From a virus (taxonomy: Duplodnaviria; Heunggongvirae; Uroviricota; Caudoviricetes): a stretch of 64,000 nt of DNA. This document shows, piece after piece, positions 1-64,000 of the stretch. Location of the stretch: IMG/VR virus record IMGVR_UViG_2851955134_000009. One strand, written 5' to 3'. The notes beneath the pieces were generated by a model, which made no database searches, had not been told where the DNA came from, and saw only the letters and a list, made by a program, of their open reading frames with translations. The position numbers were made by a program, and so were the translations under genes. Position 1 is the stretch's first letter. Each line of letters begins with the position of its first letter.

Positions 1-1053
1 TTACGGGGTAATGCCAACCGCTGCCGCCACTTTGTCGCCACTTGGCAGCGTTGCCAGAGGATTGAAACGGAGCGCCGTTTCTAGATGATCCGGTGCCAGA
101 TGTGCGTAACGCATAGTCATTTTTATATCGTGGTGTCCGAGAATTTTTTGTAAGGCCAGAATGTTTCCACCCGACATCATGAAGTGCGCCGCAAACGTAT
201 GGCGCAGAACGTGTGTGAGTTGACCGCGAGGGAGCACGATAGACGTTTTTTCCATCACGGATAAAAATTGAAAATAGCAGTCTGTGAAGAAATTGAACCC
301 ATCAAGCGCCATGATCTCTTCGTAAAGCTCTTTACTGATAGGGATGCTTCTGTTTTTCTTCCCCTTCGTTCTGACAAAGGTAATTCGGTATTTGGTCACC
401 TGTGAGCGGGTAAGATTTACGGCTTCACGCCAGCGTGCGCCTGTGCTTAAGCATATCTTAACTACCAGTGCCAGAATTGGGTCCTGACGTTTGCAATCAG
501 CCAGCAATTCAACAATCTGCTCATGGGTAAGCCATGCCATCTCTTTTTCTGCGATGGTGAATTTTCGCATGTTCTCCAGTGGGTTCGGATACGACCATTC
601 GCCCAGACGGGATAGTTCGCTAAAAACACTACTTAGATAGCTTTGCTCCAGGTTAATGGTGACCGGGCTTGCTCCTTTCTTCCATTTCTCGCTGAAGTAG
701 ATCTCGCCTGTCAGGCGTTTATCTCGATAGTGGGCAAACATTTTAGAGGTGAGATCGGTTGCAAGAGGATTGCCCAGAGCGTCAACCATCAACAGCAATT
801 TGTCATAGACATGCTGCCCAGCTGTCAGAGATTTACCATGTAGTTTGAACCATAGCTCAACCACGTCTTTCAGTGTTCGACGATCCACTGATTCACCCAG
901 CCAGGGCTTTGCTTCGGTTTCTTCCATCGTGTGGCGCTCAAAAGCCAGTGCTTCGCCTTTGGTGGCGAATTGTTTACGCACACGACGCCCACTTCGTCCG
1001 GCGGGGTAACATTCGCAAAGCCATTTCCCTGTGGTTAGTTTTCGTACTGCCAT
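1..1053 (-). CDS. int: Tyrosine integrase (P2/186-type)
   Basis: 350-aa ORF with C-terminal HxxR...Y catalytic region (LRHTFAAHF ... MRYAHL); stop codon at window position 1-3, so the attachment site lies outside the window. Confidence 0.9.
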   Translation of the reverse strand: MAVRKLTTGKWLCECYPAGRSGRRVRKQFATKGEALAFERHTMEETEAKPWLGESVDRRTLKDVVELWFKLHGKSLTAGQHVYDKLLLMVDALGNPLATDLTSKMFAHYRDKRLTGEIYFSEKWKKGASPVTINLEQSYLSSVFSELSRLGEWSYPNPLENMRKFTIAEKEMAWLTHEQIVELLADCKRQDPILALVVKICLSTGARWREAVNLTRSQVTKYRITFVRTKGKKNRSIPISKELYEEIMALDGFNFFTDCYFQFLSVMEKTSIVLPRGQLTHVLRHTFAAHFMMSGGNILALQKILGHHDIKMTMRYAHLAPDHLETALRFNPLATLPSGDKVAAAVGITP

Positions 1054-1135
1054 AAAAAGCCCTCATATCAGAGGGCTAAATTTAACTGTATATGTAACCA
1101 GTAATCAATGTGTGATTACTATGAAACATACATTG

Positions 1136-2812
1136 CTAAGCAACATGTAGTTCATCGTTGGCGGAAGTGGCTGCTTTGCGCTCCTGCTCAATAGCTAGAG
1201 ACTCTCTATATTCTTTCGCCTCTGCAAACATTGTCCAGTGGGCGTTGATGTTCATGTCTTCAATAACTGATTTGATTTCTTTTAAATTTACGTTAAAAAA
1301 CTCTTTTCGTGAGTTAATTTTATTGACCTGCTTTTCGTTGAAAACTTTATGCAGATGGTTTTCTAATGATGGTGCATCATCACTATAAATCATCGCATGA
1401 ACATCGAACGAAAAAGGAACACTAGCATCTCCGAGTTCACGAACACGATCAAGTGGTTCAAGGCGGCGTGTCATTCCAATTTTATATACATCTTCGCCAA
1501 ATGAACCAATATTACTAATGATATAGACGTGGCCTGATCTGGTTTGTTGAGCCATAGAAATAGCTCGTTGATTTTTAGCTTCAGCTTCTTCATATTTTAA
1601 CTGTAGTTCAGCTATTTTTTGCTCTAAAGCTAAGCGTTGTTCTTCATTTGCAAGCATAAGTTCTTTCGTTGCTTTATTTATAGCTTGCTGAATAGCTTTT
1701 TCTTCTTTTTCAGCTTCTTTTATCGCTTTTTCATATTCTCTACGAGCTCTTTCCTCTTCACGAAGCTGTTCTTTAATCCTTCTTTGCTCTTCTTTTTCTT
1801 CGAGCATAATTTCATTAACTGCTACACCCCATTTTAGCTCGTTGAGTCTTGCCTGAAGATAGATGTCACTTATTTTTGCGGACCTAAAGGCAGAGCCATT
1901 GTAATTTACTAGTTGAAATGCATCTTTTATTTCTTGGGAAAGTTTTCCAAAATTGTTGTGTTTGACTTTTGATAAAATACTGTCAACTCTTCCATTGAAG
2001 GCATCCAAAACAAAGTTTATGGCAGTATTACGCCTGTTTTGCTCAACATAATCACACGAAGCAGCTTTATTAGTTTTTATTAATGATTTGGTTAACTCTC
2101 TGGCTTTTTGTAATTCCTTGCCTGCATCTGTAAATTCATAATTTTCTGCCAGCTCATCAAGTACACTACGGTTAGGGATGATCCATTCATCACCATAACC
2201 TTCAATTTTATTTTTCATTGATTTTGCAACTGCTTCATATTTTTCTGCAAACTCTTTAGCTTCATATGCTGAACCAGCAATCTCCTTTGCTCTTTCTTCT
2301 GCATCAGAAATAATTTTTACTGCATTGTCATTAGCATTTGAGATTAGCTCATTTGCTTTATTATTAGCATTATCAAGACGTTCTTTGGCTTTCAGGCGTG
2401 CATCGCGAGCGTCTTTGGTGATTGCTATAGCTTCGCTATTAGCGTTGCTTATTGTCATCTGAGCTTGATAATTTGCTTCGTTTACTGTTTTAGCCGCCTT
2501 AATTTGGGCTTCATCTATTTTTTGCTTGGCTATTGAGTCCGCATTTTTTATCTTATTCTCTGCATCCATTACTGCGCTGTGCAATTCTTCGTATTGCCAC
2601 AATGGTGCTGCTCGCCCTTCAAGCTCTGATAATTCTCGTACGGTCTGTGCTAGTTTTTCTTGATTTTCAATCAGTTGGTTAGAAAGGGCTATGTTGTTAG
2701 CTGTCAGGTTATCTATAGCCGCTTTGTGTTTTTTACTTTGTTTAAATAATATTACAGCTAGAACAGGGGCGAGAAATGCTAATAAGAGTATAACGATGGC
2801 AAATGAATTCAT
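1136..2812 (-). CDS. Membrane-anchored coiled-coil protein with C-terminal T5orf172/GIY-YIG-like domain (cargo)
   Basis: 558 aa; N-terminal TM helix, long K/E/A-rich coiled coil, C-terminal YIISNIGSFGEDVYKIGMTRR...HxxxF block; ATG with AAGGA RBS; visibly lower GC than flanks. Confidence 0.7.
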   Translation of the reverse strand: MNSFAIVILLLAFLAPVLAVILFKQSKKHKAAIDNLTANNIALSNQLIENQEKLAQTVRELSELEGRAAPLWQYEELHSAVMDAENKIKNADSIAKQKIDEAQIKAAKTVNEANYQAQMTISNANSEAIAITKDARDARLKAKERLDNANNKANELISNANDNAVKIISDAEERAKEIAGSAYEAKEFAEKYEAVAKSMKNKIEGYGDEWIIPNRSVLDELAENYEFTDAGKELQKARELTKSLIKTNKAASCDYVEQNRRNTAINFVLDAFNGRVDSILSKVKHNNFGKLSQEIKDAFQLVNYNGSAFRSAKISDIYLQARLNELKWGVAVNEIMLEEKEEQRRIKEQLREEERARREYEKAIKEAEKEEKAIQQAINKATKELMLANEEQRLALEQKIAELQLKYEEAEAKNQRAISMAQQTRSGHVYIISNIGSFGEDVYKIGMTRRLEPLDRVRELGDASVPFSFDVHAMIYSDDAPSLENHLHKVFNEKQVNKINSRKEFFNVNLKEIKSVIEDMNINAHWTMFAEAKEYRESLAIEQERKAATSANDELHVA

Positions 2813-2832
2813 TTTAAAATCCTTTTACTATA

Positions 2833-3429
2833 TTAATTCGAGACTATTGTACTTCTTATACAAGCAACCACTTCAATATCAGAAAATGCACATTCAAAGC
2901 TATTCTCTGCTGTTGTAATTTTAATCATTCCTTTAGGAAGCCTTGTGATTTTTCGAATGGAATAGGTTCCGTCGATATTGATTAACCAGTTTCCATCAAG
3001 TACTTCAGAAAATTTTTGATCACAAATGTATGTGACGAGTCCATCCTGAACAACAATTGGTGATGAAAGGTTTGCAGGAAGAAATGATGAATCGAAGACA
3101 TATGAACCGTCTTCAATCATTTTGCCTGCGGCAAGGCGAAACTTAACAAGCTCTTCTGTAGCTGCTGTCAGCGAGCTTTGCTTAAGGCCTTGTCCGGTAG
3201 TTAACCATTTGAGGGAGGTTCCTGTTTCAAGAGCACATTGGATTATCCAGTCAGCAGGAAATGTATCCCGCAAATACCTGTTCGCTAGTGTGCTTTTTGA
3301 TACTTCCAAGTGATCAGCTAAAGCCTGTCGTGTCGTAAAGCCATAGGCTTCGACTAATCGCTCAATCGCAGCCTTACCACCTTTATTGGGATTTATTTTG
3401 ATCTCACTTGGGTACTTTGATTTTGACAT
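2833..3429 (-). CDS. cI: CI-type lysogeny repressor (phage 186 CI-like)
   Basis: 198 aa; N-terminal HTH (AIERLVEAYGFTTRQALADHLEVSKSTLANR); divergent from apl/cII as in the 186 switch. Confidence 0.8.
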   Translation of the reverse strand: MSKSKYPSEIKINPNKGGKAAIERLVEAYGFTTRQALADHLEVSKSTLANRYLRDTFPADWIIQCALETGTSLKWLTTGQGLKQSSLTAATEELVKFRLAAGKMIEDGSYVFDSSFLPANLSSPIVVQDGLVTYICDQKFSEVLDGNWLINIDGTYSIRKITRLPKGMIKITTAENSFECAFSDIEVVACIRSTIVSN

Positions 3430-3524
3430 ATCTCTTTTGCGATCCTAGTATCAGTTTTGTACCCAATTGGGTACTTGTCACGATTACTACAGGCTCACCA
3501 CAAGCCAATAGGAGATGTTGCATC

Positions 3525-3746
3525 ATGACCCCTAACATTTCAATAACTCTGAATACGCCACACGTCACAATCGAGCGTTATAGCGAACTTACTGGTCTTT
3601 CAATCGACACAATCAACGATATGTTGGCGGATGGTCGCATTCCTCGGCATCGTCTTCGTAAAGACAAGAAAAGAGAAAAGGTAATGATCAACCTTGCTGC
3701 TCTTACCGTTGATGCACTTACTGATTGCAATGTTGTATTCAACTAG
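3525..3746 (+). CDS. apl: Apl/Cox-like excisionase and transcriptional regulator
   Basis: 73-aa ORF from internal ATG ([14 protein letters not shown]...), first gene of the rightward lytic operon opposite cI. Confidence 0.6.
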
Positions 3747-3778
3747 TTCCATTTTGGGATACATCAGAGGTGTCGACC

Positions 3779-4288
3779 ATGTTTGATTACCAAGTTTCCA
3801 AACATCCACATTTTGATGAAGCCTGTCGTGCATTCGCACTGCGCCACAATCTGGTGCAACTGGCAGAACGTGCGGGCATGAATGTGCAGATTCTGCGGAA
3901 CAAGCTGAACCCAGCTCAACCTCATTTATTAACCGCACCAGAAATCTGGCTGCTTACCGATCTGACTGAAGATTCAACGTTGGTAGATGGTTTTCTGGCA
4001 CAGATTCATTGTCTGCCATGTGTACCGATTAATGAGGTAGCAAAAGAGAAACTGCCGCATTACGTCATGAGCGCAACTGCAGAGATCGGGCGTGTTGCAG
4101 CAGGTGCGGTATCTGGTGATGTAAAAACTAGTGCCGGTCGTCGTGATGCTATCAGCAGCATTAACTCTGTAACACGACTGATGGCGCTGGCTGCTGTTTC
4201 ATTGCAAGCCCGTTTACAGGCTAATCCTGCGATGGCGAGTGCAGTTGATACCATGACTGGCCTTGGTGCTTCATTCGGTTTGCTGTGA
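3779..4288 (+). CDS. cII: CII-like lysogeny establishment regulator (186 CII-like)
   Basis: Internal ATG with AGAGG RBS; [20 protein letters not shown]...GASFGLL closely resembles 186 CII as recalled. Confidence 0.75.
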
Positions 4289-4295
4289 GGTGTTT

Positions 4296-4592
4296 ATGCT
4301 GACGAAAGAACCATCATTTGCATCGCTGCTGGTAAAACAAAGCCCGGCAATGCACTACGGTCACGGCTGGATCACGGGTGAGGATGGAAAACGCTGGCAT
4401 CCATGTCATTCACAAGATGAATTGCTGTCTGAATTGACCACGAGGAAACGGAGAAAGTCCAAATGTATGCGGCAGAAAGTGAAGTGGTTTATCAGTTTCG
4501 TTACAGAGGGGAGAGTTATTCAGTACCTGAAGATGATTTGCTCTGTTGCTATCCGTCATTGTCGGGCGATGGCAGTTACTTTTTCACGTTAA
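4296..4592 (+). CDS. Hypothetical protein (fil-position ORF); 3' end uncertain
   Basis: ATG with GAGG RBS; overlaps 4463..4687 in another frame, so one of the two may be mis-framed. Confidence 0.3.
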   Translation: MLTKEPSFASLLVKQSPAMHYGHGWITGEDGKRWHPCHSQDELLSELTTRKRRKSKCMRQKVKWFISFVTEGRVIQYLKMICSVAIRHCRAMAVTFSR

Positions 4593-4687
4593 AGGATGGG
4601 ACGTTTTTACGGGGAGAGCAGGTTAAAGAGACGATACGAAAAAATGTATCTCCTCTTGAGCGTTACCGTAAGAACAAAGAACGATAG
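4463..4687 (+). CDS. Hypothetical protein
   Basis: 74-aa ORF with GGAGAAAG RBS 7 nt upstream of ATG. Confidence 0.45.
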   Translation: MYAAESEVVYQFRYRGESYSVPEDDLLCCYPSLSGDGSYFFTLKDGTFLRGEQVKETIRKNVSPLERYRKNKER

Positions 4688-4709
4688 CTGCGTTTGGGGG
4701 ATATGAAGT

Positions 4710-5051
4710 ATGGCAATTAATGGCGCTGCAGCAACTGTTCCATTAAGCCCCGGTGAACGCCTGAATGGACTTAATCACATTGCGGAGTTAAGGGCGAAAG
4801 TTTTTGGCCTGAATATTGAGTCAGAGCTTGAGCGGTTTATTAAAGATATGCGTGATCCACGGGATATCAATAATGAACAAAATAAACGGGCACTGGCTGC
4901 CATATTCTTTATGGCAAAAATTCCAGCTGAACGTCATAGCATCAGCATTAATGAGCTGACCACTGACGAAAAGCGGGAGCTGATTAAAGCAATGAATCAT
5001 TTTCGTGCAGTGGTGAGCTTATTTCCCAGACGGCTAACCATGCCGAATTAA
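4710..5051 (+). CDS. Hypothetical protein
   Basis: 113-aa ORF, G-rich RBS upstream of ATG, within early operon. Confidence 0.5.
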   Translation: MAINGAAATVPLSPGERLNGLNHIAELRAKVFGLNIESELERFIKDMRDPRDINNEQNKRALAAIFFMAKIPAERHSISINELTTDEKRELIKAMNHFRAVVSLFPRRLTMPN

Positions 5052-5118
5052 CCAACTAATGAAATTAATGGCGTAAACCCGCCGGGCATCCCTTTATCTA
5101 AATTCAGGAGAATTGATT

Positions 5119-5352
5119 ATGCGTAATATTGAAACCCTCACGACTAAAACCGGACCGGATGACGCAGGGCTTAATATTTTACTGACAGAGGCTCGTCTGG
5201 AAGAACGCCGGGCAAGGGCTGAAGCAATGGCTGCTCGCCTTGATAGCCTGGCGTGTCATATCTCATCCCACCAGCTAAACCACGTGGAAGCGGCAGAACT
5301 GCTGCGCGTGACTGCTGAAGCAATCCAGAACGAAGCGCAGGAGATCCACTAA
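5119..5352 (+). CDS. Hypothetical protein
   Basis: ATG at 5119 with AGGAG RBS (track start at 5113 is TTG); 77 aa. Confidence 0.5.
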   Translation: MRNIETLTTKTGPDDAGLNILLTEARLEERRARAEAMAARLDSLACHISSHQLNHVEAAELLRVTAEAIQNEAQEIH

Positions 5353-5579
5353 TGGCTGATGCAATGGATCTCGTACAGCAGCGCGTTGAAGAAGAACGCC
5401 AGCGCCATATCCGTGCAGCCCGTGCCAAATCACCGGGCGTGTCACGCGTACTTTGCATTGAATGTGAAGCGCCAATTCCGCCAGCACGACGCCGCGCCAT
5501 TCCGGGAGTGCAGCTTTGCATTACCTGTCAGGAAATCGCAGAACTGAAAGGCAAACATTACAACGGAGGTGCTGTATGA
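5352..5579 (+). CDS. TraR/DksA-family C4 zinc-finger protein
   Basis: 75 aa with CxxC-x17-CxxC (CIECEAP...CITCQEI) at C-terminus; start overlaps upstream stop (TAATG). Confidence 0.7.
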   Translation: MADAMDLVQQRVEEERQRHIRAARAKSPGVSRVLCIECEAPIPPARRRAIPGVQLCITCQEIAELKGKHYNGGAV

Positions 5580-6433
5580 GCACCATCCTGAAATGGGCGG
5601 GAAATAAAACCGCCATTATGCCAGAACTGAAAAAATACCTTCCTGCTGGCCCGCGACTGGTTGAACCTTTCGCGGGTTCCTGTGCTGTGATGATGGAAAC
5701 GGATTATCCCAGCTATCTGGTTGCGGATATTAATCCTGATTTAATCAACCTCTATAAAAAGGTTGCCGCTGATTGTGAATCGTTTATATCTCGCGCCAGA
5801 GTTTTATTTGAGATCGCAAACAGGGAGGTGGCTTATTACAACATAAGGCAGGAGTTTAACTGCTCAACTGAAATTACTGATTTCATGAAAGCGGTATATT
5901 TCCTGTATCTCAATCGTCACGGTTACCGTGGTTTATGTCGCTATAACAAGAGCGGGCATTTCAACATTCCCTACGGTAATTATAAAAATCCGTATTTCCC
6001 TGAAAAAGAACTTCGCACATTTGCAGAAAAAGCCCAGCGAGCAACGTTTATCTGCGCCAGCTTTGATGAAACGCTGGCGATGTTGAAGGCGGGAGATGTG
6101 GTGTATTGCGATCCGCCATATGACGGTACGTTTTCCGGCTATCACACTGATGGTTTCACTGAAGATGACCAGTATCACCTGGCATCCGTTCTTGAACATC
6201 GGTCATCAGAAGGACATCCGGTCATTGTTTCTAACAGTGACACATCCCTGATCCGTTCGCTGTATCGCAATTTTACTCACCACTATATCAAGGTAAAACG
6301 CAGCATCGGTGTGGCAGCTGGCGAGGGTAAATCAGCAACAGAAATCATTGCTGTTTCCGGGCCGCGCTGCTGGATGGGATTTGATTATTCGCGTGGCGTG
6401 GATAGTTCTGCCGTGTACGGAGTACGTGCATGA
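5576..6433 (+). CDS. dam: DNA N6-adenine methyltransferase (Dam family, orphan)
   Basis: ILKWAGNK N-terminal motif and DPPY catalytic motif ([10 protein letters not shown]); GGAGG RBS; no adjacent restriction gene. Confidence 0.85.
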
Positions 6434-8844
6434 GTCATGCCGATATGAACAACTGCTGCGGCTTTAACGAGGCTGCCGCAGCATTCTCATGGAACAGCCC
6501 GAAAAAGGCCATTAACCCTTATCTGGACCCGGCGGAAGTTGCGCCGGTTTCTACGCTTTCAAACCTGATCACTCTGTACGCTGCCGATAACGAGCAGGAA
6601 CAGTTGCGCCGCGAGGCACTGAGTGATCAGGTCTGGGAGCGTTATTTCTTTAATGAATCACGTGATCCTGTCCAGCGCGAAATGGAGCAGGATAAGCTCA
6701 TTAGCCGGGCAAAGCTGGCGCATGAGCAGCAGCGTTTTAATTCAGACATGGTCATTCTGGCGGACGTCAACGCCCAGCCTTCCCATATCAGCAAGCCGCT
6801 GATGCAACGTATTGAATACTTCAGCAGCCTGGGCAGGCCAAAGGCTTATTCCCGCTATTTACGTGAGACGATTAAGCCATGTCTGGAACGACTGGAGCAT
6901 GTACGCGACAGTCAGCTATCTGCATCTTTTCGCTTTATGGCAAGCAATGAAGGGCTGGACGGCCTGCTGATCCTGCCTGAAATGAGTCAGGATCAGGTGA
7001 AACGCCTGTCCACCCTGGTAGCTGCGCATATGAGTATGTGCCTTGATGCAGCTTGTGGTGATTTGTATGCCACCGATGACGTTAAGCCAGAAGAAATCCG
7101 CAAGACATGGGAAAAGGTGGCAGCGGAAACCCTGCGTCTGGATGTCATCCCACCTGCGTTTGAGCAACTCCGTCGGAAAAGAAACCGCCGTAAACCCGTG
7201 CCCTATGAACTCATTCCGGGTTCGCTGGCGCGTATGTTGTGCGCCGACTGGTGGTATCGGAAATTATGGAAGATGCGTTGCGAATGGCGGGAAGAGCAGT
7301 TGCGCGCTGTTTGCCTGGTCAGCAAAAAAGCATCTCCTTATGTCAGCTATGAAGCCGTGATGCATAAACGTGAGCAGCGCCGTAAGTCGCTGGAGTTTTT
7401 CCGTTCTCATGAACTGGTGAACGAAGACGGCGACACGCTGGACATGGAGGATGTGGTAAACGCCAGCAGCAGCAACCCTGCGCATCGCCGCAATGAGATG
7501 ATGGCCTGTGTTAAAGGTCTGGAGCTTATCGCGGAAATGCGCGGTGACTGCGCCGTTTTCTACACTATCACCTGTCCGTCGCGTTTCCATTCCACGCTAA
7601 ATAACGGCAGACCAAACCCGACCTGGACAAACGCGACGGTAAGACAAAGCAGCGATTATCTGGTCGGCATGTTTGCTGCATTTCGTAAGGCGATGCACAA
7701 AGCCGGGTTGCGCTGGTATGGCGTGCGGGTGGCTGAGCCGCATCATGATGGCACAGTTCACTGGCACCTGTTGTGTTTCATGCGCAAAAAAGACCGCCGT
7801 GCCATCACTGCATTACTGCGTAAGTTTGCCATCCGTGAAGACCGCGAGGAGCTGGGCAATAACACTGGGCCGCGCTTTAAGTCTGAGTTGATTAACCCGC
7901 GCAAAGGAACGCCGACAAGCTACATCGCGAAATATATCAGTAAGAACATTGACGGTCGTGGTCTGGCTGGCGAGATCAGCAAGGAAACGGGTAAATCTCT
8001 GCGTGATAACGCTGAATACGTGAATGCCTGGGCGTCTCTGCATCGTGTTCAGCAATTCCGCTTCTTTGGTATTCCGGGGCGTCAGGCTTACCGTGAACTT
8101 CGCTTGCTGGCTGGTCAGGCGGCAAGGCAACAGGGTGACAAAAAAGCAGGTGCGCCGGTACTGGATAACCCGCGTCTTGATGCCATTCTGGCTGCTGCTG
8201 ATGCTGGTTGTTTTGCCACCTACATCATGAAGCAGGGCGGCGTACTGGTTCCCCGTAAATATCACCTCATCAGAACCGCTTATGAAATCAACGAAGAGCC
8301 GACCGCCTATGGCGATCACGGCATTCGTATTTATGGCATCTGGTCACCCATTGCAGAGGGCAAGATCTGCACTCATGCAGTGAAGTGGAAAATGGTTCGT
8401 AAAGCCGTTGACGTTCAGGAGGCGGCAGCCGACCAGGGCGCTTGCGCCCCTTGGACTCGTGGCAATAACTGTCCCCTTGCTGAAAATTTGAACCAACAAG
8501 GGAAAGACAAATCAGCTGATGGGGATACCAGGACGGACATTACCCGCATGGATGACAAGGAGTTGCACGATTACCTGCACAGTATGAGCAAAAAAGAGCG
8601 CCGGGAACTGGCTGCAAGGTTACGCCTGGTGAAACCGAAACGGCGTAAAGACTACAAACAGCGAATTACAGACCATCAGCGACAGCAGCTCGTCTATGAA
8701 CTGAAGTCCAGAGGATTTAATGGCAGCGAGAAAGAGGTCGATTTACTCCTTCGCGGCGGCAGTATTCCGTCAGGAGCAGGCCTGCGTATCTTCTATCGGA
8801 ACCAGCGTTTGCAGGAAGATGATAAGTGGCGAAACCTGTATTAA
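6430..8844 (+). CDS. A: Replication initiation endonuclease (P2 gpA family, rolling-circle)
   Basis: 804 aa; active-site tyrosine region [15 protein letters not shown]; ATGA overlap with dam. Confidence 0.85.
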
Positions 8845-8997
8845 TTACGCGGGTTAACAATTCGTGCTCTTAATAATACCAGGCATATCAGGCTAATGAA
8901 CGTAAAAAAACGTTTTACATCAGTAAGATTATTATATACTGTAAATATAAACAGTGGTTATGTATACAGTATTGCTTGTGGTGTCATAGGAGGAAAG

Positions 8998-9186
8998 ATG
9001 CAGGACTATTTTTTGGAGTCTTTGAAGCTCCAGCGCATTGATTTTTTTCTTAAGCTTGTAGCGGCTAGTGAGTGTAGTGATGAAGAGAAGGGGCTGGCTT
9101 TGCAGTGGGTTTCTGAACTGACAGATGAACTCATGGCAAAAATCAGAACCCACGAATACAACCGCTCAATGGATGTCATCAGCTGA
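8998..9186 (+). CDS. Hypothetical small protein
   Basis: 62-aa ORF from ATG with AGGAGG RBS. Confidence 0.45.
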   Translation: MQDYFLESLKLQRIDFFLKLVAASECSDEEKGLALQWVSELTDELMAKIRTHEYNRSMDVIS

Positions 9187-9196
9187 GGTGACCTTT

Positions 9197-9430
9197 ATGC
9201 GCATTGAAATAATGATCGATAAAGAGCAGAAGATTAGCCAGTCTACCTTGGACGCCCTTGAATCCGAGCTTTACCGCAATCTGCGCCCCCTGTATCCCAA
9301 AACGGTAATTCGCATCCGCAAAGGTAGCTCTAACGGTGTGGAACTGACCGGACTGCAACTGGACGAAGAAAGAAAACAAGTGATGAAGATTATGCAGAAG
9401 GTGTGGGAAGACGACAGCTGGCTGCATTAA
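9197..9430 (+). CDS. DinI-like SOS-response modulator
   Basis: 77 aa, MRIEIMIDKE...VWEDDSWLH matches the DinI pattern (MRIEV...W.ES..W); GAGGTG RBS. Confidence 0.7.
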   Translation: MRIEIMIDKEQKISQSTLDALESELYRNLRPLYPKTVIRIRKGSSNGVELTGLQLDEERKQVMKIMQKVWEDDSWLH

Positions 9431-9589
9431 GAAAAGTTGCTGGCGTCTGAACTTGGTTCTGGCGTCAGCAAGGTTGAACAACGAGTACAGTGAGGCGTTA
9501 GGTGTGGCGTTTATTTGATGAGTGAACGCCCGTTCTGCGACAGGTTCGGAGATTAAGGTTGAAACTACGGGCAAAATACCATCTTTTTC

Positions 9590-10015
9590 CTACTTAATTG
9601 AGTCCAGTAACAAGTTACAGTTACTCTCATTGTAGAGAGAACGAGCAATTAGTGTTACCTGCTTTCCATTCATTCCCGGCTTATCCCATAACACAGCTTC
9701 TTGCGACGCCACAAATTCAGCATAATCAATTATGCGTTGTTCGTGATCTGGTTCCTCATAGCCAAAGTATGAGAGCGCATCGTTGTAAGCGTGGTAAGCT
9801 GCTTTCTGTAATATCTTGATATCGGCTGTAGGTACTTGCTCCGTGTAGCTAGGATCTAATTGTGTGCTACTGCCATAGAATGCACATGAAAGGTAAGATA
9901 TTGATTTCTGTTGAGCTTTAGTTCCTTTCTCATAGTTTTTAGCTGTTACCGCCTGAACAGGGACGCTAACAAAGCTTGCAACCAGAATTAAAATTAATAC
10001 GTAAAAGCTTTTCAT
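9590..10015 (-). CDS. Secreted protein of unknown function (cargo)
   Basis: 141 aa with N-terminal signal peptide (MKSFYVLILILVASFVSVPVQA); low GC; GAGGT RBS. Confidence 0.6.
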   Translation of the reverse strand: MKSFYVLILILVASFVSVPVQAVTAKNYEKGTKAQQKSISYLSCAFYGSSTQLDPSYTEQVPTADIKILQKAAYHAYNDALSYFGYEEPDHEQRIIDYAEFVASQEAVLWDKPGMNGKQVTLIARSLYNESNCNLLLDSIK

Positions 10016-10288
10016 TTTGACCTCAGCCGAAACGTTAGAGAGACTATCGAAATTTGTAAAACCCGTGGCGATTCAGTTTGAGATCCTCCCCCTTACATGA
10101 TTTTTAATCAAATATATGCTTTTGTAAGCATACCTGTTAACCGAATTATTTATTTTTAGAGATCTTCCGACATACTGATTATGCCCGCTGAGGAGTTCAC
10201 CTTGCGTAAAGTCCGATTCGCTTTACTCGTCTGTGCATGTCTATGCTGCATGAGATTGCATGATCGTTTGAGGATCGTTTTTGCTAAG

Positions 10289-10312
10289 GCCCGCCAGAAC
10301 TGGCGGGCTTTT
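10289..10312 (+). terminator. Rho-independent terminator
   Basis: GCCCGCC-AGAACT-GGCGGGC hairpin followed by TTTT. Confidence 0.6.
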
Positions 10313-10357
10313 GCGTAGATCATGCTCCTGCATGAAAACCACTACATAAAGCGGGCA

Positions 10358-10376
10358 GGCGTGGCGGGGATACGAG
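10358..10376. other. Candidate cos (cohesive end) site of the P2-like phage
   Basis: GGCGTGGCGGGGA matches the start of the P2/186 19-nt cos sequence as recalled (GGCG[A/T]GGCGGGGAAAGCA.); lies between replication and head genes as expected. Confidence 0.4.
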
Positions 10377-10462
10377 CGCGCGTATTAGGTTTTATTTGAG
10401 AGCTTGTTAAATATGATGTTTCACAATTAGAATTGTCCGTAAATCATTCTGTTGGAGGCATT

Positions 10463-10645
10463 ATGGAATACTTAAGCGAAATCATTAGTTTTTTGGCAGG
10501 GGCGGGTATCAGTTGGGCTATTACTTTCAATGTGTATAATTACAAAGTAAAGCAAATTTGTATGAACCAAAGTTCTCCCATTCAAAATGGAAATACAGTG
10601 ACAAACGGAAGCATTGTCGGTAGAGATCAGACTAATTCTCACTAA
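10463..10645 (+). CDS. Small membrane protein, first gene of candidate cassette
   Basis: 60 aa from ATG with GGAGG RBS; one TM helix (IISFLAGAGISWAITF); C-terminal NGSIVGRDQTN motif repeated in the next ORF. Confidence 0.5.
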   Translation: MEYLSEIISFLAGAGISWAITFNVYNYKVKQICMNQSSPIQNGNTVTNGSIVGRDQTNSH

Positions 10646-10658
10646 GGGAGTGATTGGT

Positions 10659-11225
10659 GTGTTTAGTAAACAGGAGCAATCAGGTAATAGAGTAAGAAAT
10701 GGGAGTATTGTTGGAGGGAGTCAAACAAACCACATTACCAATATAGTTCGTAGTAGTAATCGAACTTTAGAGCGTTTGTACCAAAAGTTCTCTCAAGAAG
10801 ATGGAACTATGGGGGGGCAGGATTTTTGTGATAAGTTAAAGCACTATTTAGCCTCGGATACCAATCCAGATATAAGAGATTTAGCTACAAAGCTAACTGA
10901 TAGTGATAGAACTGAATTAATTTACTTTGCAACTGCTCTTAAAGAGCAAGCCCTCAAGGCGATAATGAAGTGCCAATCTTCCAAAACCGCACAAGAAATA
11001 TATGCGTTTATTCTTGATAAAATTCATGCTGATTTTATGCTCAAAATTACACCTCTTATTCAGAAGGATGAGGACCGAGTAATTGTTGATGAAAAAATTT
11101 CATTGGTATTAGAAAATATTAGTGAAATGTTGGGCGATAATTTGTTAAACTTATCCGAAAAGGATCTTTTGGGACTGTTGTATTTTTTAGGCGGAAATTG
11201 TTATATAAGGTGGGATAAATGTTAG
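10659..11225 (+). CDS. Hypothetical protein, candidate cassette component
   Basis: About 188 aa from GTG at 10659 (GTG at 10650 also possible); low GC; N-terminal NGSIVGGSQTN repeat; ends overlapping next start. Confidence 0.55.
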   Translation: MFSKQEQSGNRVRNGSIVGGSQTNHITNIVRSSNRTLERLYQKFSQEDGTMGGQDFCDKLKHYLASDTNPDIRDLATKLTDSDRTELIYFATALKEQALKAIMKCQSSKTAQEIYAFILDKIHADFMLKITPLIQKDEDRVIVDEKISLVLENISEMLGDNLLNLSEKDLLGLLYFLGGNCYIRWDKC

Positions 11226-11719
11226 TTTATCATCCAGCATATGATGCCTATCATTGTCTATTTAGAATGATGGCAATTATGGAAAATACAAATCGGCTTG
11301 AGATTGATAAGCTTAAAATATTGGATTTTTACATTTTATTTCCTGCGTTATTAAGTGAAGTGAAAATGCCGAGAGAATTTATTAAAATTAAAAAAACAGC
11401 AAAACTACATCATAATGAATATCATGATCCATTGAGTCCAAGGATTATTTTCAAGGAAATGCGTCAAATACAGGATGCAGCACTAAAATGTATGCTTGCG
11501 ACTGGTTATATTGATTCTGATGATTTCAGCAATGGTTTTGTCTCAAGAACAAATAAACAATTACCACTGAACCTAGCCTTAGAAATGGGCGTTTTTTTAG
11601 AGCGCAAAGAACCGTTTTCATCTTTCATTACACAAAAGATGGCTAAATTTGATCTGACTGGACCTGATGGATTGAAGGCTAGAACTAAACTTATGGAGTA
11701 TAGATATGACACTTATTAA
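11219..11719 (+). CDS. Hypothetical protein, candidate cassette component
   Basis: 166 aa; ATG with AAGGTGGG RBS; 7-nt overlap with upstream gene and 14-nt overlap with the ATPase gene. Confidence 0.6.
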   Translation: MLVYHPAYDAYHCLFRMMAIMENTNRLEIDKLKILDFYILFPALLSEVKMPREFIKIKKTAKLHHNEYHDPLSPRIIFKEMRQIQDAALKCMLATGYIDSDDFSNGFVSRTNKQLPLNLALEMGVFLERKEPFSSFITQKMAKFDLTGPDGLKARTKLMEYRYDTY

Positions 11720-13610
11720 GCCTACTCTTATTGTAACCAGATTAACAGTTTTTCAACACGGACATCGTGCATTTGATTGTGAATTCCACAAAGGTGTTAA
11801 CATTATTCGTGGGCGAAATAGTTCTGGTAAAACTACAATAATGGATATGCTGGCATTTTCATTGGGAGCTGAAAATATCAGGTGGAAACCACAGGCTTTG
11901 AAATGCACTAGAACAATCGTTGAAGTGCTTCTCAATAATGAGAAAGCATGCTTTAAACGAGAGATATCTATTGAGCAAATGCGACCTCTTTATATTTATT
12001 GGGGAGCGATGGATAAGGCTTTGAATGCTGGGGAACACGAATGGGATTTATACCCATTCAAGAGAACTGAGAGTAAAATTAGCTTCACCCAAGCTATTTT
12101 CAATGCATTATCAATGCCCTTGGCACAAGGTGCTGGTTCTTCTAATTTGACATTGCATCAGATTTTACGTGTCTTGTATGCAGATCAGCCGTCGTTACAT
12201 AGTCCAATTTTTCGATTTGACAGATTTGATAATGCTCTTACCCGTGAGACGGTAGGTGGATACTTATGTGGTGTTTATAATGATGAGTTGTACAATGCAC
12301 AACTTTCTTTAAGAGATGTTGAGACCGAACTAACAAAGAAAGTTACTGAATTAAAAAGTATCTTTACTGTATTAGGTAGATCTGGACAGGCTCCAGATTT
12401 ACAAGGTATTGATGAGAAAATAAAGCATCTAAATAAATTGAGAGCTATTGAGAATGTAAAACTAACAAATAGAGCTATTATAACTAATGAAGAAGGGGCT
12501 GATTCTGAAAAACGAATGGGTACTATCAGGGAGGAACTCAATGAAGCTAAAAGGAAATTATCTTCCCTAAAAGATAAAATCCAATCTTTGGATTTTGAAA
12601 TTTCAGATTCTGATATGTTTATATCAGAATTAAATGAGCGGCTAAAAAACTTAGAACAGTCTCGAGAAACGCGTGCTATATTTGATAGTATGAATTTTGA
12701 TTTTTGCCCTAGTTGTCTTTCCAAAATAGATAAGGCTCATAATGATCATGTTTGTCATCTATGTAAAGTGGAACAATTAGATGATAAAGCTGAAAATCAG
12801 TTATTAAGAATGAAAAATGAATTAACTCTTCAAATCAAAGAATCTCTTCAATTAATGGATAGAAGAAAAGAAGAGTTGGTAAGATTAAAGCGAGATGTTC
12901 CTTTAGCTGAGAGTGAATTAAAAAGGCTTGAACAGGATTATTTCAAAGAGTCACACTATTGGTCTTCACCGCAAGAGTTAGCTGTAGGTAAAATATATAG
13001 GGAAATTGGACGGCTTGATGAAGAAATAAAAAGAGCTTATGAAGATAAGAAGCTTATTGTTGTTATTAATGAACTTCAAGAGCGTCGCGATGAACTTCAG
13101 GCGGAAAAAAATAGACTTGATGATCTTATTGAACTTTATGAAGAAAAAGAGGAAGTTCTTAAAGATAAAATTTATGCTTCAGTGAGCTCAATAGCACAAG
13201 AGCTTTTACAAGAAGATTTGCCTTTGCAAAAAGAGTTTATGTCTCCTGAAAGTGTGGAGTTTAGTTTTACTGATAATAGCGTTTATGTGAATGGTAGTAA
13301 GAACTTTTCTGAAAGTTCAGCTGTAGTATTAAGGCATATATTCCATTTGGCACTACTTTCAGCAAGTATAGAGAACCACTCAATGCGACTTCCAAGATTT
13401 ATGATGTTAGATGGGATCGACGATGGTGGAATGGAAAAAGAACGGAGTCACAATTTACAGGAAATAATAATTGATGAGTGCTCACGTTATGAACATGATT
13501 ATCAGTTGATATTTGCAACATCTGAAATAAATCCCAAATACAGTGAGAGTGAATATATTGTTGGTGAGTATTATTCGCCAGATAATTATTCATTGAAAAT
13601 AATTGAGTAA
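11706..13610 (+). CDS. SMC/Rad50-like ABC ATPase with long coiled-coil insert and CxxC...CxxC hook-like motif
   Basis: 634 aa; Walker A GRNSSGKTT near N-terminus, about 300-aa K/E-rich coiled coil with CPSC-x10-CHLC, C-terminal Walker-B-like FMMLDGIDD; no TOPRIM or nuclease domain visible. Confidence 0.75.
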   Translation: MTLIKPTLIVTRLTVFQHGHRAFDCEFHKGVNIIRGRNSSGKTTIMDMLAFSLGAENIRWKPQALKCTRTIVEVLLNNEKACFKREISIEQMRPLYIYWGAMDKALNAGEHEWDLYPFKRTESKISFTQAIFNALSMPLAQGAGSSNLTLHQILRVLYADQPSLHSPIFRFDRFDNALTRETVGGYLCGVYNDELYNAQLSLRDVETELTKKVTELKSIFTVLGRSGQAPDLQGIDEKIKHLNKLRAIENVKLTNRAIITNEEGADSEKRMGTIREELNEAKRKLSSLKDKIQSLDFEISDSDMFISELNERLKNLEQSRETRAIFDSMNFDFCPSCLSKIDKAHNDHVCHLCKVEQLDDKAENQLLRMKNELTLQIKESLQLMDRRKEELVRLKRDVPLAESELKRLEQDYFKESHYWSSPQELAVGKIYREIGRLDEEIKRAYEDKKLIVVINELQERRDELQAEKNRLDDLIELYEEKEEVLKDKIYASVSSIAQELLQEDLPLQKEFMSPESVEFSFTDNSVYVNGSKNFSESSAVVLRHIFHLALLSASIENHSMRLPRFMMLDGIDDGGMEKERSHNLQEIIIDECSRYEHDYQLIFATSEINPKYSESEYIVGEYYSPDNYSLKIIE

Positions 13611-13614
13611 TTGT

Positions 13615-13645
13615 ATATGTGGCTGCTATTTTTGTAGCCACATAT
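13615..13645. terminator. Perfect 10-bp hairpin between convergent ATPase and Q genes (possible bidirectional terminator)
   Basis: ATATGTGGCT-(11 nt loop)-AGCCACATAT immediately after the ATPase stop; no clean U-tract. Confidence 0.35.
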
Positions 13646-13675
13646 AAATTACTGTCTGAACTTTATTGTTTTTGT

Positions 13676-14704
13676 TCAAAGTACGTATGGTCTAAACCTA
13701 ATTATTTCTATTTCAAGCCAGTCGTTTAATTGATCAAATCTTTTCTGCATGGGCACCAATTCATTGCGCATAAATACCTTACTAGCCTTCTCCACATCCC
13801 CAAACCCCCCAACATTATTCGGCAAAATTCCCATCATCTGAGGCGGTACGCGGTGTGCAGCCATCATGTCGTCCCGGCTCACGTTCTTGATGTTCAGAAA
13901 TTCATCTTTCGCTGCGACTTCTGACAACGGGATAATCTGAAGTCCGTCCTTTTTGCCGTTAGGCGAGTACATAAACAGATTGCGGAAGTTGCCTGGACCT
14001 TTGGCGCTTTTCATCGCGTTGCGGAGGTTGTTCACATCCTCCTGATTCTGCGCGGCGTCGGTCATGTACATGATGAAGCCTGCATGACTACCGTTGATGT
14101 AATACTTACGGCGGAACAGCGTGGCGGATTCGTTGAGCAGGGCGGATGGAATGGCAGAAAGATAGCCGGGCAGGCCGTAGATCTCCTGGTTGATGTCCGG
14201 TTCCATCAGATGAAAAATGCTGCCTTTCGTGAACTGATACGGCTGGGTTGTCATACCGTATTGCACAAACCAGTAGGTATCCAGGTCTAACCCGCGTCGG
14301 GTGTATTTTGCCAGCGCAGGCTCAAGGGCGATAACTTCACCGAATCGGTTCGTGCGTTTCTCCAGGTAGGCGTTACCAAATACCAGATAGTCCTGCACAA
14401 AACGCGAAAAAGCCTGTTGGCTGAGCAGCGGATGAGGGATATAGGTACTGGTCAGAATGTTGCACTTTACTGCAATCGGGGAACTGTGATGCACGGCAGC
14501 GCGGAAGGTGCGCGCCAGTCCGTCAAAGCTGACGGGAGGCTCATACCAGCGATCTGTCTGAACACATTCCACATAGTCCAGCAGTTCGCGGCGGTCAAGT
14601 ACTGGAACGGGATCACCGAAGCTGAATGCTTCGGCTGAAGTCTGGTTTTTATGCTGGATCTGATTCGTCGCCGCAGCGCGGTTTTTCTTACTCTTTCCCA
14701 TCAA
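13676..14704 (-). CDS. Q: Portal protein (P2 gpQ-like)
   Basis: 342 aa; size and position match P2 Q next to the terminase ATPase. Confidence 0.85.
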   Translation of the reverse strand: MMGKSKKNRAAATNQIQHKNQTSAEAFSFGDPVPVLDRRELLDYVECVQTDRWYEPPVSFDGLARTFRAAVHHSSPIAVKCNILTSTYIPHPLLSQQAFSRFVQDYLVFGNAYLEKRTNRFGEVIALEPALAKYTRRGLDLDTYWFVQYGMTTQPYQFTKGSIFHLMEPDINQEIYGLPGYLSAIPSALLNESATLFRRKYYINGSHAGFIMYMTDAAQNQEDVNNLRNAMKSAKGPGNFRNLFMYSPNGKKDGLQIIPLSEVAAKDEFLNIKNVSRDDMMAAHRVPPQMMGILPNNVGGFGDVEKASKVFMRNELVPMQKRFDQLNDWLEIEIIRFRPYVL

Positions 14705-16467
14705 AAAATCTCCACAATATTGCTGGTATTGGCGGACTCGCCCTGCAGCGGTTCGTTAAACAGTGCGTGCATTGTTGCCCAGGCCAGATCGGCGTGGCTG
14801 GCTTCTTCGCTGCGGCTGGCTTCATAGGTTGGGCGGTTGCCACTGGCGGTGGTGGCACGACGGATTGCCATGAATGACTGCGCAATGTCGGTGTGCCCGG
14901 CGTCAAACTCCAGACGGCGGTGGCTGATAATGTCGTAGGCCTTGAGTACCAGGGCATTTTTAACGTTGGGGTTGTAGACAAACTCCCGGACGGCAGGAAA
15001 GAACGCTTTCACGTTCTCGTAAACTCCGTGACCGACACCTGTCGAGTCGATACCGATATAGGTCACGTTGTACTGTTCGGTCAGTTTTTTGATGGCGTCA
15101 GCCTGGGCGCGGAAGTCCATCCCGCGCCACTGGTGACGCTCAAGAATGCGAAACTTACCGCCTGGCACGGCTGGCGGTGCCACCACCACGCATCCGGCGC
15201 TGTCGCCGTTCTGCGTACCTTTTGCCGGGTCATAACCGATCCACACTTCTCGCCAGCCAAACGGGCGCAGGGCCAGTGCATGAAAGTCGGTCCAGACTTC
15301 CCAACTGTCCACCATGCATGCCTGCAGCTCGCTGAGCGGAAATACGGACGCGAGATCGTCCACGAATTCACACATCAGCAGGTTCTGGTATTCGTCCGGG
15401 CTGTATTCCATGCGCAACTGGTCAAGGTCGAACAGGTTACAGCCGCCGCGCACCGCATCTTCCACGGTGACTATCTGGCGGTATTGCCCGTCTGCACACA
15501 GCAGGCCTGGAGCCAGATTGCTGTGGGACAGGTCGATGTCCACCTTGTCGGCTTTATTGCGCCCACGGTTGAATAGCGCACCGGACCAGAACGGATAAGC
15601 ACTGTGTGTCAGGCTGGATGGCGTGGAAAAATAGGTTTGTCGCCATTTTTTGTGAATAGCCATACCGGAAGCCACTTTGCGCAGCTCCTGGAATTTCGGT
15701 ATCCAGAAATATTCATCCAGATACAGGTTGCCGTGGTAACTCTGGGCCGTGCGGGCATTGGTGCCGAGGAAATACAGTGTGGCCCCGTTGGGAAGCACCA
15801 TCGGATCGCCTTTCAGCTCCACTTCCACTTCTTTGGCGAAGTCGATGATGTACTGCTTAAAGACGTGGGCCTGTGCCTTGCTGGCGGAAAGGAAAATCTG
15901 GTTACGTCCGGTAAGCAGAGCGTCAATCAGGGCTTCACGGGCAAAGTAAAAGGTCGCGCCGATCTGGCGTGACTTCAGCAGGTTGCGGATGCGGTTGGTT
16001 TTTCCGGCTTCCCACCAGTGGCGCTGGTAGTTGAACATGGAGGAATGGAAAATTTCTTCCAGCTTCTCAATCTGTTCATCGGTGAAAACATTCTTTTCAG
16101 GCTGACGGCGTGGGCCTTTGTTGCGGTTGGCGACGTTAGGGTTTAAGTCGGCTTCGTTGCCGCCATTGTTAAACTTGCCGATCCGCGCGTGGCGCTCCGA
16201 CTGGCGCGCCAGCAGGTCAATTTCTTTAAAGTCTTTCCCTTCTTTGTGCTCCTTCATAATGAGCTGGCAGTAGCGTGCGGCGGTAGTGAGCTGCATCTGA
16301 TCCAGCGGCCCATAGTCACCCCACTTGTCGCGTTTTTTCCAGCTGTGAACGGTTGCAACTTTCTCGCCCAGCATTTCAGCAATGCGGGCGACGCGGTATC
16401 CCTGAAAGTACAGCAGCATGGCCTGCCGACGGGGATCGAGATCTGCGGGTGTCAGTGTGGTGTTCAT
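14701..16467 (-). CDS. P: Terminase large (ATPase) subunit (P2 gpP-like)
   Basis: 588 aa; overlaps Q by 4 nt; divergent from O-N-M as in P2. Confidence 0.85.
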   Translation of the reverse strand: MNTTLTPADLDPRRQAMLLYFQGYRVARIAEMLGEKVATVHSWKKRDKWGDYGPLDQMQLTTAARYCQLIMKEHKEGKDFKEIDLLARQSERHARIGKFNNGGNEADLNPNVANRNKGPRRQPEKNVFTDEQIEKLEEIFHSSMFNYQRHWWEAGKTNRIRNLLKSRQIGATFYFAREALIDALLTGRNQIFLSASKAQAHVFKQYIIDFAKEVEVELKGDPMVLPNGATLYFLGTNARTAQSYHGNLYLDEYFWIPKFQELRKVASGMAIHKKWRQTYFSTPSSLTHSAYPFWSGALFNRGRNKADKVDIDLSHSNLAPGLLCADGQYRQIVTVEDAVRGGCNLFDLDQLRMEYSPDEYQNLLMCEFVDDLASVFPLSELQACMVDSWEVWTDFHALALRPFGWREVWIGYDPAKGTQNGDSAGCVVVAPPAVPGGKFRILERHQWRGMDFRAQADAIKKLTEQYNVTYIGIDSTGVGHGVYENVKAFFPAVREFVYNPNVKNALVLKAYDIISHRRLEFDAGHTDIAQSFMAIRRATTASGNRPTYEASRSEEASHADLAWATMHALFNEPLQGESANTSNIVEIF

Positions 16468-16609
16468 GGCACAAACCTACAGCCTTGAATGACGGCTTTC
16501 CCCGCCTGCGGTTTGTGTGGTTGTCGGTACAAATACCGCGCATTGTTTCACTGCCCCCATCACCGCAACCATAAGGCTCCAGTAAGTTTTTTCTAACGGA
16601 GCACGGCTC

Positions 16610-17443
16610 ATGACAGTGAAAGCAAAGCGTTTTCGCATCGGGGTGGAAGGTGCCACCACCGACGGACGCGAAATCCAGCGTGAATGGCTGGAACAGATGG
16701 CAGCCAGCTACAACCCGGCGGTGTATACCGCGCTGATTAACCTTGAGCACATCAAGTCTTATCTGCCGGACAGCACCTTTAACCGCTACGGCAAGGTGAC
16801 GGCGCTGTTTGCTGAAGAAATCACGGAAGGCCCGCTGGCAGGCAAGATGGCGCTGTATGCCGATGTTGAGCCAACGGAGTCCCTGGTGGAACTGGTGAAA
16901 AAAGGCCAGAAATTATTCACCTCTATGGAAGTCAGCCCGAAGTTCGCTGATACGGGCAAAGCCTACCTGGTTGGCCTGGCTGCCACTGATGACCCTGCCA
17001 GTCTGGGTACGGAAATGCTGACATTCAGCGCCAGTGCAGCCCATAACCCGCTGGCAAACCGCAAGCAGAATCCTGCCAATCTTTTTACCGCTGCAGAGGA
17101 AACGGTGATCGAACTGGAAGAAATCCAGGAGGACAAGCCGTCCCTGTTTACCCGTGTCACGGCGCTGTTCACCAAAAAAGAGCAGTCCGACGATGCCCGG
17201 TTCTCTGATGTGCATAAGGCCGTGGAACTGGTCGCCACTGAGCAGCAAAACCTGAGTGCGCGCACCGAAAAATCCCTGTCTGAACAGCAAGAACGCCTGT
17301 CTGAGCTGGAGACAGCCATGCAGGCACAGCTGACCGCCTTTAACGAACTGGTGGACAAGCTGAGCCATGAAGACAGCCGCCAGGACTACCGCCAGCGTGC
17401 AACAGGCGGTAACGCCCACGCTGACACTCTGACCAATTGCTGA
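16610..17443 (+). CDS. O: Capsid scaffolding protein (P2 gpO-like)
   Basis: 277 aa, first gene of rightward head operon. Confidence 0.8.
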   Translation: MTVKAKRFRIGVEGATTDGREIQREWLEQMAASYNPAVYTALINLEHIKSYLPDSTFNRYGKVTALFAEEITEGPLAGKMALYADVEPTESLVELVKKGQKLFTSMEVSPKFADTGKAYLVGLAATDDPASLGTEMLTFSASAAHNPLANRKQNPANLFTAAEETVIELEEIQEDKPSLFTRVTALFTKKEQSDDARFSDVHKAVELVATEQQNLSARTEKSLSEQQERLSELETAMQAQLTAFNELVDKLSHEDSRQDYRQRATGGNAHADTLTNC

Positions 17444-17459
17444 TGGAGCACAAAACCTG

Positions 17460-18518
17460 ATGAAGAAGAATACCCGCTTTGCTTTTAACGCTTACCTGCA
17501 GCAGCTGGCGCGTCTGAACGGTGTGGCAGTTGAAGAACTGTCCAGCAAGTTCACCGTGGAGCCGTCCGTGCAGCAGACGCTGGAAGACCAGATCCAGCAG
17601 TCCGCCGCTTTCCTGACGCTGATTAATGTCACCCCGGTGACTGAACAGTCCGGTCAACTGCTGGGGCTGGGTGTTGGTAGTACCATTGCCGGAACCACTG
17701 ATACCACCGCGAAAGAGCGTGAACCCGTCGATCCGACGCTGATGGTCGATGTGGAATACAAATGCGAGCAGACCAACTTTGACACGGTGCTGACCTACGC
17801 GAAGCTGGATCTGTGGGCGAAGTTTCAGGATTTCCAGGTGCGTATCCGTGACGCCATCGTGAAACGTCAGGCACTGGACCGCATCATGATCGGCTTTAAC
17901 GGCGTGAAGCGTGCGAAAACCTCCAACCGTAGCGAAAACCCGCTGCTGCAGGATGTGAATAAAGGTTGGCTGCAGAAAATCCGTGAGGATGCACCGGATC
18001 ACGTCATGGGCAGCACCACCACGGGCGGTGAAACCACACCGGGCGCGGTGAAAGTCGGTAAAGGTGGCGAATATGCCAACCTGGACGCCGTGGTGATGGA
18101 TGCCGTTAATGAGCTTATCGACGTGGTCTACCAGGACGATGACGATCTGGTGGTGATTTGCGGTCGTGAACTGTTGTCTGATAAGTATTTCCCGCTGGTC
18201 AACAAAGAGCAGGAAAACAGTGAAAAACTGGCTGCCGATATGATCATCAGCCAGAAACGCATGGGTGGCCTGCAGGCCGTGCGTGCGCCGTTCTTCCCGC
18301 CGAATGCGCTGCTGATCACCCGTCTGGATAACCTGTCCATCTACTGGCAGGAAGACACCCGCCGCCGTTCAGTTATCGACAACCCGAAACGTGATCGGAT
18401 TGAAAACTTTGAATCCGTTAACGAAGCCTATGTGGTTGAGGACTACCGCTGCGCCGCACTGGTGGAAAACATCCAGATTGGCGACTTCAGCGCCGCCGCA
18501 GCAGAAGCCGGAGCGTAA
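17460..18518 (+). CDS. N: Major capsid protein (P2 gpN-like)
   Basis: 352 aa, follows scaffold gene. Confidence 0.85.
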   Translation: MKKNTRFAFNAYLQQLARLNGVAVEELSSKFTVEPSVQQTLEDQIQQSAAFLTLINVTPVTEQSGQLLGLGVGSTIAGTTDTTAKEREPVDPTLMVDVEYKCEQTNFDTVLTYAKLDLWAKFQDFQVRIRDAIVKRQALDRIMIGFNGVKRAKTSNRSENPLLQDVNKGWLQKIREDAPDHVMGSTTTGGETTPGAVKVGKGGEYANLDAVVMDAVNELIDVVYQDDDDLVVICGRELLSDKYFPLVNKEQENSEKLAADMIISQKRMGGLQAVRAPFFPPNALLITRLDNLSIYWQEDTRRRSVIDNPKRDRIENFESVNEAYVVEDYRCAALVENIQIGDFSAAAAEAGA

Positions 18519-18521
18519 CCT

Positions 18522-19172
18522 ATGAACCTGAGTCCCGCACGGCAGCATCGCCTGCGCGTTCAGGCTGAACAGGCCGCCCGCGAGGGCGGCAGTGTTCGCC
18601 ACGCGTCGGGCTATGACCTGATGTTGCTGCAACTGGCGGAAGATCGCCGCCGTCTCAAGGGCGTTCAGTCCACGGTCAAAAAAGCGGAAATCAAAGTGGA
18701 GCTGCTGCCGAAGTACGCCGCCTGGGCGGAGGGTGTCCTGGCTGCCGGAGGCACTCAACAGGATGACGTGCTGATGTACGTGATGCTGTGGCGCATTGAT
18801 GCCGGAGATTATGCCGGGGCGCTGGAGATCGGGCGTCATGCCCTGCGTCATGGCTGGGTGATGCCGCTGGGTAACCGCAACGTGCAGACCGTGCTGGCAG
18901 AGGAAATGGCAGACGCAGCGCAGAGCGCAATGCTTGCCGCCACCGGCTTTGATGCCGATCTGTTACTGCAGACACTGGAACTAACAGACGGTCTGGATAT
19001 GCCGGACCAGTCACGGGCGCGTCTGCATAAAGCGATTGGCGCTGTCCTGAGTGAAAGCAATCCGGCTTCCGCCCTTAATCATCTCAACCATGCGTTACAG
19101 CTCGATCCCCGCTGTGGCGTGAAAAAAGACAAACAGCAGCTGGAGCGCAGACTGCGCAATGACAGCCGCTGA
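18522..19172 (+). CDS. M: Terminase small (endonuclease) subunit (P2 gpM-like)
   Basis: 216 aa, P2 order N-M-L. Confidence 0.75.
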   Translation: MNLSPARQHRLRVQAEQAAREGGSVRHASGYDLMLLQLAEDRRRLKGVQSTVKKAEIKVELLPKYAAWAEGVLAAGGTQQDDVLMYVMLWRIDAGDYAGALEIGRHALRHGWVMPLGNRNVQTVLAEEMADAAQSAMLAATGFDADLLLQTLELTDGLDMPDQSRARLHKAIGAVLSESNPASALNHLNHALQLDPRCGVKKDKQQLERRLRNDSR

Positions 19173-19267
19173 CAGAACGTGCCCCCGCGCACGGGCGGCA
19201 CGGGGTGGCGAAAGGCACTGCCACATCAAAACCCCGTCCACCGCCCTTTATTTCAGGAGAAAGCAGC

Positions 19268-19732
19268 ATGAAGTTTGTTGCGCCAGAACAGGCACCGGAA
19301 CAGGCGGAAATCATCAGAAATACGCCGTTCTGGCCTGATGTGGACCTGTCGGAGTTTCGCAGTGTCATGCGCACTGACGGTACGGTGACGCCGCCGCGTT
19401 TAAAGCAGGTTGCGCTGTCGGCAATTTCGGAGGTCAACGCAGAGCTGTATGAGTTTCGCAGACGTCAGCAGATGCTGGGGTATGTGTCGCTGGCTGAGGT
19501 TCCGGCGGAACAGTTGGACGGCAAAAGTGAGCGCATTCAGCACTATTTCAACGCGGTTTACTGCTGGGCACGCGCCATGCTCAACGAACGATACCAGGAC
19601 TATGACGCTACGGCATCCGGTGTGAAGCGAGGCGAGGAACTGGCGGAATCCTGCGGTGATTTGTGGCGTGACGCCCGCTGGGCCATCAGCCGGGTGCAGG
19701 ATGCGCCGCACTGCACAGTGGAGCTTATCTGA
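19268..19732 (+). CDS. L: Head completion/stabilisation protein (P2 gpL-like)
   Basis: ATG at 19268 with AGGAG RBS; 154 aa. Confidence 0.7.
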   Translation: MKFVAPEQAPEQAEIIRNTPFWPDVDLSEFRSVMRTDGTVTPPRLKQVALSAISEVNAELYEFRRRQQMLGYVSLAEVPAEQLDGKSERIQHYFNAVYCWARAMLNERYQDYDATASGVKRGEELAESCGDLWRDARWAISRVQDAPHCTVELI

Positions 19733-19935
19733 TGAAAGTGCGTGCGCATCAGTATGACACGGTGGACGCGCTTTGCTGGCGTCATTACGGGCGCACGCAG
19801 GGTGTCACGGAGCAGGTACTGAAGGCAAATCCGGGGCTTGCCGAATATGGCCCCTTTTTACCTCACGGGCTGCAGGTGGAGCTGCCGGACATTCCGACCA
19901 CCACCACCGTGCAGACCGTCCAGCTATGGGACTGA
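19732..19935 (+). CDS. X: Tail protein X (P2 gpX-like)
   Basis: 67 aa; MKVRAHQYDTVDALCWRHYGRT...GLAEYGPFLPHG resembles P2 gpX as recalled. Confidence 0.8.
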   Translation: MKVRAHQYDTVDALCWRHYGRTQGVTEQVLKANPGLAEYGPFLPHGLQVELPDIPTTTTVQTVQLWD

Positions 19936-19938
19936 ATT

Positions 19939-20154
19939 ATGACGCTTGAGCGAATCAGCGCCTTTATCACGTATTGCATCGCCGTTGTGCTGGCCTGGCT
20001 GGGGGATTTGTCCATCAAGGATGCTTCAACGCTGGGCGGCCTGATGATCGGTGTGCTGATGCTGGCTATCAACTGGTACTACAAACACAAAGCCTACCAG
20101 CTTCTGCGCGACGGGCAGATCTCGCGGGAGGACTATGAATCCATCAATCGTTAA
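19939..20154 (+). CDS. Holin
   Basis: 71 aa with two hydrophobic helices and charged C-terminus, immediately upstream of the lysozyme. Confidence 0.65.
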   Translation: MTLERISAFITYCIAVVLAWLGDLSIKDASTLGGLMIGVLMLAINWYYKHKAYQLLRDGQISREDYESINR

Positions 20155-20650
20155 ACGCTGCCTTGTCGGGGCTGTGCTGGCTATTGCTGCCACGCTGCCG
20201 GGTTTTCAGCAGCTTCACACCTCCGTGGAGGGACTGAAACTGATCGCCGATTACGAAGGCTGTCGTCTGCAGCCGTATCAGTGCAGCGCGGGTGTCTGGA
20301 CCGACGGCATTGGTAATACATCGGGCGTCATTCCCGGCAAAACAATCACGGAACGACAGGCAGCAGAAGGGCTGATCTCCAACGTGCTGCGTGTGGAGCG
20401 GGCGCTGGAAAGGTGTGTGAAGCAACAGCCACCGCAGAAGGTGTATGACGCTACGGTGTCGTTTGCCTTCAACGTGGGGACGGGCAATGCCTGTAGTTCC
20501 ACGCTGGTGAAATTGCTCAATCAGCGGCGCTGGGCGGATGCGTGCCGACAGTTGCCGCGCTGGGTGTATGTAAAAGGTGTGTTTAATCAGGGGCTAGATA
20601 ACCGCCGAGCGCGGGAGATGGCCTGGTGCCTTAAAGGAGCTGGACTATGA
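20135..20650 (+). CDS. Lysozyme/endolysin with N-terminal signal-anchor (SAR-type)
   Basis: 171 aa; hydrophobic N-terminus (LVGAVLAIAATLPG) followed by a lysozyme-like E...D...T region (YEGCRLQPYQCSAGVWTDGIGNT). Confidence 0.75.
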   Translation: MNPSIVKRCLVGAVLAIAATLPGFQQLHTSVEGLKLIADYEGCRLQPYQCSAGVWTDGIGNTSGVIPGKTITERQAAEGLISNVLRVERALERCVKQQPPQKVYDATVSFAFNVGTGNACSSTLVKLLNQRRWADACRQLPRWVYVKGVFNQGLDNRRAREMAWCLKGAGL

Positions 20651-21075
20651 TACGTGCGCTGGCGGTAGTGGCGGCGCTGGCACTCGTTGCGCTGGGCTGG
20701 CAGTCGTGGCGGCTTAACAGCGCCAGCCATACCATCGAAACGCAGCGCGCGGCGCTGAAAAGTAAAGCGCACGAACTAACGAAGAAAAATAGCCAGCTGA
20801 TCAGTCTGTCCATTCTGGCTGAAACCAACAACCGGGAGCAGGCGCGGCTCTACGCCGAAGCAGAACAGACCAGCGCACAGCTGAGACAACGACAACGCCG
20901 GATCGAGGAACTGAAACGTGAGAACGAGGATTTACGCCACTGGGCTGATACTCCTTTGCCTGCTGACATTATCCGGCTGCGGGAACGTCCGGCACTCACC
21001 GGAGGTGCAGCTTACCGTCAGTGGTTGTCCGCGAGTGACGCCGTGTCGGCTGGAGCAGGCAGCACCGCGCACTAA
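20647..21075 (+). CDS. lysB: i-spanin (Rz-like, LysB)
   Basis: 142 aa, N-terminal TM then charged coiled coil; contains embedded lysC in +1 frame. Confidence 0.75.
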   Translation: MIRALAVVAALALVALGWQSWRLNSASHTIETQRAALKSKAHELTKKNSQLISLSILAETNNREQARLYAEAEQTSAQLRQRQRRIEELKRENEDLRHWADTPLPADIIRLRERPALTGGAAYRQWLSASDAVSAGAGSTAH

Positions 21076-21154
21076 CGGTGATCTGAATGCGTTGCTGGAT
21101 GAAACGGAGGCCGCCTGGGCGGTCTGTGCAGACAAAGTGGACATGATTATTTGA
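20918..21154 (+). CDS. lysC: o-spanin lipoprotein (Rz1-like, LysC), 3' end replaced by Mu-like insertion
   Basis: Lipobox LTLSGC; 78 aa; stop codon TGA is the first 3 nt of the inserted element; reconstructed empty site gives a 96-codon ORF. Confidence 0.7.
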   Translation: MRTRIYATGLILLCLLTLSGCGNVRHSPEVQLTVSGCPRVTPCRLEQAAPRTNGDLNALLDETEAAWAVCADKVDMII

Positions 21155-21200
21155 TGCGCCGCGCGATAAATGCGCTCTATCTTGTGCGATAAATGGCATC
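21152..21200. repeat. Right-end terminal repeat region (transposase binding sites)
   Basis: TGATGCGCCGCGCGATAAATGCG...GTGCGATAAATGG, two GATAAAT motifs 22 bp apart; resembles the Mu R-end as recalled. Confidence 0.7.
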
Positions 21201-21229
21201 CACGCGGCGTTTCATTATTTGAAAAAGAA

Positions 21230-21802
21230 TTACATTTCAGGTTCCGTTATGACAGTCCCAACAGGGTGATAGCGGTAGATCGTTGACAGTCCAATATCAT
21301 AGATAATTGCCAGCCGCTTTCTGTCATACCCTTTCTGGAGCAATCTTGCGATCTGCTCATGCTGCTCCTTCGTCAGTTTCGGGCGACGTCCTCCAACTCT
21401 CCCTTGTGCTCGCGCAGCAGCCAGTCCTGCCAGCGTGCGCTCAACTATCAGTTCACGCTCCATTTCTGCCAGTGCACCCATCATATGAAAAAAGAACCTT
21501 CCCATCGGAGTGCTGGTATCGATTGAATCCGTCAGACTGCGAAAATTGACACCTTTTGCGCGTAGCTCTTCTGTGAGAGCAATGAGGTGTTTCATTCTTC
21601 TACCCAACCGATCCAGCTTCCAGACCACCAATGTATCCCCTCTTTTAAGGCACTTTAAAGCGCGTTTCAGGCCTGGTCGTTCCGACTTGGTTCCGCTCAT
21701 TTTGTCCTCAAAAATCTGTTCACATCCTGCGCACATTAATGCATTGCGTTGCAAATCTGTGTTTTGGTCATTTGTTGACACACGTATGTAGCCAATCAGC
21801 AT
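21230..21802 (-). CDS. gin: Serine DNA invertase (Gin/Hin/Cin family)
   Basis: 190 aa from ATG at 21802 (MLIGYIRVSTNDQ...); resolvase catalytic N-terminus and C-terminal HTH; adjacent to invertible tail-fibre segment. Confidence 0.9.
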   Translation of the reverse strand: MLIGYIRVSTNDQNTDLQRNALMCAGCEQIFEDKMSGTKSERPGLKRALKCLKRGDTLVVWKLDRLGRRMKHLIALTEELRAKGVNFRSLTDSIDTSTPMGRFFFHMMGALAEMERELIVERTLAGLAAARAQGRVGGRRPKLTKEQHEQIARLLQKGYDRKRLAIIYDIGLSTIYRYHPVGTVITEPEM

Positions 21803-21915
21803 TAAAAATACTCCCTTTTGAGTGGTTAAAGTACTGAGATAATGTGAGGAGGATTTGAGAGATAAACGTTGGTTTGGGGGAAGGCTCTGCATTGCCTGTT
21901 GGTGTACCGGTTCCA

Positions 21916-21948
21916 TGGCCCACCGCCACACCGCCAGCAGGCTGGTTA
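21916..21948. repeat. Inverted repeat, left crossover site of invertible segment
   Basis: 33-bp TGGCCCACCGCCACACCGCCAGCAGGCTGGTTA, perfect inverted copy at 23394..23426. Confidence 0.8.
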
Positions 21949-22335
21949 CAGTGCAACGGAGCTACGTTCACCAAAGAACAATATCCTGTTCTGGCCAGAG
22001 TCTACCCGACCCTCCGTCTTCCCGATTTGCGCGGTGAGTTTATCCGTGGATGGGACGGTGGTCGCAAGGTTGATACCGGGCGTGCGCTACTTTCATTTCA
22101 GGAAGGGACTATCGTATCCGGTTTTGATGATAATGATACCGGAGATATCAGTTCGCTCGGCTCTACACAATACGGATTTGGTGACGCTTTAACCTCTAAT
22201 CAACTGGGGGTCATAAATGGCAAAAAGTGGATATTTGATGCATCCTCTAAAGGTGCACAAAGATATGACTGGTGGGCTTATGTATCAGCTCGCCCCCGCA
22301 ATATCGCATTTAACTATATCGTGAGGGCGGCGTGA
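21949..22335 (+). other. Silent alternative tail-fibre C-terminal cassette (Sv'-like)
   Basis: Shares the GEGSALPVGVPVPWPTATPPAGWL junction and the C-terminal NYIVRA with the expressed fibre; no own ATG (track start is TTG inside the repeat). Confidence 0.7.
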
Positions 22336-22341
22336 TACCGT

Positions 22342-22956
22342 TCAGCCGGCAAGCGCCAGTGGCGCTTCCGGCCAGCTGATTTCAGGTGCCTTGCTGATAT
22401 CCAGTGCGTTCAGCTCGTCGATATAATCCAGCACGGCGTTCAGTTTTGCCGTTTCTTCTGGTTTCAGACTGCGACCTGCCCGCAGTTTGAGGTTGATGAG
22501 GTCGATGGACTTCATCGCCTGATCCACCCGTTCCTGGCGTTGCAGTCTGGCAACCTCCAGCTCTGCGGCTCGCTGCCGTTCAGTATCGGTTACCCACGCC
22601 TCACCGTTCCAGGTATCCCATGGCGTGGCCGGCTGTTTTGTGGTGGTGTCCGCCGGGTAATCACCCGGCTGGGTAATCTGAACGGGAGTACCGTTCTCCG
22701 TGCTGTATACCGTCTCGCCGCGGTGATCAGGCACATGTTCCCACCCGTTCAGCGTGGCAGTCCGGCAAACCACGTAACCCGAAATTGCCTCCGGCGGTGC
22801 ATCGGCGCACGAATGTGCCGGAGTACCCACCCCAAGGGCGAGATACTCCACAGAGGATGAGGTGTATTCCCGGGTTTCCTCGTCATAGTGATATACAGTG
22901 ATATCGCCCGCTACAGTGGCGATACCGTTTTCATCCAGAACTGCAGTGTTACTCAT
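22342..22956 (-). CDS. Tail fibre assembly protein (Mu U-like chaperone)
   Basis: 204 aa, immediately downstream of the fibre gene, inside the invertible segment. Confidence 0.8.
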   Translation of the reverse strand: MSNTAVLDENGIATVAGDITVYHYDEETREYTSSSVEYLALGVGTPAHSCADAPPEAISGYVVCRTATLNGWEHVPDHRGETVYSTENGTPVQITQPGDYPADTTTKQPATPWDTWNGEAWVTDTERQRAAELEVARLQRQERVDQAMKSIDLINLKLRAGRSLKPEETAKLNAVLDYIDELNALDISKAPEISWPEAPLALAG

Positions 22957-24725
22957 TAAACTGCCCTCACAATGTAATTAAGTGCAATGCTACGGGGTCT
23001 GACAGTGATACCCTTCGCATACCCGCTTCTGATAGAGGTCAGAATAGTAGCCTGCATACCATTGTCTGACATTGCCACGACAGGATCGCTGAATGTTGTC
23101 CCGTCCGGCATTTTAAAGCTGCCCTCACGAAGGTCTGTAATGGAATCTTCATTGTTGAATCCCATGCCGACTATCCCCGAGGTTCCCGTAGTGTCCTGGT
23201 TATAATAATCCAGCATTGCTGTTCTTAACAGCGTTGCCCCTTGTGCGGACAGCAACTTACGTCCTGTATCAACTTTGCGCCCGTCGTCCCATCCACGGAT
23301 AAACTCACCGCGCAAATCGGGAAGACGGAGGGTCGGGTAGGCTCTGGCCAGAACAGGATATTGTTCTTTTGTAAAGGCGCGCCCGTCGCACTTTAACCAG
23401 CCTGCTGGCGGTGTGGCGGTGGGCCACGGAACAGGCACACCAACGGGTAGCGCCGAGCCTTCTCCTAAACCAAGGTAATTGAGGACATCTTTTATACTGC
23501 CCTTAGCGATAATAGCGCGACCAATAGCTGTAAGGGTTGCCAGCGCTGCGCGGTCTGCTCCGGTAAAATAAGGCAACCGATCTGCTGCAGTGGCAAGTCC
23601 TGCCAGAGCAGTGAGCGTGGCATCTGCCGGTTGTTTTCCGTTTGCCAGATCGTATGCAGCCTTGACCGCTTTCGGTGTGGCGGCCAGTATTTCAGACGTG
23701 CTGTTGATGGCACTGCTCAGTTGTACGGTGCCTTTTGCCGTCAGCGAGGCCGCAGGCACTCCCGTTATCTGACTCCACGGGTGAGTGTGGCTGGCAGGCG
23801 CCTTGCCGGCTGCCAGGTCGTATGCAGCCTTGACCGCTTTCGGTGTGGCGGCCAGCGTTTCAGACGTGCTGTTGATGGCACTGCTCAGTTGTACGATCCC
23901 TTTACGGGTCGTTGTTGCATCCTGGGCTGTGTATTTTCCCCGGGCCAGATCATACGCGATTTTCACAGCCTTCGGCGTGGCAGCCTCAGTTTCTGATTGA
24001 CTGTCCGTGGCGCTGCTCAGTTGTACGGTGCCTTTTGCCGTCAGTGAAGCCGCAGGCACTCCCGTTATCTGACTCCACGGGTGAGTGTGGCTGGCAGGCG
24101 CCTTGCCGGCTGCCAGGTCGTATGCAGCCTTGACCGCTTTCGGTGTGGCGGCCAGCGTTTCAGACGTGCTGTTGATGGCACTGCTCAGTTGTACGATCCC
24201 TTTACGGGTCGTTGTTGCATCCTGGGCTGTGTATTTTCCCCGGGCCAGATCATACGCGATTTTCACAGCCTTCGGCGTGGCAGCCTCAGTTTCTGATTGA
24301 CTGTCCGTGGCGCTGCTCAGTTGTACGGTGCCTTTTGCCGTCAGTGAAGCCGCAGGCACTCCCGTTATCTGACTCCACGGGTGAGTGTGGCTGGCAGGCG
24401 CCTTGCCGGCTGCCAGGTCGTATGCAGCCTTGACCGCTTTTGGTGTGGCGGCCAGCGTTTCAGAGGTGCTGTTGGTGGCACTGCTCAGTTGGGTGAACCC
24501 CTTAGCTGTCAGTGTCGCGTCCGGGTGGTTACGGGAACGTACGTGTTCAGCCAGTGACTGTGCGGCTTCCTCCGTTTTCTTCTTCAGCCATTTCGTCCTG
24601 TTTGCCAGTTGCCGGGGGGCTCGATTTGATATCCCGTCTGCACCACCCAGAACCGGATCTGATGTCTCCAGTTGATAGATATTTTCTTCCCACTTTTCTG
24701 TTTCATTCAGGTTTCCCATAATCAA
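22956..24725 (-). CDS. Tail fibre protein (Mu S-like) with repetitive shaft
   Basis: 589 aa; about 100-aa repeats (GTVQLSSA..S.SET.AATPKAVK.AYDLA); C-terminal 145 aa lies inside the invertible segment. Confidence 0.85.
   Translation of the reverse strand: MIMGNLNETEKWEENIYQLETSDPVLGGADGISNRAPRQLANRTKWLKKKTEEAAQSLAEHVRSRNHPDATLTAKGFTQLSSATNSTSETLAATPKAVKAAYDLAAGKAPASHTHPWSQITGVPAASLTAKGTVQLSSATDSQSETEAATPKAVKIAYDLARGKYTAQDATTTRKGIVQLSSAINSTSETLAATPKAVKAAYDLAAGKAPASHTHPWSQITGVPAASLTAKGTVQLSSATDSQSETEAATPKAVKIAYDLARGKYTAQDATTTRKGIVQLSSAINSTSETLAATPKAVKAAYDLAAGKAPASHTHPWSQITGVPAASLTAKGTVQLSSAINSTSEILAATPKAVKAAYDLANGKQPADATLTALAGLATAADRLPYFTGADRAALATLTAIGRAIIAKGSIKDVLNYLGLGEGSALPVGVPVPWPTATPPAGWLKCDGRAFTKEQYPVLARAYPTLRLPDLRGEFIRGWDDGRKVDTGRKLLSAQGATLLRTAMLDYYNQDTTGTSGIVGMGFNNEDSITDLREGSFKMPDGTTFSDPVVAMSDNGMQATILTSIRSGYAKGITVRPRSIALNYIVRAV
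23394..23426. repeat. Inverted repeat, right crossover site of invertible segment
   Basis: Reverse complement of 21916..21948, located inside the fibre gene at the constant/variable junction. Confidence 0.8.
23640..24480. repeat. 300-bp tandem repeats within the tail-fibre gene
   Basis: 23761..24060 and 24061..24360 are identical, with diverged partial copies on both sides. Confidence 0.85.
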
Positions 24726-25312
24726 CTGCTCCCGTGGTTATAACTGCCATCATGGATGGCGGTATTGTTATAGCGAATGGCCACAGACTGATACTCCAGG
24801 CTGGCCAGATGGCAGCGGGCCGGTGCAAATGCAGCCAGCGTCTGACGCAGCATCGCGGCCTGATCGTTAGTAATGGGCTGTTTCAGAATAACGCGATAAA
24901 CTGCCCAGGCGGCTGCATCTCCATGAACAAACAGTCCGTTATAGCTGCGATTGCCGTCGTAACTGAGACGACCTGTGCCTTCAATCAGATCCACTTCACC
25001 AAAGCCAAAACGGCGGATAACTTCCCGGATTGACCACGGCGTCCCTTTATACCGGTGCAGTTCGATGGCTGCTTTTATAAGCATGCGGCGAACATCGTCC
25101 GATTCCGCCAGCTCCCAGCCATCGCCAGACAGTGAGAACTGCTCGCCCAGCCATGGCAGCGCGGAACTGTCGACGATATCGACGAGAAAGACCATCAGTA
25201 CGCTCAGGTCGATGTTATCCAGCCGTCCTGCCAGTCTTCCCAGCGTCCTGAGACTGATATCACCCTCAAGCGGTGGCGGGAGTTGTAATGGCTCAGTCAT
25301 CAGACACTCCAC
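24722..25312 (-). CDS. Baseplate/tail protein (P2 gpI-like, Mu gp48 position)
   Basis: 196 aa, between J-like baseplate gene and tail fibre. Confidence 0.7.
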   Translation of the reverse strand: MECLMTEPLQLPPPLEGDISLRTLGRLAGRLDNIDLSVLMVFLVDIVDSSALPWLGEQFSLSGDGWELAESDDVRRMLIKAAIELHRYKGTPWSIREVIRRFGFGEVDLIEGTGRLSYDGNRSYNGLFVHGDAAAWAVYRVILKQPITNDQAAMLRQTLAAFAPARCHLASLEYQSVAIRYNNTAIHDGSYNHGSS

Positions 25313-26396
25313 TCATGTTAAGAGTGATTGCCGTACAGTTTGCCCATTCGTTTTCTGCCACCACCCGCAGTGCCGGTGTCACCAGTTCAACCTGGTACAC
25401 CCCGGAAACGGACAATGCACTGATAATCTGGCTGGGGACAATATCACGCCCCAGCGTGGCGGCACGTGATGCCACCCAGTTCTGTATGGCGCTGTTAGCG
25501 GCATCTTTTACAGACCTGGCATCCTGATCACGATAGATCGTAATCCTGGCTTCAATGGTGTAATCCACCTTCACTGGTGTTTTAGCCCGCACTGTATCAG
25601 TGAGTGGCCTGACTTTCTCATCAGAGCAGAAACTCTCTACCAGCGTGAGAACACCGCCGTCCGGCAGACCGGTACTGAGCAGCGGATACAGATCTACGGT
25701 CCCGGGAACCGGGGAAAGCACAGCAACATCGACAATGTTGGGATGGGCCTGCATGGCATGAAAGCGGTATGCGCCACGGCTTCCGGCATTGGTGAATGAC
25801 TCCGGGGCCAGCCTGATACGCTCCCGGAGCCTGTCATCGTCTTCCTGTTCTGAACCGCCGGAACTGGCCGTCAGATTGCTCACCAGCAGGTCGACGTTAT
25901 CAATCTCATCGAGTAACTGACTGACCTGCGCAGGTTGCCAGCCGTTACCAGCGGTACCGGGTTCGGTACAGGTGGACGTGACATTGACCAGCAGCAATCC
26001 GGCCTTCAGTACCACATCTGTATCGGTGGCAAAAATAACGCTGTCGGAAGCGCTGACGCGGGTGCCTGCCGGGATCAGCACATCAATGGCCAGTGCCTCA
26101 TCTACGGAGAACTGGAGCGTGGTGGTGGCAGGCTGCGCGGCAAGACGGTATACACCGACCAGTTCACCGAGGTAATCAATCATCGGCTCACGGGCAAAGG
26201 CGACCAGATTCTGCTTTGCTGCCTCCTGTACCGCAACCCTGACCAGCATTTCGCGATAGGCCCACAGATCAATCAGCAGACGTTCTGCCTGTGCCGGGTA
26301 CAGCGTTTTGCCGGTATCCGCTTCATACTTCGCAATCATTTCTGCCGTGATTTTGTCGGCATCGCGTTCAATAAAATCGGGTTCTGTCAGCGCCAT
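25293..26396 (-). CDS. Baseplate protein J-like
   Basis: 367 aa in W-J-I order. Confidence 0.75.
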   Translation of the reverse strand: MALTEPDFIERDADKITAEMIAKYEADTGKTLYPAQAERLLIDLWAYREMLVRVAVQEAAKQNLVAFAREPMIDYLGELVGVYRLAAQPATTTLQFSVDEALAIDVLIPAGTRVSASDSVIFATDTDVVLKAGLLLVNVTSTCTEPGTAGNGWQPAQVSQLLDEIDNVDLLVSNLTASSGGSEQEDDDRLRERIRLAPESFTNAGSRGAYRFHAMQAHPNIVDVAVLSPVPGTVDLYPLLSTGLPDGGVLTLVESFCSDEKVRPLTDTVRAKTPVKVDYTIEARITIYRDQDARSVKDAANSAIQNWVASRAATLGRDIVPSQIISALSVSGVYQVELVTPALRVVAENEWANCTAITLNMSGVSDD

Positions 26397-26734
26397 AGCA
26401 GCTCCTGAGTCCGGGTCTGTCCGTCTGAGCCTTTCCAGCTCACCCGGAGCGTAAGATGTTCGCCGTCGACGGCGGGTTTAACTGACATAAGCTGGCAGCG
26501 GGGCTCCCAGCGCCGGATGGCATCGACGGATTCGCGCACCACATGCGGAATGGCCCGGTCTACAGGCCAGTCGATATAAAGATGCAGATTGCTGCCGAAC
26601 TCCGGGCGATGCGGGTCGCTGCCGCGGGGAGTCCGCAGGATAATTTGAATCGCCTGCCGGATATCATCCAGCCCCCGGACAATTTCGCCGGGAGCCTGCA
26701 GGGCTGGTTGCCAGAATACTGAGGTCGTTTTCAT
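26387..26734 (-). CDS. Baseplate wedge protein (GPW/gp25-like)
   Basis: 115 aa, conserved position between V-like and J-like. Confidence 0.7.
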   Translation of the reverse strand: MKTTSVFWQPALQAPGEIVRGLDDIRQAIQIILRTPRGSDPHRPEFGSNLHLYIDWPVDRAIPHVVRESVDAIRRWEPRCQLMSVKPAVDGEHLTLRVSWKGSDGQTRTQELLWR

Positions 26735-26788
26735 GGGGGCAGTATTGCCCCCGTGCGGGAACGCTGATATTAAAGGCGTTTAAGAAGC

Positions 26789-27385
26789 TCAGTGGGAGTG
26801 GTGGCTGGAGTTTTCGCCATCAGACAGCATACTGCCCGTGGCATGGGCATTCCCTTTAATCTCGATATTGCCATGGATGGTCGCGGTAACACCTTTACCA
26901 CCAGAACCCGCCATGCCTCCTTCGTAAATCAGCTTTCCCCTGACACGCAGATCTCCGGTAAGTTCGGTTTCCGGTGCGTCAATCGTGGCTTTCTGTGTTT
27001 TCAATACCACATCAGCACCACACTCAATGACAATATGCTCAATGCCGCCCCGGATGGTCAGAGTGTGCGTCTTCCGGTTGTAGCTGTACTCTGCACCATC
27101 AGCAAACCGGGTTCCCCGGATATTTTTGTCACTGAACGGTGGTTTATCGACGTCTGAATACACCGCGCCCAGAATAACACCATCCTCGCCGTTGGCATCG
27201 AGCAGCACCTCAACCTGCTCCCCCACGTCAGGGAGCCAGTAATCTTTGTTATCCTGGGTATTGCGCTGCAGCACGTTAAGCCAGTTTGTGCGCAGGTTAT
27301 CGCATTCAGGCAGACGAACGCGGGCCTGAACCCTGTCGGCATCAACGGCACTGACCGTACCGACCTGACGAGTGACACCAGTCAT
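26789..27385 (-). CDS. Baseplate spike/hub protein (gpV-like)
   Basis: 198 aa with Gly-rich C-terminus. Confidence 0.7.
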   Translation of the reverse strand: MTGVTRQVGTVSAVDADRVQARVRLPECDNLRTNWLNVLQRNTQDNKDYWLPDVGEQVEVLLDANGEDGVILGAVYSDVDKPPFSDKNIRGTRFADGAEYSYNRKTHTLTIRGGIEHIVIECGADVVLKTQKATIDAPETELTGDLRVRGKLIYEGGMAGSGGKGVTATIHGNIEIKGNAHATGSMLSDGENSSHHSH

Positions 27386-28536
27386 TTTTTCTTCTCCTTA
27401 ATCACCGTCGATGTACTGCCATCCGGGTGATAAACCGTGAGTTTCTGAGTTTTTTGTTTTTTCCCTCTTGTGACTGGCCCCCGTGCCACTTCCAGCTCTG
27501 TGGTGTAGCCGCTGTTACGGTCAAACGCATGGCGGGCAGTGGTTATGAGCCATGGCCCGGATAACTGCCCAAAACCCACCAGTTCAATTTTGTTGCCTGC
27601 TGTCAGTTGAGGTGTTCCCGTCAGCGTCAGGGAGCCGTTCTGCTGGTATTCGTTATGTCTGGCCAGTGCTGAATCCGCTTTAATCCGGGCACTGTCCGGG
27701 TCGCTGACGCGGCTGTTAACTTTAAGTGAGTCAGCGCTGGTAACCTTACCACCTTTGAGCTTTTTGTCGCTTTCACGGGTACCACCATCAGCTTCGTAGA
27801 CGATCAGTTTTTTACTGCTGCTTTTCTGGTGTTTTACCTTTGCAGATTTATAGACCCGGTTGATGGTGTCACGCAGGGAAAAGCGGGCCACATCCTGCGG
27901 TTTTAACTGCCTGACCGGCTCCTGACTGCGCAGTGTGGCCAGATGAGAAAAAATCAGCTGGTCACTGACCACTTTCACTGCATAACCATACTCGCTGGCC
28001 AGCCGGCGCAGAAAACCCACGTCGGTTTCAGCATACTGGGTCACCCGGTCGATTCTGATGGACTCAATGCTGCCCACCAGTTTCAGTCGGTGCTTTCTGG
28101 CAATCCGCCCCGCAACAGCTGCCAGCGTGGTGTTCTCAAAACCACGACTGGTTTTAGTCCGCAGAGCACTGTTAACCGAGGTGGCCACCCCACGGATAGA
28201 AACAACGGAAGCGGGCGAACTCACTTCGATCTCGTCTATAGAGAACGTACCGCAGGACAGCAGCTTCTCGCCCTGATAGCCCATTTTCAGCGTCAGCGTG
28301 TCACCCTTGCCCGGATACCACTTATCCAGCCAGCGGCCATCGGTGTCGTCCAGCTCCACCTCAATGGTATCGGACTCATTTTTGATGTTATCGCTCCAGG
28401 TCACACGGGTGACATAAGGCGCGATATCAGAGGTGATGTTTTTCTGCAGATACCACAGAGTGAACACCGGTGTCAGCACATCGCTGACGCTGGTTAACGC
28501 TGATGTGACTTGCGCAGTGCTGTTTATCTCAGCCAT
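27382..28536 (-). CDS. Tail protein (P2 gpD-like, Mu P position)
   Basis: 384 aa, downstream of tape measure in Mu order. Confidence 0.7.
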   Translation of the reverse strand: MAEINSTAQVTSALTSVSDVLTPVFTLWYLQKNITSDIAPYVTRVTWSDNIKNESDTIEVELDDTDGRWLDKWYPGKGDTLTLKMGYQGEKLLSCGTFSIDEIEVSSPASVVSIRGVATSVNSALRTKTSRGFENTTLAAVAGRIARKHRLKLVGSIESIRIDRVTQYAETDVGFLRRLASEYGYAVKVVSDQLIFSHLATLRSQEPVRQLKPQDVARFSLRDTINRVYKSAKVKHQKSSSKKLIVYEADGGTRESDKKLKGGKVTSADSLKVNSRVSDPDSARIKADSALARHNEYQQNGSLTLTGTPQLTAGNKIELVGFGQLSGPWLITTARHAFDRNSGYTTELEVARGPVTRGKKQKTQKLTVYHPDGSTSTVIKEKKK

Positions 28537-28739
28537 GGGGCAATATCCTCTTCTGTACGGGCTTCTTCAGCCTCAATCACCGGGATCAGTAACAACAGCC
28601 CGGAGGGCAGCACCGGCGTGATGGCCACGTGCGGATTGGCGGCAATAATCCGGGGATAGCCCAGCGGGTCACCGTAGTACTGCCATGCCAGCGAATCCCA
28701 GCGCTCTCCGTCACGGGTAACATGTTCAAGAAACATCAC
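28524..28739 (-). CDS. Tail protein X-like
   Basis: 71 aa; WDSLAWQYYGDP...PSGLLLLIP pattern resembles gpX family. Confidence 0.6.
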   Translation of the reverse strand: MMFLEHVTRDGERWDSLAWQYYGDPLGYPRIIAANPHVAITPVLPSGLLLLIPVIEAEEARTEEDIAPWLR

Positions 28740-29620
28740 ACACTCCTCGTCAGTATTCTGGCGGCCATTGCACTTAATCCCGGAGACATGCGGTTGAATG
28801 CTGTGCTGGCGGCGTTAAGCTGCCCGGAAACGGTATCCAGAGCACCTGCAATATTTCTTTTGTCCACACCACTCAGCGCAGACTGTGCCTGCTGTACATA
28901 CGTGGCTGCTTCGCTGGCTGTTCTGGCCAGACTGATGGCATCGGGCATGGATTCAGAGAGTGCGTTAAACGCCGGAACACTTTTCCCCAGAGCCCCGGAG
29001 ATATTACCCAGTCCGCTCATCAGCCCCGGCACACGGGTCAGTGCGACAACGGGGTTATCCTTCATTTTCTGTGTCACCCGAACGGCGCTGATAGTGGTCT
29101 GGAGTACAGACTGCGCCTGTTTCGCATAGTTGACGCCGTTGCGGATGAACTGCGCCACCCCTGAAGGTGAAGGAATGGCACCGGAGACCGCCCCGACACC
29201 CGGGAGCTTCGTGCGTATTGCCGGTGGTTGCAGAGGATTTTTCGGATCACCGGTGTATTCCCGGAGAGACACGGTGGCACTGACAGCCAGCACGTTACCG
29301 GTGCTGTCTGTCTGCTCGCTGGTTGCGGTCACATCGGTAATCACGAACCAGCCACGATAGTCACCGTTGCCGAAGACCAGCGCCAGTGCCTGATGGGCTT
29401 TCATGGTTGTTCGCAGTCTCGCCAGCTCCACATCGGGTGCACAATAATGCTGATGGAAGACCAGACTTATCTGGATTTCGTCCAGCCTGTCGCCGACGAA
29501 CTGCAGGCCAGGCTTACCCCCGATGCGGGCATGCTCCGCATAATCGACGCCGAACGTGGCCTCGAAGCCGTCCCAGTAGGTAATCAGATCAAACTCAATA
29601 TCACCCAGTACGGCAAACAT
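28736..29620 (-). CDS. Tail protein (P2 gpU-like N-domain, Mu N position)
   Basis: 294 aa, directly downstream of tape measure. Confidence 0.65.
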   Translation of the reverse strand: MFAVLGDIEFDLITYWDGFEATFGVDYAEHARIGGKPGLQFVGDRLDEIQISLVFHQHYCAPDVELARLRTTMKAHQALALVFGNGDYRGWFVITDVTATSEQTDSTGNVLAVSATVSLREYTGDPKNPLQPPAIRTKLPGVGAVSGAIPSPSGVAQFIRNGVNYAKQAQSVLQTTISAVRVTQKMKDNPVVALTRVPGLMSGLGNISGALGKSVPAFNALSESMPDAISLARTASEAATYVQQAQSALSGVDKRNIAGALDTVSGQLNAASTAFNRMSPGLSAMAARILTRSV

Positions 29621-32571
29621 CAGCGGTACTCCTTACGTTGTTTCTGAGCCAGCAGACGCTCCAGCATTTTTTCCAGCTCATGCAGACTCATATTCAGGGC
29701 ACCAGTCAGTCCTGCAGGCGCTGTGGTTTCCCTGCCATTGAGGAAAAACTGAGGATTAAAGCTGACCTGGATACCACCAGACGTTCCACCGCCGGTTGCA
29801 GCTGCACCACGGCCTGAATATCCGGCAGCCAGGATTTCAGGCGAGGGGATACGGGGAACATCCGGTGTCATCTCATTTGCCAGACGTTGACCTGGTAAAG
29901 TCGATGCCCGGGTGGAGATCGGAATAGCGGGCATGGAAGACAAACTATTGATTACGGATCCGATCGCATTTTTAGCAGACGACATAAACCCGTTGATATC
30001 GGGCAACGGCATACTGAAGCGAACACCTGAAGTGTTATCCCGTATTTCTGGCCCCTGAATGCTCACGGGCATTCTGGGGAGCAGTTCACTGGCCATTCGC
30101 TGCCCGGCCAGAGCTGCAATCGGAGTGCTCCGCTGCAGGCCAATGGCGGCCCCCTGCGCGATATTGTCACCAAAGCCCATAAACACGCGGCTCGGCGAAT
30201 GAATACCCAGCTTTTCACTGAACCAGCCACTGATGCTGTCACCCATTCCGGTTACACTGGATTTGAGCGACTCCCATTTGTTTTTGATACCGTTAATCAG
30301 ACCGTCGACAAGATGGCCACCGAAGTCGGTGAACTTTGCCGGCAGATCAACACCAAGATATTTCAGCGCAGCTGCAAAGGCTTTATAGAGCAGACCTGCC
30401 GGCGACCAGTTAATCAGCAGCTTACCAGTTCCCGCGATACCGCCGTTAAAGGCCTCCTGAATGTCAGACCAGCACTGTTTAAACCAGCTACTGATGCTGT
30501 CACCCATTCCGGTTACACTGGATTTGAGCGACCCCCATTTGTTTTTGATACCGTTAATCAGACCGTCGACAAGATGGCCACCGAAGTCGGTGAACTTTGC
30601 CGGCAGAGCAACGCCGAAATATTTCAGCGCAGCCGCAAAGGCTTTATAGAGCAGCCCTGCCGGCGACCAGTTAATCAGCAGCTTACCAGTTCCCGCGATA
30701 CCGCCGTTAAAGGCTTCCTGAATGTCAGCCCAGCGCTGTTTAAACCAGCCACTGACTGTCCCCCAGTTGCGGTAGATAAGGTAAGCTGCTGCCGCGACAG
30801 CGGTGATAACGAGACCGATGGGATTCATCATCAGCGCTCGCCCAATCCAGAGAACGGCACGTGCAGCGCTCATAAAACCGCGAACGAGGCTGCCCGCCAG
30901 AACTTTGCTGAGTTTCAGTCCTCCGCTGGTCAGTCGGCTAAATCCAGTGACAAGCCAGCGTAATTTGCCACCTTCTCCTAGTGCGGTAGTCAGTCGATGC
31001 CAGTTGGTCCGGAGTAAAACAGCAGTTTTCCAGACGTTCACAAAGGGGGAAATAAGGAGATTCAGCCCCAGTTTGAGACCAACAGTCGCTATCTTAATCG
31101 CAAGGAGCGCACTGATGAGCTTAAAAGCCCCACTGACAAATTGCGGGTGAGTCGCCACCCAGTGTTTTGCCCCCTGAATGAGTGGGATCAGCTCCTGAGT
31201 CAGAGAAATAAAAGAGGGGGCGAGCTGATCGCCCAGCGTAATAGCCAGATCGCGACTGCTGACCATAAGCGCTTTAGTGGCTTCAAGGGGAGATTTCAGC
31301 CGCTGATCGTAAGCACTGGCAAGCAAATCGTTATCCGCAGCCCTGAGAGCACCGGCACGGATCTCGCGATATCTGTCCATGTTGGCCAGCATCGGGCGGA
31401 TAAATGCCATGACCTGCATATCCGCGAACATATCGCCCAGACCAAAGTTTTTCGCCAGAGCCTGAAGTGCCTCATCTCTTGCCGTATCATTCTTTATTTT
31501 CATGGCGGATTTGAAGCCGGCCAGCGCTTCGGGGCTTTTGGCATTGAGGTAACGTTCTATAACACTCAACATCCCTTCAATCGGAGAGATCCCCGCAGCC
31601 TTATAACTCGCAACAGAACCCTGCAAATCAATACCCAGATCAGCAAACTGTTTCTGAGTATCGCGGGCAAAAATTTTGGTAAGAAAGTTTTTAAAATTAT
31701 TGGCTGCTTCGTCGGTGGAGCCCGCACCGATTTTTGCTATCTGGAGACTGGCCCCGATTTCAGCAACAGCCTCTTTTCCACTGGCAATACCCGCCATCAT
31801 TGGGGCCAGGGACTGCATCCACTTGACCTGATCCGGGATTTCAAATGACCCCTGGTCACCGGCATAAGCCATAATATTCTGGACGGCACTAAAATCTCTG
31901 GCCGCACCTTTCAGGGAGTTTTGCCAGACTGCGGCCACTTTTGCCCAGTCCTGAGATGACGTGCGTGTTGCCGTTGCCGCGCGGGCAATATCCGGCATCA
32001 GAAAACCGATATCTGACAAGTTATCAATATTGTCGCTGATGAGCGAACCCACCGCCTCCTGCAGTTCATCCTGATACTGATTGTATTTTTGCGCCCAGCC
32101 TTTTATCTGTCCGGCAAGTGCATCCCGCGTTTTATTGTCATATTTTGCGGTGATCGACATATCAATCATTTTGTCCTGAAAAGACATGGACTGCTGAACG
32201 GCAGGGGAAACCGTATGATAAACAGTCTGTGCCATGCCATACGCTTCAATCCCCTGACCATACAGCGCCATGCGGTTAGCTTTCAGCGCATCACTGGTGG
32301 CTGATGCCGCTGACAGACGGCGCTGCTGGCGCTCAATTTGCTCCATGGTGCGGCTTACCCGCAGCAGCTCGCTGTTGAGATGCTGCATCCGGGAAGAGCC
32401 CAGTTGACCATAACGTTCTGTTGCACGGGTTAAAGCGTTCTGACGTTCCTGCAGGCGGCGTGAGGTATCGCTCAGGGAATCAAGCGCACGGCGGGTACCG
32501 CTCATTGCAGAACGGAATGTGCTGCCAATCATCCCGCCGATAACAACGCCGACTGAAAACTGTCCCGACAT
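29620..32571 (-). CDS. Tail tape measure protein
   Basis: 983 aa, helical and Gly/Ala-rich, internal 87-aa tandem duplication. Confidence 0.85.
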   Translation of the reverse strand: MSGQFSVGVVIGGMIGSTFRSAMSGTRRALDSLSDTSRRLQERQNALTRATERYGQLGSSRMQHLNSELLRVSRTMEQIERQQRRLSAASATSDALKANRMALYGQGIEAYGMAQTVYHTVSPAVQQSMSFQDKMIDMSITAKYDNKTRDALAGQIKGWAQKYNQYQDELQEAVGSLISDNIDNLSDIGFLMPDIARAATATRTSSQDWAKVAAVWQNSLKGAARDFSAVQNIMAYAGDQGSFEIPDQVKWMQSLAPMMAGIASGKEAVAEIGASLQIAKIGAGSTDEAANNFKNFLTKIFARDTQKQFADLGIDLQGSVASYKAAGISPIEGMLSVIERYLNAKSPEALAGFKSAMKIKNDTARDEALQALAKNFGLGDMFADMQVMAFIRPMLANMDRYREIRAGALRAADNDLLASAYDQRLKSPLEATKALMVSSRDLAITLGDQLAPSFISLTQELIPLIQGAKHWVATHPQFVSGAFKLISALLAIKIATVGLKLGLNLLISPFVNVWKTAVLLRTNWHRLTTALGEGGKLRWLVTGFSRLTSGGLKLSKVLAGSLVRGFMSAARAVLWIGRALMMNPIGLVITAVAAAAYLIYRNWGTVSGWFKQRWADIQEAFNGGIAGTGKLLINWSPAGLLYKAFAAALKYFGVALPAKFTDFGGHLVDGLINGIKNKWGSLKSSVTGMGDSISSWFKQCWSDIQEAFNGGIAGTGKLLINWSPAGLLYKAFAAALKYLGVDLPAKFTDFGGHLVDGLINGIKNKWESLKSSVTGMGDSISGWFSEKLGIHSPSRVFMGFGDNIAQGAAIGLQRSTPIAALAGQRMASELLPRMPVSIQGPEIRDNTSGVRFSMPLPDINGFMSSAKNAIGSVINSLSSMPAIPISTRASTLPGQRLANEMTPDVPRIPSPEILAAGYSGRGAAATGGGTSGGIQVSFNPQFFLNGRETTAPAGLTGALNMSLHELEKMLERLLAQKQRKEYR

Positions 32572-32646
32572 AGTGGTTAACCTCCGGGGAAGGTGAAAAG
32601 ACGTGAGGGGATAACGCAGAACAGCCGCTACTGGCGGCTGTCTGTA

Positions 32647-32904
32647 CTATGATTTGTCGCCGTACTCGCTTTTTATTTGCTCTTCAGCCTGCTCCAGCCA
32701 CATCTCCAGATCGTCAGTATCGAGGGCATCAATCTCCCCCGGCTGAAACCGGAACCATCTCGCCAGCAGCCCCTGCGCCTGCGTCAGCGCCTTTGTCGCT
32801 CTCACCCATCCCCGTGATGAGCTGAAATCGTTTCTGTAACTGCAGGTAATCAGCCAGATCCATATTGTCGAGATCTTCCGGGAGAAGACCAGTACTGCGG
32901 GCAA
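32647..32904 (-). CDS. Frameshift extension of tail assembly chaperone (E'/T-like), expressed only as a fusion
   Basis: ORF in +1 (= -2) frame relative to the chaperone, overlapping its 3' end; no own start (track start is TTG). Confidence 0.6.
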   Translation of the reverse strand: MPAVLVFSRKISTIWIWLITCSYRNDFSSSRGWVRATKALTQAQGLLARWFRFQPGEIDALDTDDLEMWLEQAEEQIKSEYGDKS

Positions 32905-33064
32905 TCAGCGGTTCGTCCCAGTCTGCCGGGTTTTTGCTGATTTTGCGCACCTGCTTCAGGTCTTTTACCGTCAGGCGTTTCAGTTCAACCAGCTCAATTC
33001 TGGTGCCTGCAGCAGTGGTGAAGGGATAAGACAATTTAAAAGTATCGGATGGGGTCTGTGACAT
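32729..33064 (-). CDS. Tail assembly chaperone (gpE/G-like)
   Basis: 111 aa, upstream of tape measure; G5 run 2 codons before stop. Confidence 0.75.
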   Translation of the reverse strand: MSQTPSDTFKLSYPFTTAAGTRIELVELKRLTVKDLKQVRKISKNPADWDEPLIARSTGLLPEDLDNMDLADYLQLQKRFQLITGMGESDKGADAGAGAAGEMVPVSAGGD

Positions 33065-33161
33065 GATTGTGCTCCTGTGTAAGTTCAGGGCAGTATGTCG
33101 GGAGAAGCGCGTGACGGATATTAAAGGAGATTAAGAAGAAGGGGCCGGAGCCCCTGTGATG

Positions 33162-33443
33162 TCAGCAAGTGCGAAACCCCTTGCAGTTACGCAGGAAAGC
33201 GATGAGAAGCGTCTTTCCCTCAGATTTGCCGGTGCCGGAGAACCAGTGGTCGGGAGGCTCCCATGCTTCAATCAAATCCGCCAGTCTGCGGGCCTTTGAA
33301 CGTGTGCAGTCAATCGGGTCATTGGTTTTACGGGTATTAAAAAGGGTTTCCACCCCCGGAATATCAAGGAGGGTAAACCACGTACCATTTGACATGCCCA
33401 GTGCCGCACATCGTCCTCCTTTATCCGTCAGTTCAACACTCAC
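33162..33443 (-). CDS. Hypothetical protein between tail tube and chaperone genes
   Basis: 93-aa ORF, same strand as tail operon. Confidence 0.4.
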   Translation of the reverse strand: MSVELTDKGGRCAALGMSNGTWFTLLDIPGVETLFNTRKTNDPIDCTRSKARRLADLIEAWEPPDHWFSGTGKSEGKTLLIAFLRNCKGFRTC

Positions 33444-33445
33444 CG

Positions 33446-33967
33446 TCAGCCCCCGATATTGATACGGTAGTCAGTCAGTTGATCAACACCGCCGACCCGG
33501 AAGATGTTGGCCAGATAGTCCAGTTGCAGCAGCTCTTCACCATCCAGTACCTGTCTGATATACGTGCATGTGAAGCTACTGGAGAACTCGGCGTTCTCGT
33601 GCTGTTTGAACGTCCCCAGCGGGTTCTTCTTGAACATAATCGTCAGGAAGGTGACCAGCGGGATTTCGTCAATCAGCCCCTGCGAGCTGTAGCGCTGGAC
33701 GCTGGAACGACACTGCAGTGCCAGCGACCTGTACGGGTTCGCGGCAGACAGCATCGCATCGCGGTAAAAGCTGTTCCATTTGATTTCGCCTTCCAGTTTG
33801 TCAAAACCAGCCGGGAGTTCCACCTTACCCACCATCCCCAGCGCCTTGTGTTCCTGCATAATCATGGAGACATCGGGGAGTTTAACTTCCTCAGCCCGTC
33901 CCAGCAGGTTAGTACCATCCAGATAGATGTTGGCATTCGTGATGCGGTTTATCTCAATCTTTGACAT
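33446..33967 (-). CDS. Tail tube protein
   Basis: 173 aa, immediately after sheath gene. Confidence 0.8.
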   Translation of the reverse strand: MSKIEINRITNANIYLDGTNLLGRAEEVKLPDVSMIMQEHKALGMVGKVELPAGFDKLEGEIKWNSFYRDAMLSAANPYRSLALQCRSSVQRYSSQGLIDEIPLVTFLTIMFKKNPLGTFKQHENAEFSSSFTCTYIRQVLDGEELLQLDYLANIFRVGGVDQLTDYRINIGG

Positions 33968-35394
33968 CAGTTGCCCCCTTTCAGGGTTAACAGGTATTCC
34001 GAGGTGATCTCAGTCTCAAACGTCAGTCGCTCCAGCGGCGGTGGTGGCGTATATTTGTAGCTCAGCAACAGGTGCCCGGCGGCCAGCTCCGTCTCCGGAT
34101 TGCGGGCCGGATCAAACCAGCAACGGAAGCCCAGTACCGCACCATCACCAGTCATTTTGCGACCGTAGGCGTTGACCGACTCCGTCAGTGCATCAATCAG
34201 CGCCTGAGTAATCGGCATGTCGATGTACTGCTGGCTGAAATAACGAATGGACTCGTTGATCACATCACCGGTGCGGCGAACGTTCTCAAAGTTACGCATA
34301 TGGGTGACCGTTGGCCATGCTGCCGTCCGGTTACCCCACAGACGAAGGCCGCTGCCGTAACTGCTGAATACCGTGGTGATCCCCTGTTCGTTAAGCAGGT
34401 TCACCTCACTCTGCGGGTCATCAATCATCGCGGACAGCTGGCGCTCCACGCCGGTGATCCCCAGAATCTCCTGATTGGAGGATGACCACCAGTAGCCCTT
34501 GTCCAGATCGACTCTGGCACGCAGACCTGCTGCACGCTGGCTGAGCGGCTCCAGACGCTCCGTGTTTGTCACCGGGTCATATACCTTCACATGCGGATAG
34601 CACAGACGGACGCGGTCGGAGCTGGTATTGAAGTTAATGGTGCCTTCCGGGCCACGACCTGCCAGAGCCTGTGCAAAGGTGGTACCGACAGGCGCATCAA
34701 TGTAGGTTACCGCGCCCAGCTTCTCTGTCATGGCGATAAGCTCAACTGCTACACTCTTCTGGGTGCAGAACACCGGCGCAATCAGAATTTTGGCAAAATA
34801 GCCGTACAGGTTGAAGCTGTCGTTAAGCAGCTTCATGCCGGTTCGGTTTCCGGCGCTGTTCACCCCGCCGATGATGTCCGCCGCAGTCACCTTCGACGGG
34901 TCCGCGTACTCATAGCTCACCTTCACGCTGCCACCGGCCTCAATAGCCTTGCCCAGGTTCGTGAGCACACCCGCCTGCGCATCAACACGGTAGTCCGTGT
35001 TCGCCGTGTGGGTGGTGCTGCCTTCACTGTTTTTCACCACCACATTAGCGACAACCGGATGCGCAAGTCTGGCCTGCCCTGTCGATTTGTCAAAGGTAAC
35101 CACTTCACCCTGGATCGCCGTTTTATGTTTCGCCGGGTCGAGGACGTTAATGACCAGAACGGTGCCTGCACCATGGTCATAAATCGCATCCAGCGCCTGC
35201 GGAATGGTAAAGCCGGTGAACTGGCTGCCAAATGCCGCTGCGTCTTTCTCAGACAGGCACTGTACCAGCGTATTGACGTCCCCCATCGGGGCGGTACCAA
35301 TCAGGCCAATAACGGCAGATTTCACCGTTTTAACCGGGCGGGCACCGTTTTCCACCTCAATGGTTTCGGGACCATGCAGATAGTTAGCTGCCAT
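33967..35394 (-). CDS. Contractile tail sheath protein
   Basis: 475 aa, sheath-tube-chaperone-tape measure order. Confidence 0.85.
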   Translation of the reverse strand: MAANYLHGPETIEVENGARPVKTVKSAVIGLIGTAPMGDVNTLVQCLSEKDAAAFGSQFTGFTIPQALDAIYDHGAGTVLVINVLDPAKHKTAIQGEVVTFDKSTGQARLAHPVVANVVVKNSEGSTTHTANTDYRVDAQAGVLTNLGKAIEAGGSVKVSYEYADPSKVTAADIIGGVNSAGNRTGMKLLNDSFNLYGYFAKILIAPVFCTQKSVAVELIAMTEKLGAVTYIDAPVGTTFAQALAGRGPEGTINFNTSSDRVRLCYPHVKVYDPVTNTERLEPLSQRAAGLRARVDLDKGYWWSSSNQEILGITGVERQLSAMIDDPQSEVNLLNEQGITTVFSSYGSGLRLWGNRTAAWPTVTHMRNFENVRRTGDVINESIRYFSQQYIDMPITQALIDALTESVNAYGRKMTGDGAVLGFRCWFDPARNPETELAAGHLLLSYKYTPPPPLERLTFETEITSEYLLTLKGGN

Positions 35395-35638
35395 GGGTGT
35401 CCTCCGTTTTCACTTCGCTGTCACTGCTGCTTCTGCGCTTTGGTGACTGCACAGCCGGTGTGCCGGCGAGTTTAGTCTCTTCAGGTACCGGCGTCAGATG
35501 TTTCAGCGCCACCAGTACCTTCACGTAGTCATGCTCCTCCGGCAGGGAAAACGTCTTCCCCGGCCAGAGCAGGATTTCGGTTCCGTCCGACAGCGTGACG
35601 CCGCTGGCCGGGCCGGAATAGCGGTATGCTTTCATCAC
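35384..35638 (-). CDS. Hypothetical protein (Mu gp38 position)
   Basis: 84-aa ORF in morphogenesis operon. Confidence 0.5.
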   Translation of the reverse strand: MMKAYRYSGPASGVTLSDGTEILLWPGKTFSLPEEHDYVKVLVALKHLTPVPEETKLAGTPAVQSPKRRSSSDSEVKTEDTHGS

Positions 35639-36099
35639 TCGCTTTCCTCATAGTTCACTTCGGTTAACAGCGGGCCGGACGGTAAATCGCTGTCTTCGAT
35701 AAAGACGCTTTCAGTCGCGAAGTCGAGGGCGTATTGCCACAGCCCCCTGACTTCACCGATAAACACCTCGCGGGTCAGCCAGATACGACGGCGGCAGCCG
35801 GGCGGGGTGTAGCCACCGAGAATGCGGCGGACAGCATCCAGGACATTAATCGCCCCTTTTTTACCGTTGAGCTGGCGGAAGACCACCGTGACGCAGAGCT
35901 GGATAGTCTGAGGCTGGATCACCGCACCGGTATCATCCGGCCTGTCAAAGCGCGAACCGGCATAGCTCAGCAGCAACGCGCCAACCGGATGGTTCAGGCG
36001 ATATTCAGCCGGTTTCTCCGGGAAGTACTCCACCTGCAGTTGCGGCAGGTTCTCGCGTAACCGGGCCAGTACCGCATCAAGGACGGGCAGAACGTTCAT
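35635..36099 (-). CDS. Virion morphogenesis protein (Mu gp37 position)
   Basis: 154 aa, overlapping neighbours. Confidence 0.55.
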   Translation of the reverse strand: MNVLPVLDAVLARLRENLPQLQVEYFPEKPAEYRLNHPVGALLLSYAGSRFDRPDDTGAVIQPQTIQLCVTVVFRQLNGKKGAINVLDAVRRILGGYTPPGCRRRIWLTREVFIGEVRGLWQYALDFATESVFIEDSDLPSGPLLTEVNYEESE

Positions 36100-36545
36100 C
36101 AGTATTTCTCCAGTAAACCGTCACGACCGCCGAAAGTGGCCGGGCGACTGCGTACACGAAACTCTCCTGGCTCAGGCACATCTTTCTGAGTGGACGGCAG
36201 CCCCAGCGTGAGCCTGTTATCACGTAACTCCCTGAGTTGCCGCAGCGCTTCTTTGTGGTCATCCTTCACCGTATCCGGGAGGTCACCTTCCGGGCGGCGG
36301 GCGTAGAGCCGGTAACGGACCAGCGTGATGGCAATGTCCCGCAGAACGGTCGGTATCTCCGCCAGCGGCAGGATATAGCGTCCGCGCAGATGGGCATCAA
36401 TCAGCTCGTCGGCATAGCGGATACAGCTGTCCACCACACGGGTATTCACTGTTGCAGGCGAGTCGAAGTCCATATCTTCACTGGTGAGCTCGATCAGCGT
36501 TCGTTCCGGCACCTGCGCAAGCAAATCCTCCAGGGTGCAGTACAT
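36099..36545 (-). CDS. Head-tail connector-like protein (Mu gp36 position)
   Basis: Start reassigned to internal ATG (MYCTLEDLLAQ...) 1 nt after upstream stop; 148 aa. Confidence 0.55.
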   Translation of the reverse strand: MYCTLEDLLAQVPERTLIELTSEDMDFDSPATVNTRVVDSCIRYADELIDAHLRGRYILPLAEIPTVLRDIAITLVRYRLYARRPEGDLPDTVKDDHKEALRQLRELRDNRLTLGLPSTQKDVPEPGEFRVRSRPATFGGRDGLLEKY

Positions 36546-36546
36546 C

Positions 36547-36882
36547 TCACACCCCGCGCAGGATACGGATGATGTCGCCTTCGGCCTTTGCCTCATCCAG
36601 TGCAATGCCACAGGATTTACCACTGTCAGCCTGAGGAACAGCCCTTGATTTGGCATCAGACTGTACCAGTGCCCCTCTGGAAACTGCCGCTCCCGTTTCA
36701 ACTGCAAGGATCCCGGTCACACTCACCGGGGTCAGATCACCTGCACGGGCATCCACCTGGGCGACACCGACGGCAACGGCACCCTGCTTACATGCGCCGT
36801 TATCTGCTCCCACAAACCTCTGCTGAGTAAGTGCAGTACTGGCTGTGACTGTCATGGTCAGAGTGACCTGCTGTGTAGTCAT
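36547..36882 (-). CDS. Hypothetical protein downstream of major capsid
   Basis: 111 aa, Ala/Gly/Val/Thr-rich. Confidence 0.5.
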   Translation of the reverse strand: MTTQQVTLTMTVTASTALTQQRFVGADNGACKQGAVAVGVAQVDARAGDLTPVSVTGILAVETGAAVSRGALVQSDAKSRAVPQADSGKSCGIALDEAKAEGDIIRILRGV

Positions 36883-36892
36883 AGACTTCTCC

Positions 36893-37846
36893 TTACTTCA
36901 CTATATTTGTAACGAGATAACCGGCATCCCCGCCCACGACCGCCACCTTATAGATGTCGGTATAACGGCAGTACTTCACCTTTCCGCCCACTCCATCGTA
37001 TTTATCTGCCACCGGCATCCCCTTACGTCGCAGGGTATACCCGAACGATGGTTCATTTTCGTCGGCACTTTCGGCACCTTCTCGCGGTGGAGTGACATAG
37101 AAGAGCATGAGATTATCTCCCCAGATGTCCACCGGATATTTGTTCCGGTTGCCTGCATCAGTCATGGATGCCATGGAAACAGGCTCACCCACAATGACCT
37201 TGTCCAGACCAAAAAGCTCCCTGAGGATTTGCGGGGTGATCCGTTTTCTCTCATTAAGTCCCAGAGCAGTGGTGATGGCTGGATGATATCTCAGCAGGGG
37301 CATCACACTGGCTCCCATGACCATCAGATTGGGTCTGACCCCGATCTTACTTCGCACAGCTTCAATGCCTCCCTCAATGACCTCAACAGGATCACCATGG
37401 CCTCCTTCCCAGCGTTCAACAGACGTCATCGTCTTTACCGAAGATGCCGGGTACACTTTTTTGTCCTGCGCAAGACGGGCAGCAATAAGCTCACGGCGAA
37501 GATGAATGCCATTTGTCACCCGCCGGATTGCCTTGGCCTCTTCGTTGAACATTGACTCCGTCTGTTCACGGTAGTCCACAGGTGCAGCAAGATCGTGCTC
37601 ATGCAACACCAGATCCAGCGTACTGCTCTTTTCCCTGATCAGAACATTACTGTCTGCCCCCACAGCACGGACGGTATCAACTTCCACAAACGCTGATCTC
37701 CCGAAAACGGGGACCGTTACCGCTTCTCTGTCCGTATACACAACCGGAAATATATGTTCTCCGATGAAGGCTGCATTCCTGTAGCCACGCGCGATGCTGG
37801 TCATAACAGGATCAACAACGCGTTTATTTTTTAAGTAATCAGACAT
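36893..37846 (-). CDS. Major head protein (Mu T-like)
   Basis: 317 aa, after protease/scaffold gene. Confidence 0.8.
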   Translation of the reverse strand: MSDYLKNKRVVDPVMTSIARGYRNAAFIGEHIFPVVYTDREAVTVPVFGRSAFVEVDTVRAVGADSNVLIREKSSTLDLVLHEHDLAAPVDYREQTESMFNEEAKAIRRVTNGIHLRRELIAARLAQDKKVYPASSVKTMTSVERWEGGHGDPVEVIEGGIEAVRSKIGVRPNLMVMGASVMPLLRYHPAITTALGLNERKRITPQILRELFGLDKVIVGEPVSMASMTDAGNRNKYPVDIWGDNLMLFYVTPPREGAESADENEPSFGYTLRRKGMPVADKYDGVGGKVKYCRYTDIYKVAVVGGDAGYLVTNIVK

Positions 37847-37855
37847 GCTTTCTCC

Positions 37856-38971
37856 TTACAGGCAGCGTGTGACAGCAGCCTCATAGCTGATGCCTTCTTT
37901 TTTCGACAGTTCCACAGCCTTCTGGTGCAGTGCCAGACGGTCAGGGTCGGCTTCTGCAAACTCCGTCACATCCACTTTCACCGTGTCGCCGACACGCTCC
38001 TTCGTGGCCTGTTCGGCGAAGTTCATCACCGGCTCCCCGTCGGAGAGCAGCGAACGGAAGGCGGTGGCCAGCGGTGTGCGGCTTTCCCCCTCAGCAAACT
38101 CCACCGGCTTGTCGCCACCGGCGACGGCATCCAGCAGGGCAACCACCACGGAGGAGGCGCGGGGAGCCAGACGGCCCTCTGCGACCAGTTTTTCTGCAAA
38201 GGCCACATTGTCCTTATGCAGTTGCTCCTGTCTGACCTGTGCATCACGCGCATCGCGATCAGCAGCCTGCTGCTTCAGGCGGCGGTTCTCCGCCTGAAGG
38301 GCTTCAATCTCTTCTTTTGTCATCGATGATTCCTCGTTACTTGCGGAAGACGGCACCTGGCCTGTCTCACTGAATTGCGCACCTGCTGCATCCTGCGACG
38401 GTGTGTCGCGGTACGCCTCTTCGCGCAGACTGTTGAGCTGCCATTCCGGCAGAACTTTTTCTGCTTCGTCCAGACTGAAGCGGGCGATCAGAAAATCGCG
38501 CAGCTTTCCCCACAGTGAGGCATTCGTGATGGCCTGCCAGTCGGCGAACTCCACCACACCTTCTTCCTGCTCACTGAAGGACACCTGTTTCAGTCCTTTG
38601 ACGGAAGGTGGCTGTGCCCCAAGAAAGCCCACATGGCGCAGGTAGAGCACGCCGGGCTTCGGATTGGACGGTGAATCCGGGAGGTAGAAAGAGGCAGACA
38701 CTTTTTTGAATCGTCCGTCGGTGACCATCTCAGCAAACTGCGGGTCCAGCTGGGCAGGCTCTGCCATCAGATCGACGCCGCTGAGCGACAGGGCTTTCAC
38801 CCAGCCCCACGCCGGGTCTTCCGTTCTGGGATGACCAATCACGAGTGGTGCTTCATGGACGGACGGGTCATAGGCTTTCACGCAGGCGGCAAGATCGTCT
38901 GGCGTGAACGGCAGTTTTTTGCCGTGCATATCGGTATGAGTACCGGCTTTAAAAATGTGAATGGCTGACAT
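37856..38971 (-). CDS. Head maturation protease/scaffold (Mu I-like)
   Basis: 371 aa with acidic coiled-coil C-terminal half. Confidence 0.75.
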   Translation of the reverse strand: MSAIHIFKAGTHTDMHGKKLPFTPDDLAACVKAYDPSVHEAPLVIGHPRTEDPAWGWVKALSLSGVDLMAEPAQLDPQFAEMVTDGRFKKVSASFYLPDSPSNPKPGVLYLRHVGFLGAQPPSVKGLKQVSFSEQEEGVVEFADWQAITNASLWGKLRDFLIARFSLDEAEKVLPEWQLNSLREEAYRDTPSQDAAGAQFSETGQVPSSASNEESSMTKEEIEALQAENRRLKQQAADRDARDAQVRQEQLHKDNVAFAEKLVAEGRLAPRASSVVVALLDAVAGGDKPVEFAEGESRTPLATAFRSLLSDGEPVMNFAEQATKERVGDTVKVDVTEFAEADPDRLALHQKAVELSKKEGISYEAAVTRCL

Positions 38972-39185
38972 TTTGCTGTCCCGCGTTATGTTGTCGGAGA
39001 CAGTTTGTGAGAAATGCGGGCCCGGCGATTTTAATCTGCTTTAGAAAACATCAGGGGAGAAGGACAGGGAAAGCAATGTGGTGAACCGGAGGCAGTTATA
39101 AAACAGAGGCTGTAAAGCCTTTATAAAGGTAATACAGCCCCTCATTCGCTGGCAATGATAAATCACCCGCCTGAAGAGAGAAAAC

Positions 39186-39644
39186 TCAGCGACGGGCCGC
39201 TGCTTCAAGATGGCGGACAATGGTATCGAGGATGGGGACTACCACTTCAGGCTGTAGCTCTCCATCCTCCGTCACCGGCAGGAACGGGCGGGCCGGAAGT
39301 TCAACAGACTCATTACGCCCCGTTTTACCCCCGAACTGGTGAATGGCACCGTAAACAACGTTGGTCCCCACAACAGCCTGCCGGTCGTCATGCTCGGTTG
39401 ATACTGACCCCATCAGACGCCCGGTATCCTGCAGTGTCTGTCCGTTACGTTCTTCCGCTGCCAGCGAGGGCATCCACCCCGGACGCCCCTCATCAAGAAA
39501 GTTAAACTGTGTTTCCGCCAGCAGGGTTCCGGCGATTTTGCGCATCGCAGGCTCCATGTCTGTGGCAGCCAGATCCAGCGCACGGAGGCTCCGGCGCAGG
39601 GATTTATCATTAATGGTGACACTGACCAGGTTATCGGAAGCCAT
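39186..39644 (-). CDS. Virion morphogenesis protein (Mu G-like)
   Basis: 152 aa between F-like and protease. Confidence 0.65.
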   Translation of the reverse strand: MASDNLVSVTINDKSLRRSLRALDLAATDMEPAMRKIAGTLLAETQFNFLDEGRPGWMPSLAAEERNGQTLQDTGRLMGSVSTEHDDRQAVVGTNVVYGAIHQFGGKTGRNESVELPARPFLPVTEDGELQPEVVVPILDTIVRHLEAAARR

Positions 39645-39646
39645 TG

Positions 39647-40468
39647 TTATCCTCTCAGTTCCTGTTGTGCCAGTGGCTGAAGCGTACCCTGATAGCGGGC
39701 CAGGTCGGGACGGTATGCTGCCCCCGGTGCATAAGACCAGCCGACGTCGGTGGTCACCTTCGTGGTGCCGGTATTAAAGGTGGCCACGTTCCACATTTCG
39801 CCGGTTTTCTCTGAGACCAGTTTCAGTTCCTGGCCCATGGCAGAGCCGGAGCTGATAACCTTCAGGCCACGGGCACGTACATCCGCCGCACTCAGGGCAA
39901 TCACACTACAGCGGCAGCGCCAGCCGTTCGGCGGGTAAAATGCCTGCCAGAACGGGTCATCCCAGCGCAGCACCAGACCATGCAGCGCCAGATGGCTCCT
40001 GCGGGTATGGCTGTCGTTGATGCCGGTATACATCCAGTACGGCCTGTCGTCGACGTTTTCCATCTGCTCCGCCCAACGACCGGCGCTGTAGAGTACGGAC
40101 ATATTGGTGCGAAAGATGGTATCGAGCCGCCACGGACTGCCCTGCTGAATGGTGACCGGCTCACCCGTTACCGGGTCAGTCGTGTCACGCGGTCCCCACC
40201 ATCCCCTGCGCTTCAGCGCCGGCTCCAGCTCCTGCCGGAACCAGCGATCGGTTTTTCCTTCATCAACAGCCTGCTGCAGTGTCCCGCGAATATCTTCCAG
40301 AATATCCAGGCGGGTCACTTTAGCGACGGTAAAGGCGCGGGCATGGGCGTCCTGCCACATTTCTTCCTGGTCCCAGGTAATCTGATACCCTTTGGACTTC
40401 AGGTAGCTGACTGCCCGCTTCGGGGGAAGCGTCATGCAGTACGCCAGTTCAGCCGTTGTCACGCTCAT
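39647..40468 (-). CDS. Minor head protein (Mu F-like)
   Basis: Start set to ATG at 40468 (GGGGG RBS); about 273 aa; follows portal. Confidence 0.7.
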   Translation of the reverse strand: MSVTTAELAYCMTLPPKRAVSYLKSKGYQITWDQEEMWQDAHARAFTVAKVTRLDILEDIRGTLQQAVDEGKTDRWFRQELEPALKRRGWWGPRDTTDPVTGEPVTIQQGSPWRLDTIFRTNMSVLYSAGRWAEQMENVDDRPYWMYTGINDSHTRRSHLALHGLVLRWDDPFWQAFYPPNGWRCRCSVIALSAADVRARGLKVISSGSAMGQELKLVSEKTGEMWNVATFNTGTTKVTTDVGWSYAPGAAYRPDLARYQGTLQPLAQQELRG

Positions 40469-41945
40469 GCAGCTGCCCCCAGATATTTGCCACAAAGAGA
40501 ATACGGGCCAGCCGCTCCTGCAGATCGTCCGTGTTCATCTGAGGGTAGAGCTCCGCCAGTTCGCCCAGCAGCTCAGTCGGGTTAACCCCGTTTTCGACCC
40601 GTCTGAACAGAGGTGCCAGGACGGGTTCCAGCGTGCCATTTAACACACCTCCGTTCATCAGAATGTCCAGCGCGTCGTCAAGCTGCTGCTGAGCCTGAAT
40701 ATCGGCATCAATCGCCTCGGCAAATGACAGCGGCAGCATGTTCTTCTCGCATTCTGACGGTGGTGTCTCGTCAATATCGCCGTCCTGCAGCTGGTACTCA
40801 CGCTTGAAGTATTGCGGGGTCAGACGCAGACCCGCCCGGGTGAGTTTTTCATCGCGGGTGGCACGGGTGTCATCAATGGCCTCCTGTTCCCACATGGCCC
40901 AGACCGGACACGGCACATCGCCGAAGTTCAGGGTGACCACCGTTCTTATGACCTGATTCACTGCCGCCTGAATGATGTCCGCATCCGCATCGCGGATATC
41001 AGCCGTCACCTCCAGCCCGGCCTGTGCAGAGGCCTTGTTACTGTTCGCTTCCGTGGTCTGATTCTGACCGAGTAATGCAATGGAGATCTCACTGCGTGAC
41101 AGTGTGATCAGCTCGCGGAATACCTCGCTGCTGTCCGCCTTGCCATCCGCTGCTTTGAGTTCGATGCTGCTGTCATCAGGGATGGCGGCCACCGCGTCCT
41201 CCACCATCTGCTCCATGGAGTCCAGCAGTTTTTCAATCTCTGCATCATTTGCACCCCTCGGGTGCTTACCGATGACCCAGGGGGAGCCAAACTTTTCGGC
41301 AAAGCGGAGCCAGAATTTCATCCCGCCTTTCTTGAAGGCGACCGGCCAGAAGCACATGGACAGGTCCGGGAAACCGTAAGGATTGTCATACGAGGCATCC
41401 TGTGCCGGCACCACGAATTTTGACGGTGACAGCAGCTCACCCTCCACACCCGCATCACGAGCCCGGAAGCGCAGGCAGTTGTCCGTATCAAACTGAAACC
41501 ACTCAGGCGGTTTGCCGACAATATCCGTCACCGCCCACGCCCTGACCGAACGGCCCCACATGATTTCACAGGGCTGATACCCGTAGAGCACGGCATCGCT
41601 CATCTCACCGATGATGCGGGACAGATCCAGATCGTCGAGCATGTCGCGGATGAAACGGAAGACCCGGGCAGAAGCGTGACCGCGCTCCAGTCCACGTTCC
41701 AGCGATTTGACCGCTGCTTTACGTCTGCGGATACAGCCCCCGACCAGCGGGTCGGTGCGCAGTTCGCGGTAGATACGGATATCCCGTCCCTGAGCCTTGA
41801 GAATGGGATCAGGGTTGGGCAGGTACATTCCCAGAGCGTAAAAGTCGATGGCGCGGCTGCGGGAGGCAATCTGCGCGGTCAGTGACTTTTTGGGTTCGGC
41901 AAACGCCACGAACTCATCGGGTGAAACCCAGATACCTTTTGCCAT
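40449..41945 (-). CDS. Portal protein (Mu gp29-like)
   Basis: 498 aa, ATGA overlap with terminase large subunit. Confidence 0.8.
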   Translation of the reverse strand: MAKGIWVSPDEFVAFAEPKKSLTAQIASRSRAIDFYALGMYLPNPDPILKAQGRDIRIYRELRTDPLVGGCIRRRKAAVKSLERGLERGHASARVFRFIRDMLDDLDLSRIIGEMSDAVLYGYQPCEIMWGRSVRAWAVTDIVGKPPEWFQFDTDNCLRFRARDAGVEGELLSPSKFVVPAQDASYDNPYGFPDLSMCFWPVAFKKGGMKFWLRFAEKFGSPWVIGKHPRGANDAEIEKLLDSMEQMVEDAVAAIPDDSSIELKAADGKADSSEVFRELITLSRSEISIALLGQNQTTEANSNKASAQAGLEVTADIRDADADIIQAAVNQVIRTVVTLNFGDVPCPVWAMWEQEAIDDTRATRDEKLTRAGLRLTPQYFKREYQLQDGDIDETPPSECEKNMLPLSFAEAIDADIQAQQQLDDALDILMNGGVLNGTLEPVLAPLFRRVENGVNPTELLGELAELYPQMNTDDLQERLARILFVANIWGQLHERDNG

Positions 41946-43468
41946 CAGAATCCCTCCAGCATACGGGCCGCCTGACGACGACGTCGTGAGCTTGCCTTCA
42001 CCGGCCCTTTGTTAATTTCACGGCTGGCGAAATACGCCAGCGCCAGTGCGATGGCTGAATCCCCGTGGCGTTTACCACCATCAGCCTTTGCTTTTGAGCG
42101 TTGTTCCGGCACGCGGGGGACACCGTTCACCACCTGAACGGCCCGCAGGTCATCCAGTGTGTCTTCATCTTTTGGTAAGTCCAGCAGGTTACCGTCTTCC
42201 AGTGCAGCTTTGACCGGAGGCATATGCTCCCGGTACCAGCCTTCGGTTGGCATCACCTGCTGAACCCGGCTGGAGCCGTAGCGCTGCATGGCGTATTCAG
42301 CCAGATAGGCACCATTACCACGGGCATCAAATGCTGCACCCAGCAGACCGGGCAGGCCATCCATCAGATACCAGGTGATTTGCTCCTGCTGTCTGAACGG
42401 CACGTTACGCAGCTCCAGTACGAATGGCACGCGTCGTACCAGGTTCTTCTCCTGCAGCAGGGGATAGTCCACCGACAAATCACCGCTGCGACCAAAGTCG
42501 CGCCCCAGGAAAGAGCGGGCATCAGTGGGGAGTGCCTCCAGCAAGGGTTTCAGATGCTCATCAAGCCAGTCCTGTGTCTCGTGGAAGCGAACCTCATCAG
42601 ACAGCAGTTCATAACCTTCCTTGCAGGTCAGACGCAATACTGGCGTATCAGCGGACATTCGGGACTCTATCAGGGCACGGGACAGCCAGGCACCGCCACC
42701 GTTGGCCGGAATACAGTCAAGCTCTTCGGATGCGCCGGCACCGTAGAATTTGTACACCGACGCCATCCAGGCCAGCTCGGATGCCTCCGACCATTCCTTC
42801 CCGGTGCGCAGACAAACGCGCTGGAACAGCCCCTCAGATACGGCTTCCCGGAAAGTGATGCGATGTACGCTGCCTCCCTGACGTCCGGCACGGATATCTC
42901 CGATAAGCGTACTGAATGGATTGTCGTCACCGTCATGGGTGGAGATAACGCGTACCTTGCCCCCCCAGATAAGCATCGCCAGCGCCGCTTTCAGCAGTTC
43001 GTCCAGTTGCTCATGGAACGCCGCTTCGTCGATAACAATAATACCCTGACGGCCACGCAGGTTAGACGGGCGGCTGGAGAGCGCGACAATGCGAAAGCCG
43101 GAGTCAGGAAATTTGATGGTGTAAGTCCTGATGTGTTTGTCGTCGTCGTCCTCTTCCCAGAATCCTTCTTCAATTTCACTGGCCGCATAGTTGAATGCCC
43201 GTGCCCACATCGCACACGCCTGAATGTATTCGACGGTCATGTCCTGGTTATAAGCGATGTAATACACATTCATCCCGCCTGCTGGCGCAGAAGAGGCGGC
43301 GGTCAGTACGTTATCGGATGCCTCAGCCCATGTAATACCGGTACGACGGCTCTTTTCTATCACCTTAAGCGGAGAGGCATCTGCCACCCAGCGCTGCTGG
43401 TAGGGCAACAGAACGGGAGGGGCATCATAACCGGAAGTGTCTGGTATTACCGGCGTGAACTGGCTCAT
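41945..43468 (-). CDS. Terminase large subunit
   Basis: 507 aa, position upstream of portal. Confidence 0.8.
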   Translation of the reverse strand: MSQFTPVIPDTSGYDAPPVLLPYQQRWVADASPLKVIEKSRRTGITWAEASDNVLTAASSAPAGGMNVYYIAYNQDMTVEYIQACAMWARAFNYAASEIEEGFWEEDDDDKHIRTYTIKFPDSGFRIVALSSRPSNLRGRQGIIVIDEAAFHEQLDELLKAALAMLIWGGKVRVISTHDGDDNPFSTLIGDIRAGRQGGSVHRITFREAVSEGLFQRVCLRTGKEWSEASELAWMASVYKFYGAGASEELDCIPANGGGAWLSRALIESRMSADTPVLRLTCKEGYELLSDEVRFHETQDWLDEHLKPLLEALPTDARSFLGRDFGRSGDLSVDYPLLQEKNLVRRVPFVLELRNVPFRQQEQITWYLMDGLPGLLGAAFDARGNGAYLAEYAMQRYGSSRVQQVMPTEGWYREHMPPVKAALEDGNLLDLPKDEDTLDDLRAVQVVNGVPRVPEQRSKAKADGGKRHGDSAIALALAYFASREINKGPVKASSRRRRQAARMLEGF

Positions 43469-44013
43469 GTGGCAATCCCCAGAATCTCGCGACGAAGTGC
43501 CTGTACTGCGTCGCTTGACAATCCGCCCTTACGGGCAATTTTCTCGGCCGCATTCGCTGCAAGTTCTGCTTTTTCCTTGACCTCACTCTGAAAACGCTTG
43601 AGATTGACAGAGGCGCGGGTCAGGGTCGCAATATTGCGGGAAGCGGTGGCCAGCAATTTCGCCCGATCAGTCGGATCATTCTCGTCACTGACTTGTTGCA
43701 GACGCATCAGGATGTCGATCATCTCCGTCTGGATCAACGTCATCAGTCCCGCAGAACGGTCATCCGCATCATCCCCCGCTTCACGAGCCATCAGCCTGGC
43801 TGCTTCAGTTGCCGCACGAACACGGGCCAGTTGCTGCTCCATTTTGTAGCCGAACCGCTGCAGGGAGGAGCGGGTTATCACATATCCCCTCTCTTTTAAC
43901 AAACTTTCAAGTTCAGCATAGCCGGTGAAATTATTCTCCGTCAGCGCCCGCTCCAGCCAGCGGCGGACATCCGTCGGCAGAGAATCAATGCTGCTGCGAC
44001 GTCCCATAATCAC
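43465..44013 (-). CDS. Terminase small subunit-like protein (Mu gp27 position)
   Basis: 182 aa helical protein directly upstream of terminase large subunit. Confidence 0.55.
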   Translation of the reverse strand: MIMGRRSSIDSLPTDVRRWLERALTENNFTGYAELESLLKERGYVITRSSLQRFGYKMEQQLARVRAATEAARLMAREAGDDADDRSAGLMTLIQTEMIDILMRLQQVSDENDPTDRAKLLATASRNIATLTRASVNLKRFQSEVKEKAELAANAAEKIARKGGLSSDAVQALRREILGIAT

Positions 44014-44321
44014 TCACTCCAGTATTTTTCCGGTCGGGCAATACCCGGGCCGCATTCCACGGTGTATTCCACAATATCCACACCAAGGCGACTCAGATCG
44101 GCAAACCAGTCACCGGACGGTCTCTTCTCCAGCTCCACCATTTTGCGATCTGCCAGATAATCAAGCTCCCGGCGCAGCTCCAGTTGCGTGGTGTCCGGGT
44201 AGATGGCGCGGGACACGTCCAGCAGCAGCGTCTCGCTGGCGGTGTAAGGGCGGGTTTTGTTCAGGGCAACCAGCAGACTCCAGCGCAGGGATTCACGGCG
44301 TACCCGGGTAATATCGACCAT
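44010..44321 (-). CDS. Hypothetical protein
   Basis: 103-aa ORF coupled to neighbours. Confidence 0.45.
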   Translation of the reverse strand: MVDITRVRRESLRWSLLVALNKTRPYTASETLLLDVSRAIYPDTTQLELRRELDYLADRKMVELEKRPSGDWFADLSRLGVDIVEYTVECGPGIARPEKYWSE

Positions 44322-44647
44322 TATTGACCTCCGGTATTGCGGTACTGCTGTACCACTTCCAGTTTGTTGTAAAGCGCGTCCAGTTTGGCCTCGATGACTG
44401 TCTGGCCACGGATATAATCCTCGCGACGGACATAATTCAGCGGTAAATCCGCTTTAAATCGCATAAATTCTTTTTCCAGCTCGCCCCAGTTGGATGCAGA
44501 CTGTTGCAGGGCCTGTTCAAGAGAGGCGAATCGTGCCGCCTGGCGTTCTTCTGTTTTACTGAACAACCATTTGGCGAGCCCTCCCACAAACCCCATGAAG
44601 GTGAGCAAAAAACTCACCACCGTCCAGAATTCAACCTGCAGTGTCAT
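44321..44647 (-). CDS. Membrane protein, lysis-region
   Basis: 108 aa with N-terminal TM helix. Confidence 0.5.
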   Translation of the reverse strand: MTLQVEFWTVVSFLLTFMGFVGGLAKWLFSKTEERQAARFASLEQALQQSASNWGELEKEFMRFKADLPLNYVRREDYIRGQTVIEAKLDALYNKLEVVQQYRNTGGQ

Positions 44648-45294
44648 TTCTGTAATCCTTCCCGTTCATCCAGTAGCGCGTTTATCTGGTTCCGCCAGCG
44701 ACGACATTGCCCTGCGTTGTCGATGATGTTGGCGAGAACGTCACGCTGGGAGACGCCTGAGTCGCGTAGCCAGGCGTCAGCGGTTTCAGGTTGCCCGGTC
44801 GCTGTGCCAGAGCGGGTGCCAGTGGCGGCAACTGAGTCTGAATGACCGCTGTCGACGGATGCGTTGTCATATCCGAGTGCGGCGTTGTACTGGCGCACGA
44901 AACCGCGAGTAAACACGCACTCAATGGGATGGCTCTTACCTTTTTCATCAATCCAGCGCTGTGTGACATCGTTAATTTGCCCCTGTAGTTGTTTATTCCG
45001 GCTCTCCAGTTGAGCAATCTGCTCAAGGTAACTGGCTTCAGCCTGCTGCCCGGCGGCCACCTGCTCCTGATACCGTTTTGCCCAGGCCCGCAACGCAGCG
45101 TTCTCAAGCGTTGCCTGCTCCGTTTTGTATTTGTCGAATGCTGACTGCAACTGACTGAGCGCGGTATTACCGTCACGCTTTGCAGAGTCATGACCACTGC
45201 TGTATCCCATGGCATACAGGCCGACCAGAAAGGCATTGATAAGAATGGCCAGCAGAATGCCGCGCCACGGCAGCTTTTTAACCAGATGCCACAC
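44644..45294 (-). CDS. Spanin-like lysis protein (TM plus coiled coil)
   Basis: Start set to GTG at 45294 with GGGAGG RBS; TM GILLAILINAFLVGLYAMGY then coiled coil. Confidence 0.55.
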   Translation of the reverse strand: MWHLVKKLPWRGILLAILINAFLVGLYAMGYSSGHDSAKRDGNTALSQLQSAFDKYKTEQATLENAALRAWAKRYQEQVAAGQQAEASYLEQIAQLESRNKQLQGQINDVTQRWIDEKGKSHPIECVFTRGFVRQYNAALGYDNASVDSGHSDSVAATGTRSGTATGQPETADAWLRDSGVSQRDVLANIIDNAGQCRRWRNQINALLDEREGLQK

Positions 45295-46018
45295 AACTGC
45301 TGCCTCCCCATGTGAGATATCGCGGTGCCAGCTCGCGCAGGATGCGTTGTGGATAATGGCGGTTCTCCCGCCAGCTGGCAGCATTGCGTCCGGCATTCAC
45401 CGTGGCGACATGTCCGAACCAGCGCTGACTGTCCAGCCCCAGATATGCGGCGAGCCGCTGGTCACGGCGCACCCAGCCCGGGCCACCGTTATAGCCCGAC
45501 AGTGTCATGGCCATACGCTCGCAGTCGCTGGCGGCACTGATGCGCTGCCACAGCCAGCGGTCATAACTGACCAGCGCCCGGATAGCCCATGCCGGATTAA
45601 ACGGCTCTCGACTGCTCAGCGCCGGCATCAACTGGCTTATCCAGTCGGCAGTGGCAGGCATAAACTGCGCCAGTCCCTGAGCCCCCACCGGCGAGATCGC
45701 ATCAGGTCGCCAGCCGCTTTCCTGATGCAGTTGCGCAGCGAAATCAGCCACCGGCGCAGACAGTCCCCATTCAAGCCGGGCATTACGGATCACATCATCG
45801 CGATACTGCAGGGCAGCCCGCGGGGGCTGTGCTGCGGATGCCTGACTGAAAAAGCCACCACACCAGAGCAACATTGCGACAAAGAATACCCATGCCATAT
45901 GAACCAGAAAGGTCCCGGCGCGGACTGACAGGCGTTCGGTTCTGATGAAGACCCGAAAGGCTTCGAAAGCCAGTTTCAGGGACATGCATACAATCCAGGT
46001 GATCTGCGGCCAGTTCAT
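45278..46018 (-). CDS. Lytic transglycosylase endolysin with N-terminal membrane anchor
   Basis: SLT-type motif (LHQESGWRP...AQGLAQFMPAT) and hydrophobic N-terminus; follows holin-like gene. Confidence 0.75.
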   Translation of the reverse strand: MNWPQITWIVCMSLKLAFEAFRVFIRTERLSVRAGTFLVHMAWVFFVAMLLWCGGFFSQASAAQPPRAALQYRDDVIRNARLEWGLSAPVADFAAQLHQESGWRPDAISPVGAQGLAQFMPATADWISQLMPALSSREPFNPAWAIRALVSYDRWLWQRISAASDCERMAMTLSGYNGGPGWVRRDQRLAAYLGLDSQRWFGHVATVNAGRNAASWRENRHYPQRILRELAPRYLTWGGSSCVASG

Positions 46019-46020
46019 GA

Positions 46021-46371
46021 TTAAAGCCCCATCGCAACAGCCAGACAGACAGCTGCAACAATCAGTGCACGACGAAGCAGGGCGGCAGCAAACACCAGAT
46101 GAAGCCCGGTCTGTACGGGCCAGCGCCCCTCAGCCATGAGGCGCTCGTCATGCTTCAGGTACTGCCCCGGGCGGGCCTTCGGGAAGAGCGAGCGGTCCAG
46201 CCAGTAGCCGAGAACGGAGGCGAGGGAGATGAGAGAGAGCTTGTACACCACCACCGGCAGCTGCTGGGGCGAGACCAGCGCGATGATGAGGAGCAGCAGT
46301 ACGGCGGCAACAAGCCAGCCACGCAGGCGGGTTTTTTGTACGTCTGCGATAAGGGAGGTGAGTTTTTTCAT
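46021..46371 (-). CDS. Holin-like membrane protein
   Basis: 116 aa with 2-3 TM helices, first gene of leftward late/lysis operon. Confidence 0.55.
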   Translation of the reverse strand: MKKLTSLIADVQKTRLRGWLVAAVLLLLIIALVSPQQLPVVVYKLSLISLASVLGYWLDRSLFPKARPGQYLKHDERLMAEGRWPVQTGLHLVFAAALLRRALIVAAVCLAVAMGL

Positions 46372-46503
46372 AAAGATGTCTCCTTGTGTAGTGGAGACAG
46401 CATCACAAATACGGGGCGCGAAGGATTTTAAAGCGCGTTAAGAGAGCCGGGGATACGGGATGCGCAGAATAAACGATGAATTATTCACAGAGGAGAATAC
46501 GAT

Positions 46504-47247
46504 ATGACGCACACACTGAATCCGGTCATCACTGTCACTGTGTCCGGTCCTGTGGGCAGCGGTAAAAGTTACGTACTGGCGCGGATAGAAGAGATGGTGA
46601 AACAGGAACTCGGAAACAGCGTCATTGTCGATGCTGCTGACGTGGAGAATGAGCGCCGTATGAGTGGCGATGATCTGACGACCTGGCAGAAGCCACGGGC
46701 TGGCACAGTGATCAGGCTGGAGGAATACACGGGACAGGGCCTGTTGTCATACGGCGAGGAGCGTATCTGTCGGACGAATGAGCTGCTGGATGTTATATGC
46801 CCCGCGGGCCGGCAACCCTGGATACTGCCCGATGCACTGCATGCCACCATTGCGGCACTGATGACAGTTTACGATCAGGAACTGCTCATGAAGGAGTTAC
46901 GTAAACTCACCGGTCAGCCAACAGAATGTTTTTCGGCCCCGAAGTACGGGAAGCAGGAACACATCCCGGTGAACACAATCCCCGTTAACCAGCCTCCCCG
47001 GTTCTTCGACGAATACATTCTGACACCGGAAAATAAAGCTGAGCATGAAGAGATCAAAGAGGCGTTGTTCCGGGAAATCAGGAAGATTGCTGAAATGCAA
47101 CTGGGGGGCGGGCTGGACAGAGTGATGGCGAGAGGAGAATGGGAGTCGCTGTTTGAAAGAGTTTCCCCGGAATTACTGCCCCTCGCACTGGCTATCGGGA
47201 TTATGCAGACAGCAGATAAACCTCACTTACGTTCATCAAACACGTAG
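46504..47247 (+). CDS. P-loop NTPase of unknown function (accessory)
   Basis: 247 aa; Walker A GPVGSGKS at residues 15-22; lies between lysis genes and repressor. Confidence 0.55.
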   Translation: MTHTLNPVITVTVSGPVGSGKSYVLARIEEMVKQELGNSVIVDAADVENERRMSGDDLTTWQKPRAGTVIRLEEYTGQGLLSYGEERICRTNELLDVICPAGRQPWILPDALHATIAALMTVYDQELLMKELRKLTGQPTECFSAPKYGKQEHIPVNTIPVNQPPRFFDEYILTPENKAEHEEIKEALFREIRKIAEMQLGGGLDRVMARGEWESLFERVSPELLPLALAIGIMQTADKPHLRSSNT

Positions 47248-47300
47248 CGCAGAATATTTTGCCGGTGAGTACATAAAAATCATCATTTAAGGAGTGCATC

Positions 47301-47516
47301 ATGAATCCCCGATTAACGTTAACAGAACATCAGCGCCGTGCTGAAGCAGTGAACAATGTTCTGGAAGATATTATCCGGTTACATCGCGGAGAACTGAGTG
47401 TCTGTCGTGCCGCTTTTCATTTTCAGGGAATACAAAAGCAGTTTGATACTTCTGTTTTTGCAGAAGGTATTACTTATGCCCTGGACCGGATAAGGTCAGA
47501 AAATCGCCCCGGATAA
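47301..47516 (+). CDS. Hypothetical small protein
   Basis: 71 aa; AAGGAG RBS. Confidence 0.5.
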   Translation: MNPRLTLTEHQRRAEAVNNVLEDIIRLHRGELSVCRAAFHFQGIQKQFDTSVFAEGITYALDRIRSENRPG

Positions 47517-47707
47517 TCCCTAAACCACATTAACAGAAATCCCACTATCCCTGCCGCATCATGAAAGAACGACCAGCCCGGTGCTTCGGACCCACCGGGC
47601 TGGCCATCGTCCCACAGAAGTGGCTGTGAGCCGACCGAGGTTCAGTCAGTCTCGCGAGACCAGACTAGCCTGCCATATTTTTAATAATTGTAAAAGGCTT
47701 ACAGATT

Positions 47708-48472
47708 ATGAAAATGCAGACATTACCCATCGTTCCATGGATTGGTGGCAAACGCCGCCTTGCAAAACACATTCTGCCGCTGTTTCCGGCGCATGAATGT
47801 TATGTGGAGCCGTTTTGTGGGGCAGCAGCGCTCTATTTTCTTAAGACACCCGGCAAGATCGAAGTCATCAATGATATCAACGGTGAACTGGTGAATCTGT
47901 ACCGGGTGGTAAAGCATCACCTGGAAGAATTTGTCCGCCAGTTCAAATGGGCGCTGGTCAGCCGTCAGATCTACAAATGGCTGCAGATCACCCCGGAAGA
48001 AACACTGACGGATATCCAGCGTGCGGCACGGTTCTACTACCTTCAGAAGCAGGCGTTTGGCGGCAAGGTGGCAGAGCACAGCTTCGGTACCTCCACCACA
48101 TCCCCGCCACGCTTCAACCTGCTGCGTATTGAAGAAGAACTGTCAGCGGCACACCTGCGGCTTTCCAGAACAGTCATAGAACACATGGACTGGCAACAGT
48201 GCATTGAGCGTTATGATCGTCCGCACACGCTGTTCTACTGCGACCCACCGTACCTGGGTACGGAAGGCTATGGTGTGGATTTTCCTGAAGGGAACTACTC
48301 GCGGCTGGCAGAGCTGGCCCGGTGCATCAGAGGAAAAATGATAATTTCGGTGAACGACATCCCGCAGATGCGCGAGGTGTTCACTGGACTGAACATACAG
48401 ACAGTGAATATCAACTACAGTCTGGCGGGTAAATCCACGCCGCGCCGTGAACTGCTAATCTGCAACTTCTGA
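47708..48472 (+). CDS. DNA N6-adenine methyltransferase (Dam-like, orphan)
   Basis: 254 aa; PWIGGKRRL N-terminal motif and DPPY catalytic motif (LFYCDPPYLGT); no restriction partner. Confidence 0.85.
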   Translation: MKMQTLPIVPWIGGKRRLAKHILPLFPAHECYVEPFCGAAALYFLKTPGKIEVINDINGELVNLYRVVKHHLEEFVRQFKWALVSRQIYKWLQITPEETLTDIQRAARFYYLQKQAFGGKVAEHSFGTSTTSPPRFNLLRIEEELSAAHLRLSRTVIEHMDWQQCIERYDRPHTLFYCDPPYLGTEGYGVDFPEGNYSRLAELARCIRGKMIISVNDIPQMREVFTGLNIQTVNINYSLAGKSTPRRELLICNF

Positions 48473-48588
48473 AACAAAACCGGAAAGCACAATGCTTTCC
48501 GGTAAACCAAACAACTTCCACTATGTCACTGGCGATGTTTTCTGAAATCATCCAGATCAACCACCTGTCTTTTGTGTCCGGGTCAGTA

Positions 48589-48936
48589 TCAGCCTGCGAT
48601 TTTTCCTGGTTTTGGCTGAGTATAGAAGCGCCCAACCTCAAGAAATGAGCGTCGTTGCTCCGGAGTCATTTCATCAAATGCGTCCATTAATTTCTGTTTG
48701 TCTGGTGACATTTTTGGGATAGCGTTGGTAGTTGCATCCCCTCTCTGTCCCGTAACAACGTAAAGCACGTCAAGCCCCAAAGTAGCCCAAATTGCCAAAG
48801 CATCTGCTCCGGGAGCGGATTCATCCTTTTCCCACCGCAATTGGCTTTTATAGGATGCCCCCACCAATTCAGCAAACTCAGACTGACTAAATCCTAGGCG
48901 GTTTCGTTCTTCTTTTAATCGTGAACCAAGTGACAT
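48589..48936 (-). CDS. Repressor-like HTH protein (XRE/Cro-C1 type)
   Basis: 115 aa; HTH (RLGFSQSEFAELVGASYKSQLRWE); divergent from Ner-like early operon. Confidence 0.7.
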   Translation of the reverse strand: MSLGSRLKEERNRLGFSQSEFAELVGASYKSQLRWEKDESAPGADALAIWATLGLDVLYVVTGQRGDATTNAIPKMSPDKQKLMDAFDEMTPEQRRSFLEVGRFYTQPKPGKIAG

Positions 48937-49029
48937 TTTTGTCCCAATATCTATTTACATATCCCATTATTGGGATAATAATCTAACAAATATAAAGCAA
49001 ACATCATTGCACTAAACAAGGAGACAACA
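48937..49029. promoter_or_regulatory. Divergent promoter/operator region between repressor and early operon
   Basis: AT-rich; inverted repeat CCCAATA (48943..48949) / TATTGGG (48968..48974); GGAG RBS before early gene. Confidence 0.45.
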
Positions 49030-49218
49030 ATGACTGCAGACCAGGTCAAAGCTCATTTCCGTCGCAATGGGATCACTTTTACCCAGTGGGCAAAACAGAA
49101 CAACTACACCAGAGCGGAGGTTTACCGCGTACTGAATGGCCAGGTAAAAGCGAACTACGGCAAAGCCCATGAAATCGCTGTCAAGCTGGGATTAAAAACC
49201 ATCACTGACGCCGCTTAA
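49030..49218 (+). CDS. Ner/Cro-like small DNA-binding protein
   Basis: 62 aa, first early gene; HTH-like NYTRAEVYRVLNGQ. Confidence 0.55.
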   Translation: MTADQVKAHFRRNGITFTQWAKQNNYTRAEVYRVLNGQVKANYGKAHEIAVKLGLKTITDAA

Positions 49219-49271
49219 AAAGATACAGCATACGAAAAAGATTATCACATATTGAAAAAAGAGGTGTGCAG

Positions 49272-49580
49272 ATGAGTAAGACGAATGTTTCAAGCTCCGG
49301 CAGTCGCATCCTCCGGGTACTAAAAGCGCTGCGTGGTCATGCTCTGAACGGTATTTCCAACGGTGAACTGGCAGCAGCACTGCACGAGTCACCGGCGAAC
49401 ATCAACCGGGCACTCAACACCCTCATTGAAGAAGGGCTGGCTCTGAAACTGGAGAACGGACGTTTCGCACCGGGCATTCAGTTGCTGCAGATCGCCATGG
49501 CCCACAGTAACGAGATGGCACGTGCACAGGATCGTATTAACGAAATTAACCAACGTGTTATTTCAGGAAGTCGTTTGTAA
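49272..49580 (+). CDS. Hypothetical DNA-binding protein
   Basis: ATG at 49272 with GAGG RBS; 102 aa. Confidence 0.5.
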   Translation: MSKTNVSSSGSRILRVLKALRGHALNGISNGELAAALHESPANINRALNTLIEEGLALKLENGRFAPGIQLLQIAMAHSNEMARAQDRINEINQRVISGSRL

Positions 49581-49590
49581 GGAGTAATCA

Positions 49591-50508
49591 ATGGGACGCA
49601 CCAAATCACCGGTTAGCACTGAACTGAACGTCGAGGTACCGCTGTCGGATGATCTCAATGTCAGTCTGAACGCCATGACACAGCATCGCATGGAAATCAT
49701 GCAACAGTTCGGCGATGGTCTGCCCTATGAGCGCGATCGTGTTGTCCATGAGGCACGCTTTTATATGGCACAGAGCGCTGAGGCCATGCTGGAGGCAGGT
49801 AAACGGCTAATAATCCTTAAGGAAAATGAACCACACGGGGAGTTTATAAAGATTCTTGAAAGTGAGTTGGGGCTGGCATACCGGACATCTGTGAGAATGA
49901 TGCAGGCATCGACAAAATACTTATCCCCGGCGCTGAAACCAAATGTGCCAACGTTGGCACATTTGGGAAAAGCCAAACTTTTCGAATTAATGACAGAAGA
50001 CGACGAAGAGCTTGCCGAACTGGCCGACGGCGGTACGGTTGCCGGCCTGACGCTTGACGATGTTGATCGCATGTCAGTACGTGAACTTCGTCAGGCCCTG
50101 CGCGAAGCGCGCGAAACCAATGCAGCACAACAGCGTGTTCTAGCCGACAAAAATGAAAAAATCGACTCACTCTCCACCAGGCTGGAGAAAAAATCCCGTA
50201 TTCAACCGCCTGAGCCTGATGAAGAGGTGAAGAAGCTGCGGGCGGAAGTGACCGCATTAGCGGTTGAGGCGGAATCTGCCATCGCCGTCCGGCTCTCCGG
50301 TGCCTTTGAAACCCTGTGTGAATACTGCAGTAAAAACATGATTGATACCCCCAGAGATTTCATGGCCGGTCTGGTCTGCCAGATTGAACGCAGTGTTCAT
50401 GCATTGCGTGAGACGTTCGACCTTGATGCCGCACCATCGGGTAACGATGTCCCCGCATGGCTGACCGAACCGGAGCCTGAAATCAACCGACCGGAGGGCA
50501 TGCGTTAA
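49591..50508 (+). CDS. Hypothetical early protein
   Basis: 305 aa, acidic, coiled-coil segment. Confidence 0.55.
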   Translation: MGRTKSPVSTELNVEVPLSDDLNVSLNAMTQHRMEIMQQFGDGLPYERDRVVHEARFYMAQSAEAMLEAGKRLIILKENEPHGEFIKILESELGLAYRTSVRMMQASTKYLSPALKPNVPTLAHLGKAKLFELMTEDDEELAELADGGTVAGLTLDDVDRMSVRELRQALREARETNAAQQRVLADKNEKIDSLSTRLEKKSRIQPPEPDEEVKKLRAEVTALAVEAESAIAVRLSGAFETLCEYCSKNMIDTPRDFMAGLVCQIERSVHALRETFDLDAAPSGNDVPAWLTEPEPEINRPEGMR

Positions 50509-50825
50509 TGAACACGAATAATACACAAAATATCCTGATGGACAGCCCGGAAGCACTGGGGCACGCACTGTGTAATCTGCTGCCGGAGATGGTGCAGGGT
50601 TTCCGCGTGGTGACACCTTCCGGTGAAATCTGCGTACCCGCACAGGAGGCGCATCCGTTTGTACTGACGATGGAAGTGATGCTGATGCAGCAGATAAGAC
50701 GTCTGCAGCATCAGTCAGCATTGCGCCCGGCAGTTGCGCCGCAACCGGTAAATAACGTGGTGAAAACCTGCGATGGCGAAACCCTGCGCGACCGTGCCAG
50801 AAAAATTGCCGCCAGAATCGGATAA
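50508..50825 (+). CDS. Hypothetical protein
   Basis: 105 aa; TAATG overlap. Confidence 0.45.
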   Translation: MNTNNTQNILMDSPEALGHALCNLLPEMVQGFRVVTPSGEICVPAQEAHPFVLTMEVMLMQQIRRLQHQSALRPAVAPQPVNNVVKTCDGETLRDRARKIAARIG

Positions 50826-50840
50826 CAGGGAAGACAAGCT

Positions 50841-52610
50841 ATGACCCCGGCACTGACTGAAAAACTTGTTGAAACAGCCCGCGCGGCACGTAATGCGGGG
50901 CATGGTAAACGCGGTGCAATATACGACGCTGCCTGTGCTGAACTTGGCATGTCCCGCGCCACTCTGCTGCGCAGGCTGAAGGAGGTCTCTGTGACTGATA
51001 AACGCAAAAAACGCGCCGATGCCGGACGCAGCACCCTGACCCGCGACGAAGCCGCGCTGATATCTGCCACACTACGTGAGGCCACCCGCAAGAACGGTAA
51101 GCGTCTCTATTCCATCGCGGATGCAGTGGAAACCCTGCGGGCTAACGGCTTTATCTCCGCAGGCAGAACAGATGAAACCACCGGTGAGTTTTTCCCGTTG
51201 TCCGAAGATGCCATCAGTCGTGCCCTGCGTAACTATGGCCTGCACCCGGAACAACTGGATGCCCCTGCACCGCATACCGAAGTGGCCAGTCTGCACCCCA
51301 ATCATGTCTGGCAGATTGACGCCTCACTCTGCACGCTTTACTACCTGAGCAATGGACATAAAGGGCTGCAGGTGATGGACAGCGCGAAATTCTACAAAAA
51401 CAAGCCCGCTAACCTTGCCCGTATCGCCAGTGACCGCGTGTGGAGTTACGAGATTACCGACCATGCCAGCGGCTGGATTTACGTTGAGTATGTGACGGGT
51501 GCGGAATCCGGTGAGAACCTGTGTTCTGTGCTTATCAACGCCATGCAGGAGCGTGGCGGCGCAGACGTGCTGCACGGCGTGCCAAAAATACTCTATCTCG
51601 ACCCCGGCTCGGCAAACACCGCGGGTATGACGAAAAACATGTGCCGCTCACTGGGCATCGACCTGATAGCGCACAAGCCGCATAACGCCCGCGCCACCGG
51701 ACAGGTGGAAAAGGCGCGTGACATTATCGAACGCAAGCTGGAGCCGGGTCTGAAGTTCCGGCCGGTTCACAGTCTGGAAGAACTCAACGCGCTGGCCGCG
51801 AAATGGCGCAGCCACTTTAACGCCACGGCTGTTCACAGCCGCCACGGTAAAACCCGCACGGATATCTGGCTGAAGATTACTGCTGAGCAGCTGAAAAAAG
51901 CGCCTTCCGTTGAGGTATGTCGTGAACTGGCTGTGGCGGCACCAGAACTCCGCAAAGTCACGCCAAAACTTCGTGTCTCGTTCCGGGGCACTGAATTTGA
52001 CGTATCAACGGTACCGGGCGTACTGGTCGGTGAAAAACTGATGATTACCCGTAACCCGTGGCGCAGCGATGTGGCACAGGTGGTTCTGACCGGTGAGGAC
52101 GGCCACGAGACGTTCTTCCTGGTCGAAGAGGTCAGAAAGAACGAGTTTGGCTTTGCTGAAGGCGCGGCGGTATTTGGCGAAAGTTACAAAGCCCTGCCGG
52201 AAACCCCGGCGCAGATGGCGGCAAAAGAAACCGAAGCGCTGGTCACCGGTACAGACAACGCCGCAGATGCAGCTGCCGCACGCAAGGCGAAGGCGCTGCC
52301 GTTCGGCGGGCGGCTTGACCCGTATAAACATATTGATGACGCCACACTTCCGGCCTGTATACCGAAGCGTGGTCAGGCCTCTGACGTACGCGGACCGCGC
52401 ACTGAACAGCGTCCCATGACTCATGTGGAGGCCGCGAAAGCCCTGCGCGGGAAGTTTAGCGCAAACGGCCTGACCTGGACGCCGGAACATTACCGCCAGT
52501 TAACAGCACAGTACCCGGACGGCGTACCGGAAGCCGCACTGGATGAAGTCATGGCCACGCTGACCACGCCGGCCCGCAGCAGCGTTATCAGCATTGTTAA
52601 CGGCAACTGA
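50841..52610 (+). CDS. DDE transposase (retroviral-integrase-type core), transposable-phage A-like
   Basis: 589 aa; N-terminal HTH; core with HVWQIDAS, YLDPGSANT and downstream E; followed by AAA+ partner. Confidence 0.8.
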   Translation: MTPALTEKLVETARAARNAGHGKRGAIYDAACAELGMSRATLLRRLKEVSVTDKRKKRADAGRSTLTRDEAALISATLREATRKNGKRLYSIADAVETLRANGFISAGRTDETTGEFFPLSEDAISRALRNYGLHPEQLDAPAPHTEVASLHPNHVWQIDASLCTLYYLSNGHKGLQVMDSAKFYKNKPANLARIASDRVWSYEITDHASGWIYVEYVTGAESGENLCSVLINAMQERGGADVLHGVPKILYLDPGSANTAGMTKNMCRSLGIDLIAHKPHNARATGQVEKARDIIERKLEPGLKFRPVHSLEELNALAAKWRSHFNATAVHSRHGKTRTDIWLKITAEQLKKAPSVEVCRELAVAAPELRKVTPKLRVSFRGTEFDVSTVPGVLVGEKLMITRNPWRSDVAQVVLTGEDGHETFFLVEEVRKNEFGFAEGAAVFGESYKALPETPAQMAAKETEALVTGTDNAADAAAARKAKALPFGGRLDPYKHIDDATLPACIPKRGQASDVRGPRTEQRPMTHVEAAKALRGKFSANGLTWTPEHYRQLTAQYPDGVPEAALDEVMATLTTPARSSVISIVNGN

Positions 52611-52620
52611 GGAGGGAAAC

Positions 52621-53787
52621 ATGCTGGTACTGAAGCAGCAACTGAAAGAGGCCCGTATTCCACAGGCGGTGGCGGCGAGAGCTGTCGATGTTTCTGAGGC
52701 CACGCTGGCCCAGATTGTGAATCATAACGCGTGGCCCCGCACCAGCCCCGGAGAAGTGCGCCGGCGTCTTGCGTCCTGGCTGGAAAGTCAGGGGATTGAT
52801 ACAACGAAGAGTTTTGATGCTGTACAGGGCGCGGCCACGCCCCGTACAGCGGGTACCACAGATAAAACGAGCCTCAGTGAGGAAGAGAATATGTTACTCA
52901 AAAAACAGGTGTTATTTCCAGCAACCAAAAAAGCGTTTGGTCTTTTCCGTGACCCGTTCGCCGATGAAGCCATGCAGGGTTCTGATGATGTGTTCACCAC
53001 CCCGGACATTCGCTACGTGCGTGAGGCGCTGTACCAGACAGCCCGTCATGGTGGGTTTATGGCCGTCATCGGTGAGTCCGGTGCGGGTAAATCCACGCTG
53101 CGCCGCGACCTGACTGAACGTATTAACCGCGAGAATGCGCCGGTAATTGTTATCGAGCCATACATCATCGCTATGGAAGACAACGATGTGAAAGGGAAAA
53201 CCCTGAAGGCAGCAGCTATTGCCGAAGCCATTATCAGTACCATCGCACCACTGGAAAGCATCAGACGCAGTCAGGACGCCCGCTTTCGCCAGTTGCATCG
53301 CGTCCTGAAAGACAGCAGCCAGGCGGGGTTCAGCCACGTTCTGGTGATTGAGGAGGCCCACAGTCTGCCCATTCCGACACTGAAACACCTCAAACGCTTT
53401 TTTGAGCTGGAGTCCGGTTTCAAAAAACTGCTGTCCATCGTGCTGATTGGCCAGCCGGAACTGGCGACAAAACTGTCTGAACGCAATATGGAAGTCCGTG
53501 AAGTCGTTCAGCGCTGTGAGGTGGTCGAACTTCTGCCTCTGGACAATAACCTTGAAGAATTTCTGACGTTCAAACTGCAACGGGCCGGTAAACAACTGAC
53601 GGACATTATGGACGCCAGCGCAGTGGATGCCATACGTGCCCGCCTGAGCAATCCGGGAAGTCATCGTAAAAATATGGTCAGCCTGCTGTATCCGCTGGCC
53701 GTCAGTAACCTGGTAATAGCCGCCATGAATCTGGCCGCTGAAATCGGGGTTCCACAGGTCAACGCTGACGTTGTCAAAGGAGTTTAA
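52621..53787 (+). CDS. AAA+ ATPase transposition helper (Mu B-like)
   Basis: 388 aa; N-terminal HTH; Walker A GESGAGKST; Walker B VLVIEEAH. Confidence 0.8.
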   Translation: MLVLKQQLKEARIPQAVAARAVDVSEATLAQIVNHNAWPRTSPGEVRRRLASWLESQGIDTTKSFDAVQGAATPRTAGTTDKTSLSEEENMLLKKQVLFPATKKAFGLFRDPFADEAMQGSDDVFTTPDIRYVREALYQTARHGGFMAVIGESGAGKSTLRRDLTERINRENAPVIVIEPYIIAMEDNDVKGKTLKAAAIAEAIISTIAPLESIRRSQDARFRQLHRVLKDSSQAGFSHVLVIEEAHSLPIPTLKHLKRFFELESGFKKLLSIVLIGQPELATKLSERNMEVREVVQRCEVVELLPLDNNLEEFLTFKLQRAGKQLTDIMDASAVDAIRARLSNPGSHRKNMVSLLYPLAVSNLVIAAMNLAAEIGVPQVNADVVKGV

Positions 53788-53789
53788 TA

Positions 53790-54059
53790 ATGAAATCCAC
53801 CACAGGTATCAACCAGCAAATCAGCAAAGTGCAGTCAGCCATTATGGCGCTTAAGGCGACGAACACGGATGTACAAAGCATCACCATCAGGGGTAACAAA
53901 CCTGTCATCCGCGTTTCCCGGAGTGCGCATTGCATGCGCATGCTTGAGCAGGGAAAGGCCTGTTATCTGTATACCGGACATGACCACAGGGGATATTTCC
54001 GTCAGGGCGTTTTCGAACTGCACGGCTGTCGCGTCGTGTGGCCGGAATCTTTGTGGTAA
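53790..54059 (+). CDS. Hypothetical protein
   Basis: 89-aa ORF directly after the ATPase gene. Confidence 0.45.
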   Translation: MKSTTGINQQISKVQSAIMALKATNTDVQSITIRGNKPVIRVSRSAHCMRMLEQGKACYLYTGHDHRGYFRQGVFELHGCRVVWPESLW

Positions 54060-54086
54060 TCAGCACAACCGGAGAAATCATAAAAT

Positions 54087-54617
54087 ATGGCAAAAAGTAC
54101 AAAAGGGGCAAAACGTATCAAGGCCGCAGCGGCACTCTGGGTACCAGGGACACGCGAAGAGGTCATTGAGGGAATCAGACTACTCGGTGACGCACAACGT
54201 GAACTGGTCAGGGCTGAAACAGAAATGAATGACGCCATTGGCGATATCACCGCACGTTATGCCCCGCTCACCGAGAGCCTGAAAAAACGCATGGCCGAAC
54301 TGCAGTCCGGTATCCAGACATGGTGTGAGGCGCACCGTGATGAACTGACCGGCAACGGGAAGGTGAAGTTCGCTAACCTTACCACCGGCGAGGTGCAGTG
54401 GCGAAACCGTCCGCCATCAGTCAGTATCCGTGGGGCGGATAATGTTATTGAATTACTGAGACGTCTGGGGCTTGAGCGCTTTATTCGTGTAAAAGAGGAA
54501 ATAAATAAAGACGCTATCCTGAATGAAAAAGAGGCCGTGAAAAATATTCCCGGTATTTCCATTAAAAGCGACATTGAGGATTTTTCAATAATTCCTTTTG
54601 AGCAGGATGTGCAGTAA
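54087..54617 (+). CDS. gam: Gam-like host-nuclease inhibitor
   Basis: 176 aa; strong similarity to Mu Gam as recalled (RIKAAAA...TEMNDAI...WCEANRDELT...SIRG...FIR.K.EINK.AIL...SDIEDFSIIPFEQ). Confidence 0.85.
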   Translation: MAKSTKGAKRIKAAAALWVPGTREEVIEGIRLLGDAQRELVRAETEMNDAIGDITARYAPLTESLKKRMAELQSGIQTWCEAHRDELTGNGKVKFANLTTGEVQWRNRPPSVSIRGADNVIELLRRLGLERFIRVKEEINKDAILNEKEAVKNIPGISIKSDIEDFSIIPFEQDVQ

Positions 54618-54714
54618 ACACACCACGTTAATTATTTAATAAAAACATTTTCTTTTTTATTCCGGCGTCAGCGCCGCGGGCTTCTGCACGCCGGAAACAG
54701 AGGAGAATTAAATC

Positions 54715-54909
54715 ATGATATTTAAATGTATTCAGTGCGAGAGGGATATAACAGCCCTGCGTTTTCACAGCGCCATCGCCGTGATGTCCGGTAAATACCA
54801 CATCCCTGCGGTACGCGTCACCCTGGTCTGCCCGTACTGCAGCCAGCATTTTTCGGCGGACGTGCCCGTCATGGAATTCTCCCGCCCTGACAGGGAGGAC
54901 GCGCAATGA
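54715..54909 (+). CDS. Small zinc-ribbon protein
   Basis: 64 aa with CxxC (CIQC) and CxxC (CPYC); GAGGAG RBS. Confidence 0.5.
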   Translation: MIFKCIQCERDITALRFHSAIAVMSGKYHIPAVRVTLVCPYCSQHFSADVPVMEFSRPDREDAQ

Positions 54910-55178
54910 TTACCCCACAGGAAGCACGACAGCGCACCCGAACCCTTGTTGAACACTATGTCAACGAGTGTGAATGCCGCAACCTCACCGATGTGAAGCA
55001 CGTCCTGACGGCACTAATCAGTATGGCCGCTCAGGCCATTGTGGCAACCAACGGAAAGGCGGCTGCCCTGCAGGTACTGGTGAACACACTCACCCACACG
55101 GCAGAGCATGAGGTGCCGTACCGGATGGAAACCACTGCAGAAGGCGGCCTGCACATCACCGTCAGCCGGAAGCACTGA
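54906..55178 (+). CDS. Hypothetical protein
   Basis: 90 aa, ATGA overlap. Confidence 0.45.
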   Translation: MITPQEARQRTRTLVEHYVNECECRNLTDVKHVLTALISMAAQAIVATNGKAAALQVLVNTLTHTAEHEVPYRMETTAEGGLHITVSRKH

Positions 55179-55187
55179 GGGCGCGGC

Positions 55188-55484
55188 ATGACACGGAACA
55201 CCATACTCACCCGCACCGCCCTCTACCGTCTGGCCCTGCAGCGTTTCGGGCCGGACGCACAGGCCCTGAAACTGACAGAAGAGGCCGCTGAACTGGCGGC
55301 CAGTGCTGCCCGCAATCTGAACGGACAGGGCAGCGAAAGTGACCTCGCGGCAGAGCTGGCAGACGTGGAAATCATGACAGAGCAATTGCGCCTTCAGGGA
55401 ATGGACCGGCTGATTGACTTCCACAAACAGAAAAAACTGGAACGTCTGGCTGCACGACTGGGCGTGATTTACACGAACGAGTAA
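55188..55484 (+). CDS. MazG-like nucleotide pyrophosphohydrolase domain protein (tentative)
   Basis: 98 aa with paired acidic helices KLTEEAAELA ... AELADVEIM typical of the MazG/NTP-PPase fold. Confidence 0.45.
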   Translation: MTRNTILTRTALYRLALQRFGPDAQALKLTEEAAELAASAARNLNGQGSESDLAAELADVEIMTEQLRLQGMDRLIDFHKQKKLERLAARLGVIYTNE

Positions 55485-55498
55485 CCGGGAGGCATTCA

Positions 55499-55714
55499 AT
55501 GGCTGACATACTCAGGGAAATCACCGCATGGACACTGATTCTTACTGGCCTGGCGACATGCCTCAGTGCGGGAGCAGCCCTGGCTGCCCTGCTGATGCAC
55601 ATAACAACACAGTGGTTATGGGAAAAGCTTAAAGCAGCATACAGCCTGAAAGAGCTGTCCGACGCTGTCCGGGCATGGAAACGGCAGAAAAATACCGGAG
55701 ATACAGAACAATGA
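55499..55714 (+). CDS. Small membrane protein
   Basis: 71 aa, one TM helix. Confidence 0.45.
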   Translation: MADILREITAWTLILTGLATCLSAGAALAALLMHITTQWLWEKLKAAYSLKELSDAVRAWKRQKNTGDTEQ

Positions 55715-56394
55715 CAGACCAGAATAAACACATTGAGAAACTGAAAAAGTTGCTGGCGCTGGCCGCATCCGGCAACCCGCACGAGGCCGCTCTGGCACTG
55801 CGCCGAGCCCGTAAACTGATGGATGTTCACGGCATCACACATTCCGACATTGCTATGAGTGATATTGATGAAACCATCAGTCATTACTGGCCGACAGGCA
55901 GTCTCCGTCCACCGCGCTACATGCTGGGCCTGATGAACATCATCCGCGAGGCATTTGGTGTTAACTCCATCATTCACCCCGGCACGCATCCGTCTGTGGG
56001 GTTCTACGGTAACCGGGAACGAGCGGCACTGGCTGCGTACACCTGGGAAGTGCTGGTCCGCCAACTGAAAAAGGCGCGTCAGCAGTATATCAGCGCACAG
56101 AACAAAAGAATAAAAAACGCCACCCGTACCAGCCGTGGAGACCAGTTTGCTGAAGGCTGGGTACTGGCCGTTATCAGTGAAATACAGTCCTTTGCCCTGA
56201 CCGATGATGAGCGTGAACTGATGCAACAGTGGCTGGAACATAAATACCCGCAAACGCAAACCACCAGGGCGCGTAAACCGGGAAGAAGCCGCAATGGCGA
56301 CGTCTCGCGCTATGCGGGGTTTCGTGAAGGGCAGAACGTCAGACTGCACCGCCCGGTCAGTGGGCAGGAACAGCAGAAACTGGAGGCCAGATGA
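55711..56394 (+). CDS. Hypothetical protein (DUF2786-like N-terminus)
   Basis: ATG at 55711 (ATGA overlap); N-terminal KLKKLLALAASGNPHEAA motif. Confidence 0.5.
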   Translation: MTDQNKHIEKLKKLLALAASGNPHEAALALRRARKLMDVHGITHSDIAMSDIDETISHYWPTGSLRPPRYMLGLMNIIREAFGVNSIIHPGTHPSVGFYGNRERAALAAYTWEVLVRQLKKARQQYISAQNKRIKNATRTSRGDQFAEGWVLAVISEIQSFALTDDERELMQQWLEHKYPQTQTTRARKPGRSRNGDVSRYAGFREGQNVRLHRPVSGQEQQKLEAR

Positions 56395-56621
56395 TTACGT
56401 TATCAGGTAACAGCCGGAAATTAAAAGCCTGCCGAATATCTCCCAGATACCTTTTTGCCCGCGCCTTTTTTAAGAACGTCAGGCCGGGGATCACAATTGG
56501 TGTTATTGCCGGACGCGAACAGGTTGAAAAATACATGTCAGGTGCATGGTGGAATAAAGACCCTGTCATTGCTGCCCGTAATATTCATATCAGTTGGGGG
56601 GATATTCAGAATGACTGCTGA
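56391..56621 (+). CDS. Hypothetical protein
   Basis: 76 aa, ATGA overlap. Confidence 0.35.
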   Translation: MITLSGNSRKLKACRISPRYLFARAFFKNVRPGITIGVIAGREQVEKYMSGAWWNKDPVIAARNIHISWGDIQNDC

Positions 56622-56826
56622 ATCTGTTGTATGTGCCCTGTTCTGGTATTGTTTTGTCGGTTGGTGTACTGCTGAACTGCACCGCCGTTCAGGGTTTTAT
56701 TCACGTTACAGTGGTGCCGGTTACTGGATTAGCTGGTCGGTGATGTTCCTGTGCTGGCCTGTGGCATTTCCTTTATATGTCTATTATATCAGTGATGCAG
56801 GCAGAAGGAGCAACGATGATGACTAA
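56611..56826 (+). CDS. Small membrane protein
   Basis: Internal ATG at 56611 with G-rich RBS; two TM helices. Confidence 0.4.
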   Translation: MTAESVVCALFWYCFVGWCTAELHRRSGFYSRYSGAGYWISWSVMFLCWPVAFPLYVYYISDAGRRSNDDD

Positions 56827-57268
56827 ACAACGTCTTATCCAGCTTATCCATATTGCCCGTAATGAACTGGGTATGGATGAAGACACCTACCGCCAGATGT
56901 TACAGGGGCTGACCGGTAAAGCCTCAACCAAAGGAATGGATACCACACAACTAAACTGCGTGCTGGAATCCATGAAAAAGAAAGGCTTTCGCGTTAAACC
57001 AGCCAGAAAAGCCAGCTCCGGTTTACCGCTGGATAACCATCCGCAGTCCAGGAAAATTCGTGCGCTATGGCTTGAAATGGCTGCTGCCGGCATTGTTCGT
57101 GACCGTTCAGAAAATGCATTAGCGAGGTGGATCAAGCGGGAAACGGGCATCAGCGCCCTGCGCTGGCTCAGTACTGAACAGGCAGGCAGTGTTATTGAGA
57201 AACTGAAGAAGTGGCAGCACAGAGCTGCGGGAGTAAAACATGAGCGACCTGAATCAGTTTCGAAGTAA
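56816..57268 (+). CDS. gemA: GemA-like regulatory protein (Mu gp16 family)
   Basis: 150 aa; MTKQRLIQLIHIARNELGMDEDTYRQML...; AGGAG RBS. Confidence 0.65.
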   Translation: MMTKQRLIQLIHIARNELGMDEDTYRQMLQGLTGKASTKGMDTTQLNCVLESMKKKGFRVKPARKASSGLPLDNHPQSRKIRALWLEMAAAGIVRDRSENALARWIKRETGISALRWLSTEQAGSVIEKLKKWQHRAAGVKHERPESVSK

Positions 57269-57638
57269 AGGGCCGGAACTCCTGGTGGAACTGGCACAGC
57301 ATACCTCTGAGACCGTTCGCGAGATTATTGATATTGAGCCCGCAATTGCCGACCAGATTGGTCAGGCCGTCGCGAACCGCATGATGCAGGTCTGGGGCGG
57401 GCAAAACGTTTATTTCCCGATGGGCATGGTATGGAAGGTCAGTCAGCGCGACCGGGAAATCTTCAGGGAGTTTAACGGACGTAACCACCATGAACTGGCC
57501 CGCAAATTTGGTGTTTCGCTTCAGTGGGTCTACAGCGTGGTTAAGCGGGTAAGAAAAGAAGAACTGGATCGGATGCAGGGCAGGTTGTTTGATGAAGATC
57601 TGCCAGAGGAGACGAAAGACGTTAACAAATCCAGATAA
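57240..57638 (+). CDS. mor: Mor-like middle-operon transcriptional activator
   Basis: 132 aa; C-terminal HTH (ELARKFGVSLQWVYSVVKR); position after gemA as in Mu. Confidence 0.65.
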   Translation: MSDLNQFRSKGPELLVELAQHTSETVREIIDIEPAIADQIGQAVANRMMQVWGGQNVYFPMGMVWKVSQRDREIFREFNGRNHHELARKFGVSLQWVYSVVKRVRKEELDRMQGRLFDEDLPEETKDVNKSR

Positions 57639-57682
57639 TTCCTGCTTGTTAAAGTCCTTTCAAAAATCTCCTTATTGTATAA

Positions 57683-57714
57683 AAGCACGGTAGACCCCTT
57701 ACCGTGCTTTTTTT
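57683..57714 (+). terminator. Rho-independent terminator ending the early operon
   Basis: Perfect 10-bp stem AAGCACGGTA/TACCGTGCTT, 7-nt loop, followed by T7. Confidence 0.8.
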
Positions 57715-57752
57715 ATGCTCTCTCTTTAGTATTCAGGATGCAGGGAGAAAAT

Positions 57753-58385
57753 ATGTTTGACGTTTCGTTGTTAAATCTGCCATGGGCAACACTGGTGACC
57801 CTGACCAGTGGCTATATTGGGTATTTTATTGCGAATGTGGGACTGAAGGATCACCACAAGCCCATTGAGGTGACTTTTTCTTCGCTGATTTTTGGCCTGA
57901 CAGCAATGATGGCTTACCAGGCTGTTATGTGGGCAGGTCTGAATGCCTGGCTGGCAACACCACCAGCACTTCTGTGTGCCGTTACATGCGGTGCGTGGTG
58001 GCGCAGGTACGGTCGCAAATGGATGTACAGATTACTGTGGAATAATGATATTTCATGGTCTGACGATACCAGCTCAGCATGGCAGGCAATGTTTGATCAA
58101 ACAGGCTTCAGCGTTACCGAGGTCAGAGTGATTCTTCGCGATGGTTCCGGTATGATGTCACGGCTGCCAGGGAACTTTGAAGAGTGGCCTAACGGTCCGT
58201 TTACCCTGGGGAATAAAGGCGATATGGTTCTTTACGTCACGCACAGCAGCCCTTCAGGCAGTAACGAATGGGAAGAGTATAAAGGCGTGGTTGATAAGTA
58301 CTGGGGAGCTCTGGCAACCTATATTCCAGCAGATCAGATTGCCAGAGTGGAGATCAGGCGCGTTCGTGCAACGAACGATGAATGA
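57753..58385 (+). CDS. Membrane protein moron at the element left end
   Basis: ATG at 57753 with GGGAG RBS; 210 aa; 3 predicted TM helices at N-terminus; separated from early operon by a strong terminator. Confidence 0.6.
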   Translation: MFDVSLLNLPWATLVTLTSGYIGYFIANVGLKDHHKPIEVTFSSLIFGLTAMMAYQAVMWAGLNAWLATPPALLCAVTCGAWWRRYGRKWMYRLLWNNDISWSDDTSSAWQAMFDQTGFSVTEVRVILRDGSGMMSRLPGNFEEWPNGPFTLGNKGDMVLYVTHSSPSGSNEWEEYKGVVDKYWGALATYIPADQIARVEIRRVRATNDE

Positions 58386-58689
58386 TGTTTATTTTTTCCC
58401 TGGGGCAGGGGCTGCCGGCATAGTGGTTTTATTGGCAGAGGAAGACGATTCTCCTTTTCTACCGGAATCGCGCTCGAACGTCACGATGTGCTTGCTTTTG
58501 GGCTTTTCTGAGTAATCCAGGCTATCATGCTTATTGTTTTGAGTAGTCATTGGAATCATCCTTTTTGTTGCGGGTCATGTTTCAGCAAACTCGATTCTAA
58601 GTTGCCAGGAAGGATGATTTCAATGCCCGACTTATCTATCGTATAGCGGAAAAGAATTTCAGTTCTGTTCACCAGAACCCATGTTAACC

Positions 58690-58746
58690 CACTCCAATTC
58701 GTTATTTATCTCACGGATCCCCCTTCATTTATCTCATGTCTGATCA
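58690..58746. repeat. Left-end terminal repeat region (transposase binding sites)
   Basis: Reverse complement reads TGATCAGACATGAGATAAATGA...GTGAGATAAATAA, same motif spacing as the right end. Confidence 0.7.
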
Positions 58747-58771
58747 ATTATTGCGTGTCAGGAGCGAAACA

Positions 58772-59203
58772 GTGAACAAACCACAATCCCTGCGCCACGC
58801 CCTCAATAAAGCGGTGCCTTATGTCCGCAATAACCCGGACAAACTGCATCTGTTTGTGGATAACGGTTCGCTGGTTGCCACGGGGGCCAGCTCCATGTCA
58901 TGGGAGTACCGCTACACCCTGAACGTGGTGATTGAGGATTTCAGCGGCGACCAGAATCTGCTGATGGCCCCGGTTTTGCTGTGGCTGCGTGATAACCAGC
59001 CCGATGCCATCAATAACCCGGCGTTACGGGAAAAGCTATTCACCTTTGAGGTGGATATTCTGCGCAACGATGTCTGTGATATCAGCCTCAACCTGCAACT
59101 GACGGAGCGTGTGCTGGTCAGCACTGACGGCAGTGTGTCGAGCGTTGAAGCTATAGCGGAACCTGATGAACCTGAAGAAATGTGGACGGTGAAACGTGGC
59201 TGA
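58772..59203 (+). CDS. R: Tail completion protein (P2 gpR-like)
   Basis: GTG at 58772 with AGGAG RBS; the track start at 58736 lies inside the Mu-like end and is probably not native. Confidence 0.75.
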   Translation: MNKPQSLRHALNKAVPYVRNNPDKLHLFVDNGSLVATGASSMSWEYRYTLNVVIEDFSGDQNLLMAPVLLWLRDNQPDAINNPALREKLFTFEVDILRNDVCDISLNLQLTERVLVSTDGSVSSVEAIAEPDEPEEMWTVKRG

Positions 59204-59642
59204 ACTGCAGAAAGTGGACGACTGGCTGAGTGCCTTGCTGGCGAATCTGGAGCCAGCCGCAAGAAGCCGCATGATGCGCCAGCTGGCGCAGGAACTACGC
59301 CGGACACAGCAGCAAAATATCAGAATGCAGCGCAATCCAGATGGCAGCAGTTATGAACCGCGACGGGTAACAGCACGCAGTAAAAAAGGCCGTATCAAAC
59401 GTCAGATGTTTGCAAAGCTGCGCACCACAAAATACCTGAAAACTTCCGCCAGCGCCGACTCTGCCAGCGTGCAGTTTGAAGGCAAGGTGCAGCGCATTGC
59501 CCGCGTTCACCATTACGGCCTGCGAGATCGCGTCAGTCGTAAGGGACCGGAGGTGCGTTACGCAGAGCGTCGCCTTCTGGGTGTAAATGATGATGTTGAG
59601 GCAATGACCCGCGACATGATTCTGCAATGGCTGGCGGGGTGA
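59196..59642 (+). CDS. S: Tail completion protein (P2 gpS-like)
   Basis: 148 aa, overlapping R stop. Confidence 0.75.
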   Translation: MAELQKVDDWLSALLANLEPAARSRMMRQLAQELRRTQQQNIRMQRNPDGSSYEPRRVTARSKKGRIKRQMFAKLRTTKYLKTSASADSASVQFEGKVQRIARVHHYGLRDRVSRKGPEVRYAERRLLGVNDDVEAMTRDMILQWLAG

Positions 59643-59710
59643 TCTTTGTATCAGCACTGATACAAGTTGCAGCACTGCCGCCTTTCTTCCCCTGATGGCA
59701 ACCTTTCCCT

Positions 59711-60289
59711 ATGAACGCACAATTAACCGAAATCATGCGCCTTATCACCAACCTGATCCGCACAGGGGTAGTCACCGAAGTGGACAGGGAAAACTGGCTT
59801 TGCCGGGTGAAAACGGGCGAGCTTGAAACCAACTGGATCAGCTGGCTGACGCTGCGTGCCGGGAATGCCCGTACATGGTGGCGACCATCGGAAGGTGAGC
59901 AGGTGGTGCTGCTGAGTCTGGGCGGCAATCTGGAAACCGCCTTTGCGCTGCCCGCTGTCTATTCGAATCAGTTCGCACCACCGTCGACGTCGGCGGACGC
60001 CTGCGTGACAGAACATCCTGACGGTGGCTGGTTTGAATACGAACCCGCCACCGGGCGCTGGTATGTCAGGGGCATCAAATCAATGGTCATTGAGGCTGCT
60101 GACAACATCACCATGAAAACCAGTGAGTTTGTACTGGAGGCTGACCGCACGCGCATTAACAGCGAAGTGGTGATCAATGGTGGCGTTACCCAGGGCGGCG
60201 GAGCGATGAGTTCTAACGGGATCGTGGTTGATGCGCATCAGCATACTGGCGTCCTGAAAGGCGGCGATACAACCGGAGGCCCGGTATGA
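59711..60289 (+). CDS. V: Baseplate spike protein (P2 gpV-like)
   Basis: 192 aa, V-W-J-I order. Confidence 0.8.
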   Translation: MNAQLTEIMRLITNLIRTGVVTEVDRENWLCRVKTGELETNWISWLTLRAGNARTWWRPSEGEQVVLLSLGGNLETAFALPAVYSNQFAPPSTSADACVTEHPDGGWFEYEPATGRWYVRGIKSMVIEAADNITMKTSEFVLEADRTRINSEVVINGGVTQGGGAMSSNGIVVDAHQHTGVLKGGDTTGGPV

Positions 60290-60645
60290 CGCTTTATAGC
60301 GGGATGAACAATACCAGCGGCAAAGTCATTACTGATATTGATCATCTGCGCCAGTCGGTGCGGGACATTCTGCTGACACCGCAGGGTAGCCGTATTGCCC
60401 GCCGGGAATATGGTTCCCTGCTGTCGGCACTGATAGATCAGCCACAAAATCCGGCATTACGCCTGCAGGTCATGTCGGCAGTGTATGTGGCGCTGAGTCG
60501 CTGGGAGCCACGGTTGACGCTGGATTCCATCACCATCAACAGCAATTTTGACGGTTCAATGGTGGTGGAGCTGACCGGGCGGCGGAATAACGGTGTGCCT
60601 GTGTCCCTTTCCGTATCAACAGGAGCAGAGAATGGCAGTGATTGA
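60286..60645 (+). CDS. W: Baseplate wedge protein (P2 gpW-like)
   Basis: 119 aa, ATGA overlap with V. Confidence 0.8.
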   Translation: MTLYSGMNNTSGKVITDIDHLRQSVRDILLTPQGSRIARREYGSLLSALIDQPQNPALRLQVMSAVYVALSRWEPRLTLDSITINSNFDGSMVVELTGRRNNGVPVSLSVSTGAENGSD

Positions 60646-61540
60646 CCTTTCGCAGTTGCCTGCACCGCAGATTGTGGATGTGCCGGACTTTGAGACGCTG
60701 CTTGCCGAACGCAAGGCAGAATTTGTGGCGCTTCATCCGAAAGATGAGCAGGAAGCAGTGATCCGCACGCTGGAACTGGAATCTGAACCCGCCACTAAAT
60801 TGTTGCAGGAGAACGCTTACCGTGAGTTGCTTCTGCGCCAGCGCATTAACGAAGCCGCGCAGGCGGTGATGGTGGCTTACGCGATGGGCGGCGATCTTGA
60901 CCAGCTCGCTGCCAACTACAACGTGACACGCCTGACGGTGACGCCTGCTGATAATGATGCTGTGCCGCCCGTTGCAGCTGTGATGGAAAGCGATGAAGCG
61001 TTGCGCCTGCGTGTGCCTGCAGCCTTTGAAGGGCTTTCTGTTGCGGGGCCAACTGCAGCTTATGAATTTCATGCCCGAAGCGCCGACGGTCGGGTGGCGG
61101 ATGCCAGTGCAACCAGCCCGGCACCTGCAGAGGTGGTGCTGACTGTCCTTAGCCGCGAAGGCGATGGAACTGCAGAAAAAGACCTGCTGGACGTGGTGGA
61201 AAAAGCTCTGAACAGTGAGAACGTCCGCCCGGTGGCTGACCGTCTTACGGTTCGCAGCGCAGAAATCATCCCGTATCGCGTGGAAGCCACCATTTTTCTC
61301 TATCCTGGACCGGAAGCAGAGCCGGTAATGGCAGCGGCAAAAGCCAGCCTGCAGAAGTACATCGCCAGTCAGACGCGTCTTGGTCGGGATATTCGCCGTA
61401 GCGCCATCTTTGCCGCCCTGCATGTTGAGGGGGTGCAGCGTGTGGAGCTGGCTTCTCCTCTGGCGGATGTGGTCCTGAACAAAACACAGGCGGCATCATG
61501 TACGCAGTGGAGCGTAACCAACGGAGGAACGGATGAATAG
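60632..61540 (+). CDS. J: Baseplate protein (P2 gpJ-like)
   Basis: ATG at 60632 with AGGAG RBS (MAVIDLSQLPAPQ...); 302 aa. Confidence 0.8.
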   Translation: MAVIDLSQLPAPQIVDVPDFETLLAERKAEFVALHPKDEQEAVIRTLELESEPATKLLQENAYRELLLRQRINEAAQAVMVAYAMGGDLDQLAANYNVTRLTVTPADNDAVPPVAAVMESDEALRLRVPAAFEGLSVAGPTAAYEFHARSADGRVADASATSPAPAEVVLTVLSREGDGTAEKDLLDVVEKALNSENVRPVADRLTVRSAEIIPYRVEATIFLYPGPEAEPVMAAAKASLQKYIASQTRLGRDIRRSAIFAALHVEGVQRVELASPLADVVLNKTQAASCTQWSVTNGGTDE

Positions 61541-62138
61541 TCTGCTGCCACCGGGTTCAACACCACTGGAGCGCCGACTGGCGCAAACCTGCAGCGGGAT
61601 TTCTGATCTGCAGGTGCCGCTTCGTGATTTGTGGAATCCGGCAACCTGTCCGGTCAGTTTCCTGCCTTATCTCGCCTGGGCGTTCTCTGTGGATCGCTGG
61701 GACGAGGGCTGGACAGAAAGCGTCAAGCGCCAGGTGGTGAAGGATGCTTTTTATATTCATCAGCATAAAGGGACCACCAGTGCCGTGCGGCGGGTGGTGG
61801 AGCCGTTCGGATTCCTGATCCGCATTATTGAGTGGTGGCAGACCGGAGAAACACCGGGCACGTTTCGCCTGGATATCGGCGTGCAGGACCAGGGCATCAC
61901 TGAAGATACCTATCTGGAACTTGAGCGACTGATAAGCGATGCCAAACCATGTAGCCGCCACATGATCGGCATGTCCATCAATCTGCAGACCAGCGGCCCG
62001 CATTGGGTGGGAGCCGCCAGCTATCTTGGCGAAGAAATCACGATCTATCCGTATATCAACGAAACGATTATTTCCGGTGGCACCGCGCATGAAGGCGGGG
62101 CGGTCCATGTTATTGACACAATGAGAGTGAATCCATGA
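61533..62138 (+). CDS. I: Baseplate protein (P2 gpI-like)
   Basis: 201 aa, GGAGG RBS. Confidence 0.8.
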   Translation: MNSLLPPGSTPLERRLAQTCSGISDLQVPLRDLWNPATCPVSFLPYLAWAFSVDRWDEGWTESVKRQVVKDAFYIHQHKGTTSAVRRVVEPFGFLIRIIEWWQTGETPGTFRLDIGVQDQGITEDTYLELERLISDAKPCSRHMIGMSINLQTSGPHWVGAASYLGEEITIYPYINETIISGGTAHEGGAVHVIDTMRVNP

Positions 62139-63493
62139 GCACAAAATTTTATACCCTGCTGACGGATATTGGCGCGGCGAAACTTGCCAGCGCCGCCGCG
62201 CTCGGTGTGCCGCTAAAAATTACCCATATGGCGGTGGGCGATGGCGGTGGAGTATTGCCAACGCCGGACGCAAAGCAGACGGCACTGGTAAATGAGAAAC
62301 GCCGGGCTGCGCTGAATATGCTTTATATCGACCCGCAGAACAGCAGCCAGATTATTGCCGAACAGGTGATCCCTGAAAACGAGGGCGGTTGGTGGATACG
62401 TGAAGTGGGCCTGTTTGATGAGTCAGGGGCATTGATTGCCGTGGGCAACTGCCCGGAAAGCTATAAGCCGCAACTGGCTGAAGGTAGCGGGCGCACTCAG
62501 ACCGTGCGCATGGTGCTGATTACCAGCAGCACGGACAATATCACCCTGAAAATCGACCCTGCTGTAGTGCTGGCAACCCGCAAGTATGTGGATGACAAGG
62601 CACTGGAGCTGAAGGTGTACGCGGATGATCAGATGGCAAAACATCTTGCCGCACCGGACCCGCATTCACAGTACGCGCCAAAAGCCAGCCCGACATTTAC
62701 CGGAACCCCCAAAGCGCCAACGCCAGCGGCGGGGAATAATACCACGCAGGTTGCGACCACTGCGTTTGTACAGGCGGCACTGACGGCCCTTATTAATGGT
62801 GCGCCAGCCACGCTGGACACGCTGAAAGAAATAGCCGCAGCCATTAACAATGATCCGAATTTCAGTACCACCATTAACAATGCGCTGGCACTAAAAGCAC
62901 CGTTGTCGAGTCCGGCACTCACCGGAACGCCAACAGCCCCCACGGCGGCGCAGTCGGTCAACAATACACAGATTGCCACTACGGCTTTTGTGAAATCGGC
63001 GATTGCAGGAATGGTGGGTTCTGCACCTGCTGCACTGGATACACTGAACGAACTGGCGGCGGCACTGGGGAATGATCCGAACTTTGCCACGACAATGCTT
63101 AATGCGCTGGCAGGTAAACAACCGCTGGACAATACGCTTACCAATTTGAGTGGAAAGGATGTAGCTGGTCTTCTCACATACCTTGGTTTAAGAGCAAGCG
63201 GGCAGTACACCGATAATTTGTTATTTACAGGTCCTGATGGTCTTAAGATTCAGGTGTTTCGCCGGACGCTCGCAAATTTGACTACTGTCGGTGTAGTAAA
63301 TTCTGTGCCAGTGACTTTCCCTGTCCCGTTCCCTGTTAATTGCTGGGGCGTTTTTTCTACCAAATTAACATGGGTTCAGATAACTAACTCATGCGAGTGG
63401 GTAAGCAATACAGGATTTACCGCTCAGGTCATGATGAATATTGCTGTAAATACAAACACCTCAGACGCTATGTTTTTAGCTATAGGATATTAA
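62135..63493 (+). CDS. H: Tail fibre protein (P2 gpH-like)
   Basis: 452 aa; conserved N-terminus, repeated TTAFV/NDPNF shaft motifs, low-GC C-terminal domain. Confidence 0.8.
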   Translation: MSTKFYTLLTDIGAAKLASAAALGVPLKITHMAVGDGGGVLPTPDAKQTALVNEKRRAALNMLYIDPQNSSQIIAEQVIPENEGGWWIREVGLFDESGALIAVGNCPESYKPQLAEGSGRTQTVRMVLITSSTDNITLKIDPAVVLATRKYVDDKALELKVYADDQMAKHLAAPDPHSQYAPKASPTFTGTPKAPTPAAGNNTTQVATTAFVQAALTALINGAPATLDTLKEIAAAINNDPNFSTTINNALALKAPLSSPALTGTPTAPTAAQSVNNTQIATTAFVKSAIAGMVGSAPAALDTLNELAAALGNDPNFATTMLNALAGKQPLDNTLTNLSGKDVAGLLTYLGLRASGQYTDNLLFTGPDGLKIQVFRRTLANLTTVGVVNSVPVTFPVPFPVNCWGVFSTKLTWVQITNSCEWVSNTGFTAQVMMNIAVNTNTSDAMFLAIGY

Positions 63494-63494
63494 T

Positions 63495-63935
63495 ATGAAT
63501 CGTTTTGTGTTCAGTCCATCTGAGTCCCGTTTTTATGCCATCGAGTGGCAGGCTGATTATGTTGATAATAATTGTTGGCCACATGATGCCATTAACGTTA
63601 GTGACAGCATTTATTATGAGTTTTCCGGCACTCCCCCTACAGGTAAGCAACTTATAACTTTAAATAACATGCCAGCATGGGGTGATATTCCTCCACCTAC
63701 ACGAGAAGAATTAATTGTCGCTGCTGATGTGGAGAAGCAAAAAAGAATAGATTTAGCCAATGATTACATGAACGGTAAGCAATGGCCTGGTAAAGCAGCT
63801 ATTGGTCGTCTGAAAGGTGAGGAACTGGCACAATATAATTTGTGGCTGGATTATCTGGACGCACTGGAGCTGGTCGATACCGCCAGTGCGCCAGATATTG
63901 AATGGCCTACGCCTCCGGCAGTTCAGGCCAGATGA
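63495..63935 (+). CDS. G: Tail fibre assembly protein (P2 gpG-like)
   Basis: 146 aa; C-terminal ...WLDYLDALELVDTASAPDIEWP typical of fibre assembly chaperones. Confidence 0.75.
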   Translation: MNRFVFSPSESRFYAIEWQADYVDNNCWPHDAINVSDSIYYEFSGTPPTGKQLITLNNMPAWGDIPPPTREELIVAADVEKQKRIDLANDYMNGKQWPGKAAIGRLKGEELAQYNLWLDYLDALELVDTASAPDIEWPTPPAVQAR

Positions 63936-64000
63936 CATCTGGCGCGGTGCTGGTATCAGTTGCCGTCACCGCGTCAATGTAATCCAGTACAGCGTTAAGG
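63907..64000 (-). CDS. Partial convergent tail fibre assembly gene (3' end only, rest outside window)
   Basis: Minus-strand frame encodes ...LNAVLDYIDAVTATDTSTAPDVIWPELPEA-stop, a fibre-assembly-chaperone C-terminus overlapping the end of G. Confidence 0.5.
   Translation of the reverse strand, partial: LNAVLDYIDAVTATDTSTAPDVIWPELPEA

Follow-up and report, generated by a model that had tools for sequence, protein, structure and literature searches.

A probable +1 frameshift at a conserved CGA_UUU_C motif in the P2 E/E'-type tail assembly chaperone gene of BcepMu-like prophages

We propose, with a probability of roughly 80%, that a +1 ribosomal frameshift at the sequence CGA_UUU_C (positions 32824-32830, minus strand) joins the tail assembly chaperone of a transposable prophage to an overlapping reading frame, yielding a predicted 138-aa protein that resembles the E+E' product of phage P2. 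The gene pair lies in a window of 64,000 nucleotides (the whole stretch of DNA analyzed, IMG/VR record IMGVR_UViG_2851955134_000009). The first-pass annotation of this window had placed the shift on a run of five G residues (G5) next to the stop codon of the chaperone, about 85 bases downstream of the motif. We infer the shift at the motif, its efficiency and the exact tRNA event from comparisons among more than 100 relatives, for which phage records, IMG/VR and a single genome from each species served as sources.

Escherichia phage PhiKM (genus Bcepmuvirus) matches the region at 99% identity, and a close copy was present in 640 out of 5426 complete E. coli genomes. Besides a tail module resembling that of P2, the full prophage carries a DDE transposase, Mu-like head genes and an ExeA/MuB-like gene. 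The earlier description of the element as Mu-like suits it overall, but not its tail module, which is of the P2 type. The features considered below are as follows.

33967-35394, minus strand: tail sheath gene
33446-33967, minus strand: tail tube gene (PF04985)
33162-33443, minus strand: small ORF of 93 aa between the tube and chaperone genes
32729-33064, minus strand: chaperone gene in frame 0, encoding the P2 gpE-like short product of 111 aa (PF10109, Phage_TAC_7)
32647-32904, minus strand: overlapping +1-frame ORF, encoding a P2 E'-like tail
29620-32571, minus strand: gene for the tape measure protein, on which the chaperone would be expected to act (PF10145, E = 2.1e-20)
32729-32731, minus strand: frame-0 stop codon (TGA) of the short chaperone, at a position that differs between relatives
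32736-32740, minus strand: G5 run, read in the +1 frame as CCG GGG GAG (Pro-Gly-Glu)
32824-32830, minus strand: candidate +1 site CGA_UUU_C (CGA at 32830-32828, UUU for Phe80 at 32827-32825, C at 32824)
32822-32836, minus strand: block CAG AAA CGA TTT CAG, invariant in enterobacterial relatives, wobble positions included
32647-32823, minus strand: +1-frame segment after the predicted shift, 58 aa plus stop, an E'-like C-terminal extension as judged by pN/pS and PF06528
32668-32766, minus strand: region matching the Pfam family Phage_P2_GpE (E'), beginning 26 nt upstream of the G5 run

Both ORFs exist on the minus strand at the coordinates that the first-pass annotation had assigned to them, and the second indeed lies in the +1 (equivalently, -2) frame and not in the usual -1 frame, because the offset 33064-32904 is 160, which equals 1 modulo 3. 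The first set comprised 89 relatives, of which 87 have this frame relation. Beyond the chaperone, the -1 frame was open for 18 codons only and displayed no selection (pN/pS 1.2-2.6). The overlapping +1 ORF was under purifying selection (pN/pS 0.06-0.45) and had no conserved start codon. The peptide encoded after the predicted shift is SSSRGWVRATKALTQAQGLLARWFRFQPGEIDALDTDDLEMWLEQAEEQIKSEYGDKS (58 aa).

The chaperone matched PF10109, titled 'Phage tail assembly chaperone proteins, E, or 41 or 14', at residues 8-81 with a score of 74.8 bits (cut-off 25; E = 5.5e-21), and its neighbors matched the P2 FII tube, sheath and tape-measure families in Pfam. Its gene sits between those of the tube (PF04985) and the tape measure (PF10145), as in frameshifted chaperone pairs, and PGAP names the products of the chaperone gene and of 29620-32571 'phage tail assembly protein' and 'phage tail tape measure protein', respectively; an NCBIfam scan of the chaperone and the extension gave no meaningful match. 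On these comparisons, the gene pair is probably the equivalent of P2 E/E+E' in a BcepMu-like transposable prophage with a P2-type tail module.

Several other features were observed around the pair. The 93-aa ORF (33162-33443), which displayed a weak match to DUF7739 (E = 2.9e-5, below the cut-off), was found in E. coli and Klebsiella relatives, and is absent from a Salmonella locus (L007) in which the chaperone gene directly follows the tube gene. The interval that separates this ORF from the chaperone gene contains a hairpin resembling a terminator, AGGGGCTCCGGCCCCT, with a T-rich tail after it (33140-33155, minus strand), although both genes should belong to a single late operon. A GC-rich hairpin, CAGCCGC-CAGTA-GCGGCTG followed by TTCTGCGTT (32622-32640, minus strand), lies between the E' stop codon and the start of the tape measure gene; in the alignment of relatives its stem is kept and its loop varies, and a role in attenuation or mRNA stability is possible. 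The tape measure gene itself contains a 261-bp tandem duplication (30221-30755, 2.0 copies, 95% identical), at which the PhiKM record has a sequencing gap. The tape measure protein has 983 aa here compared with approximately 821 aa in KP12- and DEF2-type relatives, and the duplication might lead to a longer tail.

To locate the point at which the translated frame changes, we computed pN/pS in both frames along the overlap, as simple pairwise counts on related sequences and not under a phylogenetic model. The values for frame 0 and the +1 frame were 0.26 and 1.33 in the chaperone core, 1.12 and 0.45 from TTT to the LLARWF motif, 5.33 and 0.06 from LLARWF to the G5 run, and 1.09 and 0.43 after the frame-0 stop. 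The +1 frame is accordingly already under selection 29 codons upstream of G5. In the column profile, variation at frame-0 wobble positions reaches approximately 66 nt before LLARWF, where it gives way to an invariant block and then to variation at +1-frame wobble positions. Within this block, CAG AAA CGA TTT CAG, column entropy was near 0 at all 15 positions, and the flanking codons vary at the wobble position. Over the first three to four codons past TTT, part of the variation among betaproteobacterial sequences is silent in frame 0; these codons are thus dual-coding, and selection alone cannot fix the exact nucleotide of the switch.

The G5 run, which does lie at 32736-32740 near the chaperone stop as previously stated, must be judged against these data. 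Frame 0 ends there as TCA GCC GGG GGA GAT TGA, and the same stretch is read in the +1 frame as CCG GGG GAG ATT GAT (PGEID..., that is, PGEIDALDTDDLEMWLEQ). If frame 0 were read to its end, a shift on the run could proceed by +1 (tRNA-Gly moving from GGG to GGG, junction ...VPVSAGEIDAL) or by -2 (GGA to GGG, junction ...VPVSAGGEIDAL). Re-pairing is chemically possible in both directions, phage Mu offers a precedent with its verified -2 shift on CGG GGG CGA, and a position adjoining the frame-0 stop is typical. However, the claim that this run was the only obvious slip site in the overlap did not hold, since TTT_C (32824-32827), GGG_A, AAA_G and a second GGG_G also permit +1 re-pairing. GGGGG occurs 61 times in the 64 kb of the window, fewer than the 120 matches in shuffled sequences, and the chance of finding it on a given strand of the 176-nt overlap is roughly 10%; its occurrence in the overlap is therefore not unusual.

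An intact G5 run is read through in frame 0 in only 13 of the 88 distinct relatives with the same spacing; in about 31 of the 88 (40 by another count, with the stop four codons ahead of the run) the frame-0 stop lies upstream of the run, and the rest lack the run. In the majority of relatives at 70-86% identity, among them KP12, Phi06_2974B and approximately 40 other distinct sequences, frame 0 ends with GTT TAG four codons before CCGGGGGAG, so that the run falls outside the chaperone ORF. Relative to the start of LLARWF, the frame-0 stops are found at -24, -12, +18, +33 or +39 nt, depending on the relative. In Salmonella, Ralstonia, Pectobacterium and many other relatives the run is replaced by AGT, GGT, CCT-GGG or CCA-GGG, and it is broken by changes (CCT, CCA, GGT) that are synonymous in the +1 frame. 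The +1-frame peptide QAQGLLARWFRFQP(G/S)EID is almost invariant; each nucleotide difference within it is silent in the +1 frame and alters the amino acid encoded by frame 0.

The lineage that does read through the run shows the same pattern. Among its 13 distinct window-like sequences, pN/pS from LLARWF to G5 was 6.44 in frame 0 and 0.04 in the +1 frame, from which it follows that the +1 frame is translated well upstream of G5 in these sequences also. Homology points in the same direction: the weak match of the +1 ORF to PF06528 (Phage_P2_GpE; E = 0.008-0.0016) spans LARWFRF...IKS and starts upstream of G5, and a product joined at G5 lacks LLARWFRFQP and loses this match, whereas the product joined at UUU_C keeps it (residues 100-132, E = 0.0016). 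We therefore abandoned the placement of the shift on G5, given the selected +1 frame upstream of the run (pN/pS 0.04-0.06) and the many relatives, indeed most, that cannot use it, and we regard this model as very improbable. A minor secondary shift on the run might still occur in this lineage, although nothing selects for one.

Database proteins of 138 aa that fuse the two frames directly were considered as evidence for the junction and discarded. Their junctions lie at different homopolymers (mostly G5 to G4, but also A5 and G4), most of these proteins derive from raw-read assemblies, and we took them for indel errors or defective copies. Recurrent single-base deletions at or next to the run (G5 to G4, CC to C) were observed in independent assemblies (L082, 1500-1960; L095; proteins P0003-P0009), and join frame 0 directly to EIDAL. 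The G5 run is an indel hotspot, whether in sequencing or in nature, and such indels could mislead annotation toward a junction at G5. A similar one-base deletion approximately 12 nt upstream of TTT in Apirhabdus apintestini (CP138906, L094, ~1400-1500) places the whole of E' in frame, and the long form would then be constitutive unless the deletion reflects an assembly error or a pseudogene.

Across the relatives it is the CGA_UUU_C motif, and above all its UUU_C, that is conserved. Of 93 distinct +1-type contexts, 92 have TTT followed by C at the site, as does each of the 27 distinct contexts of the BcepMu clade; TTT followed by C thus persists in over 110 distinct contexts, which represent phages of Enterobacterales, Burkholderiales and Pseudomonas, high-GC hosts included. 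The Phe codon at the site is always TTT and never TTC, compared with a TTT share among Phe codons of 54% in the late genes of this phage and 19% in those of BcepMu. The next frame-0 codon is CAG, CAA, CAT, CGC, CGT, CTG or CGG (Q, H, R or L), always with C as its first base. CGA precedes TTT in 86 of 92 contexts and accounts for only 8% of the Arg codons here; in BcepMu the site reads TCC TTT CGC, and its clade relatives have TCC/TCT TTT CGC/CGT. The tetranucleotide TTT_C alone is not specific, because it occurs in frame 5 times in 2514 late-gene codons.

Stop codons bound the position of the shift from both sides. The +1 frame becomes open just three codons ahead of TTT in betaproteobacterial loci and in several loci of the BcepMu clade, and one clade (L162-L169) has its frame-0 stop six codons past TTT. 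The overlap bounded by stops thus comprises approximately 10 codons, within which TTT_C is the sole site where a P-site tRNA could re-pair after a +1 shift. Across the 83 relatives with the same spacing, TTT_C was retained and usable in all 83, the two GGG sites upstream of LLARWF in 72 and 46, AAA_G in 14, and G5 in 13. One distant +1-type locus, from a Gallionellaceae MAG (L149, 1400-1500), lacks TTT_C and has CTT CGG GGG CTT ACC TGA in its short overlap, where CGG_GGG_C resembles the -2 site of Mu; since the TTT_C motif is missing, this locus must use another site.

These comparisons also bear on the two G-runs between TTT and LLARWF, ACG_GGG_A (32812-32810) and GCA_GGG_G (32773-32770), at either of which tRNA-Gly could re-pair after a +1 shift. 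GGG is kept at the first in 72 and at the second in 46-47 of the 83 relatives, and within the first few codons after TTT the selection data are blind. Neither run is universal, however: the first or second is replaced by AGC in Salmonella, GGT in one relative (L109) and GGC in Lonsdalea, and DEF2-type sequences have GGG_C. Moreover, the overlap of L162-L169, in which frame 0 stops so early, contains no G-run, frame 0 ends before the second run in L029 and L133-L138, and the +1 frame is already selected upstream of this second run (segment B1, pN/pS 0.43). A shift on either of these runs is consequently very unlikely, if slightly less so than one on G5.

The +1 ORF could, in principle, be translated alone from an internal start to give a small E'-like protein, with no frameshift involved. 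In one degraded prophage, PGAP calls this ORF by itself as a 52-aa 'GpE family phage tail protein' with a GTG start (WP_001202894.1), and in some relatives a potential start (ATG or GTG) precedes LLARWF in the +1 frame. These starts are not conserved, however; an ACG in the window corresponds to ATG in KP12, and a GTG in the window to GCA in KP12. Selection on the +1 frame extends upstream of the candidate starts (segment B1, pN/pS 0.43), P2 E' is known only as an E+E' fusion, and independent translation leaves the invariant TTT_C and CGA unexplained. We consider it the least probable of the alternatives. Transcriptional slippage on T3 or G5 was dismissed, as both runs are too short by established knowledge.

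A +1 shift at CGA_UUU_C would operate as follows. Most ribosomes would remain in frame 0 and produce the 111-aa chaperone. A minority would shift by +1 at the motif, where the peptidyl-tRNA-Phe on UUU could re-pair perfectly with the overlapping UUC; alternatively, a Phe-tRNA might take UUC directly, out of frame, with CGA in the P site. Slippage from UUU to UUC and direct binding to UUC give the same amino-acid sequence, and a -2 event at this motif has no plausible re-pairing. The shifted ribosomes would then synthesize the 138-aa product, consisting of residues 1-80 followed by SSSRGWVRATKALTQAQGLLARWFRFQPGEID... If the pair works like lambda G/GT and P2 E/E+E', the N-terminal domain common to both products would coat the tape measure protein, and the rare long form would recruit tail tube subunits through its E' domain.

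No conserved RNA structure was found downstream of the motif by RNAalifold on 14 diverse sequences (consensus -4.4 kcal/mol, with essentially no covariation), single-sequence folding of the downstream region gave z = -0.56, and inspection by eye of the sequence just upstream of UUU (CTGCAGTTACAGAAA) revealed no Shine-Dalgarno-like element. The shift is therefore probably of low efficiency, and the frame-0 A-site codon CAG, which is not rare, likewise suggests that efficiency may be low. A low yield would match the small quantity of long form that such a chaperone requires. Bacterial sites of the form UUU_Ynn have been called 'especially prone to +1 frameshifting', and this does not depend on a stop codon; the +1 cassette of influenza PA-X is UCC_UUU_CGU; and CGA is among the few P-site codons that support the +1 shift of Ty3 (all PMC5009743). 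It is conceivable, though rather doubtful, that the conserved CGA is the actual stimulator, with the I:A wobble of tRNA-Arg(ICG) in the P site allowing a Phe-tRNA to be accepted on UUC in a Ty3-like manner, independently of slippage. If this is the case, the motif would be a bacterial +1 signal, selected in nature, that works without a stop codon, hungry codon, Shine-Dalgarno sequence or RNA structure, present yet unannotated in hundreds of E. coli genomes.

For this element PGAP annotates the short chaperone only, and the long product was absent from the public annotations inspected. We found no description, in the searchable literature or in annotation, of a conserved CGA_UUU_C or UUU_CGN +1 site in P2 E/E'-type chaperones of BcepMu-like and related prophages. 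The GenBank record of BcepMu (AY539836, L092, 4603-5364) annotates gp42 and gp43 as a frameshift pair resembling lambda G/T. By homology, the pair should instead be gp41, the TAC_7 chaperone, and gp42, the +1-frame E' ORF, joined through TCC TTT CGC, and gp43 looks like an off-frame ORF overlapping the start of the tape measure gene. In E. coli Ec1117 (NZ_CP126602, L153, 23563-23721), the PGAP locus tags skip from RS07930 (tape measure) to RS07940 (chaperone), which suggests that an E' ORF call was formerly made and then dropped.

Frameshifting in tail assembly chaperones is textbook recoding, and nearly all annotated cases are -1. The existence of such shifts, the use of +1 in some phages and the shiftiness of UUU_Y are already known. 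The present results add a large clade of P2 E/E'-type chaperones that appear to use +1 at CGA_UUU_C or UUU_CGN, in BcepMu-like and related prophages of Enterobacterales, Burkholderiales and Pseudomonas, and hence a natural example of a shift-prone UUU_Y +1 site; the other proposed bacterial example, YopN-TyeA, is contested. Frameshift predictors currently fail on forward shifts (PMC10274946), and a set that mixes -1, +1 and -2 chaperones, the last represented by the more distantly related chaperone of Mu, would be useful for training them.

Among known systems, the CUU_UGA_C site of prfB (RF2) is similar in that a P-site tRNA would re-pair by +1 on a U-rich tetranucleotide, but in prfB a stop codon occupies the A site, which is CAG here, and the chaperone has no apparent autoregulatory logic and no Shine-Dalgarno-like stimulator seen by eye. 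The chaperone of Mu (gp41/Mu_56) likewise lies between the tube and tape-measure genes, has a +1/-2 extension and carries a G5 near the end of frame 0. The GenBank record of Mu states 'verified -2 translational frameshift in PMID 15469818' at GAA CGG GGG CGA, and a review confirms the -2 shift (PMC5009743), in agreement with the first-pass statement of a -2 shift on a G-rich site in Mu. The analogy with the G5 run here, while mechanistically possible, was not borne out: Mu gp41 belongs to PF23746 (9e-35) and reaches TAC_7 only at a borderline score (24.7 vs 25 bits), the window protein has no PF23746 match, the Mu extension has no GpE domain, and the selected frame in the window changes elsewhere than at G5.

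The motif also resembles UUU_Y sites, with UUU in the zero frame followed by a pyrimidine, re-pairing of tRNA-Phe to UUC and no need for an adjacent stop codon. The TCC/TCT TTT CGC/CGT of the BcepMu clade is almost the same as the PA-X cassette. In the enterobacterial clade, however, UUU has a conserved CGA in front of it and CAG, in place of a slow Arg codon, behind it. The site seems here to act as a recoding signal that selection has conserved within a gene for phage morphogenesis.

A close counterpart is P2 itself, where the heptamer T_TTT_TTG directs the programmed -1 shift that makes gpE+E' (Christie et al. 2002, cited in PMC3091744). Both systems share the gene order tube, E, E', T and a PF10109 N-terminus, and the extension, which is E' in P2, is E'-like here by a weak PF06528 match. 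The 142-aa gpE+E' of P2 has TAC_7 at residues 7-85, the proven -1 site at residue 85 and GpE at 104-139; the fusion predicted here, 138 aa long, has TAC_7 at 8-82 and the GpE match at 100-132. In each the junction falls on a Phe codon at the end of TAC_7, with GpE following 19 aa on in P2 and 17-20 aa past F80 here, and the extension motif aligned with AVIFHWPPSEL of P2. The two differ in the shift (-1 at T_TTT_TTG compared with +1 at CGA_UUU_C), in the carrier, which is a Mu-like transposable phage and not a P2-like one, and in the match to PF06528, which here covers profile positions 4-36 of 37 and, at 14.6-18.4 bits (E 0.0016-0.023), stays below the Pfam gathering score of 23. In three Pasteurellaceae loci (L010, L151 and L152), E' occupies the -1 frame, and a G_GGA_AAG heptamer is conserved close to the chaperone stop, directly next to it in L010 and a few codons upstream in L151 and L152. 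The family thus displays -1 and +1 solutions at equivalent positions, and would meet the same stoichiometry problem by -1 in P2 and Pasteurellaceae and by +1 in the BcepMu-like clade.

Follow-up and report, generated by a model that had tools for sequence, protein, structure and literature searches.

Transposable phages whose early and late genes diverge from one another have been in the literature since 2004, and the finding reported here is in that sense already known. Their organisation, transposase family, TG-CA ends and 6-bp footprint have all been described (PMC2771037, PMC5977238, PMC8705779), with the 6-bp duplication ascribed to B3/Tn552-family transposases (PMC8705779). In Burkholderia phage BcepMu (NC_005882; Bcepmuvirus) and in phage phiE255, two arms diverge, and GemA and Mor stand outermost in the early one. 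The element described below shares this layout, along with a homologous transposase, ATPase, repressor and Ner-like switch and the same order of holin/SLT endolysin/Rz, Mu-like terminase/portal/head and P2-like tail genes. The Pseudomonas B3-like phages (Beetrevirus, e.g. JBD18/JD18 and JBD25) also resemble the element, in that their early arm begins with a Ner-like gene, continues with the transposase and ATPase, has GemA and Mor at its terminal end and diverges from the lysis and late arm; they are siphoviruses, however, with unrelated tail genes and another host.

The DNA analyzed here is a window of 64,000 nucleotides, and we put the probability at roughly 95% that positions 21152 to 58746 are a single, intact-looking transposable myovirus prophage of E. 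coli of the BcepMu/B3 type. The element very probably falls in the class called "saltovirus", with a Tn552/IS481-related DDE transposase. This kind of element is ordinary and already described, and both the back-to-back layout and the non-Mu transposase are normal hallmarks of the group rather than signs of rearrangement. Judged from sequence comparison, the assignment reaches the broader BcepMu/B3-type group; the ICTV genus is narrower, and the element has protein identities of 31-76% to BcepMu and no DNA similarity to it at megablast level. The sequence shows directly which genes the element has and how they are ordered and oriented, what its ends and target duplications are, that it has moved between sites, and that it is homologous to BcepMu; nothing was found that contradicts the assignment.

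The limits of the element were defined by comparison with the empty site of E. coli SCU-115 (L002), which reads GACATGATTATT followed directly by GCGTGTC and contains ATTATT once only. In the window this hexamer is present as a 6-bp target duplication (left copy at 21146-21151, right copy at 58747-58752), and the whole 37,595 bp (37.6 kb) between the copies, with ends 5'-TGAT...ATCA-3', is one insertion, located in lysC of a P2-like prophage with the Mor end on the right. The fibre-proximal terminus (5'-TGATG..., 21152-21200, plus strand) carries two GCGATAAAT repeats at positions 12-20 and 35-43, and the Mor-proximal terminus (...ATCA-3', 58700-58746, minus strand) carries two GAGATAAAT repeats, 12-20 and 35-43 from the end. 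These positions account for four of the five matches to G[CA]GATAWWT in the entire window, and the repeats are presumed to be transposase-binding sites. The termini of BcepMu, TGA...TCA, have two G[CA]GATAWWT repeats in the same register, with the GCGATA variant at the fibre-proximal end, as in the element, and the GAGATA variant in the first repeat of the Mor-proximal end. Because of the target duplication and the GAGATA variant shared with the Mor-proximal end of BcepMu, the Mor-proximal terminus is a genuine transposon end.

The early arm runs rightward (plus strand). Its first part (49030-50825) contains genes for a Ner-like HTH protein (49030-49218), an IclR-type wHTH protein (49266-49580), a DUF3102 protein (49591-50508) and orf105 (50508-50825), assigned by Pfam and by matches in order to BcepMu gp16, gp12 and gp10. 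The 589-aa DDE (rve) transposase of BcepMu/B3 (Tn552/IS481-related) type (50841-52610) and a 388-aa AAA_22/ExeA-family ATPase (52621-53787; Pfam AAA_22, E = 4e-20) follow. The remainder of the operon (53790-57638) encodes orf89, Gam (54087-54617), small ORFs, a DUF2786/DUF7168 protein (55675-56394), GemA (56777-57268) and Mor (57240-57638). A sequence-only reading had called Gam, GemA and Mor Mu-like, and this is borne out by their Pfam matches (E = 1e-40, 2e-40 and 1e-43) and by their identities to the Mu proteins (61.5%, 36% and 31%); identities to BcepMu are 43% for GemA and 56% for Mor. The same reading had the early genes extending rightward from 49030 to 58385; the named genes are indeed at those positions, but these block limits differ from the element ends at 21152 and 58746. 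Between Mor and the terminus lies an accessory ORF (57675-58385, plus strand) with hydrophobic N-terminal segments, for which BcepMu has no counterpart. Residues 27-236 match phrog_12870, and the gene probably starts at 57753 and encodes 210 aa; SA53-3 and FDN-4 have it annotated as a gene of 633 bp, and the JJ2434 copy lacks it.

The transposase is 68% identical to BcepMu gp09 and 56% identical to Beetrevirus transposases; the ATPase is 59% identical to BcepMu gp08. Beetrevirus phages carry the same transposase/ATPase pair at 56%. The earlier proposal that the transposase is unlike MuA and paired with the ATPase holds: BLASTP found no match of the transposase to MuA or of the ATPase to MuB, and Pfam found only rve in the transposase, without the HTH_Tnp_Mu_1, HTH_Tnp_Mu_2, DDE_2 and Mu-transpos_C domains of MuA, and no Phage-MuB_C domain in the ATPase. 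At the level of remote homology (PHROGs), however, the transposase and MuA both belong to phrog_310, and the ATPase and MuB both to phrog_296, "DNA transposition protein". "Non-MuA" therefore means a different DDE transposase family, not an unrelated fold, and the ATPase is presumably a MuB-like target-DNA activator. The nearest non-phage relatives of the transposase are IS481-family transposases. Both contain the rve core, and the transposase matches the IS481 model weakly but significantly (E = 1.5e-18), with a score of 67 bits that is far below the cut-off of 224 bits; plasmid-borne IS481-family transposases are about 25% identical (E down to 7e-20). The direct comparison was with IS481-family proteins; against the Tn552/IS481 transposases as a group, the element's protein is much longer, phage-borne and partnered by an AAA+ ATPase.

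The region between the arms had been read as a single center of divergence holding the repressor, a Dam-like methylase and a P-loop gene. All of these genes are where they were placed, but there are two points of divergence. The first (46372-46503) separates the leftward holin gene from the rightward P-loop gene (46504-47247; Pfam). No sigma-70 consensus promoter was found in this interval, which does contain a candidate activator-dependent late promoter, a CTTTAAAATCC box; similar TTAAAAT-type boxes lie upstream of the element's protease and E genes, and BcepMu has a related one, GATTAAAAG, in front of gp21 and gp32. The candidate motif is defined by a few short matches. The P-loop gene, a 71-aa ORF (orf71, 47301-47516) and a D12-class Dam adenine methylase (47708-48472; Pfam, and PADLOC type II MTase model, E = 8e-113) make up a variable accessory module (46504-48472, plus strand), which matches the unknown-function families phrog_3787 and phrog_4490 and whose place is taken by other genes in other E. 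coli copies. The module converges on the repressor gene across a hairpin terminator (48479-48503; an 11-bp stem and, after it on the minus strand, a T-run). The repressor, of the HTH_3 (Cro/CI) type by Pfam (48589-48936, minus strand), is 37% identical to BcepMu gp17 and has the same relative orientation. The second point of divergence, between the repressor and the ner-like gene (48937-49029), is the real lysogeny switch, with an early promoter sequence (TTTACA-17-AATAAT, 48954-48982) and operator-like TCCCA/TGGGA repeats.

The late arm (22956-46371, minus strand) was assigned from collinear tblastn matches to BcepMu gp21-gp52, from the annotation of Escherichia phage PhiKM and from Pfam. From the fibre end, it contains the tail fibre, P2-like baseplate, tail, sheath and tube genes, Mu-like head genes, portal, TerL and TerS, and the lysis cassette: an Rz-like gene (44644-45396), an SLT endolysin (45278-46018) and the holin (46021-46371). 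The sequence-only reading carried the leftward late genes on to 21230. The holin, endolysin, terminase, head and tail genes do run leftward, but the left 2.3 kb consists of a Gin-like serine invertase and an invertible segment with a plus-strand ORF. The invertase (21230-21931, minus strand; by Pfam HTH_7 and, with E = 1e-50, Resolvase) shares 76% identity with Gin of Mu; its longest ORF is 233 aa, and the annotated gene in relatives is 573 bp. The invertible tail-fibre segment (21866-23476) is bounded by 229-nt inverted repeats (21866-22094 and 23248-23476) and encodes the fibre C-terminus, a tail-fibre assembly gene (22342-22956) and the alternative ORF (21874-22335, plus strand). In alignments, the stretch from 21864/22291 to 23476 is reversed relative to three other copies, with the flanks forward.

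In a whole-genome tblastn comparison with BcepMu, 36 of 54 ORFs matched, perfectly collinearly and with the same relative strands for both arms and the repressor. This collinearity, the transposase and ATPase identities and the lack of MuA/MuB matches confirm the suggestion that this is a BcepMu-type transposable phage. The Gam and Gin similarities to Mu raise the idea of a recent Mu x BcepMu recombinant, in which gam, gin and the invertible fibre are Mu-derived and the element represents a new hybrid lineage outside the described BcepMu family. Neither protein has a tblastn match in BcepMu, which lacks a fibre inversion system (PMC2771037), and the fibre segment is inverted relative to other copies. 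The backbone is nevertheless of BcepMu type throughout, at both ends, in the transposition genes and the switch, and in 30 late genes, and temperate phages are usually mosaic through the swapping of accessory and fibre modules. Furthermore, the lineage is common in E. coli, a phage that represents it has been deposited, and enterobacterial BcepMu-like prophages are mentioned in the literature (PMC7302871). We consider a separate hybrid lineage very improbable, and the recombinant reading is a refinement of the BcepMu/B3-type assignment, not an alternative to it.

The layout is contiguous across both arms, through the junction of holin, central region and early genes, in 635 of 5426 complete E. 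coli genomes, so that about one in eight carries this type of element. PhiKM (PQ738613, deposited as Bcepmuvirus), Klebsiella phage KP12 and prophages of E. coli numbering in the hundreds, one of them in ST131 strain JJ2434, are essentially the same phage. PhiKM keeps the gene order, and 87% of the early and central region aligns to it at 95% nucleotide identity; its repressor allele is 46% identical. This group differs from the element in capsid and TerS alleles, in central and Mor-adjacent accessory genes, in fibre segment orientation and in insertion site. The copies in FDN-4, LR-31 and VTB96937v are 99.8% identical to the element, and one copy of that identity lies in an SPI-7-type island. 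The four copies examined occupy four different sites, and three of them, including the one in the window, have 6-bp duplications (in the two further independent insertions, ATCATA between uvrD and corA and GAAGAA between aroA and ycaL). A matching duplication was sought for the FDN-4 copy and is absent; therefore at least one copy was rearranged after insertion.

These data bear on the possibility, raised in the sequence-only reading, that a canonical Mu-like prophage suffered a private inversion of its early block (49030-58385) in one genome. Such an event is conceivable a priori, and Gam, GemA, Mor and Gin are Mu-like, but the same layout occurs in many genomes and at several sites and in BcepMu, PhiKM and JBD18, the Mor-proximal end has the matching terminal variant, no inverted-repeat scar links 46372-46503 with 58386-58746, and the transposase and ATPase are not MuA and MuB; a private inversion is thus excluded for practical purposes. 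Equally negligible is the notion of a juxtaposition, with the leftward tail and head genes coming from the surrounding P2-like prophage and only the rightward block being a Mu-like remnant: the element's tail genes are P2-like, and there is a genuine P2-like prophage on either side of it, but that prophage has its own R, S and V tail genes to the right, both arms are inside the single lysC insertion, the 37-38-kb unit is also found at non-prophage sites, and BcepMu has P2-like tail genes in the same order. In all likelihood, the two-arm layout is ancestral for the BcepMu/B3-type group.

A regulatory circuit for the BcepMu/B3-type prophage can be modeled on the biology of Mu and BcepMu. The repressor would keep the early promoter closed, and induction would lead to expression of the rightward operon, from the Ner-like regulator through the transposase, its AAA+ partner, Gam and GemA to, lastly, the Mor-family activator at the far end. 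The transposase would bind the paired G[CA]GATAAAT repeats at both TG...CA termini and, together with the ATPase, carry out insertion and replicative transposition with 6-bp target duplications. Mor may then act in trans on activator-dependent promoters of the other arm (for the holin near 46430, the protease near 39040 and gene E near 33125), turning on the leftward lysis, head and tail genes. With late activation in trans, there would be no need for the early and late genes to share a direction.

The element also departs from BcepMu in gene content. Between the ATPase and GemA it has Gam and the DUF2786 gene where BcepMu has SSB-, HU-, DUF3164- and pyrophosphatase-like genes; the central accessory genes of BcepMu are different and oppositely directed, and its fibre region has an acyltransferase in place of the Gin-type invertible segment. 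Mu (Muvirus), too, is a temperate myovirus that transposes, is about 37 kb long and has TG...CA ends. In common with the element it has Gam, GemA, a Mor-family activator, a Gin invertase and the fibre segment that inverts, and its TerL, portal, F and G proteins are related to those of the element; matches to Mu by tblastn/BLASTP are limited to Gin, Gam, GemA, Mor and a few head proteins. The target duplication is 5 bp long for Mu and 6 bp for the element, a single activator was found here against two (Mor and C) in Mu, and the tail genes of Mu, unlike those of the element, are not P2-like. The earlier description of the Mu early genes, c and ner included, as co-directional with the late genes is correct for the early operon, but the c repressor gene itself diverges from that operon. 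What really distinguishes the element from Mu is thus that its early operon runs against the late genes, whereas in Mu both run the same way.

The divergent arrangement of early and late genes described in the sequence-only reading of this element is confirmed, and its interpretation as a BcepMu-type transposable phage is supported by the comparisons reported here. ORF mapping and domain searches found every gene named in that reading at its reported place. The late genes run leftward, starting with a holin gene (46021-46371) and an SLT endolysin gene (45278-46018), then an Rz-like gene and, in order, TerS, TerL, portal, Mu F/G-like, protease and capsid genes, followed by P2-like sheath, tube, tape-measure, baseplate and fibre genes. 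The early genes run rightward from a Ner-like HTH protein (49030-49218) through an IclR-type winged HTH and a DUF3102 protein to an rve transposase of 589 aa (50841-52610) and, directly downstream, an AAA_22/ExeA ATPase of 388 aa (52621-53787). Further along the same arm are Gam (54087-54617), a DUF2786/DUF7168 protein, GemA (56777-57268) and Mor (57240-57638), and between Mor and the terminus lies an ORF of 210-236 aa with hydrophobic N-terminal segments (phrog_12870; 57675-58385, probable start 57753).

The region between the two arms holds a P-loop gene (phrog_3787), a 71-aa ORF and a D12-class Dam methylase gene, all rightward (46504-48472), and a leftward gene for a Cro/CI-type repressor (48589-48936). 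A hairpin terminator (48479-48503) lies between the convergent Dam and repressor genes, and the 93 bp that separate the repressor and ner-like genes contain a good sigma-70 promoter (48954-48982). The element therefore has two divergence points, the second of which is the lysogeny switch. PADLOC and NCBIfam searches with the P-loop, orf71, orf236, DUF3102 and DUF2786 proteins gave no match, and the only PADLOC match was that of the methylase, to MTase models.

The limits of the element could be set by comparison with an empty site. Its flanks belong to a P2-like prophage, with lysozyme and LysB genes on the left and gpR, gpS and gpV genes on the right, and an E. coli genome with an unbroken P2-like lysB/lysC-R region aligns up to position 21151 of the window and resumes at 58747. 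The empty site has a single ATTATT, and the window has two. The alignment and this doubling place the element at 21152-58746, a length of 37,595 bp that reads 5'-TGATG...GATCA-3' and sits inside lysC. In each terminus G[CA]GATAAAT occurs twice (positions 12-20 and 35-43 from the end), forming putative transposase-binding motifs; the looser pattern G[CA]GATAWWT has five matches in the whole 64-kb window, four of which are these terminal repeats. Target duplications of 6 bp were found at three unrelated sites (ATTATT, ATCATA and GAAGAA), and a 6-bp direct repeat is the footprint of B3/Tn552-family transposases (PMC8705779). A fourth copy, in E. coli FDN-4, has no matching duplication. This copy (L011/L012, NZ_CP158026.1) is 99.8% identical, lies within an SPI-7-type island and is flanked by GCCGGA on the left and ATTATG on the right; the non-matching flanks suggest a rearrangement adjoining the prophage after insertion.

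The host P2-like prophage spans 1-21151 and 58747-64000 of the window, with its Rz1-like spanin gene lysC interrupted by the element. Recognizable genes are those for the integrase (1-1053), CI repressor (2833-3429), Dam (5516-6433), gpA (6430-8844), portal and terminase (13676-16467), lysozyme (20135-20650), LysB (20647-21075), gpR (from 58736), gpS (59196-59642) and gpV (59711-60289). The longest gpR ORF has its first ATG (58736) within the terminus of the inserted element. Two low-GC islands of this prophage (1136-2812 and 10614-13610) are at known P2 variable loci. The island adjoining the integrase encodes a T5orf172/DUF4041 protein, and in the one between the gpA and portal genes are three genes whose products show ABC-3C system domains (CTD9, MC5 and an SMC/AAA_15-type ATPase); these genes are probably anti-phage cargo.

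The element shares with Mu homologues of Gam, GemA and Mor and a Gin inversion system. By tblastn, 10 of the 54 element ORFs match Mu, and neither MuA nor MuB is among the proteins matched. Identities are 76% to Gin, 61.5% to Gam, 36% to GemA and 31% to Mor; the remaining matches are to TerL, portal, F, G, a fibre fragment and, weakly, a baseplate protein. The gene plan also differs, since in the Mu annotation the early operon points the same way as the middle and late genes and the repressor is at the left terminus.

The claim that the transposase is not of the MuA type held up in both BLASTP and Pfam searches. BLASTP gave a best E value of 0.2 for the transposase against MuA and of 2.4 for the ATPase against MuB. 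In Pfam, MuA has HTH_Tnp_Mu_1, HTH_Tnp_Mu_2, DDE_2 and Mu-transpos_C, and MuB has Phage-MuB_C; none of these was found in the window proteins or in their BcepMu counterparts gp09 and gp08, which have just rve and AAA_22. AAA_22 is the only domain that MuB and the window ATPase have in common. Outside phages, the closest relatives of the transposase belong to the IS481 family. A remote kinship to the Mu proteins is nevertheless seen in PHROGs, where the transposase groups with MuA in phrog_310 and the ATPase with MuB in phrog_296. The alignment to the phrog_310 profile begins only at position 130, in keeping with the absence of the N-terminal DNA-binding region of MuA from the window transposase. 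A phmmer search of PDB sequences with both proteins recovered no MuA, TnsB or TnsC (for MuA, at a cut-off of E<1), the matches being marginal ones to retroviral integrases and generic P-loop proteins. The two proteins are thus distant cousins of MuA and MuB that lie outside the MuA and MuB families and presumably do the same job.

The alternative that the sequence-only reading had left possible is that the divergent layout arose by an inversion of the early block private to this one copy. The layout is widely shared. The 12.3-kb region that makes up the early and central part of the element was found in 644 of 5426 complete E. coli genomes, and a 5.9-kb probe that runs from the lysis cassette through the central region into the beginning of the early arm mapped to a single place, on the same strand, in 635 E. 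coli genomes (with at least 80% of the probe covered in 480). Three other full copies were inspected, and each has the same two arms: one with the duplication ATCATA lies between uvrD and corA, one with GAAGAA lies between aroA and ycaL of the ST131 strain JJ2434, and the third is the copy in the SPI-7-type island. The gene order is the same in PhiKM, a close relative filed in GenBank under Bcepmuvirus, and the Pseudomonas phage JBD18 (Beetrevirus) likewise has an early arm with Mor at its end, diverging from the lysis and late arm. The PhiKM record (PQ738613) is a "partial genome" that is circularly permuted relative to the prophage; it starts in TerS, and the fibre and Mor termini are joined internally at about 20.2-20.7 kb, and the true ends are not at the record ends.

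An inversion might also have left inverted-repeat scars at the block boundaries, and a search found none linking 46372-46503 with 58386-58746. The one notable inverted repeat there is a 17-nt pair (46377-46393 and 49010-49026, 94% complementary) flanking the central 2.6 kb. It turned out to be a common Shine-Dalgarno leader, CACTAMACAAGGAGACA followed by ATG, that precedes the holin and ner-like genes, and the inverted repeats touching 46372-46503 consist only of this ribosome-binding leader. The leader recurs before the holin gene in three of the relatives searched (L005, L007 and L009) and before the ner-like gene in one (L005), so it is not a recombination scar. With the layout shared across copies and no scar detected, a private inversion of the early block is excluded.

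The 1.6-kb fibre segment is bounded by 229-nt inverted repeats and adjoined by a Gin-like invertase gene (21230-23476 including the invertase). Its orientation in the window is opposite to that in three other E. coli copies, and so the fibre switch appears to be active. The content of the central slot, which lies between the repressor and the lysis cassette, varies among E. coli copies (L007, L008 and L009); in copies other than this one the slot has genes with annotations such as KAP NTPase, ABC ATPase and DUF2441 protein, along with a 987-bp gene co-directional with the repressor. A second cargo slot lies between Mor and the terminus, and its ORF occurs in the SA53-3 and FDN-4 copies but is missing from that of JJ2434. 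One could imagine that the enterobacterial BcepMu-type branch is a currently active, Mu-influenced lineage (Mu-like gam, gin-type fibre module) with two fixed cargo slots of variable content, possibly a defence/anti-defence hot-spot like those of P2 and P4, and that the lysC insertion is a case of one prophage disabling another, but we consider this broader picture rather unlikely.

The gene set, its order and orientation, the termini, the target duplications and movement between sites are direct observations, and the biology of Mu and BcepMu suggests how these parts may work together. The repressor would block the early promoter, and induction would release the early operon and thereby production of the transposase and ATPase. 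These two proteins would assemble at the terminal repeats and carry out insertion and replicative transposition, with Gam guarding DNA ends. As the product of the early operon's last conserved gene, Mor would then activate promoters of the opposite arm in trans, and it is such activation in trans that would allow the arms to face apart. A TTAAAAT or TTAATAT box, with no recognizable -35 element, marks candidate late promoters before the holin, protease and E genes, and a related box, GATTAAAAG, is found upstream of BcepMu gp21 and gp32. These matches are short and only suggestive. The gap between the G-like and protease genes (38972-39185) contains a palindrome with a T-run after it (GGCTGTATTACCTTTATAAAGGCTTTACAGCC) and then an AGCAGATTAAAATC box, and the palindrome and box are conserved in BcepMu (18648-18849) despite protein identity of about 50%. 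A central gyrase site like that of Mu was considered for the palindrome; the T-run that follows makes a terminator the simpler reading, and the gap probably holds a terminator and a late promoter.

The element belongs to a well-described family, and the features singled out in the sequence-only reading are all already known as published hallmarks of the group (PMC2771037, PMC8705779). A divergent layout and a Tn552/IS481-related transposase are the textbook separators of BcepMu/B3-type phages from Mu, and near-identical prophages are annotated in hundreds of public E. coli genomes, so the element carries little weight as a discovery. The practical value lies in annotation: a 37.6-kb element is delimited to the base and can be recognized as a probably mobile transposable phage nested within a P2-like prophage, not as a rearranged Mu. 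Specialists may note three minor points: the end-specific repeat variants are conserved between the phages of E. coli and Burkholderia, a BcepMu backbone carries Mu-like gam and gin modules, and the cargo slots are variable.

The element was also compared with BcepMu itself. The genes of BcepMu form two clusters, 1-13 on the bottom strand and 17-52 on the top, with lysogeny control at the interface (PMC2771037), and the same two-arm layout has been described for BcepMu/B3-type phages (PMC2771037, PMC5977238, PMC8705779). By tblastn, 36 of the 54 element ORFs match BcepMu in strictly collinear order: the minus-strand late genes of the window correspond to BcepMu plus-strand genes 21-52, the plus-strand early genes to minus-strand genes 1-16, and the repressor to gp17 in unchanged relative orientation. 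The two arms with lysogeny-control genes between them, and GemA and Mor at the outer early end, are identical in BcepMu, PhiKM and JBD18. The transposase is 68% identical to gp09 over 98% of its length (56% to Beetrevirus transposases), and the ATPase, encoded immediately downstream, is 59% identical to gp08; the BcepMu transposase has been described as unrelated to that of Mu and a distant member of the Tn552-IS1604 family (PMC2771037). The BcepMu ends carry G[CA]GATAWWT repeats in the same register, and the first-repeat variants are also shared, the Mor end having GAGATA and the fibre end GCGATA. As for the ICTV genus Bcepmuvirus, the 12.3-kb region gave no megablast match to BcepMu and protein identities range from 31 to 76%, although the GenBank record of the close relative PhiKM gives that genus. 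The element also differs in its ATPase-GemA interval, where a Mu-like Gam is present, in its central accessory genes, which are other than those of BcepMu and rightward, in the extra ORF between Mor and the terminus, and in its Gin-type invertase and invertible fibre segment, a system that BcepMu was reported to lack (PMC2771037). These departures are ordinary mosaicism inside a known group, and the collinear gene order, the gp09 and gp08 homologues and the matching termini uphold assignment of the element to the BcepMu type.

Follow-up and report, generated by a model that had tools for sequence, protein, structure and literature searches.

Proteins in which a constant N-terminus is joined to small C-terminal modules in many combinations, encoded at a recombination hot spot or hyperplastic locus, are familiar from the Bro-N/KilA-N/ANT regulators and the T4-type internal proteins. 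Here we describe a phage protein of 247 amino acids that is built in a similar way, with a constant N module and exchangeable C-terminal modules at a hot spot. It has no sequence or fold relation to these families, whose N modules are not P-loops, and we liken it to such DNA-binding (Bro-N/KilA-N/ANT) or virion-packaged (T4-type) proteins on module architecture alone.

A second comparison is with phage Mu, whose C protein binds a 16-bp dyad centred at -43.5 (PMC2582627). The late promoters of Mu (Plys, PI, PP and Pmom) resemble four predicted late promoters of the prophage studied here, which likewise have no -35 element but a dyad whose centre is near -43, and like Mu the prophage encodes a Mor/C homologue. 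The com-mom operon of Mu also has a counterpart in the late accessory unit that we propose below, as this would likewise end in a DNA-modification gene. That said, the modification enzyme is a Dam-family methyltransferase and not Mom, the putative promoter is bidirectional and shared with the lysis operon, and the sequence of its dyad is TTAA-N6-TTAA.

The third comparison is with the P-loop NTPases. The N-terminal domain of the 247-aa protein shares with them a hydrophobic strand, the GxxGxGK[ST] motif, a helix and a short strand; the acidic residue that usually closes its last strand is a possible Walker B equivalent. A complete P-loop NTPase core, with at least five strands and at least 150 residues, was not found in the 247-aa protein; the domain has about 75 residues and three predicted strands. 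When its family profile is matched to ABC-B nucleotide-binding domains, the alignment runs for about 36 residues and takes in the part that follows the helix, yet the family has no ABC signature motif, Q-loop or H-loop, and every Pfam and NCBIfam score lies under its curated cut-off. Among the best matches of the profile are two designed P-loop prototypes from the PDB, 6c2u (a 'phosphate-loop protein', E = 9e-5) and 9jix (a de novo designed ATPase, E = 4e-4). These are small proteins based on one or a few strand-P-loop-helix elements, as are the stand-alone relatives described below. However, the prototypes are laboratory constructs, whereas the mini P-loop family is natural, phage-borne and has the extra conserved residues E50, W61 and P64. 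The likeness is one of the consensus Walker A segment and not of demonstrated common descent.

The two genes and their cargo hot spot

The window, the whole stretch of 64,000 nucleotides that was analysed, carries a transposable prophage of E. coli. The first-pass annotation, made from the sequence alone, had called it Mu-like. We find the element to be BcepMu-like and not Mu proper. It is similar to Escherichia phage PhiKM of the genus Bcepmuvirus, and its proteins are 43-67% identical to BcepMu gp01, gp02, gp08, gp09 and gp10. The E. coli lysogens B771 and VTB96937v have identical DNA. The 247-aa gene (46504-47247) and the 71-aa gene (47301-47516) both lie on the + strand and begin with ATG, and their coordinates and lengths agree exactly with the earlier description. 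Each is preceded by a good Shine-Dalgarno sequence, which is GAGGAG (46490-46495) for the first and AAGGAG, upstream of 47301, for the second. Their setting agrees with it as well. They are flanked by the holin (46021-46371) and the SLT endolysin (45278-46018) at one end and by the HTH repressor (48589-48936) at the other, all three on the - strand; the late and lysis genes are opposite in strand to the two ORFs. A Dam methylase gene on the + strand is placed between the 71-aa gene and the repressor.

The 247-aa ORF is a genuine gene. It is found in 582 of 5426 complete E. coli genomes (roughly one in nine, ST131 included) and is under constraint in the purifying range (dN/dS of about 0.24-0.28 against two diverged copies). 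The protein matches the phrog_3787 profile of PHROGs v4 over its whole length (positions 1-242 of 242, E = 9.6e-163), and the 71-aa protein matches phrog_4490 (positions 1-71 of 71, E = 1.6e-52). Both are PHROGs families without functional annotation, so membership gives no clue to function. Neither protein is similar to BcepMu gp07, gp11 or gp13-gp21, and a literature search yielded no paper that names the RefSeq accessions and no functional work on Bcepmuviruses of E. coli. The 247-aa protein is mildly acidic (pI 5.2, with a pI of about 5 for the N domain). We considered a DNA-mimic role of the Ocr/ArdA type and dropped it, as acidity this mild gives it no support.

The first-pass annotation had called this a typical position for cargo, and the comparison of 80 holin-anchored relatives agrees: the interval between holin and repressor is a true cargo hot spot, filled with many different gene sets. 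The commonest occupant is dam, present in 43 of the 80 loci, and some genes in the interval look lysogen-expressed, e.g. membrane proteins co-oriented with the repressor, so that the region taken as a whole may yet have a part in defence. An HMM finds the P-loop gene in only 24 of the 80 loci, and we therefore rejected the idea that it belongs to the backbone of the phage lineage.

The 71-aa gene had been suggested as a cognate small partner of the P-loop protein, and this did not survive the comparison. Of 24 related loci with the P-loop domain, 12 have the 71-aa gene and 12 lack it, and once, in locus L071, a relative with 31% identity stands beside a protein without a P-loop domain. In most genomes the two genes are further separated by an antisense gene of 134 aa (phrog_2266), which is intact in L002, in L018-L021 and, among 13 loci from viral contigs with the 71-aa gene, in 11. 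In the window its first 18 or so codons survive on the - strand as the 53-bp spacer between the two ORFs (47248-47300). In the alignment with L002 the deletion measures 325 bp and is bordered by short GCAnAAT-type repeats; the 247-aa and 71-aa genes are adjacent here because it removed the antisense gene. The 71-aa gene occurs in 498 of the 5426 complete genomes and is nearly invariant, so that selection on it is unmeasurable; homologues were found only in the E. coli prophage lineage of this element or in metagenome reads. It co-occurs with one C-terminal module of the P-loop protein, cassette D, in all 13 informative loci. We read it as a separate orphan cargo gene, predicted to be helical, that goes with cassette D and the antisense gene. 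A role as an HTH regulator was set aside, since the sole match of the 71-aa protein (HTH_psq, 13 bits) is too weak.

A mini P-loop domain with exchangeable cassettes

In an exhaustive HMMER search, conservation of the 247-aa protein is almost confined to residues 1-76, which are joined to unrelated C-termini. The 247-aa protein consists of a mini P-loop domain (aa 1-78, 46504-46737), cassette C (aa 85-140, 46756-46923), a low-confidence linker and cassette D (aa 176-247, 47029-47244), all on the + strand. The domain comprises a strand (8-14), the Walker A motif GPVGSGKS (residues 15-22, 46546-46569), a helix (21-39) and two further strands (41-43 and 69-75). An AF2 model built with an MSA, of no more than moderate confidence (mean pLDDT 64, pTM 0.36), likewise has a three-stranded P-loop-like unit followed by helices; the single-sequence model reached a pLDDT of 46, and only the MSA-based one was interpreted. 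We consider this a phage-specific domain of about 75 aa that is missing from Pfam.

The Walker A motif, the one motif recognised in the first-pass annotation, is judged from its conservation to be more than a chance match. Among relatives at 33-55% identity, G20 and K21 never vary, and conservation reaches 90% or more at G15, G18 and S22; a few relatives carry GKN in place of GKS. Also conserved are E50 and W61 (at least 90%), P64 and position 46 (D or E), and an acidic residue usually closes the last strand, e.g. IRLEE or FKLEE. Position 46, E50 and the last-strand glutamate are candidates for Walker B, and any one of them, or none, may be the Mg2+ ligand. We agree with the earlier annotation that the 247-aa protein has no other recognisable motifs.

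Known protein families add little to this picture. The Pfam, NCBIfam and PADLOC matches are all sub-threshold and span the Walker A and its helix only, e.g. ABC_tran at 12.5 bits against a cut-off of 25 (best E-value among 49 relatives 1e-4) and KAP_NTPase at 13.8 bits against 20. The 247-aa protein falls in no known enzyme class. It had been suggested to be a kinase-like or zeta-toxin-like NTPase, which the small size of the domain and the profile scores contradict. Homology to a housekeeping kinase or a phage assembly ATPase, the finding that was to refute the earlier suggestion, was not seen either. RefSeq labels truncated copies of the gene 'ABC transporter ATPase' or 'KAP family NTPase', inconsistently between fragments; these names derive from the Walker A alone, and we regard them as misleading.

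The domain is also found by itself. Proteins of 70-90 aa that consist of the N domain alone are encoded on five unrelated contigs, in four of which the gene is co-directional with the phage lytic-cycle genes around it; the fifth is a 217-kb contig of unconfirmed origin. We compared the neighbours of these genes with each other and with the cassettes and found no conserved partner gene. One stand-alone gene lies directly before the terminase genes and not among early genes. Any argument about timing from these relatives is loose because of this terminase-adjacent case and the unconfirmed origin of the 217-kb contig. It may also be that a three-stranded unit of 75 aa fails to bind nucleotides by itself. 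The acidity of the domain and the GKN variants likewise count against the explanation that we prefer below.

The cassettes behind the domain are mosaic. They are short and helical, measure roughly 45-140 aa and contain no effector that can be recognised. At least eight of them are combined in many ways in E. coli and Salmonella prophages, with the taxa read from cluster names; architectures include N-C-D, N-D, N-C, N-A-B-C, N-A-B-E, N-B-F, N-G-F, N-A-G and N-B-H. Cassette C recurs at other positions in Salmonella proteins (residues 205-250 of P0024 and 208-240 of P0026) and without the N domain in P0063 and in a protein of locus L051. Cassette D is missing in the 141-aa and 158-aa variants of the 247-aa protein and kept in the 182-aa variant, and in locus L071 it forms a 102-aa protein alone. 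Truncated variants of 128-158 aa are common, at about 100 of the 582 genomes, and may indicate that the cassettes are dispensable or decaying.

A candidate late promoter shared with the lysis genes

Upstream of the 247-aa gene, between it and the holin, lies the dyad TTAA-N6-TTAA (46428-46441). At 23 nt from one side is the -10-like hexamer GATGCT (46399-46404, - strand) of the predicted leftward holin/late promoter, and 23 nt from the other side is a second -10-like hexamer, CAGAAT (46465-46470, + strand). The motif TTAANNNNNNTTAAWATC occurs four times in the prophage, each time on the late strand and upstream of a late operon, where 0.28 copies are expected by chance, and the N23 spacing to an nAnnCT hexamer is also found at the other three copies. 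At the holin the dyad centre falls near -42.5 relative to the predicted promoter. A Mor/C-family late activator gene (57240-57638, + strand) was identified by tblastn with BcepMu gp01 (56% identity over 111 aa, E = 3e-41). The sequence features of a Mu C/Mor-type late unit are present to the left and to the right of the dyad: its centre is near -43, there is a -10 hexamer, a -35 element is missing and the prophage has an activator gene. No sigma-70-like promoter was found between the holin and the 247-aa gene. In the first 16 kb of BcepMu the late-promoter motif is not significant.

The arrangement is conserved. The dyad is present in 71 of the 76 holin-anchored relatives whose upstream sequence extends for 300 bp or more, and the leftward hexamer at N23 is kept in every locus that has the dyad. 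A rightward CAnnAT hexamer at N23-24 is present in 37 of 46 distinct holin-upstream sequences, including diverged loci with unrelated spacers (L070, L071, L073 and L085); in six of the nine sequences that lack it the distal half-site is TTAG. We propose that the dyad is a binding site for the Mor/C-type activator of the prophage and serves two promoters, one leftward for the lysis and late genes and one rightward for the 247-aa gene; the late timing of the latter we infer from this layout. Alternatively, the CAnnAT(GG) element could be a module junction or part of a leader.

Because the dyad is flanked on both sides by -10-like hexamers at 23 nt, the 247-aa gene, the 71-aa gene and dam probably form a late, mom-like operon and are less likely to be cargo for lysogenic conversion. 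The 247-aa gene probably heads this accessory unit and the DNA methylase ends it. The unit would be driven rightward by a bidirectional Mor/C-type late promoter held in common with the lysis/packaging operon, and the 247-aa protein would be made late in lytic growth, together with the DNA adenine methylase.

This promoter geometry also bears on the earlier suggestion of lysogenic-conversion or defence cargo, of which the cargo site is confirmed and the role is weakened. One could suppose that the 247-aa protein is expressed in the lysogen for defence or superinfection exclusion, its P-loop acting as a nucleotide-dependent switch while the variable C-terminus senses invading phage. The highly mosaic hot spot would suit such a gene, as would its presence in about 11% of complete E. 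coli genomes, and a constant N-terminus with a variable C-terminus is the pattern of conflict proteins. However, in place of a sigma-70-like promoter there is a conserved divergent promoter of late type, and relatives in phage contexts are co-directional with lytic-cycle genes instead of forming self-contained morons. A STAND, ABC or AAA switch would need a larger domain than this one, and the cassettes are short and helical with no effector that we could recognise. Moreover, the PADLOC-DB v2 defence models give nothing beyond Walker A noise for the 247-aa protein (best E = 0.01) and zero matches for the 71-aa protein. We regard this explanation as unlikely, if still worth keeping in mind.

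The last gene of the proposed unit (47708-48472, + strand) encodes a Dam-family N6-adenine DNA methyltransferase of the D12 class (PF02086, E = 6e-29; TIGR00571, 117 bits against a cut-off of 114.85). It is preceded by a conserved leader (47562-47707, + strand) with a hairpin whose 11-bp stem pairs 47573-47583 with 47593-47603. Rfam gave no match in 45900-49400. The leader is also found with dam modules of other phages. In loci without the 247-aa and 71-aa genes, homologous sequence directly follows the divergent promoter, and in L030-type loci the conserved leader begins about 8 nt past the rightward CAnnAT hexamer.

Such a layout invites the idea that the 247-aa or the 71-aa protein is an accessory factor of DNA modification or packaging that modulates expression or activity of the methylase, as Com does for mom. 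The three genes share a strand and one proposed transcription unit, which is analogous to the late com-mom operon, and a conserved hairpin-bearing leader stands before dam. Yet in about 30 of the 43 loci with dam, the methylase gene and its leader are present and the 247-aa and 71-aa genes are both missing, and conversely L011, L012 and L073 have the P-loop gene but no dam. The stand-alone N-domain genes elsewhere do not adjoin methylases. A Com-like zinc-finger protein was not found in the proposed unit; only one cysteine occurs in the 71-aa protein, which shows no zinc-finger pattern. We give this idea little credence.

What the 247-aa protein may do

Our best explanation as a whole, to which we assign a probability of about 0.4, joins the late unit with a mini P-loop/cassette protein that acts as a counter-defence or host-interaction factor. 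The ligand of the N module would carry phosphate and be a nucleotide or a signal that resembles one. The cassettes would attach the protein to variable targets in host or phage, and the protein would be diversified by cassette exchange. Ligand binding and counter-defence are put forward as hypotheses, with counter-defence or host interaction as our best guess at the biochemical role.

It could be argued instead that these are largely neutral or decaying mosaic ORFs thrown up by recombination at the hot spot, with the Walker A as a functionless remnant of an ancestral NTPase. The many truncated or internally deleted variants (128, 141, 158 and 182 aa), the recombination break-points inside the 247-aa gene and the uneven RefSeq naming of its fragments would be expected under decay. 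A dN/dS of about 0.25 would not, and neither would an N domain held at 33-55% identity across distant phages, with its invariant GK and conserved E50 and W61, or the intact stand-alone versions on five unrelated contigs. Wholesale decay therefore strikes us as improbable.

A type II toxin-antitoxin pair, with a zeta/PezT-like toxin kinase and the 71-aa protein as antitoxin, is effectively refuted: the Walker A and the adjacent small ORF recall such a pair, but the Zeta_toxin match (PF06414, 12.0 bits against a cut-off of 22.3, E = 0.14) is confined to residues 11-47 around the Walker A, a 75-aa domain cannot house the zeta kinase fold of roughly 200 aa, the small gene lies downstream where epsilon-zeta has the antitoxin first, and it is missing from half of the P-loop loci and normally set apart by the antisense gene.

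The preferred reading, that of a late-expressed mini P-loop/cassette protein, can be taken further. In its fullest form the domain would be a natural, autonomous, minimal P-loop domain that binds a nucleotide or a derived signal and serves as the constant head of a cassette carrier in enterobacterial BcepMu-like phages, with helical modules that neutralise different host systems and with late expression, from the bidirectional Mor/C promoter, alongside an anti-restriction methylase. All of these elements being true at once is quite unlikely in our view.

The work has some consequences for annotation. The names that RefSeq gives to fragments of the 247-aa gene, 'ABC transporter ATPase' and 'KAP family NTPase', can be corrected. 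Furthermore, a bidirectional late promoter leads to a testable rule, that rightward genes of the hot spot would be late and lytic and those on the repressor strand would be lysogenic, which bears on the practice of calling prophage cargo 'defence' by position alone.

If the minimal-domain reading is true, its stand-alone members, at 70-90 aa, would count with the smallest Walker-A proteins in nature. Should the domain bind nucleotides, it would be a natural counterpart of the designed P-loop prototypes for the origin of the most abundant enzyme fold, and would add a compact nucleotide-binding module to the phage toolkit. The cassette-carrier reading, if true, would describe a new type of phage counter-defence protein and its locus, and if the cassettes target host systems this locus would be a ready-made library of small inhibitors.

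The locus and its prophage

Two neighbouring genes are found on the plus strand between the lysis genes and the repressor. The first, of 247 codons (46504-47247), starts with an ATG behind a good ribosome-binding site and encodes the Walker A motif GPVGSGKS at residues 15-22; the second, of 71 codons (47301-47516), also has a good ribosome-binding site upstream. On these points the first-pass annotation proved correct in every detail. Genes for an SLT-domain endolysin (45278-46018) and a holin (46021-46371, PF13272) lie to their left on the minus strand; on the right-hand side come a Dam-family methyltransferase gene (dam, 47708-48472, plus strand), an HTH repressor (48589-48936, minus strand), a Ner-like gene (49030-49218, plus strand) and an early operon that encodes a DDE transposase and a MuB-like ATPase. 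All of this belongs to an E. coli prophage of the BcepMu-like transposable kind. It has counterparts of BcepMu gp01, gp02, gp08, gp09 and gp10 (43-67% identity), Escherichia phage PhiKM (genus Bcepmuvirus) is the cultured phage nearest to it, and a 1.4-kb query spanning both ORFs (46300-47700) found identical DNA in E. coli B771 and VTB96937v.

Some further features of the prophage were recorded. In the tail-fibre region, 229-nt inverted repeats (21866-22094 and 23248-23476, 86% complementary) bracket a 1.15-kb segment, which looks like the same type of invertible host-range switch as the G segment of Mu. A 589-aa putative tail-fibre gene holds three tandem 300-nt repeats (23634-24533, 82-90% identical to the first copy), and a 983-aa putative tape-measure gene holds two 261-nt repeats (30221-30742, 96%). 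Comparison of the repressor position with the related prophages L022/L023, L011 and L020 gives HTH proteins of 115, 118, 138 and 153 aa, i.e. several distinct repressor/immunity modules at one position among otherwise similar prophages; in L023 the repressor and the Ner-like gene are separated by an additional gene with a Mor domain.

The 247-aa ORF matches phrog_3787 over its full length and the 71-aa ORF matches phrog_4490; both are without annotation, and databases list the family only as hypothetical. Among 5426 complete E. coli genomes the longer ORF occurs in 582 (full length in 482 of these) and the shorter in 498. Compared with two copies at dS ~0.10-0.12, the 247-aa ORF gives a dN/dS of 0.24-0.28, and the 71-aa ORF is nearly invariant, too uniform for a selection estimate. 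With this dN/dS in hand, and with the mosaicism and truncated copies described below also in view, we think it improbable that these are neutral or decaying mosaic ORFs.

A minimal P-loop domain and its cassettes

Searches of Pfam, NCBIfam and PADLOC with the 247-aa protein returned sub-threshold matches only, all within residues ~4-56 (the Walker A motif and a helix). Zeta_toxin, for example, scored 12 bits, below its cut-off of 22.3, and was rejected. A word-indexed search found relatives from E. coli only, including variants of 182, 158 and 141 aa that lack internal or C-terminal segments. HMMER, run exhaustively over 1.8 billion representative sequences, gave 53 matches; the long, repetitive proteins P0043 and P0049 were discarded as false positives. 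Outside E. coli the matches are almost confined to residues 1-76, beyond which the sequence is unrelated and of widely differing length, and several are complete proteins of just 73-90 aa.

Twenty-one N-terminal regions, 33-55% identical to that of the window protein, were aligned. G20 and K21 are invariant in them, conservation reaches 90% or more at G15, G18, S22, I28, E50 and W61, and the last strand usually ends in Glu. An AF2 model built on a 49-sequence alignment has only moderate overall confidence (mean pLDDT 64, pTM 0.36), with pLDDT 70-85 over the first 40 residues. It predicts a strand (8-14), the P-loop, a helix (21-39), two strands (41-43 and 69-75) and then helices, with a low-confidence linker at 141-173. 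The top Foldseek matches among viral models are uncharacterised phage proteins of 72-99 aa, and when PDB sequences were searched with a profile, it matched designed minimal P-loop proteins and, over a stretch of ~36 residues, ABC nucleotide-binding domains. Together, these lines of evidence indicate that the Walker A motif is real and under constraint. It sits in a phage-specific unit of ~75 residues that is predicted to be P-loop-type; kinase, zeta toxin, ABC and AAA domains are all far larger. The 247-aa protein could not be assigned to zeta toxins, ABC ATPases, KAP ATPases or known defence systems, and Walker A is the one hallmark of P-loop NTPases that it clearly shows. The RefSeq labels 'ABC transporter ATPase' and 'KAP family NTPase' on truncated copies of the gene (L011 3501-3977, L012 3480-3866 and related records) are misleading, their basis being the Walker A segment only.

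The rest of the protein is a mosaic. Local alignment of the C-terminal parts resolves eight or more cassettes (A to H), none of which was matched by Pfam. With the P-loop domain denoted N (residues 1-78), the window protein, which is mildly acidic (pI 5.2), is N-C-D (C, residues 85-140; D, 176-247); N-D and N-C also occur in E. coli. Salmonella enterica prophages carry N-A-B-C, N-A-B-E, N-B-F, N-G-F, N-A-G, N-A-B-H, N-B-H, N-E and N-F. Wherever N is present it comes first. Cassettes without N exist too: locus L071 has cassette D by itself (102 aa) at the position of the P-loop gene, and locus L051 and protein P0063 have an H-like segment plus C.

Contents of the holin-to-repressor interval

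The 71-aa protein had been proposed as the possible cognate partner of a kinase- or zeta-toxin-like NTPase. We took the holin, not the two genes, as the anchor for collecting 80 viral contigs and scored each piece of the locus in them; as many of these are near-identical, they represent few independent events. The N domain occurs in 24 loci, always in the first gene divergent from that of the holin, the two start codons being separated by 130 bp. The 71-aa gene occurs in 13, 12 with N and one without, and is missing from 12 N-bearing loci. Its companions are cassette D (13 of 13 informative loci) and a 134-aa antisense gene (phrog_2266; 11/13), whose start codons in intact copies, e.g. L002 4861-5265 (minus strand), overlap that of the 71-aa gene. 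The diverged L071 (holin 73% and 71-aa homologue 31% identical) retains the order cassette D, 134-aa gene, 71-aa gene, dam. In the window the 134-aa gene was lost through a 325-bp deletion between short GCAnAAT repeats, a state common to only a handful of E. coli genomes, and its 5' remnant is the 53-bp spacer between the ORFs (47248-47300). The 71-aa gene may form its true functional pair with the 134-aa gene, of which L020 has a 126-aa paralogue located between the 71-aa gene and dam.

We looked at stand-alone N-domain genes in five unrelated contigs. Four are clearly phage; there the gene runs in the same direction as adjacent genes for HNH and terminase, TubZ, SSB, or dCTP-deaminase and helicase. 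The fifth contig, 217 kb long and of unconfirmed origin, has it next to an NAD-dependent DNA ligase gene. No two of the five share a neighbour. Given the locus counts and varied neighbours, a toxin-antitoxin or other two-component reading is unsupported, and a zeta-like pair is very improbable; the 247-aa gene is separable from the 71-aa gene.

The interval also holds other cargo. L011 and L012 have a shortened P-loop gene beside wholly different cargo, with neither the 71-aa gene nor dam; L022 has a 141-aa gene, a 164-aa antisense gene and dam; in L009/L073 a gene for a 314-aa protein comes first, then one for a DUF7424 lipoprotein. An unannotated 182-aa protein (phrog_11791; L012 4018-4566, minus strand, and ~3314-3856 in L042/L045/L049/L061) is apparent kin of BcepMu gp19, judged by eye from printed sequences, and L011 encodes membrane proteins of 193 and 328 aa in the orientation of the repressor. 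These three proteins and the L009 lipoprotein are candidates for lysogen-expressed cargo. That the 247-aa gene is a defence gene expressed in the lysogen is rather unlikely; a simple scan found no sigma-70-type promoter between the holin and this gene.

Putative late expression and role

Comparing the non-coding gaps of the late region gave one common pattern, TTAA-N6-TTAA(A/T)ATC with an nAnnCT hexamer exactly 23 nt beyond it. The prophage has four matches (26766-26783, 33117-33134, 39027-39044 and 46424-46441, expected 0.28), all on the late (minus) strand and each upstream of a late transcription unit; two further one-mismatch matches in the window, at 2804 and 5726, are far left of the prophage. 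We propose the four as candidate Mor/C-dependent late promoters, with a Mor/C homologue at 57240-57638 as the candidate activator. Mu likewise has four late promoters, which lack -35 elements, and the binding site of its C protein is an imperfect 16-bp dyad with its centre at -43.5 (PMC2582627), compared with ~-42.5 in the prophage.

At the holin promoter the half-sites of TTAA-N6-TTAA reverse-complement each other. Exactly 23 nt from the other side of this dyad is a CAGAAT hexamer (46465-46470), 34 nt before the start codon of the 247-aa gene. The dyad is present in 71 of the 76 holin-anchored loci with enough upstream sequence, and CAnnAT is found on the divergent side at N23-24 in 37 of 46 distinct sequences. 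Among those with CAnnAT are L070, L071, L073 and L085, whose 23-nt spacers are unrelated, and the distal half-site has decayed to TTAG in 6 of the 9 sequences without this hexamer.

In loci without the 247-aa and 71-aa genes, a conserved dam leader starts ~8 nt past the hexamer. In the window this leader (47562-47707) has a hairpin at 47573-47603 with a perfect 11-bp stem (47573-47583 paired with 47593-47603); an ATG at 47562 may open a leader ORF of 22 codons. The leader recurs in the dam modules of Klebsiella phage KP12 and Escherichia phage Phi06_2974 B, had no match in Rfam, and may regulate dam translation or mRNA stability. This arrangement suggests that the block of 247-aa, (134-aa) and 71-aa genes sits between a rightward promoter and the dam leader, and that the rightward genes, the 247-aa gene among them, are probably transcribed late through the activator that also binds for the lysis operon. 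The conserved CAnnAT element could instead be a module junction.

Our preferred reading, with a probability of roughly 0.4, is that the 247-aa gene encodes a late-expressed accessory protein. One bound activator would fire both the lysis operon and the rightward genes late; the protein would bind a phosphate-bearing ligand through its minimal P-loop head and engage variable targets through its exchangeable helical cassettes. Such a design implies a counter-defence or host-interaction role, with co-expression of an anti-restriction-type orphan methylase. A role as a helper of dam or of DNA modification we regard as improbable; L011 and L012 have a shortened P-loop gene and no dam.

In its proposed regulation and its layout this locus resembles the C-dependent late com-mom unit of Mu; its proteins are different. 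What appears to be new is the pairing of a cassette architecture with a P-loop-type domain that is minimal and autonomous. This architecture and the putative bidirectional late promoter together would offer a clean, testable system.
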